From assembly GCA_023957375.1 (NCBI GenBank), contig JAMLHB010000001.1:898245-962244 (forward strand): 64,000 bases of DNA. Direction: 5' to 3'. The DNA comes from Flavobacteriales bacterium (GTDB lineage: Bacteria > Bacteroidota > Bacteroidia > Flavobacteriales_F > PHOS-HE28). The first letter of the stretch is position 1. Every line of letters begins with the position of its first letter. The notes under the pieces were generated by a model. The model saw only the letters and a program-made list of their open reading frames with translations, did no database searches and was not told the DNA's origin. Position numbers and translations under genes: made by a program. Below are positions 1-64,000 of the stretch, piece by piece.

Positions 1-549
1 CGCTGAGCTTTCTTGCTCATCCATCAGGATCAATGCGAATGCCGCGTAGTTGAGGATGTCCAGGAAATTGGCGTCGATGCCCTCGCTCACCAAGGTCCTG
101 CCGTGATTGTCCTCGATCTGCTTGATGCGCAGGAGCTTCACCAGCATCAGGTCCACCAGCGAGCTGATGCGCATGTTGCGCCAAGCTTCCCCGTAATCGT
201 GGTTCTTGCGCACCATCAGGTCACGTGCTGCGGCCACCGCCTGGCGTACTTCCGCAAGCGCTTCCCCGGCACTGAGGTCCGGTGCGTCGGCCACACCCAA
301 CTTCAATTGCACCAAGGCCATGGCCGAATAGTTGAGCATGCCGACCAGCTCCGGACGAATGCCTTCCGCCACCTTGCCCTGCCCGGTCTGCTGCAAGGTG
401 CGGATGCGCTGGGCCTTGATGAACACCTGGTCCGTGAGCGAAGCAATGCGCATCACCCGCCAAGCGGTGCCGTAGTCCTTGGCTTTCTTGGCGAACAAGC
501 CCATGCAGGCCTCAACCACGCGATCGTACTGAAGAAGGGTTTTTTCCAT
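1..549 (-). CDS. DUF1599 family protein (3' end runs off window start)
   Basis: Reverse-strand translation from ATG at 549..547 gives MEKTLLQYDRVVEACMGLFAKKAKDYGTAWRVMRIASLTDQVFIKAQRIRTLQQ..., the characteristic DUF1599 signature (DYG.AWR..R..SLTDQ.FIKA.RIR), repeated twice. It lies divergent from folP, as is typical in Bacteroidota. It is not in the ORF track because no stop falls inside the window. Confidence 0.6.
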   Translation of the reverse strand, partial: MEKTLLQYDRVVEACMGLFAKKAKDYGTAWRVMRIASLTDQVFIKAQRIRTLQQTGQGKVAEGIRPELVGMLNYSAMALVQLKLGVADAPDLSAGEALAEVRQAVAAARDLMVRKNHDYGEAWRNMRISSLVDLMLVKLLRIKQIEDNHGRTLVSEGIDANFLDILNYAAFALILMDEQESSA

Positions 550-578
550 GGGAACTGCCCGCATGCCAACTTTGGGGC

Positions 579-1445
579 GTGATGAACGGCGGCGAAGATA
601 TCGTGTGGTCCGTGCAAGGCCGCTTGGTGCACCTGAAGCCCCCGCTGGTGATGGGCATATTGAACATCACCCCGGATTCGTTCGTGCCTTCCACGCGTGC
701 GGATGGCCTTTCCGATGCCCTGCAACGGGCCGCCAACATGCTGGCCGACGGCGCGGACCTGTTGGACGTGGGCGGGGCCAGCACGCGGCCCGGTGCCCCG
801 GAGGTGCCCCTTGAAGAGGAGCGCAAGCGGGTGATCCCCGTGATCGAGGCGCTGCACCGGCAATACCCGAAGGCCTTGATCAGCGTGGATACCTGGCGTG
901 CGGCCATCGCCGGTGAGGCGGTGGAAGCCGGTGCCGCCCTGGTGAACGACGTCAGCGCAGGACTGTTCGACCCGGACATGTTGCCCACGCTGGCGCAACT
1001 ACAGGTGCCGTATATCCTGATGCACATGCAGGGCACGCCACGCACCATGCAGCAGGCACCCCATTATAAGGATGTGGTGGCAGAGGTGGTGAAGGTCCTC
1101 AGCAGCCGCCTGTTGGCCGCCCGGCAGGCCGGCATTGCCGATGTGATCGTGGACCCCGGGTTCGGTTTCGGGAAGGACCTCGGGCACAATTTCAGCCTGC
1201 TGCAAGGTTTGGGTGCGTTGAAGCAGCTGGGCGTACCGGTGCTGGCAGGCTTGTCCCGTAAACGCATGATCAATGAGCTATTGGGCACCAGCCCCGAAGA
1301 AGCCTTGAACGGAACCACGGTGCTCAATACCTTGGCCTTGCGGCAGGGTGCCGACCTGCTGCGGGTGCACGACGTGCGCGCGGCCGTGGAGGCGGTGAAG
1401 TTGACGGCCGCCTTCACCGCAGCTGAACGGGCTGCTCAACGATAA
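579..1445 (+). CDS. folP: dihydropteroate synthase
   Basis: 288-aa ORF with pterin-binding motifs (GILNITPDSF, DVGGASTRPG, VDPGFGFGK). Start could be 579 or 582 (tandem ATG). Confidence 0.9.
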   Translation: MMNGGEDIVWSVQGRLVHLKPPLVMGILNITPDSFVPSTRADGLSDALQRAANMLADGADLLDVGGASTRPGAPEVPLEEERKRVIPVIEALHRQYPKALISVDTWRAAIAGEAVEAGAALVNDVSAGLFDPDMLPTLAQLQVPYILMHMQGTPRTMQQAPHYKDVVAEVVKVLSSRLLAARQAGIADVIVDPGFGFGKDLGHNFSLLQGLGALKQLGVPVLAGLSRKRMINELLGTSPEEALNGTTVLNTLALRQGADLLRVHDVRAAVEAVKLTAAFTAAERAAQR

Positions 1446-1999
1446 GTCTCCTGGTTGCGACGGTCGCGCCGCTTGTAATAGCCCCGTGAGTTCTTTTCAT
1501 ATTCGTCCATCACCTTGGAGAATACGGGGCGCATTTGATTGGTGTAAGGCGTATCCCAGCTCATGTTGCGCACGCTTTGCTTGTATCCGGCCATGCCCAG
1601 CGGCTCCTCAAAGACCGTGAGGTCCATGTCTTCGAGCCATGCAAAAAGGGTCATCTGCAGGTCCATTTCGTAGAACGGAACATCGGGATAGGGCGGGATT
1701 TCCCGGGTGTCGATCACCACATGCTTGGCCACCATGTGCTTGCGGCTGAACCATACCTCGTATTTCCAGCCGCGTTCCAATTCAAACTTGTATGCCCCGT
1801 CGTTGCGGGTGATCTGCTGCATGTCCTCCTGGCCGGCCTTCAGCACGCGTACCAGCACGCCCTTGAGCGGGTCTCCGGAATACAGCTCGGTCACCTTCCC
1901 TGAAAGCAGCACTTGAAAGCGTTGGGCAAGCATTTCGGATGCCGGGAGCATGGAAAACAACAGACCCAGCCCCACGCCTGCGACCACCCGGAATTGCAT
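1436..1999 (-). CDS. hypothetical secreted protein, CarboxypepD_reg-like fold
   Basis: 187-aa ORF with a hydrophobic N-terminus and a segment SGKVTELYSGDPLKGVLVRVL...NDGAYKFEL typical of carboxypeptidase regulatory-like domains. Convergent 10-bp overlap with folP. Confidence 0.5.
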   Translation of the reverse strand: MQFRVVAGVGLGLLFSMLPASEMLAQRFQVLLSGKVTELYSGDPLKGVLVRVLKAGQEDMQQITRNDGAYKFELERGWKYEVWFSRKHMVAKHVVIDTREIPPYPDVPFYEMDLQMTLFAWLEDMDLTVFEEPLGMAGYKQSVRNMSWDTPYTNQMRPVFSKVMDEYEKNSRGYYKRRDRRNQETYR

Positions 2000-2144
2000 G
2001 GTGCAAAGATAGCCGGGGCCTTGGCCGCGTACCGGTTGTGAGGTGGATCAGGGGGCAAGGTGCTGGCACAGGGCGCATGAGCCGTGACCGCCCCTGCCCG
2101 CCTCTGCGCAACCCGGCTCCGAAGTACCCTCCCCGGCCCCGGGT

Positions 2145-4310
2145 TCAATAATGGCTGTACAGCTTGCCGTTCCACCACACCTTGGTGTCGCCGCTGTTGC
2201 TCTTGTACGCCACGGTTTCCGGCCATGCGTGATACTCTCGGATGCCTGCTTCCCCGCTGACCGGCCGCTGTTTGCCGTTGTGGAACACCTTCAGCACGCC
2301 CCTTTCGTCCAACCAGGCCACCAGGGTACCCACGGCGGTCCATTGGGCGGGCATGGTGCGCTCCAACGTTTCCACCGCTCCGCCTGCAAACACTTTGAAC
2401 AGGCTTCCATCGCGGAACACCACCACGCTGTCGCGCACCCAGTATTCGTCCGGGGCAAAGTCCATCAGGTCCCACATGCTGCCGTTCCGGTAGCACCGGA
2501 AAGCACCGGTTGAACTGACGTATGCCACCAATCCTTCGCCCACCTGGAAACTTGCCGGGGCGAAGGCGTCAACTTCGTACTCGCTCCCCTTGTCGAATAT
2601 GCGGAAGGTGTCGTCGTATTCATCCATGTACGCCACCACGTCGCCGCCGGCGGCCGACCGGTTGGGGTCCGAGCCGTTGCACAGGGTGGACAATTGCCCG
2701 CGATAAAAGAGCAGTACGCGCCGCCTGCCGGTGTCGTACACCAACAAGGTGTTGGACCCGCTCTTCCACAGCACCTCCGTATCCAGCAGCACGTCGGCAA
2801 CAGGAAAGGTGTTCCCGCCCCAATGCACCTTCAGTTCATGCTGCATCAGGTCCTGGAAGGCGATCACGCTATCGGCCACGGTGAACCGGCCCACGCGCGG
2901 ACATATGGTGGTGGCTCCTTCCCTGCCGGGAATACGCAATGCCGGCCCGCTCCGCCAGGCGATCAAGTGCTTGGAAGTGGCCACGTCCACCCGTTCGCCG
3001 CGCTCGAGGGTGGTCAATTTGCCTTGATGGAAGAGCTTGAAGTCGTTCGCATTACTGATGTAAGCCAGCTTATCCCCTCCTTGGTACACGGCTTGCGGGC
3101 TGCGCGCTTCCAGTTCGCGGAAACTTCCGCCTTCAAAAACCGAGAGATGGCCGTACGACGTGATCACCGGTACCGGTACTTGCGGCCTAGCAGGTTGCGG
3201 CACCAACATGGCCACCAGCAATGTGGCAGCCATGGCATCGCGTACGCCCGTCCGAAGGGGTTTCCCCGCACCGGACCTCTTTGCCACCGTCCGCACCGGC
3301 AGTTCGCGCTTGCCGCCTTTCAGGCGCAATCCCACAGGCTCGCCGATGTCGTAATGTTCCGCGACACCGGGCATCCGGTCCAACATTTCCTGGGTGGCCA
3401 CCAAGCCCACGTGCAGGTTCTTCGCCATGGATTGCACCCTGCTGGTGGTGTTCATCACATCGCCGCTGAGGTCGATGGCGCGCTTGATGTGGCCCACCTG
3501 TGCGGTAATAACCCGCCCCCCGTGCAAACCGCCGCGGAATTCGGGCACCACGCCGAACTCGCGCATCAGCCGCGGGCGGTGCGCCTCGATCCGGTCCTGG
3601 ATATCGAAGTATAGGGCTACGCAATTGAAACCGTGCGTGCCTGCGGCCATGCTCCAGGTAAAGATCACCTCGTCGCCCACGTACTTGTGGATCTCCGCGT
3701 CGTGCCGCAGGATGGCATCGGTCATCAGCGAATGCGTGGTGTTCAGAAAGCGGAAATAAAGCAGGTCGCCCAAGCGTTCGTTCAGGGCCGAACTGCCCAC
3801 CAGGTCGATGCTGAGCACCACCCGCTCACTGATCCGCGGCTTGTCGTACCAGCCCAGCAGGAAGCCCATGAAAAAGCGGCGGCCCATGAACTCCTCCACC
3901 TGTACCACCAAGATCGCCACGGACGTGATCGCGACCACCTGCAGCGCAAACTGGTAGATGCCCACCGCCTCCACCACATCTCCCAATGGCAAGTGCCACC
4001 GTTCCGTGCCCGGTATGGAGTGGCCGTGCGCGGCCAACCAGGCCAAAGCCAGCACCGCAATGGTGAAAAGGTTCACCGCCAGGGCCTTGCCGATCAGCTG
4101 CAGGGGTATGGCCAGCGACCTGAACCGCCTGCGGAAAAGGAATTCCTCCAGCACGCCGGTCCACACCCCCAATAAAGCCCATGCACCGGCCAGCCTCCAG
4201 CCCGACTGTCCACCGAAGAGCATCAGCACGGATCCGGTAACGGCCGTTACCAGGGCATACTTCAGCAACTTGCGCAGCTTGTAGCGGGTGATGGACGAAA
4301 GGCGCTTCAA
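2145..4310 (-). CDS. membrane-anchored class III adenylate/guanylate cyclase with C-terminal approx 350-aa repeat domain
   Basis: About 130 aa of N-terminal hydrophobic helices, then a cyclase catalytic core (YVGDEVIFTW...GLHGGRVITAQVG...GDVMNTTSRVQS...LRLKG), then about 8 repeats of approx 40 aa (hhAY.s..g.hKhF.nG). The ORF-track version (to 5222) has an implausible N-terminal extension that overlaps a well-supported + strand gene. I therefore chose the TTG at 4310 (MKRLSSITRYKLRKLLKYALV...); the ATG at 4223 is an alternative. Confidence 0.7.
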   Translation of the reverse strand: MKRLSSITRYKLRKLLKYALVTAVTGSVLMLFGGQSGWRLAGAWALLGVWTGVLEEFLFRRRFRSLAIPLQLIGKALAVNLFTIAVLALAWLAAHGHSIPGTERWHLPLGDVVEAVGIYQFALQVVAITSVAILVVQVEEFMGRRFFMGFLLGWYDKPRISERVVLSIDLVGSSALNERLGDLLYFRFLNTTHSLMTDAILRHDAEIHKYVGDEVIFTWSMAAGTHGFNCVALYFDIQDRIEAHRPRLMREFGVVPEFRGGLHGGRVITAQVGHIKRAIDLSGDVMNTTSRVQSMAKNLHVGLVATQEMLDRMPGVAEHYDIGEPVGLRLKGGKRELPVRTVAKRSGAGKPLRTGVRDAMAATLLVAMLVPQPARPQVPVPVITSYGHLSVFEGGSFRELEARSPQAVYQGGDKLAYISNANDFKLFHQGKLTTLERGERVDVATSKHLIAWRSGPALRIPGREGATTICPRVGRFTVADSVIAFQDLMQHELKVHWGGNTFPVADVLLDTEVLWKSGSNTLLVYDTGRRRVLLFYRGQLSTLCNGSDPNRSAAGGDVVAYMDEYDDTFRIFDKGSEYEVDAFAPASFQVGEGLVAYVSSTGAFRCYRNGSMWDLMDFAPDEYWVRDSVVVFRDGSLFKVFAGGAVETLERTMPAQWTAVGTLVAWLDERGVLKVFHNGKQRPVSGEAGIREYHAWPETVAYKSNSGDTKVWWNGKLYSHY

Positions 4311-4337
4311 AATGATCCGGGACCGCGAAGATAGCTG

Positions 4338-5060
4338 GTGGCCAAAGGCGACCTTTGCACCATGTCGTTTCTGAAGAGTTTGTTGAGCTACGCTTGGCCC
4401 GTGACGCAATGGGAGGGCCAAGGAAAATACGGCCCCCTGAAGCTGGTATGGGAACAGGGCCTCTTGGTGGTGAACAGCAACAACGCCAACCAGAGCTACG
4501 GAAACCTGCATGCGATCTGGCAACAGGTTCTTGATGACGCCAATGTTGCAAAGCGCAATCCGCGGTCCATCCTGCTGCTGGGCTTTGGCGCAGGCAGTTC
4601 CGCACACATCCTGCGCAAGGAGATCGGGCTCAGGGCGCCGATCATCGGAGTGGACGGCGACCCTGCCATGCTGAACTTGGCACGCACCCATTTCCATGTG
4701 GACCGCCTGAAAGACCTGCGGATCATTTGTTCCGATGCCTTGGAATTCGCCGGCACGCACCAAGAAGTGCACGACCTGGTGCTGGTGGACCTTTGCCATG
4801 AACTGGACCTCGCACCGGGCGTGGACGGGGAGCCTTTCATCGCCAACCTCCGCAAGTGCACGGCATCCGGCGGATTGCTGTGCTTCAACACCATCGTGCA
4901 CAACGCTGCCAGCGGCGAACGCAGCCAACGTGTGAGCGAGTTGCTGCGTCTCCATTTCGATACGGTTACCGAGAAGCTGTACCAAGGAGTCAACAGGGTG
5001 TTGACGGCATCGTGGACAACCCCTGGCGCCACGGTTGCGGCACGGAACGACAGGGGTTGA
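4338..5060 (+). CDS. class I SAM-dependent methyltransferase (spermidine synthase-like)
   Basis: GxGxG SAM motif (LLLGFGAGS), D-loop (GVDGDP) and a spermine/spermidine synthase-like fold. GTG at 4338, or ATG at 4362 (MSFLKSLL). Confidence 0.7.
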   Translation: MAKGDLCTMSFLKSLLSYAWPVTQWEGQGKYGPLKLVWEQGLLVVNSNNANQSYGNLHAIWQQVLDDANVAKRNPRSILLLGFGAGSSAHILRKEIGLRAPIIGVDGDPAMLNLARTHFHVDRLKDLRIICSDALEFAGTHQEVHDLVLVDLCHELDLAPGVDGEPFIANLRKCTASGGLLCFNTIVHNAASGERSQRVSELLRLHFDTVTEKLYQGVNRVLTASWTTPGATVAARNDRG

Positions 5061-5088
5061 AATTTGCAGCCCGACCAGTTGATACTGC

Positions 5089-8000
5089 GTGAAGCATTGT
5101 AGCACATACCAAGGAGGAGCCTTGGCCCTGGCCATCCTGTTGGCTGCCCTGGGGCAGGCGCAACCGACCTGTTCAATCCAGCTCGGACCCGATGTGACCA
5201 TCTGCCAGGGCACATCGGCCACGCTGTCCGGGCCACCGGGTTATACAAACTACTTGTGGAGCAACGGTGCCACAACCCAGAACATTACCGTCAGCACGGC
5301 GGGCGACTACTGGTGCCAGGTGACCTATCCCAGCGGGAACTTGGTGTACAACGGTGATTTCTCCCTTGGGAACACCGGCTTTTCCTCACAGTTCATCTAT
5401 TCGCTGGTTTCCGTTCAGAATGAGGGCTATTACACCGTGGGCCCCAACGCCAGCTGGTACCACAACCAATTTCAAGGTACCGGGCTGGGCAACTTCCTGA
5501 TCGGCAATTCCGGGTATACCAGCTGGGCGAACAATGTGGTGGACGCATGGTGCCAAACCATCAGCTGCTGCCCGGGGCAAACCTATACGCTGAGCTTCTG
5601 GGGCCGGACGCTCACCAACGAACTGCCGGCGCGCATGGTTTGGGTCATGGACGGTGTGCTGGCCAATTGGCCCGACCTCACATTTCCCTCCTATGGAGCC
5701 GGGTGGCAGCCCTATTCGGTGAATTGGACGGCAGGGCCCGGCCAAACCAGTGTGAACGCGTGCATACAGATCACTTCCGCGGATGGCATCGGCGACGACT
5801 TCGGCATCGATGACATCAACATCAGCGCCAACGTCATCTTGAGGGATACCGTACATGTGGCGGTAACCCCCTTGCCTGCCGTAAACCTCGGCCCTGATAC
5901 CAGCCTATGCGACGGGAGCGTATTGAACCTGGATGCTACCGTTCCGGGCGCCACTTACCAGTGGCAGGACGGCAGTTCCGCGCCAAGTCTCCAGGTAACC
6001 CAAGCGGGAAGCTACAGCGTCAACGTTACCGCACTAGGATGCTCCAATTCGGGCCAGGTGGACGTTGCATTCAACCCGTTGCCCCAAGTGGACCTGGGCA
6101 ATGACACTGCGCTGTGCAACGGCACCACCCTGTCAATAGACGCCTTCTGCCCCGGCTGCACCTACTTGTGGCAGGACGGTTCCACGGCTCCCACGTTTCT
6201 TGTTTCCCAACCTGGCACCTACTGGGTGGACGTCACCGCCAACAACTGCCGGGCATCAGACACCCTGCACGTGGCCTACAAACCCGTGCCTTCCGTATTC
6301 CTGGGGAATGACACGGCCATCTGTACCGGGGAAAGCTTATTGCTGGATGCCACCACACCGGGCGCCACGTACCAGTGGCAGGACGCCAGCACCGGCAGCA
6401 CCTTCGCAGCCACCTCGGCGGGCAGTTACCAAGTAACCGTGGATCTGAACGGCTGCACTGCGCAGGATGCGGTCGTGGTAAGTGTAGATCCCATGCCCAC
6501 GGTGGACCTTGGCGGAGATCAAATCGTTTGCCCGGGCACCGTGGCCACCTTCGATGCTTCCACCCCGGGTGCAACTTATTTATGGAACAACGGCACTTCC
6601 GGACCCACGCTCACCTCGGACCAACCAGGCACGTACTCCGTCGATGTGACCGTGGCCAGTTGCACCGTGGCCGCTTCAGCAACATTGACCAACTTCACCC
6701 TGCAAAGCGTCGACCTGGGGCCGGACCTGTCGGTCTGCGCCGGTGCTTCGGTGGCCATTGGCACCACGGTACCTGGCGCCACTTATTTATGGAGCACGGG
6801 CGCCGCAACGGATTCGATCAGCGTAGGCATAACCGGAACGTACTGGTTGCAGACCACCCTGAACGGGTGCGTGGTGAGCGATACCCTTGAGGTGTCCAGC
6901 ATCCCCATTCCAGCAGTTTCCCTCGGGCCGGACCTGATGGTGTGTCCGGGAGGTGTTGCCGTTCTGGATGCCACCTTGCCAGGTGCATCATACCTCTGGA
7001 GCAACGGGGCCACCACATCCGCCATCACGGTGGGCGGCGGTGATTGGTCAGTGGAGGTAACCGTGGCCGGATGCAGTGCCTCCGACCAGGTACACATTGG
7101 GGAGCACCCGCTCCCTACCGTCAACCTCGGCGCGGATACGGTACTATGTCCTGGGCAATCCATGGTGTTGGATGCGTTCCAGCCAGGTGCCACCTATGCG
7201 TGGAGCACGGGAAGCACGTCGCCCTCCATCACAGTAAGCAGCGCTCTGCAGGTATCGCTCACCCTGACCGATGCAAACGGATGCACGGCAAGCGATGGGA
7301 TCAATGTGGCCGTCGCCACACCGGGCATCGTCAACCTGGGTCCCGACGCCCTGCTTTGCACCGGGAGCACCATGCTGCTGGATGCCTCCACCGCCGGTGC
7401 ATCGGCCTATCTCTGGAGCACTGGCGCCACTTCGCCAGCCATCCAAGCCGCCGTCCAAGGAACATACAGTGTGGAAGTATCCATGGGTCCATGCACCACC
7501 AGTGACACGGTCCTATTGACCGCAATCCCCACGCCGCAGGTGGACCTGGGCCACGATACCACCTTGTGCCCCGGTGAGATCCTGTTCTTGCAACCAGCGG
7601 TGCCCAATGTGACCTTCGTGTGGCAGGACGGTTCCCAAAACAACGGATATACGGTCAGTGTCCCTGGTCAATATTCCGTGATAGCCACCACTTCGGAGGG
7701 ATGTGCCGCATCGGATACCGTGCAGGTGGCCTACCTGTCCGCCCAAGGATTCGACTTGGGCCCGGACACCACGATCTGTTCAGGCAGTACCATCCTGCTG
7801 GATGCGGGCATACCGGGAGGCATCACCCAATGGTCCGGGGCATATCAGGGATCCGCTCCTTGGATAGAAGTGGGCAGCACAGGCACCTATATTGCCGCCA
7901 CCACTGTGGCGGGTTGCTCTTTTTCGGATTCCGTGCATGTGGCGGTAAGTCCCGCTCCCCTTGTGAACCTTGGCCCGGACACGAGCTTCTGCACGGGTTC

Positions 8001-9483
8001 GCCGCTCCTGCTTTCGGCCCAAGGAAGCGGCCTCTTGTGGGATGACGGGTCCACAAGCAATACGCGCAGCATCACGACAGGCGGCATGTACTGGGCGCAA
8101 TCCACGCAGAACGGATGCACCACCACGGACAGTATTCTCGTGGAGGAAATCCCACTGCCCCAGATCCAACTAGGCCCGGACACCAACCTATGTGCCTCCG
8201 GCCAGTTGGAAGTGGATGTTGCGGTTCCCGGCGGCATCTATCTCTGGAACGATGGAAACACATCGCCCCTCCGCTACCTGATGCCGGGCCAATGGCAAGT
8301 AACGGTTTCGGCGGACGGATGCGCTTCGGACGACATGATCATCATCGGCGAACTGCCCGAACCGTTGTTGCCACTTCCCGGGGACACCACACTGTGTGCT
8401 GGCACCACGTGGAACATCAATGTGCAACAACCCAATAGCACCTACCTGTGGTCCACGGGCAGCACTGCACCTTCGTTGTTGGTGGATGGCCCGGGCAGCA
8501 TCAGCATTACCGTCAACCGCCAAGGGTGCACGGCGTCCGCCGATGTAACCGTGGCTTACGTGGACCTGGGCTCCTTCAGCCTGGGGCAGGACACCACGCT
8601 CTGCCCCGGCCAGGTGTGGCCCATCAACATCGATATGCCCGGGGCTGCGGTGCTGTGGAACGACGGCTCCACAGCACCGCAACGCGTCATTAGCGAAGCG
8701 GGCAGCTATCAGGCCACCATTTCCTTGGGCGGATGCACCGCGCAATCCTCGGTGGAAGTAACCTACGTGGAACTTCCGGCGGTTGACCTCGGGCCGGATC
8801 TTTGGCCCTGTGAAGGGGAAATGGTACTGCTCAGCTTGAACCCCGGCAGCGCCCAGATCACCTGGAGCAACGGAGCAACGGGAGGCGAATTACCAGTGAC
8901 CTCCAGCGGCACCTATGCCGCAACGCTTGCATTGGACGGGTGCAGCACCAGCGATGCCGTGCAGGTCACCTTTCTGCCGGTGTTCAACCAGTTGGACCTT
9001 GGCCCGGACACGGTCGTTTGCCCCGGACGTCCGATCACCTTGGCCGCCTTGGCCCCTTCCGGCGCGTCCTGCACTTGGAGCGATGGTTCCATCGGGCCCG
9101 TACTGGGCGTAAACATGCCGGGGACCTACTTCGTATCGGCCACGGGGCCTTGCATCCTGGCCGCAGACACGATCACCGTTCACGAGGGGCAATGCAGCGC
9201 ATTGGTCCACCTGCCCAATGCCTTCACTCCCGATGGCGACGGCATCAACGATGTGTTTTCCGCCATCGTTTCCGATCCGGTTGGCCAGTGGGCCTTGCAG
9301 ATTTTCAACCGGTGGGGCGAGGTGGTGTTCACCAGCAACGATCCTGCAGCAGGATGGGATGGAACCAGCCATGGACAGCAGGCACCCGTTGCAGTGTATG
9401 TATGGGACCTCCGCTACCGGGGCACCACATCCATGGGCGTACAGCAGGTACACCGCCAAGGCAGCGTAACCTTAGTCCGCTGA
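5089..9483 (+). CDS. giant cell-surface protein: N-terminal CBM-like domain, about 15 tandem approx 88-aa Ig-like repeats, T9SS type B (gliding motility-associated) C-terminal domain
   Basis: Signal peptide (ALALAILLAALGQAQ). Repeats contain LGPDT.LC.G..L.LDA..PGATY.W.DGS...V..GTY.V.V...GC. C-terminus is LPNAFTPDGDGINDVF...WDLRYRG, which matches the gliding-motility CTD. Confidence 0.85.
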   Translation: MKHCSTYQGGALALAILLAALGQAQPTCSIQLGPDVTICQGTSATLSGPPGYTNYLWSNGATTQNITVSTAGDYWCQVTYPSGNLVYNGDFSLGNTGFSSQFIYSLVSVQNEGYYTVGPNASWYHNQFQGTGLGNFLIGNSGYTSWANNVVDAWCQTISCCPGQTYTLSFWGRTLTNELPARMVWVMDGVLANWPDLTFPSYGAGWQPYSVNWTAGPGQTSVNACIQITSADGIGDDFGIDDINISANVILRDTVHVAVTPLPAVNLGPDTSLCDGSVLNLDATVPGATYQWQDGSSAPSLQVTQAGSYSVNVTALGCSNSGQVDVAFNPLPQVDLGNDTALCNGTTLSIDAFCPGCTYLWQDGSTAPTFLVSQPGTYWVDVTANNCRASDTLHVAYKPVPSVFLGNDTAICTGESLLLDATTPGATYQWQDASTGSTFAATSAGSYQVTVDLNGCTAQDAVVVSVDPMPTVDLGGDQIVCPGTVATFDASTPGATYLWNNGTSGPTLTSDQPGTYSVDVTVASCTVAASATLTNFTLQSVDLGPDLSVCAGASVAIGTTVPGATYLWSTGAATDSISVGITGTYWLQTTLNGCVVSDTLEVSSIPIPAVSLGPDLMVCPGGVAVLDATLPGASYLWSNGATTSAITVGGGDWSVEVTVAGCSASDQVHIGEHPLPTVNLGADTVLCPGQSMVLDAFQPGATYAWSTGSTSPSITVSSALQVSLTLTDANGCTASDGINVAVATPGIVNLGPDALLCTGSTMLLDASTAGASAYLWSTGATSPAIQAAVQGTYSVEVSMGPCTTSDTVLLTAIPTPQVDLGHDTTLCPGEILFLQPAVPNVTFVWQDGSQNNGYTVSVPGQYSVIATTSEGCAASDTVQVAYLSAQGFDLGPDTTICSGSTILLDAGIPGGITQWSGAYQGSAPWIEVGSTGTYIAATTVAGCSFSDSVHVAVSPAPLVNLGPDTSFCTGSPLLLSAQGSGLLWDDGSTSNTRSITTGGMYWAQSTQNGCTTTDSILVEEIPLPQIQLGPDTNLCASGQLEVDVAVPGGIYLWNDGNTSPLRYLMPGQWQVTVSADGCASDDMIIIGELPEPLLPLPGDTTLCAGTTWNINVQQPNSTYLWSTGSTAPSLLVDGPGSISITVNRQGCTASADVTVAYVDLGSFSLGQDTTLCPGQVWPINIDMPGAAVLWNDGSTAPQRVISEAGSYQATISLGGCTAQSSVEVTYVELPAVDLGPDLWPCEGEMVLLSLNPGSAQITWSNGATGGELPVTSSGTYAATLALDGCSTSDAVQVTFLPVFNQLDLGPDTVVCPGRPITLAALAPSGASCTWSDGSIGPVLGVNMPGTYFVSATGPCILAADTITVHEGQCSALVHLPNAFTPDGDGINDVFSAIVSDPVGQWALQIFNRWGEVVFTSNDPAAGWDGTSHGQQAPVAVYVWDLRYRGTTSMGVQQVHRQGSVTLVR

Positions 9484-11625
9484 AGCCTCCCCGAACCCGT
9501 CCTCCTTCCACAGGAAGTTGCCGTCGGAAGTGCGTACATAGCCAAAACGAGCTCCTGAGGTCACTTTCACCATGCCTTTGTCCACCGGTACAACGGAATC
9601 ATATTCCAACGGCACCAGCACTTTGCCGGAAGGGGCCAGCACGCCGGTACCCTGTGCGCCAGTGGCGACCAGCATGCCATTGGCCACGTCGCCCAAGGCG
9701 GTGTAACGGGGCTTGATCACCTCGGTGCCGGTGCTGTCGATCAATCCGAAAAGCGCCCCTGCCTCCACCCTGCCATAACCTTCATGAAGCTCCCAGGCCT
9801 GATCGTACTTGGCCTCCACCACGTTGGCAAAGCTGCGCTTGATATAACCCCATTTGTTCTTGCGTTTCACCGGGATCAATCCGCCCTCCAATACGCCAAT
9901 ATCCGCGTATTGTGGTTGGATCACCCAGTTGCCCAACGTGTCCACCATGCCCCATTTGCCACCCGAGAGCACACGGGCGAGGCCGTTGCGGAAGTCGCCC
10001 ATGTTGATGGAAAGCGCATTGCCTTCGTACCGCTGGGGGATCACCCAGGTGCCGCCAGACCCAACGTATCCGCACTTCCCCTTGTCCATCACCAAGGCTA
10101 AGCCGTCCTTGAATGGCCCCACATGGTCATGTTCAACGGCAAGCACTTCATCGCCGAACCGGTTGATAATGCCCATGTAACCGTCCCGGCGTACGCGTGA
10201 AAAGGGCATGGCCATGAACCCCTCCACCCAATCGTATTGGCAGGGCACCACCCACTCTCCCTTGTTGTCCACAACCCCGCTCCGGTTGTCCAGCACCACC
10301 ACGGCCAATCCATTGTGGAAGCGCATGGCCCCATCATAGGCAAACGGGATCACCTCCTTGCCTGCCGTATTGATGTATCCGTAACGATCTCCCTTTGAGG
10401 CAGCGGCCATGCCATGGTCGAACTCGCCCACCTCGTCAAAGGCCAGCGGCACGGTCAGCTTCCCGTTCCGGTCCACGGCTCCCTGCATGCCGTTCAGTTC
10501 CACGGTTGCCATTCCCTCGCCATAATCCATCACATCGTCATACACGATCGGGATCACGGGGCTGCCCATCTTGTTCACCGAGCCGTTGCGGCCCGACAGG
10601 CCCACTTGGGCTTGCCCATGGATGAACGGTTCGGCATAATCAAATTCCGCCTTGATCCGCTCCACGCCGCTGTTGTCGATGAAGCCCCACAAGCCGCCCT
10701 GCCTGATCGGGTAAAGCACGAGGCTGGCCACCTTGTAGTCGTTCATCAACTCGCCAATGAACGGATAGTCCGGGTGTTCCTTCAAGAAACGCGTGATATT
10801 GGCCACGGTGAGCTCGCGGGTGTAGATGTCGTACATGCTGCGCCACGCGTCGGACACATTGGGATTGCCGGGATACCTGCGGATAAAGGCCGCGTATTCC
10901 TCCGGGGTCTTGTGCGGGGTGTTCAGCTTGAGCAGCATGTCCTGGGCGTCCCGCACATGTGTATTGCTTGGATGATCAACGATGAACGCTTCGTATTCGG
11001 CGATCGCCCCCGTTGGAGTAGCCTCGCGGTAAATGGCTTCCTGTAGCCTGGTCCGCGCGCTGAAGGTCTCCTTCGCATCGGGATACTGGTGCAGGAAGGC
11101 CTCGTAAGCCACAGAGGTATTGGCCTTCTTGGCTTCCTGGAAGGCGAGTTCATCGCGCCGGTCCATGGCTTGGTCTACCAGGTTGCTGCCGGCATAGGCA
11201 TCTATGAAGCGTTGGTATGCTTCCAGGCGATCGAGGTCGCTGACCTGTTTCCAGGCAATGCCCGCGATGTGGTTCAGTTGGGAGCCGATCGCAGCGGAAT
11301 CCACGCCTAATTTGGCGGCTTTGCCGCGCCCCTTGGCATCCAAGAGCGCATAGGCCGCCATGGACCGGCGGACCGCCGCATAACTGGAATCCAATTGAAA
11401 GAACGGATTGTCCGCCCTGCCCGTGATGACGCTCAGGCCGTACCAAGCCGCCGCCGGATGCTTACCGGTTTCCTTCAACAGCAGGGTACGCGCCTTGAAG
11501 TAATCGTACTCCCCCAGTGCGGCAAAGGCTTTCTCCAAGCGGCCCGCGTAACTGCCTGCGGCACATCCGGCCAGCAGCAGCACCATCACCCATCTCCTCA
11601 TCGCTTCGCTATGCAGCTTGAACAT
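9472..11625 (-). CDS. WG-repeat (KWG) containing secreted protein
   Basis: Signal peptide; N-terminal TPR-like region; many W-G-(F/Y)-(I/V)-(D/N) repeats (GLWGFIDNSG, GKWGMVDTLG, NKWGYIKRSF, ARFGYVRTSDG). Confidence 0.8.
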   Translation of the reverse strand: MFKLHSEAMRRWVMVLLLAGCAAGSYAGRLEKAFAALGEYDYFKARTLLLKETGKHPAAAWYGLSVITGRADNPFFQLDSSYAAVRRSMAAYALLDAKGRGKAAKLGVDSAAIGSQLNHIAGIAWKQVSDLDRLEAYQRFIDAYAGSNLVDQAMDRRDELAFQEAKKANTSVAYEAFLHQYPDAKETFSARTRLQEAIYREATPTGAIAEYEAFIVDHPSNTHVRDAQDMLLKLNTPHKTPEEYAAFIRRYPGNPNVSDAWRSMYDIYTRELTVANITRFLKEHPDYPFIGELMNDYKVASLVLYPIRQGGLWGFIDNSGVERIKAEFDYAEPFIHGQAQVGLSGRNGSVNKMGSPVIPIVYDDVMDYGEGMATVELNGMQGAVDRNGKLTVPLAFDEVGEFDHGMAAASKGDRYGYINTAGKEVIPFAYDGAMRFHNGLAVVVLDNRSGVVDNKGEWVVPCQYDWVEGFMAMPFSRVRRDGYMGIINRFGDEVLAVEHDHVGPFKDGLALVMDKGKCGYVGSGGTWVIPQRYEGNALSINMGDFRNGLARVLSGGKWGMVDTLGNWVIQPQYADIGVLEGGLIPVKRKNKWGYIKRSFANVVEAKYDQAWELHEGYGRVEAGALFGLIDSTGTEVIKPRYTALGDVANGMLVATGAQGTGVLAPSGKVLVPLEYDSVVPVDKGMVKVTSGARFGYVRTSDGNFLWKEDGFGEASAD

Positions 11626-11672
11626 GCTTCATGCCGTCCTTCAGCGGGCCTAGTTGCACCCGCCGCCCTGCA

Positions 11673-12428
11673 CTAATGGAGGCTGTTGTAGGCACCCTTG
11701 AATTCAGGGTCGTCCATGAAGAAATCCTTGCCAAGCTCCAGCGCTGCCCGGGCTCCGCTGCTGTTCCCCTTGCCATTCAAGTAATCGGCGTAGTGGATCA
11801 GGGCGTTCTTCATGAGCTTCTGCTGGTCCGGGGGCAGGCTCCCAATGCTCCCGGCACCGTCCAAGGCCGCCCGGTACTTTTTCAGGTCCTCGTCCCCTTC
11901 GCGCACCAAATTGCTTTGGTACTCGGTCAACGCCAGCATCAGCCACGCACCGGGGTTTTCCGGATAATAGCGCGTCATGGATTCAAAATACCGCTTGGCC
12001 TTGCTCATTTCCTTGGGACCCGCTTCATACAGGTTCATTCCACTCTCCTGGGCCATGGTATTCAGCTCCGCCCAGTAATCCTCGTAATTGTGGAAGAACT
12101 CCATGTTCTTGTCCTTCTTCCGGTATTTCTCGGCCCACTTCAAGGCATCCCGGTCGGCCTTCTTGTAGTCATCCATCTCCTGGTACTTCGGGATCTTGCT
12201 CATCTCGTAGAGGCACATGCTCATGTACAGGTATGGCAGCGGATCCTTCTTCGTTTTGTCGCTCTGCGTATAGCGCTCCGCCTTGAACAGGCAGTCTTCG
12301 TATTTCTCGTCCACGTATTTCACCAGTAAGTCATCGTACGGCTTGCTCTGGGCCCGGGCTGGCGCAGTTGCCAGGAAGGCCATGGCAAGAAGTGCATACA
12401 GGGGAGCAAGCAAAAGCCTTTTCATCAT
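11673..12428 (-). CDS. hypothetical secreted/lipoprotein, Lys/Tyr-rich
   Basis: Signal peptide [27 protein letters not shown] at the internal ATG. The longer ORF-track N-terminus overlaps the trmD start and lacks protein-like composition. Confidence 0.55.
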
Positions 12429-12531
12429 GGTGCAGGATTTGGTTCGTGCTTCTACGCAAGATCGATGCCGAAGGTATGCACGACGGCCGATGTACCAAGG
12501 GAAGCCGCACCAAGCGCTACTTTCGCGGGCC

Positions 12532-13212
12532 ATGCGAATCGACATCCTCACCGCCCTGCCACGCCTGTTGGACAGCTATTTCAACGAGAGCATCCTGCAA
12601 CGCGCCCAACAGAAAAAATTGGCCGAGGTTCTGGTGCATGACCTGCGCGACTTCTCCACCGACAAGCACCGGCGGGTGGACGACTACCCCTTCGGCGGAG
12701 GCGCCGGCATGGTGATGTCCATTGGGCCAGTCCACAAGGCCATCACATGGCTGAAGGACCAGCGCACCTACGATGAGGTGATCTACATGAGCCCCGATGG
12801 CGAATTACTGGACCAGCCCTTGGTGAACCGCATGAGTTCCCTGCGGAACCTCATCATCCTGTGCGGGCATTACAAGGGCGTGGATGAGCGCGTGCGCGAA
12901 CATCTGATCGACCGCGAGATCAGCATTGGCAATTATGTGCTCAGCGGCGGGGAACTGCCCGCAGCTGTGCTCAGTGATGCGTTGATCCGCCTGCTGCCCG
13001 GGGTGCTCGGCGATGAAACGAGCGCCCTTTCGGACAGCTTTCAGGACGGATTGGTCGCTCCCCCGGCCTATACCAGGCCGGAAGCCTATGGGGAGTGGGC
13101 CGTGCCACCCGTGCTCCTTAGCGGCCACGCCGCCCGCATCGCGGAATGGCGCCACCAGCAAAGCCTTGAACGCACGCGCCAACGCCGACCGGGCTTGTTG
13201 GACGAAAAATGA
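12532..13212 (+). CDS. trmD: tRNA (guanine37-N1)-methyltransferase
   Basis: [10 protein letters not shown]..., [15 protein letters not shown] and [14 protein letters not shown] motifs. Start taken at ATG 12532 within the longer ORF. Confidence 0.9.
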
Positions 13213-13296
13213 CCCCGGCCCTGAGCCATGCAGGGGAATTTGTGTAATATTGCGCCCCCAAACGGCGGGGTGACCGCCGATCAACTGCTGCGCACA

Positions 13297-13713
13297 ATGG
13301 ACAAGATCAAGCAACTCGAGAAGACCTGGGCCCCGGTGAAGAACCACGAGGATTTCAAGGCGGGTGACACCGTTACGGTGCATTACCGCATCAGCGAAGG
13401 CAACAAGGAAAGAACCCAGCAGTACCAAGGCGTCGTGGTGCAGCGCAAGGGCAGCGGAAACACTGCCACCTTCACGGTGCGCAAGATGAGCGGCTCCGTG
13501 GGCGTGGAACGGATCTTCCCGATCGCCTCCCCGTTCCTGGAGCTGATCGAAGTGAACAAACGCGGCGATGTGAACCGTGCGAGGATCTACTACATCCGCG
13601 AACGCCGGGGGAAGAGCGCCCGCATCAAGGAAAAGCGCATGGCCGTTGCCGCTTCGGAAACAGCCCAGCCCCAAGCAAAGGCCAAGAAGGCTGCAGCGGT
13701 GGAGTCCAAGTGA
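13297..13713 (+). CDS. rplS: 50S ribosomal protein L19
   Basis: [15 protein letters not shown]...R.Q.YQGVV..RKG...[17 protein letters not shown] is the canonical L19 sequence; immediately downstream of trmD. Confidence 0.9.
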
Positions 13714-13735
13714 TCAACACCCCCAACTTTTTCGG

Positions 13736-13767
13736 AAGGCCCCGCCTGTGCGGGGCCTTTCTGTTTG
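13736..13767 (+). terminator. rho-independent terminator after rplS
   Basis: GGCCCCGC-CTGT-GCGGGGCC hairpin followed by TTTCTGTTT. Confidence 0.6.
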
Positions 13768-13799
13768 TACCTATGCCGTGAACAAACCGTAGCATCATC

Positions 13800-14039
13800 A
13801 TGGGATTGATCTGGGGCCTCATCATCGGTGGCGTGGCGGGCTGGCTGGCCGGGCGCCTCATGAAGGGCCAAGGCTACGGCCTGGTGGTCAACATCATCCT
13901 CGGCTTGGCGGGCGGCCTCTTCGGCGGCTGGATATATGCCATCCTGGGCTTGGCCACCACCAATGCCATCGGCCAGTTGATCTGCGCAACGGCTGGCGCC
14001 GTTCTGCTCATTCTATTGGTGCGGGCATTGCGGAAATAA
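13800..14039 (+). CDS. GlsB/YeaQ/YmgE family stress-response membrane protein
   Basis: 79 aa, Gly-rich with two TM helices (GLIWGLIIGGVAGWLAG...GLAGGLFGGWIY). Confidence 0.8.
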   Translation: MGLIWGLIIGGVAGWLAGRLMKGQGYGLVVNIILGLAGGLFGGWIYAILGLATTNAIGQLICATAGAVLLILLVRALRK

Positions 14040-14192
14040 GTTCCTGTGGCTGGCGGCGAAAGTGGTGGTATTCGCCACATTTACGTGGCCCCCTCCCAGG
14101 TGCTTTCCCCACTGTGGCCTCCTCCATTCACCATAGTAGGGCCCGGCTGTGCCTCATCCACGGGGGCCGCGTGCGGTTGGCCTCTCAACGCC

Positions 14193-16853
14193 TCACCCCA
14201 CCAGCTCCTTGTTCCGGTTGGGAATATCGTCCTTGCTGAAGGTCACTTTATCCTCTTCCTCCTTCAGTTTCATCACCAAGGCAAGGGCATCCGGCACCAC
14301 GTCGCTGCACAGGGTGAGGAAACTGCCGGGTTTGGCCGTGGCGATGGCATGCCGGATTGCTTCCTCTTCCTTTTTAATGATCGTGTACTTCTTGCCGGGA
14401 TCCACTTCCTTGATGCCCTTCACCATCAAGGCGATGATCTCATCGTCGCTCTTCCCGCGCAGGTTGCGGTCCTGACGGATGATGATCTCGTCGAACATCT
14501 TCGCACTGAGCCGCCCTAGGGTGACCGTATCCTCATCCCGGCGGTCGCCCACCCCGGCGATCACACCCACCTTCGGACTGTCGGGCACCTTGGCCAGGAA
14601 GCGGCCCAGGGCCTCAAAGCCGTGCGGGTTGTGCGCATAATCCACCACCACCTGGAAGTTCTTGAACTGGAACAGGTTGAGGCGGCCGGGAGTTTGTGCA
14701 GGAGAGGGCACGAAGGTGTTCAATGCTTCGCGCAGTTCTTCCACCTTCACCCCGCGCACATATGCCGCCAGCACGGCAGGCAGGATGTTCTGGATGTTGA
14801 AAACGGCCTTGCCTCCAAAGGTGAGCGGCACATTCACGGCCTTTTCAATGCGCAGCTTCCACTCACCCTTGCTGATGGTAATAAAGCCGTTTTCATAGAT
14901 GGCCGCCAGGCCGCCCAGCTTGCAGTGCTGGCGGATCAACCGGTTGGATTCATCCAGGCTGAACAGGGCGATCTTGGCTTGGCACTGCTTGCGCATGGCC
15001 ATCACCAGTTCATCATCGGCATTGAGGATGGCGTAGCCATCGTTGCGCACGCTGCGCGGTACGATGGCCTTTACTTGGGCGAGCTCCTCCACGGTATTGA
15101 TGTCCTTCAGACCGAGATGGTCCGCTGCCACGTTCGTACAAATGCCCACGTCGCAACTCTCGAAGCCCAGGCCGCTGCGCAGCATGCCGCCGCGCGCAGT
15201 CTCCAGCACCGCCAGGTCTACCAGGGGATCCTTGAGCACGAACTGTGCGCTGATCGGCCCGGTGCAATCACCTTTCATCAGCATGCGGTTCATGATGTAC
15301 ACACCGTCCGTGCAGGTCATGCCCACCTTGTGCCCGTGGCTGCGCATGAGGTGCGCGATCAGGCGGGTGGTGGTGGTTTTTCCATTGGTGCCGGTAACGG
15401 CAATGATGGGGATGCGGCTCGGTGTTCCGGGCGGGAAGAGCATGTCCACCACGGGTTCCGCCACGTTGCGCCCCAAACCTTCCGTGGGGTCCAAATGCAT
15501 TCGGAAGCCAGGTGCGGCGTTCACTTCCAGCACGGCACCGCACTCATTGAGGGGGCGTGTGATGTCGGTGGTCATGATATCGATGCCGCAGATGTCCAGG
15601 TCGATGATGCGCGAGATGCGCTCGGCCATGAAGATGTTGTAGGAATGCACCAGCTCCGTAACGTCCGTGGCCGTGCCACCCGTGCTGAGGTTGGCGGTGG
15701 CCTTCAAATACATGGTTTCACCCGCGGGCGGAATGCTGTCCGGGGTGAGGTTGCTGCGCTGGAGCAGGTCCAGGGTGTGCTGGTCAATGTCCACTTGGGT
15801 GAGCACCTTTTCATGTCCGTAGCCGCGGCGGGGGTCTTTATTGAGCTCTTCCACCAACTGGGTGATGGTGTGCTTGCCATCGCCCACAACGCAGGCAGGG
15901 GTCCGTTTGGCCGCGGCCACGAACTTGTGGTTGATCACCAGCAGGCGATGGTCCAGCCCTTTGATCTCCTTTTCCACCACCACGCTTCGGCTGATCTCCT
16001 TGGCCAGGGCCAACGCAGCTGTCGCTTCCTCCAAGTTCTTGATGCCAATGGTGGCCCCGCGCCCGTGGTTGCCGCCAATGGGTTTGATCACGCACGGGAA
16101 CCCCACAGATTCCAATGCTGCAACGAGGCCTTCCTCCGTGCGCACCACCCGCCCTTTGGGCACCGGTATCTCATAGCTCTCCAGCAACTGCTTGGTCTCT
16201 TCCTTGTCGCAGGCGATCTCCACGCCGATGTTGCTGGTGCGGCTGGTGACCGTGGCCCGGATGCGCTTCTGGTGCACGCCATGGCCCAACTGCACCAAGC
16301 TTTGGCCGTTCAGGCGCAACCAGGGGATGCCCCGCCGGGCGGCCTCCTCCACAATGGAGCCGGTGCTGGGGCCGAGGCGCGTTTCCTCGCGCAGCTCGCG
16401 CATGCGCCGGATGTCCTCCTGAAGGTCGTACCCTTCACCGGCCACCAAGGCCTCCGCAATGCGCACCGAGGCACGTGCGGCATACAGGCCCACGGCTTCC
16501 TCAATGTAGCTGAACACCACGTTGTACACACCATGGTCACCGGTGGAGCGGGTCCGGCCGAAACCCGTGTCCATGCCGGCCAAGGTTTGGATCTCCAAGG
16601 CGATGTGCTCGATCACATGGCCCATCCAGGTGCCGCGCTGTACCCGCTCGAAAAAGCCGCCTTCGTGCTCTTCGCTGCACCGGTGTGAATACAGGGACGG
16701 AAGCAGGTCCTTCATGCGCTGGAAGAACCCCGGGATCTTGTCCGTGGGGCGCTCCTCCAGCCCCTCTATGTCCAACCGCATCACGATCAGGTGCTGCCGG
16801 TTGACAGACCAAAGATTGGGGCCGCGCATGGCCTTGAGTTCCAGGATACGCAT
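14193..16853 (-). CDS. cphA: cyanophycin synthetase
   Basis: MRILELKAMRGPNLWS N-terminus, ATP-grasp and Mur-ligase (GTNGKTTT) domains. Start trimmed to ATG at 16853. Confidence 0.9.
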   Translation of the reverse strand: MRILELKAMRGPNLWSVNRQHLIVMRLDIEGLEERPTDKIPGFFQRMKDLLPSLYSHRCSEEHEGGFFERVQRGTWMGHVIEHIALEIQTLAGMDTGFGRTRSTGDHGVYNVVFSYIEEAVGLYAARASVRIAEALVAGEGYDLQEDIRRMRELREETRLGPSTGSIVEEAARRGIPWLRLNGQSLVQLGHGVHQKRIRATVTSRTSNIGVEIACDKEETKQLLESYEIPVPKGRVVRTEEGLVAALESVGFPCVIKPIGGNHGRGATIGIKNLEEATAALALAKEISRSVVVEKEIKGLDHRLLVINHKFVAAAKRTPACVVGDGKHTITQLVEELNKDPRRGYGHEKVLTQVDIDQHTLDLLQRSNLTPDSIPPAGETMYLKATANLSTGGTATDVTELVHSYNIFMAERISRIIDLDICGIDIMTTDITRPLNECGAVLEVNAAPGFRMHLDPTEGLGRNVAEPVVDMLFPPGTPSRIPIIAVTGTNGKTTTTRLIAHLMRSHGHKVGMTCTDGVYIMNRMLMKGDCTGPISAQFVLKDPLVDLAVLETARGGMLRSGLGFESCDVGICTNVAADHLGLKDINTVEELAQVKAIVPRSVRNDGYAILNADDELVMAMRKQCQAKIALFSLDESNRLIRQHCKLGGLAAIYENGFITISKGEWKLRIEKAVNVPLTFGGKAVFNIQNILPAVLAAYVRGVKVEELREALNTFVPSPAQTPGRLNLFQFKNFQVVVDYAHNPHGFEALGRFLAKVPDSPKVGVIAGVGDRRDEDTVTLGRLSAKMFDEIIIRQDRNLRGKSDDEIIALMVKGIKEVDPGKKYTIIKKEEEAIRHAIATAKPGSFLTLCSDVVPDALALVMKLKEEEDKVTFSKDDIPNRNKELVG

Positions 16854-16942
16854 GGGGAATGGGGGTTGATCGGCGGTCAATGTATGAAGAGGACGCTGTT
16901 GAACAAATTCGGCACCTCGCCGTACCACTGGACCGGGGCCTT

Positions 16943-16950
16943 TAAGTTTG
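16943..16950 (+). promoter_or_regulatory. candidate Bacteroidota -7 box (TAAGTTTG) upstream of cphB
   Basis: Exact TAnnTTTG match 61 bp upstream of the cphB ATG in the divergent cphA/cphB intergenic region. No clear -33 TTG at canonical spacing. Confidence 0.3.
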
Positions 16951-17011
16951 CCCCGCTGCCCCGGCACAACCAATTCGGGTTGCAGCATCCGGGGGGGCCA
17001 AACACAGGCAC

Positions 17012-17884
17012 ATGGATATGACGCCCAAAGGAAGACTGATCGCCATCGGTGGTGCGGAGGATAAAGGGAACGGAAACGACAAGAACGGGACGGACGCCGG
17101 CACGTACATTGAATCCAGCATCCTGCGTAGGGTGGTGGATGAAATGGGCGGCCCTTCCGCGCGCATCGCGCTGATCACCACGGCAAGCTCCATACCCGAT
17201 GAGGTGGCCCAGAACTATCGGGAAGCATTCGGCAAATTGGGGGTCGCCGACCTGGACGTTTTGGACATCCGCGAGCGGATGGATGTTGGACCGGAGATGG
17301 AAAAACGCTTGGAAGAAGCCGGTGGGGTAATGATCAGTGGCGGCAACCAATTGCGTTTGACCACCACCTTCGGCGGCACGGCCTTTCTGAAGATCCTCAA
17401 GCGGCGCTACCAGGAGGAAGAAGGCTTCGTGATCGCCGGCACCAGCGCCGGGGCCATGTGCATGAGCAGCACCATGATCTACCAAGGGCAAAGCGCCACC
17501 GGTCTGGTGAAGGGCGGCGTGAAGATGACCACCGGCCTGGGGTTCATCGCGGACGTGGTGATCGACACCCACTTCGTGAACAGGGGCCGCTTTAGCCGCC
17601 TCACACAATGCATCTCGGGCAACCCCACCGCCATCGGCATCGGATTGGGCGAAGACACCGGCGTGGTGGTGTCCGGAGGGGAACACTTGGAAACGATCGG
17701 CAGTGGCCAGGTCATGTTGTTTGACGGGCACGACATCAGCTATTCGGACCTCGCCGATGTGGAGGAAGGCGAGGTATTCAGCATCGAAGGCATGCGCATC
17801 CACATCATTTCCAAGGGCCATAGTTATTCGCTGCGCGACCGGATGTTCACTGGCAAGCCTGCCTCAAGGCGCCAGCCGGTGTAA
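17012..17884 (+). CDS. cphB: cyanophycinase (peptidase S51)
   Basis: RLIAIGGAEDK and GTSAGAM (catalytic Ser) motifs; divergent from cphA. Confidence 0.9.
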   Translation: MDMTPKGRLIAIGGAEDKGNGNDKNGTDAGTYIESSILRRVVDEMGGPSARIALITTASSIPDEVAQNYREAFGKLGVADLDVLDIRERMDVGPEMEKRLEEAGGVMISGGNQLRLTTTFGGTAFLKILKRRYQEEEGFVIAGTSAGAMCMSSTMIYQGQSATGLVKGGVKMTTGLGFIADVVIDTHFVNRGRFSRLTQCISGNPTAIGIGLGEDTGVVVSGGEHLETIGSGQVMLFDGHDISYSDLADVEEGEVFSIEGMRIHIISKGHSYSLRDRMFTGKPASRRQPV

Positions 17885-18044
17885 CGGGGCCACCACCAGC
17901 CCCTTCCATGGGGAGATCGTTCCACGGTCAGGTCACGGGCCGTGCATTCATCCCATCATCGCGCCGCCGCTACGCCTGTCAAAAGTGCAGATGCCGGAAT
18001 TTGGCATTGTATTTCCATGGTGATGGAAAGCAATTCAAAAACTA

Positions 18045-18401
18045 ATGAGCACCAAAGGCACGTTTCTGGGGATTGCAGCCGGATTGGCTGCCGGCATTGC
18101 GATCGGGATTCTACTGGCACCACGTTCGGGAAAGGAAACACGTGAACGGCTGAAAAAGAAAGGCCGGGAGGTGAAGGACGAGGTGGAAGACCTGCTGGAC
18201 CACGGCTTCGAGCATTGGCGCAACACGCGAAACACCGTTGTTGAACGCGCCCACATGACCGCAGCCGACATCAAGGACTTCCTGGTTTTCATGGCTACCG
18301 AAGGCACCGACCTCAAGGAGCGGATCAAGCAGGACATTAAGGGCCGCCCGAGGGGTGGATCGGCCACGGCCGCCAGCGCGGACCAAGTGATCAACAATTG
18401 A
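18045..18401 (+). CDS. YtxH domain-containing protein
   Basis: N-terminal TM segment plus a charged helical region (GILLAPRSGKETRERLKKKGREVKDEVEDL). Confidence 0.7.
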   Translation: MSTKGTFLGIAAGLAAGIAIGILLAPRSGKETRERLKKKGREVKDEVEDLLDHGFEHWRNTRNTVVERAHMTAADIKDFLVFMATEGTDLKERIKQDIKGRPRGGSATAASADQVINN

Positions 18402-18466
18402 CCGGCAGCCCAGCACTTGGGAACACCATCGAGGCCGCCTTTGCAGTTGCTGCTTAGCTTTATGCC

Positions 18467-18877
18467 ATGATCTCCGGAGCATCGTCAAAAGCTGGCAGTG
18501 GGCCTGGTGATCGGTCGGGGCAGGACCTCGACCTTGACGGATTTCTCGGATCAGCAGCAGCTGAAGCCAAGGGCTATTGGGAAGCACAAAAGCAGGTCAT
18601 GTTGCTTTCCGTTTCCGAGCGGGTGGGCAGCGCCTTGGGCACTACGGTGGGCATGATGCTCTCAGCTTTTGCGGCTTTGACGGCGCTGCTCTTTGCCAAT
18701 GGGGCCTTGGCCCTGTGGATCGGTGGGATGCTCGGTGGCACAGCTTGGGGTTTTTTAGTTGTAGGCGGCATCTACTTCATCCTGTTCCTGATCCTGCACT
18801 TTGTGGCACGTGACGCGATCCGCAAACGCATTACCCTGCTTTTCGTCAATACGATCCTGCGTGATGGGGAAGAGTGA
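18467..18877 (+). CDS. membrane protein, putative phage holin-X (superfamily III) family
   Basis: Two TM helices and a C-terminal basic tail. Often found with YtxH in Bacteroidota. Confidence 0.5.
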   Translation: MISGASSKAGSGPGDRSGQDLDLDGFLGSAAAEAKGYWEAQKQVMLLSVSERVGSALGTTVGMMLSAFAALTALLFANGALALWIGGMLGGTAWGFLVVGGIYFILFLILHFVARDAIRKRITLLFVNTILRDGEE

Positions 18878-19301
18878 CGGCTTCACCAGCTTGGCCGAGT
18901 TGCACGCCGAAAAGGAACGCGTGACCTCGCTGCGCGACGGCCATGCAGCACGGCTCGAAGACCTTTATACCACCTTGCGTAGCGCCGAATTCCGGAAGAG
19001 GCTTGCCAAGGAGGCATTGGGGGATGCGATGAACGGCGTGCTTTCACACAGCATGCTGGGCACGATGATCGGGCGCGGCGGAGTGGCCGGTGGTTTGAGC
19101 TTGGCCATGCGTTCCGGCAGCGGCGGTTGGATGCGGCGCGCCGGGCTCTTCGCGCTGGGCTTAGTGGCCCCAGCCTTGATAGACCGGTTGCAGCACGTGC
19201 CCTTTGCGAAGATCGGTTCGGAAGTACGGGTGAGCCTTGACCGCCTGCGCAACCACCTCGATCAACGGCGTGCGGCAAGGGAACAAGACCTCCGGAACTG
19301 A
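18864..19301 (+). CDS. hypothetical protein (third gene of YtxH cluster)
   Basis: ATG at 18864 overlaps the previous stop by 14 bp. Helical N-terminus, Gly-rich hydrophobic middle. Confidence 0.45.
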   Translation: MGKSDGFTSLAELHAEKERVTSLRDGHAARLEDLYTTLRSAEFRKRLAKEALGDAMNGVLSHSMLGTMIGRGGVAGGLSLAMRSGSGGWMRRAGLFALGLVAPALIDRLQHVPFAKIGSEVRVSLDRLRNHLDQRRAAREQDLRN

Positions 19302-19318
19302 ACCAAGCCCATCTGCCC

Positions 19319-20470
19319 GTGAGCCCTCCCACCCCACCGATCCCGCCCCACGGCCGCATCACGGATCCATTGGCGCGTTATGTCCTGGTGCTTTTGGCGC
19401 TGATCGGCACAGTAGCGGTCCTGGCTCTGGCCAAAGACCTGTTCATCCTGTTGTTCGTGGCCGGCATCTTCACTTTCCTGCTGCTTCCGCTTTGCCAAGC
19501 CATGGAACGCAGGGGCATCCCCTTGTGGCTGGCGGCCACGCTGAGCTGCATCCTGCTGGTGCTTTTGTTTTTCGGCGTGCTGGCCTTCCTCGGCGCCCAG
19601 TATGCGCATTTCGGCCGGGACCTGCCCCGGCTTGAAGCTGCCCTGATGGGCAAGGTGGGTGAAGCACAGGCCTATCTTGAGGGCCGCTTCGCCATTTCGC
19701 AGGACCGGCAGGTGGATTGGCTTCAGGGCAAGCTCGCCGAGCTGGCCGAGCGGGGAGCCACCATGGCAGTCCAGCTTTTCGCCGCCACGGGTGCGGCATT
19801 CGCCACGGCGGTGATCATCCCGATCATCACCTTCTTCCTGCTGCTGATGAAGGGCCGCTTCCGCGAGTTCTTCTCCCGCCTGCGCACCAACCGAGACGGT
19901 GCCGTGCTGCGCGTAGTGGAGAACATTGCCCTGCTTTCCCGCAAGTGGATCAGGGGCGTGCTGATCGTCATGGTCTTCGTGGCCGTGCTGGATTCCATCG
20001 GATTCCTGGTGCTGGGCCTGGAATACGCCATCCTGCTCGGCACCACGGCGGCGCTGCTCAATGTGATCCCGTACCTCGGTCCCTGGCTGGGCGCCCTGAT
20101 CCCCGTCGTGATCGCCTTGCTCACCAAGGATTCGGCCACGGCTGCCCTGGGCGTGGTGGCAGTGATCGCCGTAACGCAGTTCATGGACAACAATTTCATC
20201 ACCCCCAAGGTGGTGGGCTCCAGCGTAAGCATCAATCCGCTCGCCAGCATGGTCGCCTTGATCGCCTGGGGAGCCTTGTGGGGGTTCATGGGCCTGATCC
20301 TCGCTATTCCCATCACCGGCATGATCAAGCTCGTGTTCGACGAAATACCCACGCTGAAACCCTGGGGTTACCTGCTTGGTGATGACAAGGCCCCGGCGAA
20401 GGTGCACTTGCGGGTGCCCCGCCTGCCATTCCGGCGGCGCAAAGCGCCCAAGGCCGATCCGGGCCAATGA
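19319..20470 (+). CDS. AI-2E family transporter (PerM/YhhT-like)
   Basis: 8 TM helices; conserved LLNVIPYLGPWLGA and ILAIPITGMIKLV motifs. Confidence 0.85.
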   Translation: MSPPTPPIPPHGRITDPLARYVLVLLALIGTVAVLALAKDLFILLFVAGIFTFLLLPLCQAMERRGIPLWLAATLSCILLVLLFFGVLAFLGAQYAHFGRDLPRLEAALMGKVGEAQAYLEGRFAISQDRQVDWLQGKLAELAERGATMAVQLFAATGAAFATAVIIPIITFFLLLMKGRFREFFSRLRTNRDGAVLRVVENIALLSRKWIRGVLIVMVFVAVLDSIGFLVLGLEYAILLGTTAALLNVIPYLGPWLGALIPVVIALLTKDSATAALGVVAVIAVTQFMDNNFITPKVVGSSVSINPLASMVALIAWGALWGFMGLILAIPITGMIKLVFDEIPTLKPWGYLLGDDKAPAKVHLRVPRLPFRRRKAPKADPGQ

Positions 20471-20480
20471 ACGGCGGGCC

Positions 20481-21653
20481 TCACAGCACCTGCAGCACCA
20501 TACACTTCAAGTAGTGCGTCTCAGGAATGGACCAATGCACGGGATGGTCCGAGGGCTGTCCGCCCCTGTACACTTCGCGCAACTCGCGGTGTGCATCCTT
20601 GGCGGCATCGGCAATGGTTTGGCGGAACAAATCGGTCACCATGTGCTGTGAACAGGAGCAAGTGACCATGAATCCGCCCGGCGGCAGCATCTTGATGGCA
20701 CGCAAGTTGATCTCCTTGTAACCCCTCAGGGCGCCGTCCAGCGCGGCACGGCTTTTGGCAAAAGCCGGCGGGTCCAACACCACCACATCCCACGGCCCTC
20801 CCGCCGCCGCCGGCGAGGACAGGAAGTCGAACACGTTTACGGCCTCGAAGCGGCACGTGCCCTCCAAGCCGTTCAACCGGGCATTGTGCCGGGCGAGCTC
20901 CACGGCATCGGCGCTGATATCCAGTCCAAGCACCTCACGAGCCCCGTACTTGGCCGCATGCAGGGCAAAGCCACCGGTATGGGTGAAGCAATCCAGCACC
21001 TTGGCTCCCCGTGCCATGTGTTCGAGGGCCGCATGGTTCAGCCGCTGGTCCAGGAAATGCCCGGTTTTCTGCCCTTCCGCCACATCCACGGCGAAGAGCA
21101 GGTCATTTTCACGTATCTCCAACCGTGTATCAAAAGCTTCGCCGATGAAGCCCTTCACCTGCGGCAGTCCCTCTTTTTCCCGCACGGGCACATCATTGCG
21201 TTCATAGATGCCGCGTGGCTGCACCACTTCGCGCAGTGCTTGCACCACTTCCGCCTTGAAGCGGTCCATGCCAAGTGCCAAGGTCTGCACCACCAGCACA
21301 TCGTTGAACTTGTCCACCACCAAGGCCGGCAGCCCGTCGGCTTCACCGAACACCACCCGGCAGCTCGCCGGTTGGCCCATGCGTATGCGCAGGTCCCATG
21401 CTGCCTGCACCTTCCGCCTGAAAAAGCCCGCATCGATCGGCTCATCCAGGTCCTTGGTGAGCATACGCACCCGGATCTGCGACAGCGGGTTGAAGTAACC
21501 CTGCCCCAAAGGGCCGCGCTTCACGTCGAACACCTGCACCACATCACCGGGCGCCGGACGGCCGTCCATGCGCAGCACTTGATTGCCGTACACCCACGGG
21601 TGGCCCGAACGCACTCGTTGGCGCGTGTCATCGATGTAGAGCCGGTTGCGCAT
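20481..21653 (-). CDS. rlmI: 23S rRNA (cytosine1962-C5)-methyltransferase RlmI-like (PUA + class I SAM MTase)
   Basis: PUA-like N-terminus; LDCFTHTGGFALHAA, LGLDIS and DPPAFAKS motifs. Confidence 0.8.
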   Translation of the reverse strand: MRNRLYIDDTRQRVRSGHPWVYGNQVLRMDGRPAPGDVVQVFDVKRGPLGQGYFNPLSQIRVRMLTKDLDEPIDAGFFRRKVQAAWDLRIRMGQPASCRVVFGEADGLPALVVDKFNDVLVVQTLALGMDRFKAEVVQALREVVQPRGIYERNDVPVREKEGLPQVKGFIGEAFDTRLEIRENDLLFAVDVAEGQKTGHFLDQRLNHAALEHMARGAKVLDCFTHTGGFALHAAKYGAREVLGLDISADAVELARHNARLNGLEGTCRFEAVNVFDFLSSPAAAGGPWDVVVLDPPAFAKSRAALDGALRGYKEINLRAIKMLPPGGFMVTCSCSQHMVTDLFRQTIADAAKDAHRELREVYRGGQPSDHPVHWSIPETHYLKCMVLQVL

Positions 21654-21762
21654 CTCGGGGCGCGAAGGTAGACCTGCGGCGGCGGCGCGATCGGGCCAAC
21701 GGGGCCTACTCTACGGGCAACGGCGGATACAACAGCAGCATGAAGGCTAACTTTGGTCCTCG

Positions 21763-23163
21763 ATGACCGCCCGCTCCCTCCTGCTCCCGGCCTGTTTGCT
21801 CACCCTATGGGCACATGCGCAAAACCGCCTTGATGCCGTGGTGGAAACCAAACGATTCCACGAACCTGGCAAGGGCGAACTGGTGGACGTGAACATCTCC
21901 GTCCTCGGCAGCACGGCAGTATGGGCCATGGACGACCGGGGATTTGTGCAGGCCAAGGTGGATGCGCTCATCACCGTGGGCCGCGATGGAGGCATCGTTG
22001 ATTTCCGCAAAGTGCAGGTGGCCTCGCCCGAACGCTCGGATACGCTCCAAGGAGACTTCACCTTCCAGGAGCGCTTCCTGTTGAGCCCCGGGGCCTATGT
22101 TGTTACCGTAAGGCTCCACGATGCCAACTTGGCCGATACCGCCGGCACCTTCGTGGAACTGCCCTTGGTGGTGGCCGCCCGTAGCGGGGATGCCACGCTT
22201 TCCGACATCATGTTCACCCGGAAGCAACTGGATGGACGTGAAGTGGTGCCTTTCCCCGGTTCGTACTTTCCCGCTGAGGAAAACAGAATGGGCATTTATT
22301 CCGAAGCCTACGGAACCTTGGACCGCTTCGGAAGCCAAGGCCCCTTTCTGGGGGTCGCACAAATAGAGCATTACGAGGCCGGCGGCATCGTGGGCAACTT
22401 CAGGCACGTCCAGCGCCTCACCGCGGACACGGTGGTGCCCATGGCGCTGGAGTTCGGCATCGGCAAGCTCCCCACCGGCAACTACTTGCTGGCCGTTGAA
22501 CTGCGGGACCGCAATGACTCGCTCGTGCAGCGCCGCACCCAGTTCTTCCAACGCAACAACCCCATTGTGCTGGACCCCGGGTCCATCATGGATGGGGCGC
22601 TAGGGCCCAATTTCACCGATGCGTTCACCGACGTGGACACCTTGGCCGAGTACCTCCTTTCCATGCGGCCCATTGCGGACGACCTGGAGCGGAAAATGAT
22701 CGATGACCAAGCTAAGAACCGCAACCCCGGGGTGATGCGCCAAGTGATCTATGCGTTCTGGTACAACCGTGCCCCTACCGACCCCAAAAGTGCATGGGAG
22801 CGTTACCTGCAGGCGGTGCAGTACGCCAATAAACACTACGGTTGCCGCAATATGCGCGGCTTCCAGAGCGACCAGGGGTACATCTACCTCCGCTATGGGG
22901 CCCCGAACACCGTGGTGGACCGAAGGAATGAAACCGGCGTGGTACCCTACATGATCTGGCATTACTACCGGTCCGGCCGTTACTCGGACCGCCGCTTCGT
23001 CTTTTACCAACCTGAACGCTCCACCACGTGCTGGACCCTGCTGACTTCGGACATGCCCGGGGAGATCAACAACAGCCGGTGGCTGGACCAGATCGTGCCC
23101 GGCGCCTCCGATGGCGGCCTCAAGCGCGAGGAGGTGATGGAAAACTACAACAACCCGAGGTGA
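21763..23163 (+). CDS. hypothetical secreted protein, possible GWxTD-domain family
   Basis: Signal peptide. C-terminal region (FWYNRAPTDP...MRGFQSDQGYIYLRYGAPN...YMIWHY) resembles the GWxTD domain. Family assignment is tentative. Confidence 0.5.
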   Translation: MTARSLLLPACLLTLWAHAQNRLDAVVETKRFHEPGKGELVDVNISVLGSTAVWAMDDRGFVQAKVDALITVGRDGGIVDFRKVQVASPERSDTLQGDFTFQERFLLSPGAYVVTVRLHDANLADTAGTFVELPLVVAARSGDATLSDIMFTRKQLDGREVVPFPGSYFPAEENRMGIYSEAYGTLDRFGSQGPFLGVAQIEHYEAGGIVGNFRHVQRLTADTVVPMALEFGIGKLPTGNYLLAVELRDRNDSLVQRRTQFFQRNNPIVLDPGSIMDGALGPNFTDAFTDVDTLAEYLLSMRPIADDLERKMIDDQAKNRNPGVMRQVIYAFWYNRAPTDPKSAWERYLQAVQYANKHYGCRNMRGFQSDQGYIYLRYGAPNTVVDRRNETGVVPYMIWHYYRSGRYSDRRFVFYQPERSTTCWTLLTSDMPGEINNSRWLDQIVPGASDGGLKREEVMENYNNPR

Positions 23164-23234
23164 CGCCCGCTGCCATCAAGGCCCAATGGTGCCTCCGCAG
23201 GGTGGATCGATCGGGTTCCCAGTAATTTCGGGCC

Positions 23235-24251
23235 GTGCCAACGGTATTGCCCATCGAACGCTTTCTGGAGGCCGGCGTGCCGGTGCTGGATGTACGCTCA
23301 CCGGGTGAATTCACCCAGGGGCATATCCCGGGTGCGGTGAACCTTCCCTTGTTCAGCGATGGCGAACGGGCGGCGGTGGGCACACTTTACAAACAACAAG
23401 GCCGCGATGCCGCCATGTTGGAAGGTTTGCGCATCGTGGGTCCCAAACTGGCCACCCTGGTGGAGCAAGCCCGGTCCATCGCCCCCGGGGGGAAGGTGGC
23501 CGTGCATTGCTGGCGTGGCGGCGAACGCAGTGCCAGCGTGGCCTGGCTTCTTGAAAAAGCCGGGTATGTCAACGTGGCCACTTTGGCCCATGGCTACAAA
23601 GCCTTCCGCCACCACGTGCTCGCCTCCATCGGCCAACCTTGGAACCTGCAGGTCCTTGGGGGCTTCACCGGAACCGGGAAAACCCGTTTGCTTCAGCAGC
23701 TCCGCCAGCAAGGTGCGCAAGTGCTGGACCTGGAAGCCTTGGCGCGCCACAGGGGATCGGCCTTCGGTGGCATAGGGCAACCGGCACAACCATCCACCGA
23801 GCAGTTCGAAAACCTCATTTGGGCAGGGCTCCGCCACATGAACCTCGGCAGGCCCGTATGGGTGGAAGATGAAAGCCAACTGGTGGGCCACGCCAAAATA
23901 CCCGATGCTTTCTTCCTACAGATGCGCAACGCCCCGTTGACCTTTGTGGACCTGCCCCTGACTGAGCGCGCAAGAAATTTGGTGGAGGACTACGGCTTCC
24001 TTCCCAAGGAGGAACTTGCAGCTGCGGTGCTGAGGATCCAGAAACGCCTTGGGCCGCAATGGACCAAGGCCGCCTTGGAGGCCTTGGACAATGACAACTT
24101 GGGGAAGGTGGCTGAGATCACCTTGGCCTATTACGACAAAACCTACCGCCGGGGCTTGGCCCACCGCCCCCCTGAGGGCATCCGCCGGATCCCCGCCACA
24201 AACCTGTCCGTGGCAGACCTGGCCCAACACATCCTTGAAGATGACCAATGA
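23235..24251 (+). CDS. selU: tRNA 2-selenouridine synthase
   Basis: Rhodanese domain (LDVRSPGEF, CWRGGERS) followed by a P-loop (GFTGTGKT). mnmH/ybbB family. Confidence 0.85.
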   Translation: MPTVLPIERFLEAGVPVLDVRSPGEFTQGHIPGAVNLPLFSDGERAAVGTLYKQQGRDAAMLEGLRIVGPKLATLVEQARSIAPGGKVAVHCWRGGERSASVAWLLEKAGYVNVATLAHGYKAFRHHVLASIGQPWNLQVLGGFTGTGKTRLLQQLRQQGAQVLDLEALARHRGSAFGGIGQPAQPSTEQFENLIWAGLRHMNLGRPVWVEDESQLVGHAKIPDAFFLQMRNAPLTFVDLPLTERARNLVEDYGFLPKEELAAAVLRIQKRLGPQWTKAALEALDNDNLGKVAEITLAYYDKTYRRGLAHRPPEGIRRIPATNLSVADLAQHILEDDQ

Positions 24252-25299
24252 ACAACCACCGCCTGTGCTCCTGACGCAATACAGCCATGGCGCTGGGTGC
24301 GGCTGCAAGATCGCGCCCAATGAACTGGAGAAGATCCTGAAGGGTGCCATAGGCAGCATGCCCGACCCCAAGCTGCTGGTGGGCTTCCAAACCCGTGATG
24401 ATGCCGCCGTGTACGACATCGGCGACGGGCGGGCGGTGATCAGCACCACCGACTTTTTCATGCCCATTGTGGATGACGCCTTCGATTTCGGCCGCATTGC
24501 CGCCACCAACGCCCTGAGCGATGTGTATGCCATGGGCGGAAAGCCGCTGATGGCCGTGGCCATTCTCGGCTGGCCCTTGGAAAAGCTCGGTGCGCCACTG
24601 GCTGCCCGGGTTGTGGACGGCGGCCGGAAGGCTTGCCTTGATGCCGGTATTCCCCTGGCCGGCGGACACACCATTGATGCGCCGGAGCCTTTCTTCGGCT
24701 TGGCTGTCACCGGCGAAGTGGAGATCCGCCACCTGAAGCGCAACGACTCTGCCTGTGAGGGCGATGTGCTGCTGCTCACCAAACCCATTGGCGTCGGGGT
24801 CCTAAGTACTGCCAGAAAGCGGGGCATCCTCCGCCCTGAACACGGCGACATAGCGCGCGACCTGATGGTCGCCCCCAATGCGGTGGGCGCCATGCTGGGC
24901 CGCATGGAGGGAGTGCATGCCCTTACCGATGTGACCGGGTTCGGACTGCTGGGCCATTTACTTGAAATGTGCAAGGGCAGCGGCTTGGCCGCCACGATCA
25001 ATTATGCCGATGTGCCCGTGATCCCCGAGAGTGCGGCATACGTCAAGCAGGGATGTTATGCGGACGGTGCCCTTCGAAATTGGAATAGCCTGGCACAACA
25101 CGTCGAAGGAAAGTTGGGCATGGAACCGTTGTTGATCTTGAACGACCCACAAACCAGCGGAGGATTGCTCGTCGCCTGCAATCCTCTGTTTATGGATGAA
25201 ATAACATCATTGGTCGAAAGTCAGGGTGGTCGTGCATCTATGATCGGAAGAATGCTTGGACCGGCAGATGAAAAATTCATTTCCGTGGAAATGCAATAA
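24241..25299 (+). CDS. selD: selenide, water dikinase
   Basis: GAGCGCKI (Cys-type active site), TTDFF and PurM-like fold. Start ATG 24241 overlaps the selU stop by 11 bp. Confidence 0.9.
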   Translation: MTNEQPPPVLLTQYSHGAGCGCKIAPNELEKILKGAIGSMPDPKLLVGFQTRDDAAVYDIGDGRAVISTTDFFMPIVDDAFDFGRIAATNALSDVYAMGGKPLMAVAILGWPLEKLGAPLAARVVDGGRKACLDAGIPLAGGHTIDAPEPFFGLAVTGEVEIRHLKRNDSACEGDVLLLTKPIGVGVLSTARKRGILRPEHGDIARDLMVAPNAVGAMLGRMEGVHALTDVTGFGLLGHLLEMCKGSGLAATINYADVPVIPESAAYVKQGCYADGALRNWNSLAQHVEGKLGMEPLLILNDPQTSGGLLVACNPLFMDEITSLVESQGGRASMIGRMLGPADEKFISVEMQ

Positions 25300-25384
25300 T
25301 TGATGGAAATATTTGCAAATTCTTGGTATTGCGTTCAGAAACTCGCTTCGGTGAACTGTACTTTTGCTCCATAAACCTGAACTA

Positions 25385-25996
25385 ATGGCAAAAAGACGCC
25401 TGAACGAGAAGAACATCGACCAACTTTTGGCGCATTACCGCAATGAACGTCGGCACCTTGTCTATCAATTGGACCTGGTGAAAGCCGCCATCGAAGATTT
25501 GAAACAGCAAAAGGTCAGTGGTGGATCCGGCACCGATGGAAAGGAAGCGACTGATGGGGTGAAGGAAGTGAAGGTGAAACGCGGGCCGGGACGCCCCAAA
25601 GGCAGCACGAACAAGGTGGCAGGCAAGCCTGGAAGGCCTAAAAAGCGCGAACGCAAGGAACGCGAGCTGAACGAATGGGACAAGATGGTGATCGACACGA
25701 TCACCGACCGCGGGCTGCTGCTCCCCAAGGAGGACCTGTTGGATGCGGCGACTACCTGGGCGAAGGTTTACAAACCGCAATTGTCCAAACCGGAAGTGGA
25801 AACTTTTCTGACCCGTACGCTCCAAAAGCTTAGCGGCAAGAAGAAGCTGCTCGGCACCCACCACAGCGGACTGCGCCGCGGGTACCACTACGGATTGATC
25901 GACTGGTTCTTCCAAAGTAGCGGCAAGTTGCGCAAGCAGCATTACGACCGTTTGGTGCTGAAGCCCGCAACAGAACTGGAACCGGCGGAAGCCTAA
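25385..25996 (+). CDS. hypothetical AT-hook containing DNA-binding protein
   Basis: Two GRP AT-hook cores (KRGPGRPKGS, GKPGRPKKRERK) in a Lys-rich protein. TTG at 25364 or ATG at 25385. Confidence 0.55.
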   Translation: MAKRRLNEKNIDQLLAHYRNERRHLVYQLDLVKAAIEDLKQQKVSGGSGTDGKEATDGVKEVKVKRGPGRPKGSTNKVAGKPGRPKKRERKERELNEWDKMVIDTITDRGLLLPKEDLLDAATTWAKVYKPQLSKPEVETFLTRTLQKLSGKKKLLGTHHSGLRRGYHYGLIDWFFQSSGKLRKQHYDRLVLKPATELEPAEA

Positions 25997-26084
25997 CCTT
26001 GCAAACATGACGAATGGCGGCCCTGGTGCCGCCATTCCTGTTTGCGGCCCAGTGGTTAACTTGGCCGTTACATTCCTCCGGCAC

Positions 26085-26528
26085 ATGAAGAATATCCTTG
26101 TCGCCCTTGAGCTGAGGGCCGATACAGCCCGGGTGCTCCGGCAGGCCACTGAACTGGCCGTTGCTTGCCATGCCAAGCTGTGGTTGTTGCATGTGGCCGA
26201 CCCCGACCCCGACTTTGTGGGGTATGAAGCAGGCCCCCAATACATACGCGACATCCGGGCCGAGGCGCTGAAGGAAGAACGTGCCAAGCTCCATCAGATC
26301 ATCTCCGACCTCACCCTCCAAAAGGTGGAAGCCCAGCCCATTATGGTGATGGGCTCTACGGCGGAAACCATCCTGGCCGAAGCCGAGCGGTTGAACGTGG
26401 ACCTGATCGTGATGGGAACGCATGGACGGCGGGGCTTGGCCAAGGCGTTCTTGGGCAGCACCAGCGATGATGTGTTGCGCGCCAACCGGTTCAGTGTGCT
26501 GGTGGTGCCCACGCCCTCCGAAGGGTAG
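26085..26528 (+). CDS. uspA: universal stress protein
   Basis: MKNILVALEL..., VMGTHGRRG and FLGSTSDDVLR motifs. Confidence 0.8.
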   Translation: MKNILVALELRADTARVLRQATELAVACHAKLWLLHVADPDPDFVGYEAGPQYIRDIRAEALKEERAKLHQIISDLTLQKVEAQPIMVMGSTAETILAEAERLNVDLIVMGTHGRRGLAKAFLGSTSDDVLRANRFSVLVVPTPSEG

Positions 26529-26561
26529 CGACCAGGGCGGAGAGCTCGGCCACATCATTTT

Positions 26562-26597
26562 CCCTCCCTTCCGGCCGGAAGGGAGGGGCTGCTTTTG
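26562..26597 (+). terminator. rho-independent terminator after usp
   Basis: Perfect 13-bp inverted repeat CCCTCCCTTCCGG/CCGGAAGGGAGGG followed by GCTGCTTTT. Confidence 0.55.
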
Positions 26598-26604
26598 AAA
26601 AGGG

Positions 26605-27120
26605 ATGAAACACCACTTGCACAACGTCATTAAGCCATCAGCATTGGCGCTGGCCCTGCTAACGGCATCCGTTTCCACCGCACAATCCAGCGGCTTCGGG
26701 GCCGGCATCATCCTGGGGGAACCCACGGGCATTTCGGTCAAGGGCTGGGTCGGAAACGACCGTGCCATCGACGGTGCCGTGGCCTGGTCCGTCCGCGACC
26801 GGGCGTACCTCAGCCTGCATGCCGACCTCCTCTTCCACAACATGGAACTGATCAAGCTCGGCAAAGGACGCATGCCGCTATACTACGGCCCGGGTTTGCG
26901 CCTGCGCTCCTGGAACGGTGACCGTTATTGGGACCATGGGCGATGGCACCGGTACGATGGCAGCCGCACCAGCTTGGGCGTCCGGTTCCCCGTTGGGTTG
27001 GCCTATCTGCCGGACAAGGCTCCAGTGGACATCTTCCTGGAACTGGTGCCGGTGTTGGACCTGCTGCCCGGAACCTCCTTCGATGTCAGCGGGGCTATTG
27101 GCGTCCGCTACTGGTTCTGA
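26605..27120 (+). CDS. outer-membrane beta-barrel protein (small)
   Basis: Signal peptide, alternating amphipathic strands, C-terminal aromatic residue (RYWF). Confidence 0.55.
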   Translation: MKHHLHNVIKPSALALALLTASVSTAQSSGFGAGIILGEPTGISVKGWVGNDRAIDGAVAWSVRDRAYLSLHADLLFHNMELIKLGKGRMPLYYGPGLRLRSWNGDRYWDHGRWHRYDGSRTSLGVRFPVGLAYLPDKAPVDIFLELVPVLDLLPGTSFDVSGAIGVRYWF

Positions 27121-27757
27121 TGCGGCGTACGGGAGAGCGGTCCAGCCCCTTGTTCGCCGCCAACGGCCCCTTGTAGAGCAGGTAGTACACGCCGGCTGAA
27201 ACGGTGCAACCGATGGCGGCCCCGGCCAGGATATCTTCGGTGAAATGCTGGGACAGGTACACCCGTGAGAAAGCCATCAGGGCGGCCAGCACGGCCAAGG
27301 CCATCGCCAGTGGCCTGCGGCCGATCACAACGGCCACTGCCGCACACATGCTATACGCCGCAGTGGCATGGCCGCTGGGGAAACTGAAATGCTGGTGCAG
27401 GTCCAGGCCGGAAACCAACTGCAGGCCCGGCATCTGCCCCAGGAACATCGAGGGCCGATCGAGGTCGAACACCGCGCGCTTGAGGAACTGGGTCAACAGA
27501 GCGCTCAGACCGGTGGACAGGCCCATCATCAGGGCCGCCCGCCAATTGGCCAGCAATAGCAACAAGGCTGCGGCCACGGCCACCCAGCCGTTGGCCATGG
27601 TGGTCAACACCAGGAACGTGCCATCCAGCAACGCACTGTGCCAACTGTTCATGGCCACGTGAAAGTGGAAGCGTCCCATTTGCCACAGCCCCGCCATGGC
27701 CGGCATGGCCAGCACCACGCTCACCAGCAGGAAATACCGAAGGCTCTTGTCACGCAT
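27095..27757 (-). CDS. PAP2 family phosphatase
   Basis: KR..., PSGH and SRVYLSQHF acid-phosphatase motifs; multiple TM helices. Start at ATG 27757. Confidence 0.8.
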   Translation of the reverse strand: MRDKSLRYFLLVSVVLAMPAMAGLWQMGRFHFHVAMNSWHSALLDGTFLVLTTMANGWVAVAAALLLLLANWRAALMMGLSTGLSALLTQFLKRAVFDLDRPSMFLGQMPGLQLVSGLDLHQHFSFPSGHATAAYSMCAAVAVVIGRRPLAMALAVLAALMAFSRVYLSQHFTEDILAGAAIGCTVSAGVYYLLYKGPLAANKGLDRSPVRRIRTSSGRQ

Positions 27758-27844
27758 GGCCCAAAGGTATTCGCATCCCCAGGCAGGCCATGGGCACAAA
27801 AAAAGCACCGGGACCGGTGCCTTTTTTCAATGGGGTGGGCAGCC

Positions 27845-28084
27845 TCAGGCGTTGTAGTAGCCTTTTGCCTTGGCCCGCTTGATGGCCTCGGCGATGCCCA
27901 ACTTGGAGATCGTGCGCATGCCGGCAGCGCTCACCCGCAGGCTCACCGTACGGTTCTCTTCGGGGATGAAGTACTTGCGGTCCTGCAAATTGGGCACGAA
28001 CGTGCGGCGGGTCTTGCGGTTGGAGTGGCTCACCTTGTTGCCCGTGACAACTTGCTTTCCGGTGATCTGGCAGATGCGTGACAT
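27845..28084 (-). CDS. rpmB: 50S ribosomal protein L28
   Basis: [34 protein letters not shown]... is the canonical L28 sequence. Confidence 0.9.
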
Positions 28085-28198
28085 GGCGTTGCGTTTTCGG
28101 GCTGCAAATGTAGGAAAAAGCTTGAATTTACGGTGAAAGGCCCATGTCGCCCACAAATCCCTTCGCCCTCGCGCGCCTCCGCCTTGCAGGGCCTTGGG

Positions 28199-29482
28199 TT
28201 ACCCCTTCGTTCGTGGAGCCGAGATCAATTGTTTGCGCAGCATGTTCAGCGCGGCGGTCGCAGCCCGGCTGATCACCAGGTCGCGGGTACCCATGAACAC
28301 GCCCCGCTCGCTCACCACCCCGTCCGGGCCTGCCACCGCTATCCAAACGGTGCCCACCGGTTTGTCCGGGGTACCTCCGTCAGGACCTGCGATACCCGTG
28401 GTGGAAACCGCCCAATCGCTCTTCAGGGCTGTGCGCACCCCCATGGCCATCTGTTCCGCAACCGGGCCGCTCACCACACCATTGAGTTCCAGCATATCGC
28501 GGGGGATGCCCAATTCAGCCATCTTCACCGCATTGGCATAGCTCACCACTCCGCCGATGTAGTAGGCCGAACTGCCGGGCACCGAAGTGATCAGGTGGCT
28601 GAGGAAACCACCTGTGCAGCTTTCGGCCAAAGAAAGGGTCTGACCAGATTCCCGCAGCAAGCCACCAACCACCTCTTCCAACTCGGTGCGACCTTCCCCG
28701 AAGATCAATTCCGGTATCAGGCGGTAAAGCGCTTCCACTTGCCGGTCCACCCTATTTCTGGTGAACGCCGCATCCTTCCCGGCATAACTGCTCAGGCGCA
28801 ACCTTACCTGGCCCGGTGAAGGCAGGTAGGCCAGCCTGATGCCTTCCCCCTCCAATCCACTTTCCCAATCGGACAGCCGCTCGGCCAAGGGTGTTTCACC
28901 CATCCCTGTGGTGCGGATGGTGCGGTGCACTATGGCCGGCGGCCTGAACATGCCCTGCAAGCGCGGAAGCACACTCCCGTGCATGATCGCCTGCATCTCG
29001 TAGGGAACCCCTGGGAGGCTTGCGAACACGCGCCCATCCTTTTCAAACCACATGCCGCTGGCCGTACCGAGCAGATTGGGCAGCACAGTGCAGGACTCGG
29101 GCAGCATCGCTTGGGCCAGGTCCGCCGGCTGGATCCTCCCGGGATCGCGTCCCAACCGGCTGAAAAGTCCAACCACCCGTGCCTCCGCTTCAGGGTTGCG
29201 CACCAGGCGGGTGCCGAAGAATTCGCACAAGGCACGCTTGGTGACATCATCCTTGGTTGGCCCCAAACCGCCAGTAAGCAAAACGATATCCGTACGGGTG
29301 GTCCGCAACGCGTCCACAATGGTGGCTTGGTCGTCGCCCACCACACGGCCCAGCACGGTGCGGATGCCTGCCAATCCCAGTTCCTGCCCTATCCAGGCGG
29401 CATTGGTGTTGAGCACCTGCCCAATGAGCAATTCGTCGCCGATGCACAAGCATTCGGCGGTTACTTCCCTGATGGTGTCCAT
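28199..29482 (-). CDS. cinA: competence/damage-inducible protein CinA (MoCF-binding + PncC deamidase domains)
   Basis: LCIGDELLIGQVLNTNAAW N-terminus; C-terminal CinA domain (ESCTGG...TGIAGP). Confidence 0.85.
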   Translation of the reverse strand: MDTIREVTAECLCIGDELLIGQVLNTNAAWIGQELGLAGIRTVLGRVVGDDQATIVDALRTTRTDIVLLTGGLGPTKDDVTKRALCEFFGTRLVRNPEAEARVVGLFSRLGRDPGRIQPADLAQAMLPESCTVLPNLLGTASGMWFEKDGRVFASLPGVPYEMQAIMHGSVLPRLQGMFRPPAIVHRTIRTTGMGETPLAERLSDWESGLEGEGIRLAYLPSPGQVRLRLSSYAGKDAAFTRNRVDRQVEALYRLIPELIFGEGRTELEEVVGGLLRESGQTLSLAESCTGGFLSHLITSVPGSSAYYIGGVVSYANAVKMAELGIPRDMLELNGVVSGPVAEQMAMGVRTALKSDWAVSTTGIAGPDGGTPDKPVGTVWIAVAGPDGVVSERGVFMGTRDLVISRAATAALNMLRKQLISAPRTKG

Positions 29483-29517
29483 GGCGTTCGTCTTGCTGGC
29501 GCGGTCGTCTCTTCCCG

Positions 29518-30099
29518 TCAACCGTGCATTTCCGGCTGCGTGCCATAGCGCGCCACCACTTCAGCCTCATAGGCAAGGAATTTCTTCCAACGGCTATCCA
29601 CGTCCACCCGGCCTCCGTATTGCCGGGCCAAGCCGATAAACGTGCTGTAGTGCCCTGCCTCGCTCTCCATCAATTCCCGGTAGAAGGTGCGCAGCTCTGC
29701 ATCCTCCACCGTTTCCGACAACATCTTGAAGCGCTCGCAGCTTCTCGCCTCGATCATGGCGGAAAAGAGCAGCCGGTCCACTAAGCGCTCTTCCGTACTG
29801 CCGTCCTTGCGCACGAAAGCCAGCAACTCGTTCACGTAGTTGTCCTTCTTCTCCGGCTCCAATGCCCACCCACGGGCCTCAATGCGTTCCACCACCATGC
29901 CGAAGTGCGCCATTTCCTCCTGTGCGATCTGCAACAACTCCCTCACCAAGCTGGTCAAGCCGGGATTGCGCACGATGATAGCCAAGGCATTGCTGGCTGC
30001 TTTGTGCTCGCACCACGCATGATCGATCAGTAGGGTGCGGAGGTCTTGTGTGGCGAAGGCCGCCCAGCGGGGGTCGGTGGGGAGTTGGAGGTGAAGCAT
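29518..30099 (-). CDS. miaE: tRNA-(ms2io6A37)-hydroxylase
   Basis: Di-iron ferritin-like motifs EExAH (QEEMAHF) and ESEAGHY. Start trimmed to ATG 30099. Confidence 0.8.
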   Translation of the reverse strand: MLHLQLPTDPRWAAFATQDLRTLLIDHAWCEHKAASNALAIIVRNPGLTSLVRELLQIAQEEMAHFGMVVERIEARGWALEPEKKDNYVNELLAFVRKDGSTEERLVDRLLFSAMIEARSCERFKMLSETVEDAELRTFYRELMESEAGHYSTFIGLARQYGGRVDVDSRWKKFLAYEAEVVARYGTQPEMHG

Positions 30100-30391
30100 G
30101 GTCAATGGCAAAGGAAGGCAACCCCAGGCTGGCAGGCAACACCTACCGCTTTCCGGCTTAGTTGCACGGATGTAATCACCTCCAATGAAACAGGTGGGGG
30201 TAGCACGGCTCCTGCCACCAGCCGATGGAAAGGCATTTACCAACCGGATGGGAACGGCCTTGCTTGACAAAGCACTTTCAAAGATCATAATATTGCATTC
30301 ATCGAATCCCGGGAAACATTCGTCGATAGGATTTGACCATTCGTTGAAAACCAAAGCCTCCCCAAGGAACTCGTTCAAAAACAACCGGAAG

Positions 30392-33300
30392 ATGAAGACA
30401 ACAATACCCCCCATTGTGCATCCAGGCTGCTCTGCCAAGGCTGTGCTTTGGTCGTTAGCCTTGCTGTTGGGCACGCCACAACTGGCACGATCACAGAGCT
30501 ATTGTACCGCTGGTGCCAATACGCCTGGCGCCGCAGGCATCACCGAGGTGGTGTTCAATGAGATCAGCAACGCATCGGTGGCTACCCCGGCCTATTCGAA
30601 TTTCACCGCACAAATCACCAACGTGGTGGTGGGCAATTCCTACCAGCTATCGGTGAAGGTGGTGGCCACCGGCACCTTATTTGGGAGCCCGACCAATACG
30701 GCCATGGCCTGGATCGACTGGAACCAGAACGGTACGTTCGAGGCCTCGGAAAGCTATGCCTTGGGCACCCTGAACGCCGGTCTTTTCGGCAGTGAAGCAG
30801 AGGGTTATACCAGTGCTTCGCCATTGAACATCACCGTACCCGGCACCGCATTGGGCGGCAACACCCGCATGCGGGTCCGGACACGGCGCGGCAGCGCGCC
30901 CTCCGCTTGCGGCAACATCAACCACAGCGAAGCGGAAGACTATACTGTGAACGTGATCGTGCCCGTCTATTGCAGCGGTACACCGGCACCGGGCCTGACC
31001 ACTACCTCCACGGCCATTCCCTGCCCGGGCATTCCGTTCACCTTGGGCATGCAGAACAATTCCGCGGACCTGGGCCTCACTTACCAATGGCAAAGCAGCA
31101 CTACCGGCTTGGCCGGCTCCTATGCAAACAACGGCTTGGGCACAGCTCCTACGCAAGTTACCAGTGCAACCGTGCCCACTTGGTACCGCGTGGTGGTCAC
31201 GTGTTCCGGGCAGGACGGGATCAGTACGCCGGTAACCGTCTCACCAAGCCCGTTTGCCGCCGCCTGTTATTGTGCCGTCACTGCCAACAGCAATGATGCC
31301 ACCGGGATCACCAGGGTACAATTGGGCACCATCGACAACAGCACGAGCTCGGCCCCGGCCTATAGCGATTTCAGCAACTTGACCACCGTGATGAACGCCG
31401 GTGACAGCTATCCCTTGACCGTAACGGCAAATGCCCCAGGGTTCACCCTGGCGTACATCACCGCCTGGATCGATTGGGACCACAGCGGGGTGTTCGATGC
31501 CTCAGAATCTTACGACTTGGGGCTCGTGTTGTTGGGTGAAGCCATTACCAGCAGCTCGCCGTTGGGCATTACCGTGCCACAGAACGCGGCTGGCGGCCCC
31601 ACCATCATGCGGATCAGAGCGACCAATTCGACGGCCCCCAGTGCGTGCGGCAATAACGACAACAGCGAGGCGGAAGACTATATGCTCAACGTGATCCCGC
31701 CACACAACACGTGCAGTACCGCATTCCCGGTGCAATGCGGCCAGAGCTATCCGGGCAAAACCACGGGCGTAGCGCCCAGCATGCCCGGCAGCACATGCCC
31801 CTTCAACGGGCCGGCCAGCAGCGGCGGGCAGAACTGGTGGCTGTATACCGCCACCGGCGATAATGCGGTCACCTTCAGCACCTGCGGCAATGCCGACTTC
31901 GACACCCGCATCTCGGTGTTCAGTGGTGCAGATTGCGCCAGCCTGGCCTGCACGGCCATGAACGACGACAGCCCAGGCTGCGCCACCGGCAGTAGCGAGG
32001 TGACCATCAACACCACCACGGGAACCACCTACTGGATCGCGGTGCACGGTGCCGGTGCGCAAGAGGGATCGTACACATTGTCCGTATCCTGCGGTGCCGT
32101 TTGCCCACCCCAAGCCAATGACGTTTGTGCCAGTGCCACCTCCATAGCCAATCACCTGCGCGACGGCAGCAACACCCCGGCCACCTACACCAACGCCTGC
32201 GCCACCGTGGACGGCCCCACATCGGCCAGCGGAGCCATGCCCGTGAGCGGCGTGTGGTTCAACTTAAGCACCGGCGACTTCAGCCATGCCTTGCTCTCCG
32301 TTGTCGACCATGGATCCGATGCCCAATACAGCGCCACCACCTTGAATTTCGCCTTGTTCAGTGGTGCCTGCAATAACTTGGGGGCCGAAGATGAGGTGGC
32401 CGTCACCACTGATGCGGATGGGTTCAACATAGTCGACCTTGCGCCCAATTCCAACTACCTGCTGCTGGTGTACAACAACGGCAGCTCCGGCGTGGCGGGC
32501 ACCTTCGGCCTGATGCTGGAGCACGCCGCACACAACGACGCCTCCATCGCCGCCCTGCTCTCCCCCGCCCCGGGCTTGCTCTGCGGCTCCACCATGGCCC
32601 CGGAGGTCACCCTGCTGAACAACGGTGACAACGACCTCACCAGCGTGCAGATCAACTACGGACTGAGCGGCGGACCGGTGCACACCTACAACTGGACGGG
32701 CAACCTGGCCTACGGCCAATCGGTGAACGTCACCCTGCCCACCGTGCCCACCGTCTCCGGAACCGGCCAAACCCTGGCCGTGTCCACCAGCATGCCCAAC
32801 GGAGTGGCCGACGACATGCCCGCCAACGACAGCCAAAGCATCCTCGTCGACGTGAGCGGAGAACCCGTAGTGCTCAAGATCAAAACGGACAATGACGCCA
32901 GCTTCTTCTACTGGGAGATCTACGACCAGGCTTTCAGCATAGTGGCCACCGGAGGGTACTACCCCTTGGCCAACAACCTGTACAGCGAGAACCTCTGCCT
33001 GTCCACCGACAACGGCAACTGCTACAGCCTGGCCCTGTACGACGACAATGGCGACGGCCTGTGCTGCAACAACGGCAACGGATTCTGGGAGCTGCGCACC
33101 ACCTCCGGGCGATTGCTGCTGCGCGACCTCTTCGACGGCAGCATCGACGGCTACTCCTCACCCTCCGGGTCCACGCAGACGCCCAGCTACGGCAGCGGCC
33201 ACAACTTCTGCCTGCCCGCAGGGCCCTCGCGCATCATGGCCAACGAGTGCGGCGTGTTTACCAACGGCATGTACGACAAGGTCTACAGCAACAAGGTGAC

Positions 33301-34147
33301 CGGTGCCACCCAGTACCAGTTCGAGTTCAGCAACCCCGACGCCGGCTACATGCGCCGCATCGCACGCCCGCACAACTACGTGGTGTTCTACGAGATGGTC
33401 TCCAGCCCATTAGTGCCCGGCGTAGTGTACTTCACCCGCGTGCGCACCAATGAGGCAGGCCCCTTGGCCAGCGCACACTGGGGATCGGGCTGCGACCTCG
33501 GCTTGGGCATCGCCCAGGTGGTGCAGTGCACCCAGCTGATCCAGGCACCCGCCTATGGCCACTCCTGCAACGAGACCCGCAGCTTCAACGCACCCTACAA
33601 CTACCTCTATGCCAGACCCGTGACCGGCGCCACCACCTACACCTTCAAGGTCACCGGTGACGACGGCAACTACAACAGCGGCATCGAGTTCGTGCGCAGC
33701 ACGTACATCCTGGCACTGGGCTGGGGTACTGACGAGGCACCGGCGCTCCAGGACCAGAGCACCTACCAGGTGCAGGTGCGGGTGACGGTGAACGGCATTG
33801 AGGGCACCTACTGCGGCAACGTGTGCAATGTCACCATCGACAACAGCCCGAATTTGGGGATACGCTTGACGCAGACCGAAGGGCAGCCTGAGTTCAACCT
33901 CTGGCCGAACCCCAACAACGGGCAGCACCTGAACGTGGCCCTGAGCGGCTTGGACAGCGGGCTCACCACCGCCGATGTGCTCCTGGTGGACCTCACCGGC
34001 CGCATGGTCATTGGCACCCAACTACCTGTTGCAGGCGGTGCGGTCAACAGCTTGATCGAGCTGGGCAATGCCGCCAACGGCACCTACCTGCTGCAGATCA
34101 TCGTCGGTGGCAAGACATGGACCAAGCACGTGGTGGTCAGCAAATAG
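30392..34147 (+). CDS. large T9SS-secreted protein: two GEVED-like domains, central region, conserved approx 330-aa pre-tail module, T9SS type A sorting domain
   Basis: Signal peptide MKTTIPPIVHPGCSAKAVLWSLALLLG. GEVED-like signature twice (AWIDWNQNG...CGN...SEAEDYTVNV). C-terminal NLWPNPNNGQHLNV...TYLLQII...K Por-tail. Confidence 0.8.
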   Translation: MKTTIPPIVHPGCSAKAVLWSLALLLGTPQLARSQSYCTAGANTPGAAGITEVVFNEISNASVATPAYSNFTAQITNVVVGNSYQLSVKVVATGTLFGSPTNTAMAWIDWNQNGTFEASESYALGTLNAGLFGSEAEGYTSASPLNITVPGTALGGNTRMRVRTRRGSAPSACGNINHSEAEDYTVNVIVPVYCSGTPAPGLTTTSTAIPCPGIPFTLGMQNNSADLGLTYQWQSSTTGLAGSYANNGLGTAPTQVTSATVPTWYRVVVTCSGQDGISTPVTVSPSPFAAACYCAVTANSNDATGITRVQLGTIDNSTSSAPAYSDFSNLTTVMNAGDSYPLTVTANAPGFTLAYITAWIDWDHSGVFDASESYDLGLVLLGEAITSSSPLGITVPQNAAGGPTIMRIRATNSTAPSACGNNDNSEAEDYMLNVIPPHNTCSTAFPVQCGQSYPGKTTGVAPSMPGSTCPFNGPASSGGQNWWLYTATGDNAVTFSTCGNADFDTRISVFSGADCASLACTAMNDDSPGCATGSSEVTINTTTGTTYWIAVHGAGAQEGSYTLSVSCGAVCPPQANDVCASATSIANHLRDGSNTPATYTNACATVDGPTSASGAMPVSGVWFNLSTGDFSHALLSVVDHGSDAQYSATTLNFALFSGACNNLGAEDEVAVTTDADGFNIVDLAPNSNYLLLVYNNGSSGVAGTFGLMLEHAAHNDASIAALLSPAPGLLCGSTMAPEVTLLNNGDNDLTSVQINYGLSGGPVHTYNWTGNLAYGQSVNVTLPTVPTVSGTGQTLAVSTSMPNGVADDMPANDSQSILVDVSGEPVVLKIKTDNDASFFYWEIYDQAFSIVATGGYYPLANNLYSENLCLSTDNGNCYSLALYDDNGDGLCCNNGNGFWELRTTSGRLLLRDLFDGSIDGYSSPSGSTQTPSYGSGHNFCLPAGPSRIMANECGVFTNGMYDKVYSNKVTGATQYQFEFSNPDAGYMRRIARPHNYVVFYEMVSSPLVPGVVYFTRVRTNEAGPLASAHWGSGCDLGLGIAQVVQCTQLIQAPAYGHSCNETRSFNAPYNYLYARPVTGATTYTFKVTGDDGNYNSGIEFVRSTYILALGWGTDEAPALQDQSTYQVQVRVTVNGIEGTYCGNVCNVTIDNSPNLGIRLTQTEGQPEFNLWPNPNNGQHLNVALSGLDSGLTTADVLLVDLTGRMVIGTQLPVAGGAVNSLIELGNAANGTYLLQIIVGGKTWTKHVVVSK

Positions 34148-34460
34148 TTGCCCTACTCCACTAAGCCACAGGGCCGCCCGGCGGGCGGCCCTGTGTGCTG
34201 GGGCGATGTACCGAGTTGTCAATGGGGATGGCGGGGAGATTCTATCACGGCCGAAGGCCCCATTCAAGAAATAGGGTCGTTCGGCCATTGGGCCCGGAAG
34301 AGCGGAATTGCAAGACTCCCAAGCTCAATCCACTACCGAACCTAATTGCCAACTCACCCCGTCCCATGGCCGCAATAGGGAAAAAAACAGGAACAATTGC
34401 CTTTTCATTTCAGCTTACCTACTTTGCGCCGATGAAATCCAACATCTAAAACCCACCCAG

Positions 34461-37400
34461 ATGAGACCACGCAAGACCCTTCCCCCATGGACCAAGCCAA
34501 TTTTTGCGGCTGTCTTCCTCCTTTTCGGTTTCATGGCACAGGCGCAGCAATGCCCCAACATGGCGGCCAACGTAGGAGACCCCTGCGATGACAACAGGCC
34601 ATACACCACCAACGACGTGGTGATCATGAATAGCGGCGGTTGCATGTGCCTTGGGGCCGATATGATACCCACCTCCGTGGATATCCGTCTGGTGCCCAGT
34701 GCCCAACCGAACAAGCTGGACTTGCAGATCATGCTGCATTCGACGGAAGTATTCGGGGGGGTATTGAGCGCCTTGACGGTTACCATCCGGTATGATGCCT
34801 CAGCCGGTGCGGCCTTGGGCGGCGGCGTTGAATTCTGCCCGGCCTGGCCCCTTGACCCGGAAGCCGTGGTCACCAACAGTGGCATGGCCTACCGCACGTA
34901 CAACGGGTTCGGGTTGACGCGACTGGACACAGATCCGGGCCCATTTGATGATGAAGGATGCGGGGCCACACTCCCTGTGGAAACATGGTTCACCGTATCG
35001 ACAATTCCCTACTCGGCGCCGAACTGCGTGACATTCACGTTGGGCAATGATGCCTTCACAGGAGCCAATAACAGAGATTTCTATCTATCAATGAACGGCT
35101 GGGATCGCACAGGCAATGTTATCGGCGGCCCTGTGCAAGTAGGCCCCTGTAGCGTGGATTGTGCCGGTGTGCCGGGCGGTACAGCCTATCTGGACAACTG
35201 CAACCAGTGCGTTGGTGGTACCACGGGGAATGTGCCTTGCACCCAGGACTGCAACGGCGACTGGGGTGGAACGGCTTCCCTTGACAATTGCGGCACCTGC
35301 GCAGGCGGAAATACCGGCGTAACGCCTTGCACCCAGGACTGCAACGGCGACTGGGGCGGAACGGCTTCCGTTGATAATTGCGGTACCTGCGCAGGCGGAA
35401 ACACCGGCGTAACACCTTGCACCCAGGACTGCAACGGCGACTGGGGCGGAACCGCTTCCGTTGATAATTGCGGTACCTGCGCAGGCGGAAACACCGGCGT
35501 GGTACCCTGTGCACAGGACTGCAACGGCGACTGGGGCGGAACGGCTTCCGTTGACAATTGCGGCACCTGCGCGGGCGGAAACACCGGCGTAACGCCTTGC
35601 ACCCAGGACTGCAACGGCGACTGGGGCGGAACGGCTTCCGTTGATAATTGCGGTACCTGCGCAGGCGGAAACACCGGCGTAACGCCTTGCACCCAGGACT
35701 GCAACGGCGACTGGGGCGGAACGGCTTCCGTTGACAATTGCGGCACCTGCGCAGGCGGAAACACCGGCGTAACACCTTGCACCCAGGACTGCAACGGCGA
35801 CTGGGGCGGAACGGCTTCCGTTGACAATTGCGGCACCTGCGCAGGCGGAAACACCGGCGTAACGCCTTGCACCCAGGACTGCAACGGTGATTGGGGCGGA
35901 ACCGCCTACATGGACAACTGCGCAACCTGCGTGGGTGGCAACACCGGGCTGGAACCCTGCGTGAGCGACTGCAACGGAGTGCCCGGCGGATCCGCTTTCG
36001 TGGACAACTGCGGCACCTGCGTGGGCGGCGACACCGGACTGGAAGCCTGCGTGCAGGACTGCAACGGCGACTGGGGCGGAACGGCTTCCCTTGACAACTG
36101 CGGCACCTGCACCGGTGGCAACACCGGCGTAACACCTTGCACCCAGGACTGCAACGGTGATTGGGGCGGAACCGCTTACATGGACAACTGCGCAACCTGC
36201 GTGGGTGGCAACACCGGGCTGGAACCCTGCGTGAGCGACTGCAACGGAGTGCCCGGCGGATCCGCTTTCGTGGACAACTGCGGCACCTGCGTGGGCGGCG
36301 ACACCGGACTGGAAGCCTGCGTGCAGGACTGCAACGGCGACTGGGGCGGAACGGCTTCCCTTGACAACTGCGGCACCTGCACCGGTGGCAACACCGGCGT
36401 AACACCTTGCACCCAGGACTGCAACGGTGATTGGGGCGGAACCGCTTACATGGACAACTGCGCAACCTGCGTGGGTGGCAACACCGGGCTGGAACCCTGC
36501 GTGAGCGACTGCAACGGAGTGCCCGGCGGATCCGCTTTCGTGGACAACTGCGGCACCTGCGTGGGCGGCGACACCGGACTGGAAGCCTGCGTGCAGGACT
36601 GCAACGGCGACTGGGGCGGAACGGCTTCCCTTGACAACTGCGGCACCTGCACCGGTGGCAACACCGGCGTAACACCTTGCACCCAGGACTGCAACGGTGA
36701 TTGGGGCGGAACCGCTTACATGGACAACTGCGCAACCTGCGTGGGTGGCAACACCGGGCTGGAACCCTGCGTGAGCGACTGCAACGGAGTGCCCGGCGGA
36801 TCCGCTTTCGTGGACAACTGCGGCACCTGCGTGGGCGGCGACACCGGACTGGAAGCCTGCGTGCAGGACTGCAACGGCGACTGGGGCGGAACGGCTTCCC
36901 TTGACAACTGCGGCACCTGCACCGGTGGCAACACCGGCGTAACACCTTGCACCCAGGACTGCAACGGTGATTGGGGCGGAACCGCTTACATGGACAACTG
37001 CGCAACCTGCGTGGGTGGCAACACCGGGCTGGAACCCTGCGTGAGCGACTGCAACGGAGTGCCCGGCGGATCCGCTTTCGTGGACAACTGCGGCACCTGC
37101 GTGGGCGGCGACACCGGACTGGAAGCCTGCGTGCAGGACTGCAACGGCGACTGGGGCGGAACGGCTTCCCTTGACAACTGCGGCACCTGCACCGGTGGCA
37201 ACACCGGCGTAACACCTTGCACCCAGGACTGCAACGGTGATTGGGGCGGAACCGCTTACATGGACAACTGCGCAACCTGCGTGGGTGGCAACACCGGGCT
37301 GGAACCCTGCGTGAGCGACTGCAACGGAGTGCCCGGCGGATCCGCTTTCGTGGACAACTGCGGCACCTGCGTGGGCGGCGACACCGGACTGGAAGCCTGC

Positions 37401-38861
37401 GTGCAGGACTGCAACGGCGACTGGGGCGGAACGGCTTCCCTTGACAACTGCGGCACCTGCACCGGTGGCAACACCGGCGTAACACCTTGCACCCAGGACT
37501 GCAACGGTGATTGGGGCGGAACCGCCTACATGGACAACTGCGCAACCTGCGTGGGTGGCAACACCGGGCTGGAACCCTGCTCGGGGCCTTGCACCGGCAA
37601 CGAAGTAGTGGTCGTGATCCATGCTGATGGCCAAGCCGACCAGCTGAGCTGGGTGATCACCAACGACGGCGGTACCACCATCGCATCGGGCGCTCTTTCT
37701 GCAGGTCAAAACAACAGTACGGTCAGCACCACGGCCTGCTTGGGAACCACGAATGACCCGGCCTGTTACGGCTTCCGCCTGATGGACAGCTTTGGCGACG
37801 GCATCTCCAACGGTGGGTGGGAACTGAAAACCACCAGTGGCAGGCTCTTGTTGCAGGATGCCTTCGCCTCCGGTGCAGTTTCCCCCGCATCGCCATCCGC
37901 AACCGCCGCGTATGGCAGCAGCCACAGCTTCTGCCTGCCTGAAGGACCGGCCAGGATCAAGCCCACCTCGTGCGGCATCTTCACCTATGGCTATTATGGA
38001 CAGGTGTTTGCCACCAAGGTGGTCGGCGCCACCCAGTACCAGTTCGAGTTCAGCGATCCCGATGCGGGTTATGTGCGCCGGATCGCACGTCCGCACGAAT
38101 GGGTGGGCTTCCATGAAATGACGACCAAGCCGTTGGTACCTGGTGTAGTGTACTTTGCCCGCGTGCGCACCGACCGCGATGGCCCCTTGGCCAGCGCACA
38201 CTTCGGCGCGGGCTGCGAACTGGGCATGGGCATTGCGCAGACCGTGCTTTGCACCCAGCTGATCGAGGCACCCAGTTACGGCCACTCCTGCAACGAGACA
38301 CGCATCTTCAACCACCCGTACAGCTTTATCTATGCAAAGCCGGTGGGTGCAGCGACCTCGTACACGTTCTGGATCACCGGTGATGGAGGGCTTTACGACC
38401 ATGAGTTCACCCGCAGCACCTACATCCTCCACCTCGGTTGGAGTGCAGCGGAGGCTCCCCCCTTGGTAAACGGAAGCACGTACCAAGTGCGTGTGAAAGT
38501 GGCCGCCAGCGGCGTTGAAGGGACTTATTGTGGCAACACCTGCGACATCACCATCAACAACAGCCCGGTGTTTGGCGAAATGGCGGTGCCGACCATGGGG
38601 AATGCCACCTTGTGGCCCAACCCTGCGCGTGACGGACAGGTGAACCTGAGCATTGACGGCATTCAGGACCTTGACCAACAAATCACCGTGGACGTGCAGG
38701 ATATCTACGGCAAACAGGTGTTTGCCCAGGAATTCGGCAACAGCGGTGATCGCTTCAGCACCATCCTGCAACTTCCCAAGGACATCGCCACCGGCGTGTA
38801 CATGGTGAACATCACCGTGAACGGTGAGCACAGCGTGCAGCGGCTTAGCATCATCAAGTAA
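34461..38861 (+). CDS. large T9SS-secreted protein with about 27 tandem 30-aa Cys-rich modules, conserved pre-tail module, T9SS type A sorting domain
   Basis: Signal peptide (IFAAVFLLFGFMAQAQ). Repeats are C.QDCNGDWGGTA..DNCG.C.GGNTG..P. C-terminal TLWPNPARDGQVNLSI...GVYMVNITVNG Por-tail. Confidence 0.8.
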   Translation: MRPRKTLPPWTKPIFAAVFLLFGFMAQAQQCPNMAANVGDPCDDNRPYTTNDVVIMNSGGCMCLGADMIPTSVDIRLVPSAQPNKLDLQIMLHSTEVFGGVLSALTVTIRYDASAGAALGGGVEFCPAWPLDPEAVVTNSGMAYRTYNGFGLTRLDTDPGPFDDEGCGATLPVETWFTVSTIPYSAPNCVTFTLGNDAFTGANNRDFYLSMNGWDRTGNVIGGPVQVGPCSVDCAGVPGGTAYLDNCNQCVGGTTGNVPCTQDCNGDWGGTASLDNCGTCAGGNTGVTPCTQDCNGDWGGTASVDNCGTCAGGNTGVTPCTQDCNGDWGGTASVDNCGTCAGGNTGVVPCAQDCNGDWGGTASVDNCGTCAGGNTGVTPCTQDCNGDWGGTASVDNCGTCAGGNTGVTPCTQDCNGDWGGTASVDNCGTCAGGNTGVTPCTQDCNGDWGGTASVDNCGTCAGGNTGVTPCTQDCNGDWGGTAYMDNCATCVGGNTGLEPCVSDCNGVPGGSAFVDNCGTCVGGDTGLEACVQDCNGDWGGTASLDNCGTCTGGNTGVTPCTQDCNGDWGGTAYMDNCATCVGGNTGLEPCVSDCNGVPGGSAFVDNCGTCVGGDTGLEACVQDCNGDWGGTASLDNCGTCTGGNTGVTPCTQDCNGDWGGTAYMDNCATCVGGNTGLEPCVSDCNGVPGGSAFVDNCGTCVGGDTGLEACVQDCNGDWGGTASLDNCGTCTGGNTGVTPCTQDCNGDWGGTAYMDNCATCVGGNTGLEPCVSDCNGVPGGSAFVDNCGTCVGGDTGLEACVQDCNGDWGGTASLDNCGTCTGGNTGVTPCTQDCNGDWGGTAYMDNCATCVGGNTGLEPCVSDCNGVPGGSAFVDNCGTCVGGDTGLEACVQDCNGDWGGTASLDNCGTCTGGNTGVTPCTQDCNGDWGGTAYMDNCATCVGGNTGLEPCVSDCNGVPGGSAFVDNCGTCVGGDTGLEACVQDCNGDWGGTASLDNCGTCTGGNTGVTPCTQDCNGDWGGTAYMDNCATCVGGNTGLEPCSGPCTGNEVVVVIHADGQADQLSWVITNDGGTTIASGALSAGQNNSTVSTTACLGTTNDPACYGFRLMDSFGDGISNGGWELKTTSGRLLLQDAFASGAVSPASPSATAAYGSSHSFCLPEGPARIKPTSCGIFTYGYYGQVFATKVVGATQYQFEFSDPDAGYVRRIARPHEWVGFHEMTTKPLVPGVVYFARVRTDRDGPLASAHFGAGCELGMGIAQTVLCTQLIEAPSYGHSCNETRIFNHPYSFIYAKPVGAATSYTFWITGDGGLYDHEFTRSTYILHLGWSAAEAPPLVNGSTYQVRVKVAASGVEGTYCGNTCDITINNSPVFGEMAVPTMGNATLWPNPARDGQVNLSIDGIQDLDQQITVDVQDIYGKQVFAQEFGNSGDRFSTILQLPKDIATGVYMVNITVNGEHSVQRLSIIK
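35149..37590 (+). repeat. tandem repeat array, 90-bp unit x approx 27; includes six near-identical 270-bp higher-order copies (approx 35868..37487)
   Basis: Identical sequence blocks recur at 270-bp spacing (e.g. GCAACGGTGATTGGGGCGGAACCGC at 35881, 36151, 36421, 36691, 36961, 37231, 37501). Six identical ORFs appear on each strand in the ORF track. Confidence 0.95.
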
Positions 38862-38881
38862 CCAACGACCCATACTAAACG

Positions 38882-38918
38882 AAGGGGCCGCCTCAAAAGG
38901 GCGGCCCCTTTGTGTTGT
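38882..38918 (+). terminator. rho-independent terminator after repeat protein gene
   Basis: AAGGGGCCGCC-TCAAAA-GGGCGGCCCCTT hairpin followed by a TGTGTTGT U-rich tract. Confidence 0.55.
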
Positions 38919-39709
38919 ATCCAACCGCTCTGCGAGGCGATGTTGCTGTGTGCCGGGGAATCCGGTGCACCAGTACTGGATCCATGTACTGCATGGGTTC
39001 GGTCCAAGGTTAGGCGCTGCTGCAAACCCTTTACAGGCACTGGCCGTGTGTTATGCGATGGTTGTGAAGGCTGCTTCGGATCTACCCTATGCGTCCCCAC
39101 GCAGAGGTACCAGGTCCGCCTTATACCATCTTGAATTGCAAATCAGGCCAAAAGATGCGCGGCAAATTCTTCGCAGGACGATCCGGGGGACCTGTGGCGT
39201 AGCCATAGCTACGGCGCTGGGCACCCGGAGAAGTAATGCGGAAAAGGAGCAAGCAGATTGGACTAATTTGTGGTTCAAGCTGGTATTACAACCATCATCA
39301 TGCATAGGCCAGTTCAACAGCGCTGGAGAGCTACCGGCCGATGCACACCCATCGACCGAGATGAACGAGGAAAGCCCCTGCAGACGCGGCCGTCACCACG
39401 GCACGGGCACTGCAAGCCCTTCCCGGATGAGCGCAGCCCCGTGGCCACCAGAGGCACCGTGCACTACATGCAGGTCCGTTCGCCGAGCGCCCGCCCAGAC
39501 CTGATGCGCAATGGGCCACATCCCTCTGCCGTGAACAACCATCTCCATCCGTGCTTCCCCAACCCGGCGACATCATCGGCGGTCACTTCACCCACCCGAA
39601 GAACAAGCTGAGCGATCAAAACGGCCCCAACGACACATACCGCAAAAGCTTCATGGTTGAACTTGCCGCTTATCCGGGAACCAGCCCGTCCTAATACCGA
39701 CACCAAGGA

Positions 39710-41329
39710 CTATCGCATCAACTGCACCGTACGTGTCCACAACGGTACGCCTTCATGGCTGCCCCGCAGCATATAGCTGGCATCTGCCAAACCCGCAAGG
39801 TGAACGGAAACCTCAACTGCCCCGATCGGCCATTTCACCGTGCGAACGACCTGCCCCTGCATGTCGAACAGCTCAACGACCTGTTCCACCCGGCTAGGCA
39901 CTTCGGTACGGACCTGCACTGATGAACTGGCGGGTTGGGGAAAAACGGATGGTCCAAACCCTTCCGGGCCGGATAGCCCAGTAACGACCACTTGAAGAGG
40001 CTCTGAATAGAGCGTGCAAGGGTCACCAAATGACGCAAGCACTTGGTACATTCCGTCGATCACGGGCTCAAAGCTCATTCCCGTTGCTCCGGTTATGGCC
40101 ACACCACCCAGGTACCATTGCCAAGAATCCGCAGCGGTGCTTGTCAGTGTTGCTCCGTCAAAGTCGATCTCTGGATCGGGCATGGGGCAGGCATCCACGA
40201 CCTTCTTGACCAGGTTGTGCTCAACATCGGTCACGTACAACTCACCCGCTGCATCCTGCCCAAATCCTGAAAATCCATATACATCGGTTTGCAAGAGCGT
40301 GTCCACATCGAAGTTTTCGCCGAAGGATAAAAAGTCGCCGTTGCAATAATCGGTGAAGATGTATTTGCCAAACAGGTGCGGGAAGCGCGTTCCCCGGTAC
40401 ACATACCCTCCGATGACCGAGCACCATCCCTGCTGGCCGTGATCAAATGCCGCCACGGGTTCCACAAAAGGGCCCAACGCGGCGCAACCGCTCTGGTTGA
40501 CACCTGGCGTGGGGATATAGGCTTCCCGGCAGCGCCAACCGAAATTGGGGCCGTTGTTGTTCCCGGCTGGCCAAAAATCAACCTCCTCCCACTGGTTTTG
40601 GCCCACGTCACCGATCCAAAGGTCACCGGCAAGGGCGTCGAAGCTGAACCGCCACGGGTTTCTCAAGCCGCTGGCCCACACCTCGGGCAGCGCCCCAGCG
40701 GTAGCTACAAAGGGATTGTCCGGTGGAATGGCATAGGTGTCGGTGTGCTGGGAAACATCGATCCTGATCATCTTGCCCAAGGCCGCGCCCAAGTTTTGCG
40801 CGTTGCCTTGCGGATCGTTCTGATCGCCACCATCCCCAAAACCGCAATAGAGGTAACCGTCGGGGCCGAATTGCAGGCATCCCCCATTGTGGTTGGTGAA
40901 TGGTTGTGGCACAGTGTATAGGACCACTTCGCTGGATGCATCAGCCACGTTGGGGTCGGCACTGACTTGAAAGCGCGAGATGCGACTGACACCAGGTCCG
41001 CTGCCGTGGGTGTAGTAGACGTAGAAGTAGCCGTTGTCCGCATAACCAGGGTCGAACGCAAGGCCGAGCAGGCCCTGTTCATTGGAGGCGCTCTGCACCA
41101 GCGGGGTGATGTTCAAGAACGGTACCGGCAGCACTTGCATGCTATCCGCAACGATCCGGATGGTTCCTTGCCGCAACACAACGAACAGCCGTTCATCGCC
41201 GGCATGGGTGGCAAATACCGGCTTGCTCAGCCCCGTCGCCCACGTGTGCAGAGCGATGCGGACGGGATTCTGTTGCGCCGGAACCAACAACGGCAATGAA
41301 AGCAGGAGTATGAGGATCGCCTTTTTCAT
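39710..41329 (-). CDS. PQQ-dependent sugar (aldose/sorbosone) dehydrogenase with T9SS type A C-terminal sorting domain
   Basis: Signal peptide. Beta-propeller motifs (HNGGCLQFGPDGYLY, RNPWRFSFD) typical of YliI/sGDH. C-terminal Por-tail (VFPQPASSSVQV...ASYMLRG). Confidence 0.85.
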   Translation of the reverse strand: MKKAILILLLSLPLLVPAQQNPVRIALHTWATGLSKPVFATHAGDERLFVVLRQGTIRIVADSMQVLPVPFLNITPLVQSASNEQGLLGLAFDPGYADNGYFYVYYTHGSGPGVSRISRFQVSADPNVADASSEVVLYTVPQPFTNHNGGCLQFGPDGYLYCGFGDGGDQNDPQGNAQNLGAALGKMIRIDVSQHTDTYAIPPDNPFVATAGALPEVWASGLRNPWRFSFDALAGDLWIGDVGQNQWEEVDFWPAGNNNGPNFGWRCREAYIPTPGVNQSGCAALGPFVEPVAAFDHGQQGWCSVIGGYVYRGTRFPHLFGKYIFTDYCNGDFLSFGENFDVDTLLQTDVYGFSGFGQDAAGELYVTDVEHNLVKKVVDACPMPDPEIDFDGATLTSTAADSWQWYLGGVAITGATGMSFEPVIDGMYQVLASFGDPCTLYSEPLQVVVTGLSGPEGFGPSVFPQPASSSVQVRTEVPSRVEQVVELFDMQGQVVRTVKWPIGAVEVSVHLAGLADASYMLRGSHEGVPLWTRTVQLMR

Positions 41330-41439
41330 GGTAGCCGGATTTTTGTTTGAAGGTGCGAAAATTAACCGCTTGGTGCATCACTCGCGCCCCGCCCGCACCG
41401 GCCTTGAACAACCATCGGCCCGGCCATGGGCCGCGAAGT

Positions 41440-41447
41440 TAAATTTG
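41440..41447 (+). promoter_or_regulatory. candidate -7 box TAAATTTG for prfC
   Basis: Exact TAnnTTTG match 17 bp upstream of the ATG at 41465. It lies inside the longer ORF-track start (41426), which argues for the shorter start. Confidence 0.4.
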
Positions 41448-41464
41448 CAGCCCTTTTTCAGTCC

Positions 41465-43060
41465 ATGGGCCAATCAGAGGAAATCGCCAAGCGGCGCACG
41501 TTTGCCATCATCAGCCACCCGGATGCCGGGAAAACCACCCTTACGGAAAAATTCCTCCTGTATGGGGGGGCCATCCAAACCGCCGGGGCGGTAAAAAGCA
41601 ACAAGATCCGCAAGGGTGCCACGAGCGACTTCATGGACATCGAGCGGCAACGAGGCATCTCGGTCACCACATCGGTGATGACCTTTGAATACCAAGGGGT
41701 GCTGATCAACCTGCTGGACACACCGGGCCACAAGGATTTTGCGGAAGACACCTACCGCACCCTTACCGCCGTGGACAGCGTGGTGCTGGTAATCGATTCC
41801 ACCAAGGGCGTGGAACCCCAGACGGAGCGCCTGATGGAAGTGTGCCGCATGCGCAACACCCCGGTGATCGTCTTCATCAACAAACTGGACCTCGAAGGAC
41901 TCGACCCTTTCTCCCTGCTGGACGAACTGGAAGAGAAGCTGAGCATCAAGGTGCGCCCGCTCAGTTGGCCCATTGGCGTGGGCGCAACTTTCAAAGGGGT
42001 ATATGACCTGTACGACCAGGACCTCAAGCTCTTCGAGTCCATCAAAACCAAAAAAGAAGCGTCCGTGGTGCAGGTGGACAGCTTGCAGGATCCGCAGTTG
42101 GAGCAGCTGCTTGGCGGCGACCTGGCCCGGGAATTGCGCAACGAGGTGGAATTGGTGAACGGCGTGTACGACCCCTTGGACCTCGGGGCGTACCGCTCCG
42201 GCCATCTAGCCCCGGTGTTCTTTGGAAGCGCCTTCAACAACTTCGGCGTGCGCGAGGTGTTGGAAACCTTCGTGCGCATCGCTCCCCCACCGGGCCCGCG
42301 TGAAACGGACCAGGGCATGGTTCAACCCCAGGACCGCGGGTTCAGCGGGTTTGTGTTCAAGATCCACGCAAACCTGGACCCCAACCACCGCGACCGTGTG
42401 GCGTTCCTGCGCATCTGTTCCGGAGAGTTCAAGCGCAACACCTTTTACCACCACGTACGGTTGGGCAAACAATTGCGCTTCGCCAATCCCACGGCCTTTC
42501 TGGCGGCCCAAAAGACACTGGTTGACCAGGCCTGGCCCGGCGACGTGATCGGCCTGTTCGACACGGGCAACTTCAAGATCGGCGACACCCTCACCGATGG
42601 CGCCAACTTCAACTTCCGCGGCATCCCCTCCTTCTCGCCCGAGCTCTTCCGCGAGCTGGTCAACCTGGACCCGATGAAGAGCAAGCAAATGGAGAAGGGC
42701 ATCCGGCAGCTCACCGAGGAAGGAGTCGCACAACTCTTTACCCAGCAGCCGGGCAACAAGAAGATCGTGGGGTGCGTGGGCGAACTGCAATTCGACGTGA
42801 TCCGCTACCGCCTGGAGCATGAGTATGGCGCCGCTTGTTCCTTCCAGGCCATCCAAGCGCACAAGGCGTGTTGGATCACCAGCGACGATGAAGGCGCACT
42901 GGATGCGTTCATCCGCATCAAATCCACACAGATCGTGCGGGACAAGGACGACAACCCCGTCTTTATGGCTCCCTCCGCGTACATGCTCGACCTGGAGCGC
43001 CGGAACAACCCGGAGATCATCTTCCACCTGACCAACGAATTCAAGACCGTACAGGTTTAG
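41465..43060 (+). CDS. prfC: peptide chain release factor 3
   Basis: [29 protein letters not shown] and NKLD GTPase motifs. N-terminal spacing matches E. coli RF3. Confidence 0.9.
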
Positions 43061-43166
43061 GTCCGGCACGAGGATTGCCCATCGCCGCGCACATCGGTGT
43101 TGAAAAGCGTAAAACGATCGTTAAGCCGGGCACCATGGCCCCACACCCCCCAATACATTTGGACCT

Positions 43167-44657
43167 ATGAAGAACAACGTTCTCCTTGCCGCTTTCCTCG
43201 GTTGTGCAGCCGCCGTTTCCGCCCAGCAGCCCCAGCGCATGCAGTTCACCATCGAAGGCACGGCCAACGACACGATCTACTTGGCCAACTACTTCGGCAA
43301 CAAGCTCTACTATGCCGACACCACCGTGGCCAATGCCAAAGGAGTGGCCGTCTTCAACAAGGCGGCCGGATACAAGGCGGGCGTATACGCCGTGGTGGTG
43401 CCGGGGCCCAAATACTTCGAGTTCCTTGCAGGGGAGCCGGTGGTGGAAATGAAGAGCGATACGGCTGCCCTCAATGAGCATCTGACCGTGGAGCGCTCGT
43501 TGGAAAACCAACTGTTCCAAGGCTATGTCCGATTCCTCGGCGAGAAGAAGCAGGAGGCCGAGAAACTGCGGCAGAAGATGGAAGCCACGGCGGACCCCAT
43601 TGCCAAAGGCGCAATAAAGGAACGGTTGAAGGGCTTGGATTCGGCCATGATAAACTACCAGAAAGAACTGGTGGCCAACAACCCGAACACCCTTGCGGGC
43701 TACATCGTGAAGATGAGCATGGCACCGGCCAATACCGAGGTGTACAAGGCAGATGGCACCTTGGACAGCGCGGCCAGCTATTACAGTTACAGGCACCATT
43801 TTTGGGACAATACCGACCTGAAGGATCCGCGCAACCTGAGGATCCCGGTGTTCCAGAACCGTTTCGACGAGTACATCGGCAAGGTGATCCCGCAGATCCC
43901 GGATACCATCAACCACTACGCCGACGACCTGATCAACCGCATGGACGACGGGGGCGACCTCTTCAAGTTCGCCGTCAACGGCATCACCTACAAGTACGAA
44001 ACCAGCGACGTGATGGGCATGGACGCCGTTTTCGTGCACATGGCCAAGACCTATTACTGCGACAACGGCGACCGCAAGGGACGCGCCAACTGGATGTCCG
44101 CCGAGAAGCTGGAAAAGCTGTGCGAAAGGGCAAAAAAGGAAGCACCGTTGATCATCGGGGCGCAGGCCAGGGACATTATTCTGACGGATACCACCGAAGC
44201 CAATTGGGTCAGCATGTACAAGATGCCCGAGCGGTATGTGTTCATCATCTTTTGGGATCCGCACTGCGGCCACTGCAAGAAGGTGCTCCCCACGATCCAT
44301 GAAGACTGGAAGGCGAAGTTGAAACCGCTGGGCGTGGGAGTCTACGCCGTTGCCAAGGCCACCGACAGCACCCTGTTCAACGACTGGAAGGCGTTCATCA
44401 AGACCAACGACCTGGACTGGACCAACGTGGGCCTGACCTGGCATGTGTTCAAAGAAGCCAAAACCGCATCTTGGAAATTCATCCCCAAGTACACCACCAT
44501 CGAGAGCCTGAACTATGCCGACACTTGGGATGTGTACAGCACACCCCGCTTTTTCCTGGTGGACCAGGACCGCAAGATCGTGGCCAAGCAGTTGGACGTG
44601 GACCAGATGGTGGAATTAGTGAAGGCTTTGGACAAGCGGAACCCACCAATGAAATAG
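43167..44657 (+). CDS. TlpA-like thioredoxin-fold thiol-disulfide oxidoreductase with N-terminal DUF4369-like domain
   Basis: Signal peptide; C-terminal FIIFWDPHCGHCKK (CxxC thioredoxin motif). Confidence 0.75.
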   Translation: MKNNVLLAAFLGCAAAVSAQQPQRMQFTIEGTANDTIYLANYFGNKLYYADTTVANAKGVAVFNKAAGYKAGVYAVVVPGPKYFEFLAGEPVVEMKSDTAALNEHLTVERSLENQLFQGYVRFLGEKKQEAEKLRQKMEATADPIAKGAIKERLKGLDSAMINYQKELVANNPNTLAGYIVKMSMAPANTEVYKADGTLDSAASYYSYRHHFWDNTDLKDPRNLRIPVFQNRFDEYIGKVIPQIPDTINHYADDLINRMDDGGDLFKFAVNGITYKYETSDVMGMDAVFVHMAKTYYCDNGDRKGRANWMSAEKLEKLCERAKKEAPLIIGAQARDIILTDTTEANWVSMYKMPERYVFIIFWDPHCGHCKKVLPTIHEDWKAKLKPLGVGVYAVAKATDSTLFNDWKAFIKTNDLDWTNVGLTWHVFKEAKTASWKFIPKYTTIESLNYADTWDVYSTPRFFLVDQDRKIVAKQLDVDQMVELVKALDKRNPPMK

Positions 44658-44662
44658 CCTTG

Positions 44663-45742
44663 TCAAACGCGGGCCGTACGTTGCCGCAGCCAATGATCGG
44701 CCAAAACCAGGCAGACCATGGCCTCCACAATGGGCACTGCGCGCGGCACCACGCACGGGTCGTGCCGCCCCCGCCCTTCCAGCACCACGGCACGGCCATC
44801 ACGTCCCACACTGTCCTGCGGTTTCATCAAGGTGCTCACGGGTTTGAAAGCCACGTCAAAGAGCAGGTCCTCCCCATTGCTGATGCCGCCCTGTACACCA
44901 CCGCTGCGGTTGGTGGCCATGCCAATGGCGCCCGCTTTCAGGACATAGGGATCATTGTGTTCCGACCCGCGCAATGAAATGGCGTCGAACCCGCTGCCAA
45001 ACTGCACGCCTTTTACCGCATTGATGCTGAACAATGCCTTGCCCAGGTCGGCGTGCAGCTTGTCGAACACGGGCTCGCCCAAGCCGGCCGGCACTCCCCG
45101 GGCCACGCAGGAGATCCTGCCCCCTAGTGTATCCCCTTCGGCCCGCGCCTCTTCGATCACTGCAACCATGCGGGCCGCTGTGTTCTCATCGGGGCAGCGC
45201 ACGTCGTTTCGGTAAACCAGGTCCAACTTCAGTTCCCTGTACGGCCTTACGAGACGTTCCGCACCAACTTGGCTTACCCAACCATTTACGGTAATGTCAG
45301 CGGTTGCCAGCAATTGGCGGGCGATGGCGCCCGCAGCCACGCGCACGGCCGTTTCGCGCGCACTGGCCCTTCCCCCGCCCCGATGGTCCCTCAATCCGAA
45401 CTTCTGTTCCCAGGTCAGGTCCGCGTGGCCCGGGCGGAAAGCATCCTTCAGATGGTCATAATCAGCACCGCGTGCATCCTTGTTCCTGATGATGAACGCG
45501 ATGGGCGTGCCCAAGGTGGCTCCGCCGAACACGCCGCTGAGGAACTCCACCGTGTCGCTCTCCTGCCGTGCGGTCCCCAACGGCGTGCTGCCAGGGCGGC
45601 GGCGGTCCAGCTCCGCCTGCACGGCCGCCAAGTCCAGCTTCAGCCCGGCCGGGCAGCCGTCCACCACACCACCAATGGCCGCGCCATGGCTTTCCCCGAA
45701 GCTGGTGAGCCGAAAGAGCGTTCCGAAGCTGTTGCCCGCCAT
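44663..45742 (-). CDS. aroC: chorismate synthase
   Basis: GNSFGTLFRLTSFGESHG, GGRASARET and GVQGGISNGE motifs. Start trimmed to ATG 45742. Confidence 0.9.
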   Translation of the reverse strand: MAGNSFGTLFRLTSFGESHGAAIGGVVDGCPAGLKLDLAAVQAELDRRRPGSTPLGTARQESDTVEFLSGVFGGATLGTPIAFIIRNKDARGADYDHLKDAFRPGHADLTWEQKFGLRDHRGGGRASARETAVRVAAGAIARQLLATADITVNGWVSQVGAERLVRPYRELKLDLVYRNDVRCPDENTAARMVAVIEEARAEGDTLGGRISCVARGVPAGLGEPVFDKLHADLGKALFSINAVKGVQFGSGFDAISLRGSEHNDPYVLKAGAIGMATNRSGGVQGGISNGEDLLFDVAFKPVSTLMKPQDSVGRDGRAVVLEGRGRHDPCVVPRAVPIVEAMVCLVLADHWLRQRTARV

Positions 45743-45807
45743 GCCGCGAAGGTACAGGTGGACACCGCCGTTGCACGGGTTGTTTCTTTGCACCCACACC
45801 GCACACC

Positions 45808-46368
45808 ATGCACGGCCCGGTTCTTCCAAACGGCGCCTTGAGCGAGGCATCGGTCCTGTTGCTCCATGCGGTGAGCGATGTGGACTGTGACGTGCTGCGC
45901 GCAGCACGCATCCGCCCATCGCATGCAAACTGGCTGCACGCACCGTGGTATCCAGCCCATCGCGGCGGCGCAATTACTGTTGGGCGCACCATCTGGTTCA
46001 CGCCGGGCTGGTTCGACCCAATGGGGTTGGGCGATGGAAGTCTGCGCTCCACGCACGCTTGGTTGCTGCACCTGGCCCATGAAGTGGGCCATCTGGCGCA
46101 GGCCCGGCGGTTTGGCCCCGGCTTATTGGGAAAGGCCCGCTATGTGGCCGCCTTCACCAGGCAATATGCCTGGCGGGCCCTGCTGCTGAGATGGCCGGTG
46201 CACGATGGCAGCCCGTTGGAACAGGAAGCTGAAGAGGGTAGGCAGGTGTTGCTACGGATCACAGCGGAGCTTGGGGAACAGCATCCGTTGATATTGGCCG
46301 TACACGAAGGCGATGCCGGCGGCGTATGCCAATGGTGCACCCTCCATGCGACGAAGCTGGCCAGATAA
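45808..46368 (+). CDS. DUF4157 domain-containing protein (putative zinc metallopeptidase-like, HExxH)
   Basis: GAITVGRTIWFTPGWFDP ... LLHLAHEVGHLAQ matches the DUF4157 core (A.TvG..I.F..G...P ... LLAHE..H). Divergent from aroC. Confidence 0.55.
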   Translation: MHGPVLPNGALSEASVLLLHAVSDVDCDVLRAARIRPSHANWLHAPWYPAHRGGAITVGRTIWFTPGWFDPMGLGDGSLRSTHAWLLHLAHEVGHLAQARRFGPGLLGKARYVAAFTRQYAWRALLLRWPVHDGSPLEQEAEEGRQVLLRITAELGEQHPLILAVHEGDAGGVCQWCTLHATKLAR

Positions 46369-46385
46369 CCCTGCACAGGTTGAGG

Positions 46386-47441
46386 TCACCGGGCGATGAC
46401 CACGTGCTGCACCGCTCCTTTTCCCAGCGCGCGGAGCACATATGCACCCGGGGCCACGTCGGAAACATCCAATTGAGCCCTTGTGCCTTTCGACGACCAG
46501 GTGCGCACTACCCGGCCATCACCGGAAAGCAGCACCAGTTCACCGGTTCCCATGCCCTCCACATGCAGCACGGTGGACGCAGGGTTGGGCCACGCACGCA
46601 CCACCTTCGGGCCAGCCACCGCCGCCCCCCCGGTAACAATGTCCTCCGGGTCGTAATGGAAACGCACCACTGTGTTCACCCCGCCCAAGGTGGTGATTTG
46701 GAGAACAGGCTGATCCATGCCCGTTGCGATCCATTTGTATTCCACGGTTTCCGGCTCAGGCACGGAGAAGCCCATGTTCAACTGGTCGATGTGAACGGTG
46801 TCCGTGCGCAGGATGCGGGATTTGACCCGGAGCACCTCGAAGGTGTCGGTCGGCAGATAGAGCGTACCCCACCCGTCCACTTCGTTGTACCGTATTTGGT
46901 CTTGCCCGAAGTAGCCCAACAGCGGCACGGAAACCTGGAAGTGGCTGATGGATGTATCCTGGTCACCGAAATTCAGCGGGAAGCGGTAGATCCAGTCCAC
47001 GGGGTTGCGTTGGGTGGAGGTGGGCAGGCCGTTGAGGTTGGCCCCGAACCCGACGTTGCGGAAGCCTTCCGAATTGTTCTTGTAGTAATCGAACAGGTTG
47101 CTCAGCGAGAATCCCTGCATGCCGATGTTCGCGCCACGCATGGCAAAGTTGGCCTTGTGTTCCGGGTAGAGCAGGGAGTTGTTGAAAAAGAGCTGGTAGG
47201 CCAGCGGCGTGCTCCCCACCGTCACCATGGTGTCCGCCCCCTCCGTCCCGGGCTCCAGCGCACTGAAATCCCAGGTGTGGTCCGCACCGGTGGTCGCTGC
47301 GTCGGCCGTGGTGGTGGTATTGCTGTATCGCACGGTATCCCCGGCGGAAGGCATGTCCGCCTGGGTAATGGTGATCTGGGTGAACGCAGCCGTTCCGCAT
47401 GCGGACAGGAGCAAAGCCAAAGGGGTGCGAAGGGATTTCAT
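46386..47441 (-). CDS. hypothetical T9SS-secreted protein (type A C-terminal sorting domain)
   Basis: Signal peptide MKSLRTPLALLLSACGTAAFTQ at ATG 47441. C-terminal VVRAWPNPASTVLHVEG...GAYVLRALGKG Por-tail. The ORF-track extension to 48404 overlaps a + strand gene and is not credible. Confidence 0.65.
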   Translation of the reverse strand: MKSLRTPLALLLSACGTAAFTQITITQADMPSAGDTVRYSNTTTTADAATTGADHTWDFSALEPGTEGADTMVTVGSTPLAYQLFFNNSLLYPEHKANFAMRGANIGMQGFSLSNLFDYYKNNSEGFRNVGFGANLNGLPTSTQRNPVDWIYRFPLNFGDQDTSISHFQVSVPLLGYFGQDQIRYNEVDGWGTLYLPTDTFEVLRVKSRILRTDTVHIDQLNMGFSVPEPETVEYKWIATGMDQPVLQITTLGGVNTVVRFHYDPEDIVTGGAAVAGPKVVRAWPNPASTVLHVEGMGTGELVLLSGDGRVVRTWSSKGTRAQLDVSDVAPGAYVLRALGKGAVQHVVIAR

Positions 47442-47543
47442 GGAGCCAAAGTAGTGCACGGTCAGAAGCGCGCAATCCCGAGGCGGGAAAGCGCCCTGCT
47501 CTTTCGGCACGGGATCGGACGGGGGCCGGTTAACTTTGCGCGG

Positions 47544-48170
47544 ATGAGGACGCTCTCCCTGCTTATATGCCTGTTGTTCGCGTGCACCCTGTGGGCTCAA
47601 TCCAAGCCGGACCGCAAGCTGGTGCAATTCAGCGGAGTAGTGGTTACCGGCGACAGCCTGGAACCGGTGCCGTTCGCCAGCATCCTCACCAAGGGCAGCT
47701 ACCGGGGCACCATCAGTGATGTGTATGGCTACTTCAGTTTCGTGGCGCAAACGGGTGACACTGTTGAATTCGCAGCCGTGGGGTTCAAGCGCGGGAGCTA
47801 TACGATCCCCGATTCCCTGGACGGGAACAAGTATTCGATGATCCACGTGCTGATGCCTGACACGGTGTTGCTGCGGCCGCTCGAAGTCTATCCGTGGCCC
47901 AGCAAGGAGCAATTCCGCGAGGCGTTCATGGCCTTGGACCTCACCGAAAGCGAGTACCAGCGCACCCTGCGGCACCTGAACAGCGCCGAAGCGATCCAGC
48001 GCATGGAGAACCTGCCGCCCGATGCAGGACTGGCCGCACATTACCAAAGTGCGTTGGACAATACCCGCATCTACAATCAGGGCATGGCGCCCACGGTAAA
48101 CTTGTTCAACCCCATCGCCTGGGCGCAGTTCATCCAAGCGTGGCGCACCGGCAAGCTTAAGCGGCAGTAG
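47544..48170 (+). CDS. CarboxypepD_reg-like domain protein
   Basis: Signal peptide MRTLSLLICLLFACTLWAQ followed by FSGVVVTGDSLEPVPFASILTKGSYRGTISDVYGYFSF. Confidence 0.6.
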   Translation: MRTLSLLICLLFACTLWAQSKPDRKLVQFSGVVVTGDSLEPVPFASILTKGSYRGTISDVYGYFSFVAQTGDTVEFAAVGFKRGSYTIPDSLDGNKYSMIHVLMPDTVLLRPLEVYPWPSKEQFREAFMALDLTESEYQRTLRHLNSAEAIQRMENLPPDAGLAAHYQSALDNTRIYNQGMAPTVNLFNPIAWAQFIQAWRTGKLKRQ

Positions 48171-48242
48171 CCGGAAAGGCACCGGGGTACCCGGGCAGTA
48201 CCCCGTTGACCTTTGGCGGCACGTGCATTCCTTTGCGCAACC

Positions 48243-49664
48243 ATGGCAGATCCACGGGATACCTTTCTGGAAAACATCGCCGTCACCGGCTGGGCGGCCA
48301 AAGGCAAGGCCTTGGCCAAGGTGGACGGATTGGTGGTCTTCATCACCGGTGCGGTGCCCGGTGACGTGGTGGACCTGCGCATCACCCGGAAGAAGAAAAG
48401 CCACGCTGAAGCGGAAATGGTCCGCTTGGTGCGGCCCTCACCGGATCGCACGGTACCCTTCTGCAAGCACTTCGGCACGTGTGGCGGTTGCACTTGGCAA
48501 CACCTCTCCTACCCGGCCCAACTCGTTTTCAAGCGCCAAGAGGCCATCGACAACCTGGAGCGGCTCGGCGGCCTGCAGCTGCCCGAGGTACCGCCTGCCC
48601 TGGCCTCCCCGGAAGACCGGTTCTACCGCAACAAGCTGGAGTACTCGTTCAGCGCACAGCGCTGGTTCAGCAAGGAAGAACTCGAAAGCGGGGAGCACTT
48701 CACGGACCGCCGGGCCTTGGGGTTCCACTTGCCGGGCCGCTTCGACAAGGTGCTGGATATTTCCGAATGCTGGATGCAACCTGCCCCGAGCGATGCCATC
48801 CGGAACTTCATCCGCGCGTACAGCGCCAGCCACGGCCTAAGCCATTATGACATCCGGCGGCACGAAGGCTGGCTGCGCACGCTCACCATCCGCACCACCA
48901 CCACCGGCGAAACCATGGTACTGCTGGCCTTCGGCCATGAACAGCGGGAAAACCGGGAACTCCTGCTGCACGCCCTGCTGGCGGAATTCCCCGGCATCAC
49001 CTCCCTGCTCTGGTGCATCAACCCGAAGAAAAACGACACCATCTGGGACTTGGAGATCCATACCTTCCACGGCCGCGATCATGTTGTTGAGCAGCTGCCG
49101 GACGAAGGCTTCGCGCCCCTGCAGTTCCGCATCGGCGCCAAGAGCTTCTTCCAGGTGAACCCGCGACAGACCTTGGCCATGTACCAGTTGGTGCGCGAAC
49201 TGGCCGGACTGAAAGGTGGCGAACACGTGTATGACCTGTACTGTGGCGCAGGCACCATCTCCCTCTTCCTTGCGAGGCATTGTGCGCGGGTGACCGGTGC
49301 CGAGATCGTGCCCGATGCCGTAAAGGACGCCCAGGCCAATGCGGCGCTCAACGCCATCGGCAATGTGGCATTCAAAGCAGGCGACCTGAAGGACCTGCTG
49401 GACGCCGCCTTCGTGGCGCGCCACGGCAAGCCCGATGTGTTGGTGACCGACCCGCCGCGCGCGGGCATGCACGAGGCGGTGGTGGCAAGGATCCTGGAGA
49501 TGGCCCCGCCCGTGGTGGTCTATGTGAGCTGCAACCCGGCCACCCAGGCCCGTGACCTTGGCTTGTTGAAACAGGATTACCGCATCACCCACATCCAACC
49601 GTTGGACATGTTTCCCCAAACGGCGCACGTGGAAAACGTGGTGCGGCTGGAGCGTATCGGTTGA
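48243..49664 (+). CDS. rlmD: 23S rRNA (uracil1939-C5)-methyltransferase
   Basis: TRAM domain, 4Fe-4S Cys cluster (CKHFGTCGGCTWQH), SAM-MTase motifs (DLYCGAGT, DPPRAG). Confidence 0.85.
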   Translation: MADPRDTFLENIAVTGWAAKGKALAKVDGLVVFITGAVPGDVVDLRITRKKKSHAEAEMVRLVRPSPDRTVPFCKHFGTCGGCTWQHLSYPAQLVFKRQEAIDNLERLGGLQLPEVPPALASPEDRFYRNKLEYSFSAQRWFSKEELESGEHFTDRRALGFHLPGRFDKVLDISECWMQPAPSDAIRNFIRAYSASHGLSHYDIRRHEGWLRTLTIRTTTTGETMVLLAFGHEQRENRELLLHALLAEFPGITSLLWCINPKKNDTIWDLEIHTFHGRDHVVEQLPDEGFAPLQFRIGAKSFFQVNPRQTLAMYQLVRELAGLKGGEHVYDLYCGAGTISLFLARHCARVTGAEIVPDAVKDAQANAALNAIGNVAFKAGDLKDLLDAAFVARHGKPDVLVTDPPRAGMHEAVVARILEMAPPVVVYVSCNPATQARDLGLLKQDYRITHIQPLDMFPQTAHVENVVRLERIG

Positions 49665-49776
49665 TCACCGAGGCAGGGGTATCCGTATCTTCACCTATTA
49701 TCGGCCGATCCACCGATCGGCACCTTTCAACCTTGGCATGAAAATTGGCGGAAATGCACTGATAATCCACGGAAAG

Positions 49777-52239
49777 ATGAACAAGTTGCATGTCCCACCG
49801 GTCCGCCTGGCCTGGATCCCGTTGATGCTCATCATGGCAAGTTCCGCGCTTGCGCAGGAAAACGGTGACGGCTGGCCCCTGGTATTCACTTCAGGCACGG
49901 ACCAAGTGCAGGTCTTCAAGCCGCAGCCTGAATCCTTTGATGGAACCAGCTTTACTGCACGGGCCGCTGTGGCGCTGCAACGCAGCGGTGACAACACACC
50001 GGTTTTCGGGGCTATCTGGGGCAACGGGGTATTGGCCGTGGACCGGAGCAACCGCATGGGCACGCTCACCTCGTTCAAAGTGACCGATGCGCGCTTCCCG
50101 GGCATCACGGACGCTGCGGAGGTCGCCCGGATAAAGGACATGCTGTCAGCAGGCATCCTTGCTCATGCAGCTCCGGTCGCCATGGATTGGATGGTGGCAG
50201 CCCTGGAGGAGGAAAAGCTTAGCACCGCCTCTTATGACAATGCGCCTCCGGCGATCATTTACAAGGATAAGCCGGCCATCCTGCTGTACATCGATGGCGA
50301 CCCCATCTATGAGCCAGTGAAATCCAATGCAACAAACGCGGACCCGGTATATGCCCAGGCGGCGCCCCAATTGGAACGCATTGTAAACTCGCCTTTCCTG
50401 GTCGTGCGGCCGAAGGGCGGCGATAATTGGCTCTACGGTTCAGGCACTTGGTTCTCTGCACGCAACATCCAGGGACCTTGGGCCTACCAAAAGAAAGCCC
50501 CCGACTACTTGGATGCTTTGGCCAAGCAAGTGGACACCGCCAAGGCGACCCCACGCACGGACGGCATCATCCCTGAAGTGGTGGTGAGCACCAAGCCCGC
50601 CGTGCTGCTGGACGTGAACGGCGCCCCACAGATGCAGCCCTATGACAACAGTTCATTGATGTACGTGACCAACACGGACAAGGACCTGTTCATGTACATT
50701 CCCACACAGGAATACTACTTCCTGGCCTCAGGCCGCTGGTACGCCACCAAAGACCTCCGGAACGGGCCTTGGCGCTATGTGGCGCCGGAAGACCTGCCTG
50801 CGGATTTCGCCCAGGTACCCGAGGGATCGGCCAAGGACGGTATTCTGGCGCACGTGGCCGGAACCCCCGCTGCACGGGAAGCGGTACGCGATGCCAGCAT
50901 TCCCCAAACCGCCCAAGTGGACCGCCGCTCCGCCACGGTGAACGCGACCTACGACGGAGCCCCGAAGTTTGAACGGATCGCGGGCACCTCTGTGTATTCG
51001 GCGCGTAATGCGAGCACAACGGTGCTGTTGATCAACGGATCGTACCATGTGTGCGACAATGCGGTGTGGTACGAAGGCAGCACGCCGGACGGTCCCTGGA
51101 CGGTGAGCACCCAAGTGCCTGCGGAAGTGAACCAGATCCCCCCGTCCGACCCGGCCTACCGGGTGCGCTACGTGTATATCTATGACTACACGCCCGACGT
51201 GGTATACATCGGCTACACGCCCGGCTACCTGGGCAGCTACGTGCAGTCCGGCGTAGTGATCTACGGTACCGGCTATTACTACGACCCGTGGCGGGGGGCC
51301 TACTGGTACCCGCGCCCGTACACCTGGGGGTTCAACATGTATTACAATCCATGGTACGGCTGGGGGTTCGGGGCCGCCTGGGGATATAGCTGGTTCTATC
51401 CTTCGTGGAACTACTACGGCTACTACCGCCCCTACTCCTGGGGTTGGTGGGGGCCATACGGCTATTGCCCGTCCTGGTATGGCCATTGGTACAAACCCGA
51501 CCATCACGGGAACGGATATTATTACGGTCATCGCCCAGGCATGTCGGGCAGCAGCGGAAACGGCCGTTCCATAGGCAACGCCATCGCGGCCAACCGCACC
51601 GACCTGTACAACAACCACCGGGTACCCGGCGTTACCGCAGCCCAGGCAGCGCGCCCCGCGCAAGACCGGAATACAGGCCAAGTGCAGCGCCCTGCCACAG
51701 GCTTGGCAGACAGGAACAACGCCACCATGAAGCCCATGCAGGGCGATTACTTCACCGATAGCAAGGGCAACATTTACCGGACCGAGAACGGACGCACGGA
51801 ACAGCTGTATGAAGGGCGCTGGAATGCCGTGCCCGCCCAGGTACCCGGCGGGAAAACGCCGCTGCCCAATGGGACCTTGGACCGCTCCGGCAACCTTCAA
51901 CGGGAAGCCCAGCCGCAAACGGCCCCACCGGTACAACGGGACAATACGCTGCCTGGCCGGGAGAGGCCGGGCGTTCCACAGCAAGTGCCGGGTACAAACC
52001 GCAACGACAACCCTTGGATCATTCAACAGGAACGGTCACGCGGGGAACAGCGCGTCAATGACTTCAGGGGCTACGAGGAGCAGCGGCGGAACATCATGCG
52101 GCAACCCGAGGCACCGCGCACCTCCCCGGCGCCATCCAGGCCAGCTGCACCGCAGATGCGCACACCCTCCCCGTCGATCAGCAGGCCTGCCTCGCCAGGT
52201 GGTGGTGGAGGAAGCGCTCCGACCCGCAGGCCTCGGTAA
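49777..52239 (+). CDS. hypothetical secreted protein with extreme Trp/Tyr/Gly-rich segment and Pro/Arg/Gln-rich tail
   Basis: Signal peptide (LAWIPLMLIMASSALAQ) from ATG 49777. Approx aa 480-600 is W/Y/G/P-rich (YWYPRPYTWGFNMYYNPWYGWGFGAAWGYSWFYPSWNYYGYYRPYSWGWWGPYGY). No recognisable catalytic motif. Confidence 0.6.
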   Translation: MNKLHVPPVRLAWIPLMLIMASSALAQENGDGWPLVFTSGTDQVQVFKPQPESFDGTSFTARAAVALQRSGDNTPVFGAIWGNGVLAVDRSNRMGTLTSFKVTDARFPGITDAAEVARIKDMLSAGILAHAAPVAMDWMVAALEEEKLSTASYDNAPPAIIYKDKPAILLYIDGDPIYEPVKSNATNADPVYAQAAPQLERIVNSPFLVVRPKGGDNWLYGSGTWFSARNIQGPWAYQKKAPDYLDALAKQVDTAKATPRTDGIIPEVVVSTKPAVLLDVNGAPQMQPYDNSSLMYVTNTDKDLFMYIPTQEYYFLASGRWYATKDLRNGPWRYVAPEDLPADFAQVPEGSAKDGILAHVAGTPAAREAVRDASIPQTAQVDRRSATVNATYDGAPKFERIAGTSVYSARNASTTVLLINGSYHVCDNAVWYEGSTPDGPWTVSTQVPAEVNQIPPSDPAYRVRYVYIYDYTPDVVYIGYTPGYLGSYVQSGVVIYGTGYYYDPWRGAYWYPRPYTWGFNMYYNPWYGWGFGAAWGYSWFYPSWNYYGYYRPYSWGWWGPYGYCPSWYGHWYKPDHHGNGYYYGHRPGMSGSSGNGRSIGNAIAANRTDLYNNHRVPGVTAAQAARPAQDRNTGQVQRPATGLADRNNATMKPMQGDYFTDSKGNIYRTENGRTEQLYEGRWNAVPAQVPGGKTPLPNGTLDRSGNLQREAQPQTAPPVQRDNTLPGRERPGVPQQVPGTNRNDNPWIIQQERSRGEQRVNDFRGYEEQRRNIMRQPEAPRTSPAPSRPAAPQMRTPSPSISRPASPGGGGGSAPTRRPR

Positions 52240-52313
52240 CCCGCCGTTCAGGTCTTTTGGGACCGCGGAGACCGGCGCATCACCATTTTTGCCTGCTCGC
52301 ACAGCAGCGGAAA

Positions 52314-53363
52314 ATGGATACGGCAGTGGTGATCCTCAACTGGAACGGTCGACGTTGGCTGGATCAGTTCCTGCCCGTTGTTGTGGCCCACAGTGCGGCA
52401 GATGCCCGGGTGATCGTGGCCGACAATGGGAGTACGGATGATTCCATCGCTTGGGTGCACAAGCACCAACCGGGTGTGGAAGTGATCGCCATGCCGGAGA
52501 ACCAAGGCTTTGCGGGCGGTTACAACGCTGCGTTGGAGCAGGTGAATGCGAAGTATTTCATCCTGCTGAACTCCGATGTGGAGGTTACCCCCGGTTGGAT
52601 CGGGGCCTTGCGCAGCCACATGGAACAACGCCCCCGCATGGCGGCTTGCCAGCCCAAGATGCTCAGCTTTGACCACCGGGGCCGGTTTGAACATGCAGGG
52701 GCTGCCGGTGGATTCATCGACCGCAACGGCTACCCGTTCTGCCGCGGCCGCATTTTCGACATCACGGAGGAGGATCGCGGCCAGTACGACAATGACCGCG
52801 AGGTGTTCTGGGCGACCGGCGCCTGCCTGATGATCCGCGCAGAAGCATTCCGCGAGGCCGGTGGTTTTGATGCGCGCCTGTTTGCCCACATGGAAGAGAT
52901 CGACCTGTGTTGGAATTTGCGCCGCCGAGGCTGGACGATCGGCTACACGGCCTCGGCCACGGCCTTCCACGTTGGTGGCGGGGCATTGGGCTACGGGCAT
53001 CCGCGCAAAACCTTCCTGAACTTCCGCAACAGCCTGGCGGTGCTCACCAAGCACCTGCGGTCGCGCTGGATCTTCGCACGCATCCTCCACCGCCTGGTGC
53101 TCGATGGATTTGCCGCACTGAAGTTCCTGCTGGAAGGCCATGCAGCCCACGCTTGGCAAGTGTTCCGCGCGCACGGCCAATTCTACTGCTGGTTGCCCGC
53201 CCTGCTCCGCGACCGCAGGGAACTGGAACGCGTTGCGCATAACACCGATCTTACCGGCATGTACCACCGCAGCATCGCCTTCGACCGCTACATCAAGGGT
53301 TGGCGCACCTTCGGCCAGTTGGATGCACGCGCCTTCGATCAGGCTTGGCGGCGCAGGAGGTGA
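52314..53363 (+). CDS. family 2 glycosyltransferase
   Basis: VVILNWNG, DNGSTD, GFAGGYN and the DxD-like NSDVEV motif. Confidence 0.8.
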   Translation: MDTAVVILNWNGRRWLDQFLPVVVAHSAADARVIVADNGSTDDSIAWVHKHQPGVEVIAMPENQGFAGGYNAALEQVNAKYFILLNSDVEVTPGWIGALRSHMEQRPRMAACQPKMLSFDHRGRFEHAGAAGGFIDRNGYPFCRGRIFDITEEDRGQYDNDREVFWATGACLMIRAEAFREAGGFDARLFAHMEEIDLCWNLRRRGWTIGYTASATAFHVGGGALGYGHPRKTFLNFRNSLAVLTKHLRSRWIFARILHRLVLDGFAALKFLLEGHAAHAWQVFRAHGQFYCWLPALLRDRRELERVAHNTDLTGMYHRSIAFDRYIKGWRTFGQLDARAFDQAWRRRR

Positions 53364-53764
53364 TCCACCGCCAAGCGGTAGCCCTCCATGCCAAAACCGC
53401 TGATCACCCCGGCACAGTGCACGGCGGTGAGCGAGCGAAGGCGGAAATCCTCCCTGCCATGAAGGTTGCTCAAATGCACCTCCACCACGGGCACCTTCAA
53501 CATCGCCAAGGCGTCGCGGAGGGCGACACTGGTGTGGGTGTAACCGCCGGGGTTCAGCACCACCCCCTGGCTTTCCACATCCGCTGCGCGCAAGGCCTCG
53601 ATCAACTCCCCCTCGTGGTTGCTTTGGAACAGTTCAAACCGGTGGTCCGGCCAGGCCTGCTGCAACTCATGCACCAGATCGGGGAAGGCGAGCGTGCCGT
53701 ACACCTCCGGTTCGCGTGTGCCCACGAGGTCCAGGTTGGGTCCGTTGATGATGCGTATCAGCAT
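53339..53764 (-). CDS. aroQ: type II 3-dehydroquinate dehydratase
   Basis: MLIRIINGPNLDLVGTREPEVYG, HEGE and NPGGYTHTS motifs. Confidence 0.9.
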   Translation of the reverse strand: MLIRIINGPNLDLVGTREPEVYGTLAFPDLVHELQQAWPDHRFELFQSNHEGELIEALRAADVESQGVVLNPGGYTHTSVALRDALAMLKVPVVEVHLSNLHGREDFRLRSLTAVHCAGVISGFGMEGYRLAVDHLLRRQA

Positions 53765-53829
53765 GGCGATGCGCAAAAATGGGCATTGCGGCGGATCTGT
53801 GGCGTGTGCCCGTGCCGGAACTTTGCCGC

Positions 53830-54741
53830 ATGAAGTGGGATCATGCCCTGACGGGATTCCGCACCTACCTTAAATTGGAACGGGCATTGAGCGCCCGCAC
53901 CGTGGAGGCTTACCTGCGCGATGTGGGCAAGCTCCGTGCCTATGCCGAAGCGCAACAACCCGCCATCGCCCCGCAGGCCTTACAGCTGGAAGATCTGCAG
54001 GCCTTTGTGGCCGCCCAAGCCAAGCAGGGCTTGATGGCCACCAGCCAAGCGCGCCTCTTGAGCGCGGTACGGATGTTCCACAAAAGCCTGCTGATCGATG
54101 GGCAGATCAGTGCCGACCCCTCCGAACTGCTGGAGAGCCCGCGTACCGGCAGGCACCTGCCCGACTTTCTCTCCGTGGAGGAGATCGACGCCATGGTACA
54201 GGCCATCGACATGGCCAGGCCGCTTGCCCACCGGGACCGTGCCATGCTGGAAACCCTGTACGGCTGCGGATTGCGCGTGAGCGAGCTCTGCGGATTGCAC
54301 ATCAGCAAACTGCATTTCGAGGAGGGGTTTATCCGCGTGGTGGGCAAGGGCGACAAGGAGCGTTTAGTGCCCATCGGGCCGGAGGCCATGCACCAAATAG
54401 GCATTTACCGCACTGCGGAGCGGATCCACTTGCCCGCACAACCCAAAGCTGCGGATGTGCTTTTCCTCAACGCACGCGGAGGCGCCCTTTCGCGTGTTTC
54501 CGTATTCAAGCTGGTGAAGGCGTTGGCCGCCAAAGCGGGGATCCGCAAGGCGATCAGCCCCCACACCTTCCGCCATTCCTTCGCCACGCACTTGGTGGAG
54601 GGTGGCGCCGATCTGCGCGCGGTGCAGGAAATGCTGGGGCACGCCAGCATCACCACCACCGAGATCTACACCCATCTGGACCGCGAGTACCTGCGCAGCA
54701 ACATCATGCGCTTCCATCCGCGCGCCAAGGCTGTCCGCTAA
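53830..54741 (+). CDS. xerD: site-specific tyrosine recombinase XerD
   Basis: N-terminal SAM-like domain. Catalytic R...HxxR...Y (LRVSEL, HTFRHSFATHL, TEIYTHL). Confidence 0.85.
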   Translation: MKWDHALTGFRTYLKLERALSARTVEAYLRDVGKLRAYAEAQQPAIAPQALQLEDLQAFVAAQAKQGLMATSQARLLSAVRMFHKSLLIDGQISADPSELLESPRTGRHLPDFLSVEEIDAMVQAIDMARPLAHRDRAMLETLYGCGLRVSELCGLHISKLHFEEGFIRVVGKGDKERLVPIGPEAMHQIGIYRTAERIHLPAQPKAADVLFLNARGGALSRVSVFKLVKALAAKAGIRKAISPHTFRHSFATHLVEGGADLRAVQEMLGHASITTTEIYTHLDREYLRSNIMRFHPRAKAVR

Positions 54742-57173
54742 CGAACCACCACGAACGGGGTGCGTGCACCCTGGCCACCGCCCTGTGGGCGTGCCAACAA
54801 CGTGTAGGTGCCCGCCGCCAAGGCCGATATATCCACTTCCACCGTGCCGCCCTGGTCCACGTTCCTGTACACCTGCATTTCAATGCCCCCTTGGATGTTG
54901 TACACCGTGTATTGCAACAGGCCCTGCATGCGGGCCGCCGAAACCTGCAACCGCTCCGAGGCTGGCACCGGGAACACCCGCAGCACGGTACTTGTGGGCT
55001 CTGCTTCGGCCACGCCCACGAAGGTGCCTTTGCCGAATGCATACTGACCGCGCCGCAGCACGTCCAGGGTGATGTAGCCTGACCCATTGGTCAGCGGCCC
55101 CGCGCTCACGGTCTGGTCCGCATAGATCTCCCATGGAGCGGACGCATCCGGCCGATAGAGCAGCATGACCCCCGTTTCGTCCGTTCCCAAGAGATCATGG
55201 TCCAGTGAGCTTGGGGATTGTCCCGCATAGGTCAGGCGGCCTTGCAGCTGGGTTCCTTCGGGCCAGAGGCCATCCACGATCCAGTAATGTGAACCACTGA
55301 TCTCGTCGATACCGGTGCCCAGATCCTCCTCTGGCGCGGCCCAGATATGCTCGAAACGGACCAGTGCGGTATCGGGCAGTTGCACCACGTACATCTGGAA
55401 ATCGACCCGGGGTTGCGATTGTGGCGCGGTGGTGCCAGGCACCAGGGTGCGTTCAAAGTCCATCCGCGCTTGGTTAAGCCGGTTATGCCCGTTGAGCACC
55501 GCCATCACCGGTTCAAAATCGCAGGCCAGCGCCAGCTCGGTGTACTCTCCACCCACCGTCATCCGGTATTCCTGCTGTTGCCCTTGAGCCCCCACCAAGG
55601 TGATGTCCAACGGCACCTGCTGGTGGAACACCGTGGTGCCGCGCAGCTTTTGCCTCACCTGCAGATCAACGCTCCATTCGGCCCCGCTCGGCTGGGAGGA
55701 CATGTTCTGTACCACGAATACGGAAAACCCCGGTGCGAAAACCTGGTCGGTAAAAAAGGGGTGCAGGTCGTAACCCGTGGCGGTCTCCAGGGCATCGCGG
55801 AACCCGGCAGCATCCAAGGTGGAGTACGCATGGGCGGCCTGTACTGCCTGCAAGCCTTGGCTGAACAGCGTATCGCCGAGGTAGCCGCGCAGGTTGTGCA
55901 TCACGGCAGCACCTTTGTAGTAGGTGGTAAGGCCATAGATGTACGGATCGGGCATGGGCGACAGGGGCTGGAACCCGCCGTCCTGGATGTGCGCATTCTT
56001 CAGCACATAAAGCTGGTTGTCCTTTACGGCATTCACGAAGGCAGCAGGCCCCCCCAACCATTCCTCCACCAAGTGACCGCTGTACTCGGCCGGGCCTTCC
56101 TTCAGCCACATGTCCTGCTGGGTGCGCGGGGTCACCATGTCGCCCCACCAGTGGTGGCCCAGCTCATGGGTGAGCAGTGCCCTGTTCTGCGGCACGCTTT
56201 GCGAAGGCATGAAATCCGGGTAGGCAATGTTGGTGGGTATCTCCAAGGCGCCATCGGTGGTGAGCACGTAGCCCACGCGTTGCCACCCATAGGGTCCGTA
56301 CCAGTGCTGGCAGGCGTCGATGGCGGCGCCCACGTCCACCATTTTAGCCGCCATGGCCGCCAGCTTGTTCGGCTTGGCCGTGAGGCGCACCGGAACATCA
56401 CCGTATGCCCCGGTGTGCACATAGTTGCTATCGCGGTAGTCCGCCACCGCAATGGCCGAGAGGTGCGTGGGGATGGGCTGGTCCAGGGCAAAGGAGCGTA
56501 TCACGGTATCGCCGCCCAATTGCACCTCGCCCAGGAAATCACCCTGGCCATGGGCGCGGAAGGTGCCAGCACTCTTCACATGGTAGGTGTAGGTGGCACG
56601 TTCCACGAATGAATCGAAGCAGGGGTACCACACCTTGCCGAAATTGGGCGGAATGGAGGCGATGCCGATGCCGAGGTTGTAGATGTAGCCGCTTTCGAAA
56701 TAGAACCCGCCCCAGTCCGGGTCGCGGTGCGGATGGCCGTGGTAGTATACGGTAAGCTCGGCGGTATCCCCTACTGTCGGCGGCGCAGGGAAGTTCACGC
56801 GCAAGTGCATGGTGTCCTGGCTGAAGGCGAGTGGACCTTCGGATGAAATGACCGAATCCACTTGCAGGTCCCACAGCTCAAAGCGGATGAACGACTGATT
56901 GGCCATCAAGGGAACAAAGCGCACGGTGGTGGCGGCCTTCAACTGTTGCCCGGCATAATCGGTAACGTCGATGGCGATGTCGTAATGCAAGATGTCGAAG
57001 GTGTCACTGCGGGCGATGATGTCGTCGATCAGGGCGCGTTGGGCGGGGGTGGGCGCGGCAGGCGCGGAAGGATGGTTGCGGAAGTAGTGGCAGCCGTATT
57101 GGAAGGGTTGGGCGTGTGCTCCAGCTACGGCCATCACCACGGCAGAAAAGGCGATCAAGTAGTTCTTCCGCAT
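54738..57173 (-). CDS. M1 family metallopeptidase (aminopeptidase N-like) with T9SS type A C-terminal sorting domain
   Basis: Signal peptide. HELGHHWWGD with a downstream E (gluzincin). C-terminal LQYTVYNIQGG...GTYTLLARPQ Por-tail. Confidence 0.85.
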   Translation of the reverse strand: MRKNYLIAFSAVVMAVAGAHAQPFQYGCHYFRNHPSAPAAPTPAQRALIDDIIARSDTFDILHYDIAIDVTDYAGQQLKAATTVRFVPLMANQSFIRFELWDLQVDSVISSEGPLAFSQDTMHLRVNFPAPPTVGDTAELTVYYHGHPHRDPDWGGFYFESGYIYNLGIGIASIPPNFGKVWYPCFDSFVERATYTYHVKSAGTFRAHGQGDFLGEVQLGGDTVIRSFALDQPIPTHLSAIAVADYRDSNYVHTGAYGDVPVRLTAKPNKLAAMAAKMVDVGAAIDACQHWYGPYGWQRVGYVLTTDGALEIPTNIAYPDFMPSQSVPQNRALLTHELGHHWWGDMVTPRTQQDMWLKEGPAEYSGHLVEEWLGGPAAFVNAVKDNQLYVLKNAHIQDGGFQPLSPMPDPYIYGLTTYYKGAAVMHNLRGYLGDTLFSQGLQAVQAAHAYSTLDAAGFRDALETATGYDLHPFFTDQVFAPGFSVFVVQNMSSQPSGAEWSVDLQVRQKLRGTTVFHQQVPLDITLVGAQGQQQEYRMTVGGEYTELALACDFEPVMAVLNGHNRLNQARMDFERTLVPGTTAPQSQPRVDFQMYVVQLPDTALVRFEHIWAAPEEDLGTGIDEISGSHYWIVDGLWPEGTQLQGRLTYAGQSPSSLDHDLLGTDETGVMLLYRPDASAPWEIYADQTVSAGPLTNGSGYITLDVLRRGQYAFGKGTFVGVAEAEPTSTVLRVFPVPASERLQVSAARMQGLLQYTVYNIQGGIEMQVYRNVDQGGTVEVDISALAAGTYTLLARPQGGGQGARTPFVVVR

Positions 57174-57384
57174 GGCGGAACAGGTTTGTTGGATGCCCCG
57201 AAACTACACCAAGCGCACATGCCGACTCCTGTGCCTTCTTATTGGCGGTGCGCCCAACCCATCCAACGGGAATCCAGACCGGGATTGCCATTGTGCTGAA
57301 CGGCTGGCCAATGCCCGCGGCCTTGGCCTTCTCCGCAAATTGGTATCTTCAGCCAAAATCGGACACGGTAATCCCTTTGAAGAA

Positions 57385-57663
57385 ATGCTCTGCCCCGAAT
57401 GCCAAGCCAAGAACAAAACCTCCACTGTTTACCTGCGCGGCAGCACCCTCACTGACCTGGGCTATTCGGCCTCCGCACCGGGCCCAGGCGGGCCGCACCT
57501 GCACGACCCCAACGTACTATCCGAGGCCTTTGAGTGCACCAACGGCCACCGCTTCAAGCGCGAAACGCGCAAACCCTGCCCCAAGTGCAGCTATGGCCAT
57601 GGGGAACCGGTGTTCACCATCCTTACGCCCCGGGCCAAATTCCAGCCGGGGGTAACCGAGTGA
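57385..57663 (+). CDS. small hypothetical zinc-ribbon protein
   Basis: 92 aa with CPEC...C.NGH...CPKC (two CxxC pairs); compositionally gene-like. The long ORF-track N-terminus overlaps the peptidase gene, so it is trimmed. Confidence 0.35.
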   Translation: MLCPECQAKNKTSTVYLRGSTLTDLGYSASAPGPGGPHLHDPNVLSEAFECTNGHRFKRETRKPCPKCSYGHGEPVFTILTPRAKFQPGVTE

Positions 57664-57834
57664 GGGCCACATCCGCCTGCCAGGCCTAGCGGAAGCTCCC
57701 TTCCTTGCCGGGCTGGGCGGCCATCCCGGCGTAGCGGAGCTTCAGCTTTTCAACCGGCGCTGAAAACTTTATCCACCCCGGGGTGCTGTTCCCCTGCACC
57801 AAAGCTGGCAGGATTGACGATATTTGTGGGTACA

Positions 57835-60800
57835 ATGGGCATCCTTCGGCCTTCCGCCTGCAAAATCGGTTTGCGCGCCCTTAGGCGTGCAGCATTGGGT
57901 ACGACCTTGTGCATGGCTTTCGCAGCACCTGCGCAGGTGACCATTTTCGCGGAGAACATGGGTACTCCCTCGAGCACCACCTCGGTGAACGCGTACACGG
58001 GTTGGCAGAATGGCGCACCAATCGCTTTTTCCTCCACGGTCAATACGGATGTGCGCACTTCGAATGCCTCAAGTGGCTACACCGGGGCTTCGGGCGGGGG
58101 GAACGTGTTCATGGGCACCTCAAGCGGGAATTTCAAGGACTACATTATCGCAGGAATAAATTCCAACGGTTATAGCAGCCTGACGCTCTCCTTCGGATTG
58201 AGGAGAGATGCCAATCCGGCGAATTCGTTGAACGTTTCCGTGAGCACGGACGGGATTACCTACACGGCCCTTTCCTTCACGGATGTGCCAAGCATCAACA
58301 CGTGGGCCTTGGTAACGGCCACTGGTGCGATACCATCAACAGCAACCTTGTGGATCAAGTTTGACAAGAACAGTACCGCACAATACCGGATCGATGACAT
58401 CAAGCTCACCGGGATCATCTCCGGCCCGATGGTGAACTTCACTGCGGCAACGAGCTCTGCCTCCGAGGGGGCGGGCACAGCCGCGGTAAACCTCTCGATC
58501 AGCCCGGCCACCGTGGCCGCGGGTACCATCACCATCACCATCGGGGGCGGCAGTACGGCCACTTATGGAGCGGGCAACGATTACACCACCACGCCGGCGG
58601 GCCCCACCACCATCACCATCAGCGTGCCTTCAGGCGCCACTGCGGCCAGTTTCACCATCAACCTTATTGACGATGCCGTGGATGAAGGAGCGGACGAAAC
58701 CATTGACTTCAGCATCACAGGCACCACCGGCGGCATCTCCATCGGGGCAGCCTCCACGCACCAGTTCACCATTGTGGAAAACGATTATGTGCCCAAGGTG
58801 AGCTTCGGCACCACCAGTATCAGTGCGCTGGAAGGGGGCGGCGCACAGACCTTCAACATCAATTTCTCCATGCCCCATCCAAGCGGCTTCACCCTTACCA
58901 TCACCGTGACCAACGGGCCTGGTGCGGTATATGGAGCTGGCAATGACTACACCACCAACCCGGTCGGCGGATCAGGCACCTTCATCATCGGGCCATTCAG
59001 CGGCAGTGCCACCGGTGGTTCATTCACCGTCACGCCGCTCACGGACGCCCTGACGGAGTCCACGGAGCAGGTCACCTTTACCATCACGGCGGCCAGCGAC
59101 CCGTCCATCGTAATCGGGCCCAATGCCAGTGCCACGCTCTTCATTGGCGACATCAACTCGCCCCCGGCATTGTTCAATCCCGGCGACCTGGCCATTGTGG
59201 GAGTGAACGCCAACAACAACGCCTGTGAAAGTCCGCCGGGCTCGGCAGGCGACGACTATGTTAGCTTCTTCTGCTTCAAGGAGATCACTTACGGCACGGA
59301 GATCATCATCACGGACAACGGTTATGAACGTTGCAACCCCGGCCAGTGGGGCAACCGGGAAGGCACGGTGCGCATGAAACGGACAGGGACCGCCATCCCG
59401 GCGGGGCAGGTGATCACCTTCCGGATCCAAAACCAAACCGGCCCGACCAATGTGACCTCGGTGGCGCCCGATGCAGCTTGGACCTGCACCAATATCGGCA
59501 TCGGGGGGACCCAAATGGCCCTGAACAACGGGGGCGACCAACTCTTCTTCATGCAAGGGGGCACGTGGAATCCAGGCACTGCGCTCGCCAACAATGCCAC
59601 CTACACCGGCACCATTCTTTTCGCCTTCAGCACCAACCCCAGCCCACCTTGGACCGCTGCATGCGATGCTCCCGAAGGCAATCAGCAGAGCAATCTTCCC
59701 CCGGGGGTGGAATGCTTCAGCATGGCCCCCACTTTGGCCTCCGATTTCAACAAGTACGCGGGGTCCATCACCGCGGCCAGCCAACGCGACTGGATCATCC
59801 GGATAGAAAATGCCGCCAATTGGAATTCCTATGCCAGTTGCCCCCTGTATAGTTCCTCCGGCTACATCTGGCTTACTGCACCCATCCTACCGATCATCGC
59901 CGGCACCATGACGCACGGTCTTTGGCGCGGGGCGATCAACACCGACTGGTTCGAGTGCAAGAACTGGGATGATGCACGCATCCCGGACATCACCACCCCG
60001 GTGGAGATCAACGCCACGGCGATCCGCCATTGCTACGTTGGCATCAGCCCGGGCTTGAATCCGGGGGGCACTGCCACGTGCGCCTCGCTGTGGCAGCATT
60101 TCAGCGGATCCGATGTGATCAAAACCTTGAGCGTGTGGGACAATAGCGCGCTTCAGGTAGCAGGCCTGTTCAAGGTGGAAAACACCACGAGCAATGGGCT
60201 CACCGACCAAGTGATGGCCAATGCCACCCTGAGTGTTGGCTCCGTGGAACTAAACGGTTCAGGCCCGGGGGCCACCAACACCATGCTGCAAGCAACCGCA
60301 GGTGGAGGCCAGATCAATGCCAGCGGCAACCTGACCATTGGCTTCGGGAGCCGATTGGGCCTGCAAGCCGGGCCGCCCAACGCCGGCACGCTGAACTTGG
60401 GCGGTAATTTCATCAACCAAGAAGACGAACTCCATTTTTTAGATGTGTACAGCACGGTGGTGCTGAACGGCACGGTCGATCAATACATCCAGAACGCAAA
60501 TAGTGGCGAATACTTCTACGACCTACGGATCAACAAGCCTAGTGGCGACGTGTACCTGACAGCCCCGATCCTTGTCCGCCACGAACTGGACTTCACCCAA
60601 GGGCGCATGTTCTCCTCCACCGCAGCCTTGCCTACGCTGATGAACGGTGCTTCGGCAGTGGGCGCCAGCGACGCCAGCTTTGTACACGGCCCCATTCAAC
60701 GGATCGGCAACACCGACTTCATCTTCCCCGTCGGCAAGGGCAACAGCTACCGCCCTGCTTCGCTGTCCGGCATCACCGGTGGTGGCAGCGTGGCTTTCAC

Positions 60801-61683
60801 CGGCGAGTATTTCAATGCCTCGGCACAGGATAACATCGGCTGGGACCATCAGTGGCCGCAGATCAACCACGTGAGCGATTGCGAATACTGGCGTATCGAT
60901 CGAAGTGCGGGAAGCCCCAATGCCCGGGTAACCCTCAGTTGGGACGATCCGGAAAGCTGCATCGTGGACAACCTGCCCACCCTGCGTACCGCCTATTGGA
61001 GCGAAAGCACATTACCTCCCCAATGGATCGACCGGGGTGCGTTCAACGTGACTGGCAACAATACGGCAGGCACCCTTTCCACTACCTTGGTGGAAAGCTT
61101 GTTCGCGCAGTCCGCGAATTACTGGACGTTAGCCTCGGAAAGCACCAACAACCCGCTACCCGTGGAACTGCTGTCCTTCACGGCCACGGCCGGCGGTGGC
61201 GTAGTGGACCTGCAGTGGAGCACGGCCAGTGAATTGAACAACGACCACTTCACCGTGGAACGCAGCGCGGATGCTTCGGCGTACAGGGTGATCAACCAAG
61301 TGGCCGGTGCGGGCAACAGCCAATCGATCATTCATTACGCCGATGTGGACCGGACGCCCTTGAGCGGGTGGAGCTATTACCGGCTGCGCCAAACCGATCT
61401 CGACGGTACTTCCACGCTGAGCCAAGTGGTCCCCGTCTTCTTCAACGGCAAGACCGGAACAACGCCCACCGTGCTATACCAGGATGATGAGCTTTACGTG
61501 CTGCACAATTTTCCCGTGGGCAGCAGCTTGGAGGTCATCGACCCTGCCGGCCGGGTGGTGGGCACTTCCACCCTCACCACCGGAGGCTTGGCCCCCTTGC
61601 CCTTGGGGCATCTTTCCCGCGGCGTGTACCTGATCCGCCTCACGGACGGTAACCGCACCGCAAGTACGCGCCTGGTTTATTGA
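57835..61683 (+). CDS. large T9SS-secreted protein with Calx-beta-like domains and type A C-terminal sorting domain
   Basis: Signal peptide. Calx-beta-like segments (FTIVENDY, IDDAVDEGADETIDFSI). C-terminal sorting region ending GVYLIRLTDGNRTASTRLVY. Confidence 0.8.
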   Translation: MGILRPSACKIGLRALRRAALGTTLCMAFAAPAQVTIFAENMGTPSSTTSVNAYTGWQNGAPIAFSSTVNTDVRTSNASSGYTGASGGGNVFMGTSSGNFKDYIIAGINSNGYSSLTLSFGLRRDANPANSLNVSVSTDGITYTALSFTDVPSINTWALVTATGAIPSTATLWIKFDKNSTAQYRIDDIKLTGIISGPMVNFTAATSSASEGAGTAAVNLSISPATVAAGTITITIGGGSTATYGAGNDYTTTPAGPTTITISVPSGATAASFTINLIDDAVDEGADETIDFSITGTTGGISIGAASTHQFTIVENDYVPKVSFGTTSISALEGGGAQTFNINFSMPHPSGFTLTITVTNGPGAVYGAGNDYTTNPVGGSGTFIIGPFSGSATGGSFTVTPLTDALTESTEQVTFTITAASDPSIVIGPNASATLFIGDINSPPALFNPGDLAIVGVNANNNACESPPGSAGDDYVSFFCFKEITYGTEIIITDNGYERCNPGQWGNREGTVRMKRTGTAIPAGQVITFRIQNQTGPTNVTSVAPDAAWTCTNIGIGGTQMALNNGGDQLFFMQGGTWNPGTALANNATYTGTILFAFSTNPSPPWTAACDAPEGNQQSNLPPGVECFSMAPTLASDFNKYAGSITAASQRDWIIRIENAANWNSYASCPLYSSSGYIWLTAPILPIIAGTMTHGLWRGAINTDWFECKNWDDARIPDITTPVEINATAIRHCYVGISPGLNPGGTATCASLWQHFSGSDVIKTLSVWDNSALQVAGLFKVENTTSNGLTDQVMANATLSVGSVELNGSGPGATNTMLQATAGGGQINASGNLTIGFGSRLGLQAGPPNAGTLNLGGNFINQEDELHFLDVYSTVVLNGTVDQYIQNANSGEYFYDLRINKPSGDVYLTAPILVRHELDFTQGRMFSSTAALPTLMNGASAVGASDASFVHGPIQRIGNTDFIFPVGKGNSYRPASLSGITGGGSVAFTGEYFNASAQDNIGWDHQWPQINHVSDCEYWRIDRSAGSPNARVTLSWDDPESCIVDNLPTLRTAYWSESTLPPQWIDRGAFNVTGNNTAGTLSTTLVESLFAQSANYWTLASESTNNPLPVELLSFTATAGGGVVDLQWSTASELNNDHFTVERSADASAYRVINQVAGAGNSQSIIHYADVDRTPLSGWSYYRLRQTDLDGTSTLSQVVPVFFNGKTGTTPTVLYQDDELYVLHNFPVGSSLEVIDPAGRVVGTSTLTTGGLAPLPLGHLSRGVYLIRLTDGNRTASTRLVY

Positions 61684-61693
61684 GGAACAGAAC

Positions 61694-62482
61694 TCAGCCG
61701 CGCATCACCAACAGCGGCACGGTCGTGTGCATGGCCAAGCGCTTGGAGGTGCTGCCTTGGAACAGGCGCTCCCAGAAATTGCGCTGCCGCCGGACCACGG
61801 CCATCAGGTCAACACCATCTTCCTGTGTGAGGTGCTCCAATGTTCTGGCCACATCGCCACCCTCCACGGTGGAAAACTTGTGCGGAATGCCTTTCAGCAT
61901 GGCCTTTAGTCTTGCACGTTGCCCGTCGTTGTCCGCTCCGGCATCCACGTGCAGTAGGGTGATGCGCGCGCCAGTGGTACGGGCGATCTCCAGCATGGGA
62001 AGCAAACTGGCCTCGGTATCCTCAAGGCCGTCATCGGCAAACAGGATCTGGTCCAGTTTCACCGGCTTCCATTGGGCCGGCACGGCGATCAGCGGCAACG
62101 CGGTGGAAGTGACGGCCGCCGTGGTATTGCGCCCTACCAGCCCGTAGTTTCCCTCGCCCTGGGTGCCCATGACCACCAGGTCCACCGGCCTTTCGGCATG
62201 CACTTCCGCAATGGCCTGCGCCAACGGCCTGGAGTTGGACCGCAGGGCGATGCGCACTTTGCCCATCTGCCGGCGCAAGCGCCTTTCCTCGCGCCGCAAG
62301 CCCAGGTGGGAAGCACGCTCCGTATCCACCTGAAGGCCGATCAGGGGGTTGCGGTAAGCCTGCTTGAGGTAGGCATTGAGCAAGGTGTAGCGCGCAGCTT
62401 CGGTGCCAAAAAGGCCCATGGCAAAAGTGGCCGCCTTATGGGCCGTATCGCTAAAGTCCGTGGGCAACAGAATATGTTTCAT
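61694..62482 (-). CDS. universal stress protein (tandem Usp domains)
   Basis: MKHILLPTDFSD and VVMGTQGEG motifs, with a second Usp domain. Confidence 0.8.
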   Translation of the reverse strand: MKHILLPTDFSDTAHKAATFAMGLFGTEAARYTLLNAYLKQAYRNPLIGLQVDTERASHLGLRREERRLRRQMGKVRIALRSNSRPLAQAIAEVHAERPVDLVVMGTQGEGNYGLVGRNTTAAVTSTALPLIAVPAQWKPVKLDQILFADDGLEDTEASLLPMLEIARTTGARITLLHVDAGADNDGQRARLKAMLKGIPHKFSTVEGGDVARTLEHLTQEDGVDLMAVVRRQRNFWERLFQGSTSKRLAMHTTVPLLVMRG

Positions 62483-62645
62483 CAATGGCAGGTGGTGTTG
62501 CGAAAGGTAGCATCGGAAGCCTCACTGCAAAAGCAACAATTGTCACTTCCCGGTTTCGGGATGATGTCCACCTTGCATCGCACCCCGCCTTTCCATGAAA
62601 GGCAGCGCAGCGGAAGAAATTAAACCACCCAAACCACACAGCACG

Positions 62646-63038
62646 ATGAACAATCCCAAGGAGCAGATGTACGCCGGCCTCGGCCACCTGTTTTACAGCA
62701 TTGCGGCAAGTGACGGCCGTGTTTCATCCGAAGAATCGGCCAAGCTCAAGAAGCTGGTGCGCCAACAATGGATTCCCGTGGAAGCCGGACAGGATGCCAC
62801 GGGCACGGACCTGGCCTTTTATGTCGAGATCGGCTTTGACCATGCGAACGCCGCCGGCATGCCCGCAGACGAAGCTTTCGAGCGCTTCTTGCAGGTCCGC
62901 ACCGAACAATCGGACCTGTTCGACGCCAGCACACGGAACATGGTAACGCGTACTGCCCAGGCCGTGGCCGATGCGTTCGGAGGCCAAAGCCAACATGAGC
63001 GCCGTATGCTGGAGAAGTTGAAGGAAGCGTTCCTGTGA
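62646..63038 (+). CDS. TerB-like (tellurite resistance TerB family) protein
   Basis: HLFYSIAASDGRVSSEESAKLKKLV matches the TerB helical motif. Start at ATG 62646. Confidence 0.55.
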   Translation: MNNPKEQMYAGLGHLFYSIAASDGRVSSEESAKLKKLVRQQWIPVEAGQDATGTDLAFYVEIGFDHANAAGMPADEAFERFLQVRTEQSDLFDASTRNMVTRTAQAVADAFGGQSQHERRMLEKLKEAFL

Positions 63039-63056
63039 GACAGCCGTCCGCTTGGG

Positions 63057-64000
63057 CTATGCGGGCAGCACGCTGAAATGCGGGTCCAGCGGGTCGAGTT
63101 CCGCGAGCAGTCGATCAAAGAATGCCGGGCCCTCCCGGGCATACCAGGGCATGAAATTCTCCCTGCGTTCCTGCAGCCCGCCTCCCGGGAACAACCGTTC
63201 ATGGATGCCTTCCAAGCGCTGCAAGGGTAGTTCTTGTTCACGCTTTGCCGCGCGAACGAATTTCTCCTCCAAGCGGTCGATGCCGCGCAAGGCGCGTTGC
63301 TCCATGGCCGCCACCATGCCGGTCAAAGTGGCGTCGGCCGCTGCCGAACGTTTTTGCAGATCCGCATGGAAGCGCTTCACGTTCTCCTTCTCCTGCAAGA
63401 GGCTCACGGAGAACGAAGCGCGTTCCTTGGCCACGCGCTTGCGCAGGCTGTCTATCGGCGTGAACAGCTCCTTCGGCGTGAGCCCAAGCTCTCCCATCCG
63501 CTCCCGGTCCTTGGGCGCGAGGAATGCCGCCGAGGTGCGCAACATCAGCACCGGCATAGGCACCTGCAAGGCTTGGAACAGCCATTTCAACTGGAACCAA
63601 TAGGCGAGTTCCCCTCCTCCGCCCACGTAGGCGATGTTGGGCAGAATGGCCTCTTGGTACACGGGGCGCATCAACACGTTGGGCGAGAACCGCTCCGGGT
63701 GCGCATCCAGTTCGGCGAGCAGCTCATCGAGGTTGAACGAAGGCCCGCCATCCAGCACTTGGTACCTATCCCCTTCCAGTTCAATGCGGCTCCTGTTGCC
63801 AGGGCGCAGGTAGAACAGGTTGATCGGACGGGCGTGAGCCTGTGTTTTCCAATGTGCCGCCAAGCGTTGGTCCGCATAATGAACAGTACGCTCAGCCACA
63901 TTGTTGAGCAGTTCTTCACGCATGATGGGCGCAAAGACCCGTTTCAGCGCCGGATCATCACCATCAATGACGACCACCCCGAAGCGGCCGAACAGTGCAT
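63057..64000 (-). CDS. bshC: bacillithiol biosynthesis cysteine-adding enzyme BshC (C-terminal part; N-terminus beyond window)
   Basis: YVGGGGELAYWFQLK and the coiled-coil C-terminus are characteristic of BshC (about 530 aa; only about 310 aa present). Confidence 0.8.
   Translation of the reverse strand, partial: ALFGRFGVVVIDGDDPALKRVFAPIMREELLNNVAERTVHYADQRLAAHWKTQAHARPINLFYLRPGNRSRIELEGDRYQVLDGGPSFNLDELLAELDAHPERFSPNVLMRPVYQEAILPNIAYVGGGGELAYWFQLKWLFQALQVPMPVLMLRTSAAFLAPKDRERMGELGLTPKELFTPIDSLRKRVAKERASFSVSLLQEKENVKRFHADLQKRSAAADATLTGMVAAMEQRALRGIDRLEEKFVRAAKREQELPLQRLEGIHERLFPGGGLQERRENFMPWYAREGPAFFDRLLAELDPLDPHFSVLPA

Follow-up and report, generated by a model that had tools for sequence, protein, structure and literature searches.

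What is the role of a protein block of ~335 aa that two neighbouring T9SS cargo genes share directly ahead of a type A T9SS tail, when BLASTP finds no other similarity between the rest of the two proteins? T9SS cargo is commonly pictured as consisting of a passenger and a CTD, and the block, called here the cassette, lies between the two. In the window, i.e. the whole stretch of 64,000 nucleotides that was analysed, it occurs in two copies only, in genes A and B (Table 1). A sequence-only reading had presented them as two adjacent giant T9SS cargo genes, both ending in a type A Por-tail. They are indeed adjacent plus-strand ORFs with type A tails, but with 1,251 and 1,466 aa they are large rather than giant, and the tails differ in subtype although both exceed the TIGR04183 cut-off of 23 (33.2 bits for A, 25.2 bits for B; NCBIfam). 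Por_Secre_tail (PF18962; Pfam), which has a cut-off of 27, gave 26.6 bits for A, narrowly short of it, and 27.7 bits for B.

Table 1. Features of genes A and B (positions in the window).
Feature	Positions	Strand	Description
Gene A	30392..34147	+	T9SS cargo, 1,251 aa; ORF; signal peptide, 2 x GEVED, unannotated middle region, cassette, type A CTD
A-D1	32852..33235	+	aa 821-948; beta-sandwich, DxxGDG motif, 'GLCC' subtype
A-D2	33236..33526	+	aa 949-1045; FN3-like, with YQFEFSNPDAGYMRRI
A-D3	33527..33850	+	aa 1046-1153; FN3-like, homologous to D2, with YGHSCNETR
A linker	33851..33895	+	disordered by prediction; CTD presumably removed here
A type A CTD	33896..34144	+	TIGR04183; minority 'A-type' subtype
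Gene B	34461..38861	+	T9SS cargo, 1,466 aa; ORF; signal peptide, N-terminal region, 26 Cys-rich repeats, cassette, type A CTD
B stalk	35234..37580	+	26 x 30-aa Cys-rich repeats (TRF)
B-D1	37590..37958	+	aa 1044-1166; 'CxGN-start' subtype
B-D2	37959..38249	+	aa 1167-1263
B-D3	38250..38567	+	aa 1264-1369
B linker	38568..38606	+	
B type A CTD	38607..38858	+	TIGR04183; majority 'B-type' subtype

The upstream parts of A and B are entirely different, as had been claimed. GEVED domains had been placed at the N-terminus of A, and two stretches of the protein match PF20009 (E = 4e-33, 114.5 bits against a gathering score of 24.4; Pfam). The Cys-rich repeats noticed in B were resolved by TRF into a period of 90 (25.9 copies) and a higher-order 270-nt period (8.7 copies, 96% matches). 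Signal peptides were read off the translations, MKTTIPPIVHPGCSAKAVLWSLALLLGTPQLARS followed by QS in A and MRPRKTLPPWTKPIFAAVFLLFGFMAQA followed by QQ in B, and the start Met of A is the same in its near-identical orthologue P0058. Exact-sequence look-ups found neither protein on record.

The shared block was seen in one significant BLASTP alignment (A821-1251 / B1044-1466, 49% identity over 434 aa, E = 2e-125), which is contiguous and lies above the 30% limit that had been set for abandoning the idea of a common module. Without the tail, identity rises to 56% over 345 aa (tblastn) or 58% (MAFFT). The proposed module of ~330 aa is thus borne out, with limits (32852-33850 in A, 37590-38567 in B) within ~10 nt of those first suggested and with all the motif strings quoted for it present in the alignment. 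Similarity is uneven along the alignment, with 41% identity in D1, 67% in D2, 65-67% in D2/D3, 7% in the linker and 24% in the CTD. With only 24% identity, the two tails belong to different CTD subtypes.

The cassette had been regarded as a single domain, a view that has to be given up. It comprises three domains, of which two are mutually related, and the domain types also occur in arrays elsewhere. In the AF2 model (mean pLDDT 87.7), three all-beta domains are followed by a disordered linker and then by the CTD: D3 strands reach residue 329, residues 334-344 have a pLDDT below 50 and CTD strands begin at residue 347. D2 and D3 are homologous (hhalign probability 98.4%, E = 5e-15) and, as judged from sequence, arose by duplication of one Cys-bearing FN3-like domain within the cassette. 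D1 is, according to the model, a previously uncatalogued beta-sandwich with a DxxGDG motif. Its residues 96-128 had a block pLDDT of 90-97 when D2 was present, as compared with 37-65 for D1 alone. Since this part of D1 is confident only with D2, the two domains appear to share a packed interface rather than to follow each other as beads on a string, and the models imply a packed, rigid D1/D2 arrangement.

Searches of Pfam, NCBIfam and PDB gave nothing significant for the cassette, in agreement with the earlier view of a module without known relatives. The PDB sequences were searched with the single sequence and with profiles, and D1 had no significant match in Pfam or NCBIfam. The D1 profile also found nothing significant among PDB sequences, its best hit (E 0.11) being a Gram-positive pilin that serves as a lead only. 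Foldseek of the whole model against PDB and BFVD retrieved only generic multi-Ig/FN3 arrays with a probability of 1.0 and TM <=0.31, a low value that arises because several domains are aligned together. For D1 alone, Foldseek against PDB returned nothing significant (best E 0.016, TM at most 0.43). The candidates PLAT, TerD, MG and Kgp-K3 were rejected as D1 relatives since their fold matches fall short of significance (E = 0.15 for the Kgp K3 adhesin domain), and the known families P-domain, PLAT/C2, CBM and pilin Ig gave D1 no significant sequence or fold match.

In the same way as FN3/Ig-like domains (PF00041), D2 and D3 are predicted beta-sandwiches of ~100 aa, and the Foldseek matches of the whole model are to FN3 arrays; they differ from fn3 by conserved Cys residues and the signature motifs YQFEFSDPDAGFxRRI and YGHSCNETR. 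No cassette member reached the fn3 gathering score (best E 0.071, in 2 of 19 members), and D3-type arrays gave faint fn3 signals that amount to a summed weak score only. No description of the motif or of a pre-CTD module was found in the literature. With the cassette, two or three domain families come to light that Pfam, NCBIfam and PDB do not contain. An enzymatic role is not supported, given the all-beta Ig-like fold, the absence of any catalytic-family match and the binding-type payloads.

The same module was found in other T9SS cargo, where the sequence-only reading had proposed to look for it. An exhaustive profile search yielded 5,454 matches and revealed that the impression of a very rare family, left by the 39 matches of a word-indexed homology search, was an artefact of sensitivity; a word-indexed search with the D1 profile added nothing useful. 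The family has hundreds of members. Full cassettes were seen only in high-GC uncultured Flavobacteriales MAGs, and all relatives are affiliated with Flavobacteriales. A genome carries up to ~10 cassette loci, often in same-strand tandem. The cassette marks a lineage-specific, much-expanded T9SS cargo family of high-GC uncultured Flavobacteriales.

Its position is fixed. Exactly D1-D2-D3-CTD was present in 60 of the 147 best cluster representatives, in which the distance from the end of D3 to the C-terminus has a median of 99 aa and the cassette is preceded by unrelated N-terminal payloads of 0-2,860 aa. The pre-CTD position also holds in 78 genomic loci, and across the family D3 is separated from the CTD by a disordered linker of 10-24 aa. 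Stand-alone genes, made of signal peptide, cassette and CTD with no head, are kept in several MAGs with housekeeping genes as neighbours. No conserved partner gene was found adjoining cassette genes in the loci examined. Other cargo carries long arrays of D1-type and of D2/D3-type domains. Mean identity within the family reaches 55-57% in D2 and D3, 49% in the CTD, 43% in D1 and 19% in the linker, and the polar residues R168, R169, R196, R198, H237, S238, D163 and E158 are invariant or nearly so.

Module shuffling had been suggested from the layout of A and B, and it reaches further than proposed. In relatives, the cassette is joined to at least 10 unrelated payload types, mostly adhesin-like and non-enzymatic (GEVED, Cys-rich repeats, beta-propellers, CARDB, HYR, LTD). 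Downstream, A is 50-69% identical to its positional orthologues, present in at least four other MAGs, through the end of D3, as against 23-27% in the CTD. The breakpoint of the swap is the linker / D3 boundary, and the tails of the family are B-type in 60 of 73 cases and A-type in 5 of 73. Shuffling on both sides, with varying heads and swapped CTDs, is strongly supported by these comparisons. Since CTD subtypes are exchanged at the D3/linker boundary with the cassette unchanged, cassette and CTD do not form a single co-evolving unit.

In Gram-positive bacteria, variable heads share SLH or cell-wall-binding repeats as anchors. The cassette resembles these modules in being one conserved sorting-end module common to many unrelated surface proteins of a genome, but it has no sequence or fold relation to them, belongs to a Gram-negative organism with a T9SS and has a putative anchoring role only. 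As in mosaic fibrillar adhesins (CshA/GEVED, PMC10952558), variable N-terminal binding-type domains (GEVED in A), a repeat stalk (26 units in B) and a C-terminal sorting/anchoring signal are combined in proteins that evolve by domain shuffling. Unlike in these adhesins, the conserved part is a heterotypic unit, D1-D2-D3, fixed both in composition and in position, and the T9SS takes the place of LPXTG/sortase.

The closest parallel in architecture is offered by the gingipains RgpB and Kgp and by PPAD, in which the type A CTD is also preceded by a short, disordered linker and this directly by a beta-sandwich (PMC4804311). RgpB has the order Ig-like domain, 9-residue disordered linker, CTD; the Ig-like domain, which is not lost on maturation, was proposed to be a spacer or insulator influencing CTD processing, and linker length controls A-LPS attachment (PMC4804311). 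However, the cassette has three domains instead of one, is reused in ~10 paralogues per genome with unrelated heads and also headless, and is better conserved than the CTD. PDB sequence and profile searches detected no homology to the gingipain IgSF domain. The 'long CTD' of Prevotella was discarded as a parallel, being merely a longer CTD with no added module. The window contains three further CTD-bearing ORFs and none of the T9SS machinery genes SprA/Sov, PorK/L/M/N and PorU/V. Together with the affiliation of all relatives to Flavobacteriales, these ORFs hint indirectly that the organism may encode a T9SS.

What the cassette does was considered in the light of its demonstrated anatomy, family, position, shuffling and absence of known domain matches. 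Chances are about even that it is a rigid, cell-proximal pedestal kept on the mature protein. The protein would reach the periplasm through the Sec system, after which the CTD by itself would drive T9SS passage before being cut off within the linker; as a result of this removal, the mature protein would end in the cassette, on the side nearest to the cell. It may then act as a rigid pedestal or insulator which provides the same structural context beside the processing/attachment site for all members and holds variable, mostly adhesin-like heads off the cell, new members arising through heads grafted upstream and CTD subtypes exchanged downstream. In this scheme, it is inferred that the CTD is cleaved, that the protein is located at the surface and that the cassette serves as a pedestal. 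The three-domain all-beta model with packed D1/D2, the fixed position, the varied non-enzymatic payloads and the resemblance of the D1-type and D2/D3-type arrays to stalk domains speak for a pedestal, as do the D2/D3 duplication, the restriction of Foldseek matches to FN3/Ig arrays, the precedent of RgpB and the ability of a type A CTD to secure secretion by itself. On the contrary, it is not obvious that a passive spacer would call for such conservation, D2/D3 being above the CTD, several polar residues are near-invariant, and the retention of stand-alone genes suggests an activity that belongs to the cassette itself. These points would rather suit a specific binding or anchoring module, which would either tie the mature protein non-covalently to a surface polymer of the cell itself or to a partner in the outer membrane, or act as a lectin for a family-wide external ligand. 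A common surface-anchoring or processing domain had been suggested in the sequence-only reading. This reading draws on the invariant Arg, His and Asp of D2/D3, on the conservation of headless genes, on the persistence of the cassette whichever CTD subtype follows and on the star-like pattern of long-diverged paralogues, all ~56% identical, which indicates strong constraint. It nevertheless appears less likely than the pedestal, as sequence, profile and fold searches gave no resemblance to known carbohydrate-binding or anchoring domains, cassette genes have no conserved partner gene alongside and the domain types also build long homotypic arrays typical of stalks.

Alternatively, the cassette could be part of an extended secretion/processing signal on which T9SS recognition, folding or PorU-type cleavage and attachment would depend in this lineage. 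It always sits directly beside the CTD with a linker of constrained length, RgpB processing is influenced by adjacent Ig-domain motifs and by linker length (PMC4804311), and type B CTDs require sequence outside the conserved domain for efficient secretion (PMC12618676). Yet a type A CTD alone is sufficient for secretion, including that of heterologous proteins (PMC12618676), other type A cargo in the window lacks the cassette (57814-61683 and probably 39710-41329), the tails are swapped beside an unchanged cassette, and cassette and CTD identities correlate only moderately (Spearman 0.46), all of which makes an extended signal improbable. It is far less probable still that A and B resemble each other only because neighbouring genes were recently duplicated in tandem or underwent gene conversion, with no functional meaning. 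The two genes are adjacent on the same strand and tandem pairs exist at no fewer than 12 loci, but A and B are only 72% identical at the DNA level over 664 nt, other genomes contain relatives of each that are equally close or closer, and in most cases the nearest relative is not the tandem neighbour. With the positional orthologues of A and the size of the family, these data led to the rejection of concerted evolution or recent duplication.

The present weight of the finding is moderate, because the clade is known from MAGs only and function is deduced. Even so, a three-domain unit of 335 aa between passenger and CTD is the best-conserved part of ~10 paralogues per genome and is kept while heads and export tags are both exchanged. 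It is conceivable, albeit unlikely, that the cassette is a dedicated surface-retention/sorting module of a Flavobacteriales clade, binding a conserved envelope component and fixing cargo location whatever the CTD subtype. If true, it would represent a Gram-negative, T9SS-linked counterpart of SLH-type anchors, and D1 would found a new domain superfamily with arrays also outside the clade. Orthologues that agree in passenger and cassette while their type A CTDs are of different subtypes constitute a natural experiment on what CTD subtypes mean, anchoring or release. The cassette raises the question of whether a standard pedestal or anchor beside the attachment site is a general requirement of T9SS surface proteins.

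The two neighbouring T9SS cargo proteins of the window, A and B, gave a single significant match in BLASTP (A821-1251/B1044-1466; 49% identity over 434 aa, E = 2e-125), with no similarity upstream of the shared block. This is the arrangement that a sequence-only reading had described, namely a common module ahead of the tail behind differing upstream parts, and its coordinates and motif strings proved correct within ~10 nt. Without the tail, identity is 56% over 345 aa (58% by MAFFT). The window contains only two copies of this cassette, a ~335-aa D1-D2-D3 unit that precedes a linker and a type A C-terminal domain (CTD). The tails are Por_Secre_tail in both proteins by Pfam, TIGR04183 exceeds its NCBIfam cut-off in both, and A and B test as type A CTD cargo.

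Features of the window (window positions) and parts of the AlphaFold2 model of A (model residues), the latter with family mean and A versus B identity
Feature	Position	Strand	Details
Adenylate/guanylate cyclase domain fused to 10-bladed beta-propeller	2145-5222	-	ORF
Cassette-less T9SS cargo	5089-9483	+	1,464 aa; type B tail (CHU_C/TIGR04131)
WG-repeat protein	9472-11625	-	ORF
Cyanophycin synthetase	14193-16988	-	ORF
Gene A	30392-34147	+	ORF; 1,251 aa counted from the Met that yields a signal peptide
Gene B	34461-38861	+	ORF; 1,466 aa; adjoins gene A
Probable cassette-less type A cargo	39710-41329	-	glucose/sorbosone dehydrogenase (GSDH); type A tail slightly below cut-off
Cassette-less type A cargo	57814-61683	+	1,289 aa; type A tail, no other recognised domains
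D1	model residues ~1-128		43%; 41%
D2	model residues 129-225		57%; 67%
D3	model residues 226-333		55%; 65%
Linker	model residues 334-344		disordered, pLDDT < 50; 19%; 7%
CTD	C-terminal to linker		seven strands; 49%; 24%

The N-terminal heads also agreed with their earlier description, since Pfam found two GEVED domains at the N-terminus of A and the Cys-rich repeats of B amount to 26 units of 30 aa. These repeats (35234-37580) have a higher-order period of 270 nt (8.7 copies, 96% matches), which points to a recent tandem amplification of three-repeat blocks. Long ORFs antisense to B (35088-38924 and 35119-37545, both on the minus strand) were rejected as artefacts of repeats and GC. In A, the 360-aa middle region (31775-32851, residues ~461-820) is conserved in A orthologues (60-64%) and has no Pfam match; its last part, common to the library relatives P0001 and P0002, has by eye a CARDB-like appearance. 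Signal-peptide cleavage, also placed by eye (positions 30392-30500 and 34461-34560), would fall between LARS and QSYC in A and between MAQA and QQCP in B, leaving an N-terminal Gln in both. Such a Gln is a reported pattern in secreted proteins of Bacteroidota, in which it forms pyroglutamate.

AlphaFold2, run on a 33-sequence alignment, gave a confident all-beta model for the block and tail of A (mean pLDDT 87.7, pTM 0.68). D1 is a beta-sandwich with a DxxGDG motif and is related to neither D2 nor D3, a pair that hhalign identifies as homologues (probability 98.4%, E = 5e-15). Residues 96-128 of D1 had block pLDDT values of 37-65 when D1 was modelled alone, versus 90-97 in the full model. As this segment is confident only in the full model, it would pack on D2, and the cassette is thus predicted to be a rigid unit. 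Conservation along cassette and tail is uneven by region. Conserved Cys positions lie at both ends of D2 and of D3 and in a D1 hairpin, a pattern that agrees with an extracellular, disulfide-bonded protein. Moreover, the family alignment A1/A2 contains two D1 subtypes: that of A (32852-33235) carries G[LI]CC as an internal insertion and lacks the N-terminal Cys, while that of B (37590-37958) has an N-terminal CxGN and lacks the CC, which suggests alternative disulfide patterns.

The module had been read as a domain of unknown function, and database searches yielded no known family for it. The cassette region of A and B has zero Pfam or NCBIfam matches, and Pfam over 19 family members gave nothing significant (top match fn3, E = 0.07, in 2/19). 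PDB sequences gave nothing significant by single sequence or by profiles, a pilin match (E = 0.11) being no exception. Foldseek with the whole model returned only generic FN3/Ig arrays at TM <= 0.31 (S-layer, contactin, fibronectin, complement MG domains and phage FN3 proteins), and D1 alone had no significant match (best E = 0.016). By these results, D2 and D3 are probably FN3-like sandwiches that have diverged, and D1 is a sandwich without recognisable relative.

A word-indexed search found only 39 relatives. An exhaustive profile search of 1.84 billion cluster representatives gave 5,454 matches at E <= 1e-3, 1,739 at <= 1e-10 and 288 at <= 1e-30. Sub-domain mapping of the best 147 representatives revealed the exact D1-D2-D3-CTD order in 60, with a median of 99 aa from the end of D3 to the C-terminus, a D3-to-CTD gap of 10-24 aa and N-terminal extensions of 0-2,860 aa (median near 990). 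The same 147 include arrays of 4-11 D1-type copies and of 4-15 D2/D3-type copies, many of the latter with a terminal CTD. Outside the window, P0130, P0115 and P0147 carry 5-11 D1-like units (TTDxYPxExSW...CYxFTIxDSYGDG), one with PT-rich linkers and another next to LRRs and an S8 subtilase domain; judged from these arrays, D1 probably belongs to a wider uncatalogued superfamily.

Looked for in other T9SS cargo, as the sequence-only reading had proposed, the module was found before their CTDs, behind many unrelated heads: DUF5122/Rax2 and Kelch propellers, GBD_T9SS_assoc, HYR, Gly_rich_2 with P-domain, CARDB with SprB repeats, LTD with fn3, three GEVED domains, and some with nothing recognisable. 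A stand-alone form of ~450 aa (signal peptide, cassette and CTD) occurs in several MAGs. A motif-seeded scan of one genome per GTDB species confirmed 111 cassette copies; the 78 retained loci come from 27 MAGs, up to 10 in one MAG, all assigned to Flavobacteriales or Bacteroidetes except where, in a few cases, a doubtful genus name is given, with a GC of 56-67% versus 61% in the window. The top identity to A was only ~60%, so the genome of the window is not itself a GTDB representative; P0058 in the protein library is a near-identical orthologue of A.

Among 73 complete tails, 60 are of the majority 'B-type', five of the minority 'A-type' and eight other, and tail type does not track cassette relatedness. 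The positional orthologues of A in four MAGs (L001, L004, L006 and L011, beside rpmB-cinA-miaE) share 50-69% identity with it through N-terminus, middle region, D1, D2 and D3; beyond D3 (33851-34144), the linker has 0-31% and the CTD 23-27%. This drop shows that the CTD of A has been replaced and that the exchange began where D3 meets the linker. A like pattern is seen in the neighbouring genes L022/L021 (cassettes 89% identical, CTDs only 25%) and in L042/L044 (CTD identity 23% versus 83% for the cassette). The proposed module shuffling thus holds on both sides, with heads varying upstream and CTD subtype downstream. At locus L057, miaE directly adjoins GSDH and prfC, which in the window are the flanking genes of B, without cargo genes between; the slot that A and B fill among conserved housekeeping genes (29518-41329) is therefore variable.

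A recent duplication without functional meaning could account for the similarity of A and B, yet it is largely refuted and very improbable: their cassettes (58% identity) resemble those of other genomes as closely as they do one another, the 79 distinct cassettes averaging 56% (minimum 37%). Tandem pairs occur in at least 12 of 78 loci, with both genes on one strand in every case, and most of them do not unite nearest relatives. At the DNA level, the cassettes of A and B are 72% identical over 664 nt. By these comparisons, the cassettes are old paralogue lineages under strong constraint and did not arise by gene conversion.

The module had been suspected of serving surface anchoring or processing. 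A type A CTD by itself is enough for the T9SS to secrete a foreign protein (PMC12618676) and the window encodes cassette-less type A cargo, from which we infer that export as such does not need the cassette. Such cargo and the CTD swaps speak against an extended secretion or processing signal, an improbable reading. The main rival, a specific anchoring or binding module, is rather doubtful; it draws on the conservation of D2 and D3 exceeding that of the CTD, on several invariant polar residues and on the stand-alone genes kept in several MAGs. The preferred reading, with about even chances, is a rigid pedestal. The cassette would remain on the mature protein as its C-terminal, cell-proximal part, where it may give every family member an equal context beside the processing and attachment site and present the variable, mostly binding-type heads.

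Among the closest known systems is the gingipain IgSF-linker-CTD unit, with which the cassette shares its way of working but not homology. RgpB has an Ig-like domain, then a disordered linker of 9 residues, then the CTD; a role as spacer or insulator has been proposed for the Ig domain, and A-LPS attachment is governed by the length of the linker (PMC4804311). Mosaic fibrillar adhesins, for which domain shuffling has been described (PMC10952558), and FN3-type stalk domains are also close, although the cassette fails the fn3 sequence test. No description of the cassette was found in the literature searched. Its function is deduced here for a host clade represented by MAGs only. The cassette defines new domain families and, as type A CTDs differ in outcome, anchoring or release (PMC12618676), the orthologues with exchanged CTDs constitute a natural CTD-swap experiment.

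Follow-up and report, generated by a model that had tools for sequence, protein, structure and literature searches.

A tandem array of nearly perfect DNA repeats inside an intact gene raises the questions of how such an array arises, how far its copy number can be trusted, and what the encoded repeats do for the protein. These questions are addressed here for a gene located in a window of 64,000 nt, i.e., the whole stretch of DNA that was analysed. The source of the gene is an activated-sludge Flavobacteriales bacterium.

Gene architecture and anatomy of the repeat

The array protein is encoded by an uninterrupted frame of 1,466 codons plus stop at 34461-38861. A longer open reading frame with a TTG start (34308-38861) encloses the ATG at 34461; the corresponding start, MRPRK, was also chosen by independent gene calls in same-species assemblies (P0001 and P0122, the latter from the NCBI MAG GCA_035445645.1). 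The features of the gene and the evidence used to define them are as follows.

34461-38861, + strand: coding sequence of the array protein (ORF list, translation, same-species gene calls)
34461-34544, + strand: predicted Sec signal peptide, MRPRKTLPPWTKPIFAAVFLLFGFMAQA, cleavage after AQA (translation by eye)
34545-34673, + strand: short Cys-containing segment preceding the head, low-confidence model (AlphaFold2)
34674-35141, + strand: predicted cohesin-like β-sandwich domain, the N-terminal "head" (AlphaFold2, Foldseek)
35148-35237, + strand: module 1, diverged "VPGG" subtype, CSVDCAGVPGGTAYLDNCNQCVGGTTGNVP (mismatch matrix)
35238-35867, + strand: modules 2 to 8, a run of seven monomeric 90-nt units of type A (mismatch matrix)
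35868-37487, + strand: six complete 270-nt higher-order repeat (HOR) copies, each with modules B, C, and A′ (mismatch matrix, Tandem Repeats Finder)
35906, + strand: sole variable HOR site, position 39 of unit B, here C (mismatch matrix, codon comparison)
37488-37577, + strand: module 27, terminal B unit forming a partial seventh copy (mismatch matrix)
37578-38609, + strand: first part of a conserved C-terminal cassette (phmmer)
38610-38852, + strand: type A C-terminal sorting domain (CTD) of type IX secretion systems (T9SS) (PF18962, TIGR04183)

Inspection of the translation alone suggests that MRPRKTLPPWTKPIFAAVFLLFGFMAQA, which is followed by QQ, combines a basic N-region, a hydrophobic core, and an A-x-A site. 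At the opposite end, PF18962 (Por_Secre_tail) matched with 27.7 bits for the whole protein and 30.5 bits for the C-terminal part (cut-off 27), and TIGR04183 of NCBIfam with 25.2 bits (cut-off 23), the sorting-domain match spanning approximately residues 1385 to 1465 of 1,466. A predicted N-terminal signal peptide and a C-terminal CTD with two profiles above cut-off support the assignment of the array protein as a T9SS type A cargo, as proposed in the first-pass annotation. The adjoining genes (30185-34147 and 39710-41329) likewise bear CTDs, which fits a presumably T9SS-bearing organism. The entire C-terminal cassette comprises 427 residues (37578-38858), and a phmmer search with it gave 47 matches among the retrieved proteins, 8 of them orthologues of the array gene itself; the other matches mostly aligned end to end. 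The cassette is common to many other T9SS proteins of the clade (about 45 retrieved proteins), with paralogues of 55-66% identity in other Flavobacteriales or Bacteroidetes MAGs.

The array itself consists of exactly 27 in-frame modules with a strict spacing of 30 residues (90 nt), starting at 35148 + 90 × i and ending at 37577, and each of them carries Cys at module positions 1, 5, 18, and 21. The first-pass estimate of about 27 modules with four invariant Cys residues was accordingly right, and its boundaries, 35149 and 37590, were correct to within a few bases. Tandem Repeats Finder reported a single array (35234-37580), the sole tandem repeat in the window, with a period of either 90 nt (25.9 copies, 80% matches) or 270 nt (8.7 copies, 96% matches, score 3825). 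In the mismatch matrix, unit 1 differs from every other unit at 32-41 of 90 nt. Units 2 to 8 show 1-12 nt differences in pairwise comparisons (87-99% DNA identity), encode almost identical protein sequences, and share variants in a mosaic fashion, with 74 synonymous versus 18 non-synonymous codon differences among them; divergence, previously ascribed to the first eight or so copies, thus holds for unit 1, not for the fairly homogeneous units 2 to 8. Modules 1 to 6 of P0126 and 1 to 7 of P0122, both N-terminal fragments, carry the same diagnostic variants at the same positions.

Units 9 to 27 follow the scheme (B, C, A′) × 6 and a final B, the 270-nt copies starting at 35868, 36138, 36408, 36678, 36948, and 37218 and the partial seventh at 37488. 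The monomers B, C, and A′ differ from one another by 21-26 of 90 nt; copies 2 to 6 of the trimer are mutually identical, and copy 1 is off by one base. Module 27 shows 0 mismatches to unit 9 and 1 nt difference from the inner B units, with repeat identity persisting until about 37580. Overall, the array contains 6.33 copies of the 270-nt (90-residue) block, among which a single site varies: the B units at either end have C (35906 and 37526), the five between them T, and since GCC and GCT both specify Ala, the change is synonymous. The postulated near-identical three-module repeat of 270 bp is therefore real, according to both the Tandem Repeats Finder period and the mismatch matrix.

Origin and copy number of the higher-order repeat

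The flanks of the array differ by 0.44-0.56% between the window and the same-species contig L001. At this rate, the 1,620 nt of the HOR should have gained approximately 4 private substitutions, whereas none was seen (Poisson P about 0.018). Together with the mismatch matrix, this supports a recent origin or homogenisation of the HOR, in line with the very recent expansion or concerted evolution suggested beforehand; long-read polishing may have smoothed out minor differences among the copies, in which case the apparent recency is exaggerated. The last 19 modules are thus probably of very recent origin or very recently homogenised. They are likely to have emerged when 270-nt B-C-A′ blocks underwent either unequal homologous recombination in frame or replication slippage, with an inner T-allele block being copied and the two B units at the edges keeping the ancestral C. 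Further exchanges would render the array, and with it the putative stalk discussed below, longer or shorter without inactivating the gene, because each unit is a multiple of three. Array-length variation between strains is predicted on this basis. Phase variation of the on/off type is not predicted: the 90-nt and 270-nt units lie in frame within the open reading frame and are multiples of three, so that the length changes and the frame stays.

The HOR copy number of six rests on a single assembly. Every other retrieved same-species assembly has a break, an N-gap, or a shortened sequence at the array, which bears out the earlier warning of an assembly-failure site. P0121 to P0127 and P0130 are gene fragments starting or ending within the array, contig NODE_526 begins within it, and scaffold L013 has two 100-N gaps at this location (2161-2260 and 2335-2433). 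Only 7 to 8 modules are present in P0001, P0128, and P0129, from genomes of 99.4-99.6% identity. These versions stem from ENA metagenome assemblies. In the one whose DNA was inspected, a contig with a k141-type name, both of the remaining B units carry the C allele, as a collapsed repeat would. The short versions are probably collapsed assemblies and, since repeat collapse accounts for them just as well, are not usable as evidence of variation; the copy-number polymorphism put forward in the first-pass annotation consequently finds no backing in them. Neither the protein collection nor the metagenome scan yielded an independent sequence in which the repeat exceeds 1.33 copies.

These observations bear on two other accounts of the array. 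According to one, the repeat itself is real, but assembly or polishing generated the count of six copies and perhaps also their perfect identity. The failure of all other retrieved same-species assemblies at exactly this position and the lack of independent sequences exceeding 1.33 copies in the collections searched favour this account, yet the usual error of assemblers with perfect tandem repeats is collapse, not expansion, and a perfect array of 1.7 kb is impossible to obtain from short reads, which implies, without showing it, that spanning reads were used. Moreover, the frame is open across all 2,430 nt, and the pattern of C at the edges and T inside makes biological sense, so that we regard an artefactual count as unlikely. 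According to the other account, the copies are old, and ongoing gene conversion, under selection for uniform modules, has maintained their identity, with no recent burst of duplication. Relatives L017 and L018 are also partly homogenised (89% between 90-nt units), L017 has a 270-nt period at 93%, weak period-3 or period-5 patterns are discernible in the proteins P0006, P0008, P0024, and P0026, and the mosaic variants and 87-99% identity of units 2 to 8 look like ongoing conversion. However, zero differences over five copies (1,350 nt) and a variant confined to the inner units find a simpler explanation in the duplication of a single block not long ago, and this leads us to consider persistent conversion alone decidedly improbable; the same machinery would serve conversion and recent duplication, and the two are not mutually exclusive. 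The array resembles satellite HORs such as primate alpha-satellite, in that diverged monomers are grouped into a multimer whose copies are nearly perfect and inner copies are more homogenised than edge copies. In contrast to satellites, the array described here is protein coding, in frame, and under purifying selection, and only the recombination process is comparable.

The 30-residue module and the cohesin-like head

The module is characterised by the pattern C-x3-C-x12-C-x2-C with a GGxAxxD core. Over 1,065 distinct modules from many taxa, C1, D4, C5, D16, C18, and C21 are essentially invariant (99-100% for D4 and D16), and G11 and A13 are conserved to 94-99%. Because of this residue invariance and the synonymous excess among units 2 to 8, the module is shown to be a genuine protein unit under selection. 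Representative protein clusters that contain it number 2,155 at E ≤ 1e-3 and 957 at E ≤ 1e-10, with 1 to 25 copies among the retrieved relatives, and L017 encodes the same module with quite different codon usage. PF18962 is present in 20 of the 30 homologues first listed. Where domains were located in relatives, the arrays have functional domains on one side and the CTD on the other; P0007 and P0049 each have the array C-terminal of a peptidase, which in P0007 is reprolysin-like, with the array between it and the CTD. Precomputed Pfam lists of other module-bearing proteins include M43, GH5, GH10, and pectate-lyase families.

In agreement with the earlier remark that the module could not be assigned to a family with confidence, neither the whole protein nor one 90-residue block gave a Pfam or NCBIfam match to the module (best, zf-RING_10 with E = 0.58), TSP_3, Cu-binding_MopE, Dockerin_1, EGF-like, and zinc-finger profiles included, and a PDB sequence search gave no match either (best E = 1.2). 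MopE and TSP_3 matches in relatives fall outside the module arrays. Thrombospondin type 3 repeats (PF02412), the MopE-type "putative metal-binding motif" (PF11617), and dockerins are likewise tandem, about 30 residues long, and rich in Asp, Gly, and Cys, they are present in similar kinds of protein, and PF11617 and PF02412 are found elsewhere in some module-bearing proteins; however, their profiles miss the module, and its Cys spacing and core are distinct. AlphaFold2 predicts with very high confidence that the module folds: a four-module model reached a pLDDT of 96.1 and a pTM of 0.64 and features short β bridges only, the DSSP pattern suggesting two short hairpins with at least the C18/C21 pair close to a turn.

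For the head region, the AlphaFold2 model has a mean pLDDT of 76.5, with β strands at model residues 44 to 199. About 45 of the 50 PDB matches listed by Foldseek were cohesin or cohesin-like modules (E 3.6e-5 to 3e-3, probability 0.97-1.0, target-normalised TM 0.4-0.56), pointing to a cohesin-type β-sandwich fold, a likeness that is structural only and based on a model of moderate confidence. Cohesin structures are thus almost the only ones that the model matches, which recalls cohesin modules of cellulosomal scaffoldins, but residues 1 to 229 gave no Pfam match at E ≤ 10, Cohesin (PF00963) included. Some module-bearing relatives possess Dockerin_1 or Cohesin Pfam domains, which also recalls cellulosomal scaffoldins.

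A putative length-adjustable stalk

We consider it probable, though far from certain, that the array forms a cysteine-stapled, length-adjustable stalk of a T9SS-exported surface protein, lengthened by recent in-frame unequal recombination. Two disulfides per module would be formed in the periplasm, and the modules would stack head to tail, resulting in a stiff, extended spacer. C-terminal anchoring after processing is established for T9SS cargo of Porphyromonas gingivalis; for the array protein, PorU-type processing followed by such anchoring, rather than release into the medium, may be envisaged, and array length would then set the distance between the outer membrane and the projecting cohesin-like head.

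Alternatively, the modules might be metal- or ligand-binding units and the array a multivalent surface that binds more the more copies it has; a four-Cys Zn site of the knuckle type (CX3C...CX2C), Ca2+ binding via D4/D16, or a carbohydrate- or protein-binding repeat are options. Cys spacing and Gly-rich turns do resemble paired metal knuckles, the DSSP pattern suggests the two hairpins with at least C18/C21 near a turn, the conservation of D4, D16, G11, and A13 exceeds what a mere spacer needs, and carbohydrate-binding and glycoside-hydrolase domains often adjoin the modules. On the other hand, Cys-rich repeats outside the cytoplasm are mostly disulfide bonded, the zinc-finger, TSP_3, dockerin, and MopE profiles of Pfam miss the module (zf-RING_10, at E = 0.58, being the best), and the module accompanies unrelated functional domains in anywhere from 1 to 25 copies, as a generic linker would, which makes a primary role in binding rather unlikely in our view.

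The proposed stalk resembles the Periscope Proteins, in which highly identical repeat arrays give rise to stalks of variable length and counting requires long reads (PMC8201768, PMC9704523). Compared with SasG, Rib, Sgo_0707/SHIRT, and CdrA (Whelan et al. 2021, PMC8201768), the array protein shares the order of a putative N-terminal functional domain (here the cohesin-like head), a tandem array predicted to fold, and a putative C-terminal anchor (here the CTD), near-identical DNA repeats that are all in frame, so that recombination would alter stalk length, and an array beyond short-read resolution. It differs by a T9SS CTD of Bacteroidota in place of an LPXTG or two-partner system, and by a 30-residue four-Cys module in a three-module block of 90 residues instead of a globular Pfam-family domain of > 50 residues. 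The 90-residue block qualifies as a high-identity repeat of > 50 residues, whereas the elementary module alone falls below this screen limit (PMC9704523). The defining trait of Periscope Proteins is strain-to-strain variation of repeat number, which for the array described here is a prediction. Bacteroidetes and T9SS are mentioned neither in PMC8201768 nor in the 2022 review (PMC9704523). With type A cargo such as the gingipains of P. gingivalis, whose CTD is described in PMC4804311, the array protein shares a predicted signal peptide and a Por_Secre_tail above curated cut-offs, but it has no recognised catalytic domain. We know of no studied T9SS cargo protein with a long Cys-module stalk or a cohesin-like head.

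The gene is split, N-gapped, or 19 to 20 modules shorter in the other retrieved same-species assemblies, a warning for metagenomics, and many homologues of the N- and C-terminal parts of the gene product are labelled "partial" or located at contig ends; surface-protein inventories based on short-read MAGs therefore under-count and mis-size such proteins. The module represents a recurring, uncurated domain family that merits a family entry and a structure, and the stalk reading would carry the idea of variable-length stalks beyond Gram-positive pathogens to environmental Bacteroidota and their T9SS cargo. More speculatively, and with the odds against it, the module may be an undescribed fold serving as a standard rigid stalk element of secreted and surface-located proteins throughout the FCB group and in certain Desulfobacteraceae, and the gene the first T9SS-anchored "periscope", in which perfect 90-residue blocks are gained and lost and thereby adjust how far a cohesin-like docking head reaches. 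If so, short-read metagenomes would systematically truncate a whole class of proteins, and the surface of uncultured Flavobacteriales would display a cellulosome-like, length-adjustable protein scaffolding.

Array anatomy and coding capacity

Tandem Repeats Finder detected a single tandem array in the entire 64-kb window (35234-37580), with a period of either 90 nt (25.9 copies, 80% matches) or 270 nt (96% matches, score 3825). In the reading frame of the enclosing ORF, the array comprises 27 modules with a strict 30-residue spacing (35148-37577), each carrying Cys at positions 1, 5, 18, and 21. Comparison of the units in a 27 x 27 matrix of nucleotide mismatches revealed the following organization, in which A, B, C, and A' designate module types.

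Parts of the array (plus strand)
Unit 1: diverged, with 32 to 41 mismatches per 90 nt to all other units
Units 2 to 8: monomeric run of A units, mutual differences of only 1 to 12 nt
Units 9 to 27: (B, C, A') x 6 plus a terminal B
35868-37487: the six 270-nt blocks
37488-37577: the terminal B unit

While B, C, and A' are 21 to 26 nt apart inside one block, the six blocks and the terminal B vary at one position only, a synonymous site with GCT in the five inner B units and GCC in the two outermost ones (35906 and 37526). The module array reported in the first-pass annotation is thereby confirmed and its description correct in substance, including the near-identical 270-nt higher-order repeat (HOR); its statement that the first eight or so copies have diverged holds for unit 1, but not for units 2 to 8.

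The array is enclosed by a long plus-strand ORF (34308-38861), for which the ATG at 34461, also used by independent gene calls in other assemblies, is the likely start. The resulting protein of 1,466 residues begins with MRPRKTLPPWTKPIFAAVFLLFGFMAQA|QQ, by inspection of the translation a typical signal peptide, and its frame is uninterrupted over 4.4 kb. Judged by its substitution and conservation patterns, the array gene is coding and its module under selection. Specifically, the codon differences among units 2 to 8 are 74 synonymous versus 18 nonsynonymous, a relative at locus L017 uses quite different codons for this module, and conservation across 1,065 distinct modules from homologues is 100% for C1, C5, C18, C21, and D4, 99% for D16 and G11, and 94% for A13. 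Two long ORFs overlap the array on the opposite strand.

Antisense ORFs
35088-38924, minus strand: 1,278 residues
35119-37545, minus strand: 808 residues

A noncoding or antisense feature was ruled out by the plus-strand excess of synonymous over nonsynonymous differences and the protein conservation across taxa; the simplest reading of the antisense ORFs is that they are not genes but arise from the high GC content of the in-frame repeat (65% in the array versus 61% in the window).

Domain architecture and the module family

The proposed type IX secretion system (T9SS) cargo was borne out by matches of the C-terminal sorting domain (CTD, type A) to PF18962 (27.7 to 30.5 bits, cut-off 27) and TIGR04183 (25.2 bits, cut-off 23), and no further domain was recognized in the Pfam and NCBIfam scans of the protein. 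The 427-residue C-terminal part (37578-38858), here called the cassette, had 47 phmmer matches among the retrieved proteins, i.e., 8 orthologues of the array protein and about 39 others, most matching end to end, whose N-terminal parts are unrelated. Several such paralogues are found in other Flavobacteriales or Bacteroidetes MAGs, and MAG SZAS-77 contains five copies or more. Among the cassette loci (L002, L004, L005, L006, L008, and L009), many start directly at the end of a contig, suggesting that upstream repeats break these assemblies, too.

Homologues of the N-terminal region of about 200 residues were found only in proteins of Flavobacteriales or Bacteroidetes MAGs, mostly "partial" proteins on very short contigs. 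AlphaFold2 predicted a β-sandwich for this domain (34674-35141; pLDDT of 76.5), and cohesins account for about 45 of the 50 PDB matches listed (best E = 3.6e-5); no Pfam profile, including Cohesin, matched its sequence. On the basis of this model, the domain is probably cohesin-like. The preceding segment (34551-34670, residues 31 to 70, CPNMAANVGDPCDDNRPYTTNDVVIMNSGGCMC) resembles the CDDGNPNTTND...C.C motif of the paralogues P0239 to P0245, where it follows the cohesin-like domain; in P0238, about four tandem copies of this alternative Cys repeat, each of about 40 residues, replace the 30-residue module. Together with its two neighbors, the array gene forms a small cluster of genes for secreted proteins.

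Flanking T9SS cargo genes
30185-34147, plus strand: GEVED domains (E = 3e-33) and CTD
39710-41329, minus strand: GSDH-family protein with a weak CTD match

An apparent length variation of the upstream gene between assemblies (1,320 versus 1,199 residues) reflects the start-codon call only, the DNA being collinear.

As anticipated in the first-pass annotation, the module belongs to no nameable family: sequence searches gave no match in Pfam, NCBIfam, or PDB, and literature searches by exact motif and for T9SS combined with cysteine-rich repeats yielded no description of it in the library covered. When one 90-residue block served as the HMMER query against 1.84 billion representative proteins, 2,155 matched at E<=1e-3, 957 of them at E<=1e-10, with source names comprising Flavobacteriales, Cryomorphaceae, Cytophagaceae, "FCB group," Marinimicrobia, and Desulfobacteraceae. 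PF18962 is present in 20 of the first 30 matches listed. The accompanying domains in the precomputed Pfam lists are very diverse, including PF05572, PF00150, PF00331, PF00544, and PF03422, which correspond to M43 pappalysin, GH5, GH10, pectate lyase, and CBM6, respectively; our own scans confirmed reprolysin-like M12B, subtilase, GBD_T9SS_assoc, and dockerin domains in module-bearing proteins, and in the scanned proteins MopE, TSP_3, and dockerin matches fall outside the module arrays. In the proteins examined, the array lies between the functional domains and the CTD: it is C-terminal of the peptidase domain in P0007 and P0049, and in P0007 it is situated between peptidase and CTD. Array sizes in the retrieved proteins range from 1 to 25 modules, so that the 27 modules found here are the largest number observed.

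An AlphaFold2 model of four modules, computed from 56 diverse four-module segments, reached a pLDDT of 96.1 and a pTM of 0.64 and features only short β-bridges. Covariation of Cys losses was uninformative for disulfide pairing, as a canonical Cys is missing from only 11 of about 1,200 in-register modules, 6 of which merely have C1 displaced by one residue. Two arrays of relatives were compared at the nucleotide level.

Arrays of relatives in other organisms (coordinates within the locus)
L017, 5580-6434: P0046, on a 4.5-Mb contig, with GH10 among its several domains
L018, 4782-6153: P0007, a reprolysin-like peptidase

Both arrays are less uniform than the one in the window, with 89% identity between 90-nt units; L017 also displays a 270-nt period at 93%, hinting at three-module blocks as a recurrent feature of the family. 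Protein-level patterns of period 3 or 5 are weakly discernible in several relatives. Given these patterns and the partial uniformity in L017 and L018, block-wise homogenization seems to be a habit of the module family, with the array gene as an extreme case.

Copy number and age of the repeat

The closest protein cluster has 11 members (93% identity over the aligned part), namely, three "complete" proteins with only 7 or 8 modules (896, 928, and 898 residues) and eight fragments starting or stopping within the array. In the 199-kb contig L001 (ENA ERZ27277025, k141_52393), the two flanks match the window at 99.55% and 99.36% identity, and over about 22 kb the difference of 19 modules is the sole large structural one. 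In the NCBI MAG GCA_035445645.1, two 100-N gaps interrupt the scaffolded array gene, one where the A run ends and the other at the HOR start, and an activated-sludge contig, NODE_526, starts inside the HOR. The array is thus a site of assembly trouble, as foreseen, with all other retrieved assemblies of the species broken, N-gapped, or shortened there. In the gapped locus (L013, from contig DAOMRC010000030.1), gaps 2161-2260 and 2335-2433 bracket a 74-nt island over the A8/B junction; the island ends one base before the sole variable HOR site, at which the sequence after the second gap begins. The N-terminal fragments P0126 (modules 1 to 6) and P0122 (modules 1 to 7, terminating early in module 8) carry the diagnostic variant modules of the window at the corresponding positions, so this part of the array is independently supported.

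Elsewhere, the HOR is present in at most 1.33 copies, and the count of six is that of the window assembly alone. Both B units retained in L001 carry the C allele, which fits a collapse because the edge copies are linked to the unique flanks; this is expected from a collapsed traversal and equally from a genuinely short ancestral allele. The third A module of the eight-module L001 protein P0001 (10958-11047) reads DCNGDGGGPA in place of DCNGDWGGTA and may stem from an assembly path across the A run that is chimeric or erroneous. The exact array protein was absent from a collection of 15 billion proteins, a metagenome scan for a second long array with a 30-nt pattern of the B/C junction returned only the already known NODE_526, and a scan of genome contigs matching the cassette yielded only paralogues of 55 to 66% identity, the source species not being among them. 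Copy-number polymorphism therefore remains a prediction from the sequence, the versions with 7 or 8 modules fitting collapse and a true short allele equally.

At the rate of the flanks, which differ by about 0.5% from the L001 genome, the 1,620 nt of the HOR should have gained about four private substitutions if the repeat copies evolved independently since the two strains split, whereas none was observed (Poisson P ~0.018). The variable site is common to five copies and thus spread by duplication or conversion. These data support the suggested recent origin or homogenization and point to an expansion or homogenization at strain divergence or later, with the reservation that polishing can homogenize repeats. 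An artefact of assembly or polishing, affecting either the number of six or the perfect identity, is unlikely: every other retrieved assembly fails at the array, but the usual error is collapse rather than expansion, and the reading frame is intact. Somewhat more doubtful is an old array held identical by conversion, which is compatible with recent duplication and hence no exclusive alternative.

Proposed function and significance

The architecture, the T9SS signal, the selection on the module, and the confident fold prediction are established, and a mechanism may be proposed in which each module would form two disulfides in the periplasm and the modules would stack head to tail into a stiff spacer. 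After removal of the CTD, the protein would be anchored C-terminally, as described for T9SS cargo of P. gingivalis (PMC4804311). The cohesin-like head would then be projected, with the stalk length determining its reach, and this length might change when 270-nt blocks slip or undergo RecA-type unequal exchange. Since both unit lengths, 90 and 270 nt, are divisible by three, any such change remains in frame, and on/off phase variation was rejected for this reason. That the modules are metal- or ligand-binding units instead of a passive spacer appears improbable; binding would be compatible with the C-x3-C...C-x2-C spacing and with the invariance of the Asp residues, but no profile match speaks for it, and the variety of domains found alongside the module favors a linker.

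The spacer model follows the same logic as the Periscope Proteins, whose authors state that reliable counts of such repeats need long reads (PMC8201768). The interpretation in the first-pass annotation is partly supported, and the array gene is best filed as a T9SS-anchored, periscope-like stalk of uncatalogued four-cysteine modules terminating in a very young three-module HOR. The recombination biology of the locus is already familiar; deserving of follow-up are the module family, whose fold is unexplored, the cohesin-like head, and the systematic failure of assemblies at the array.
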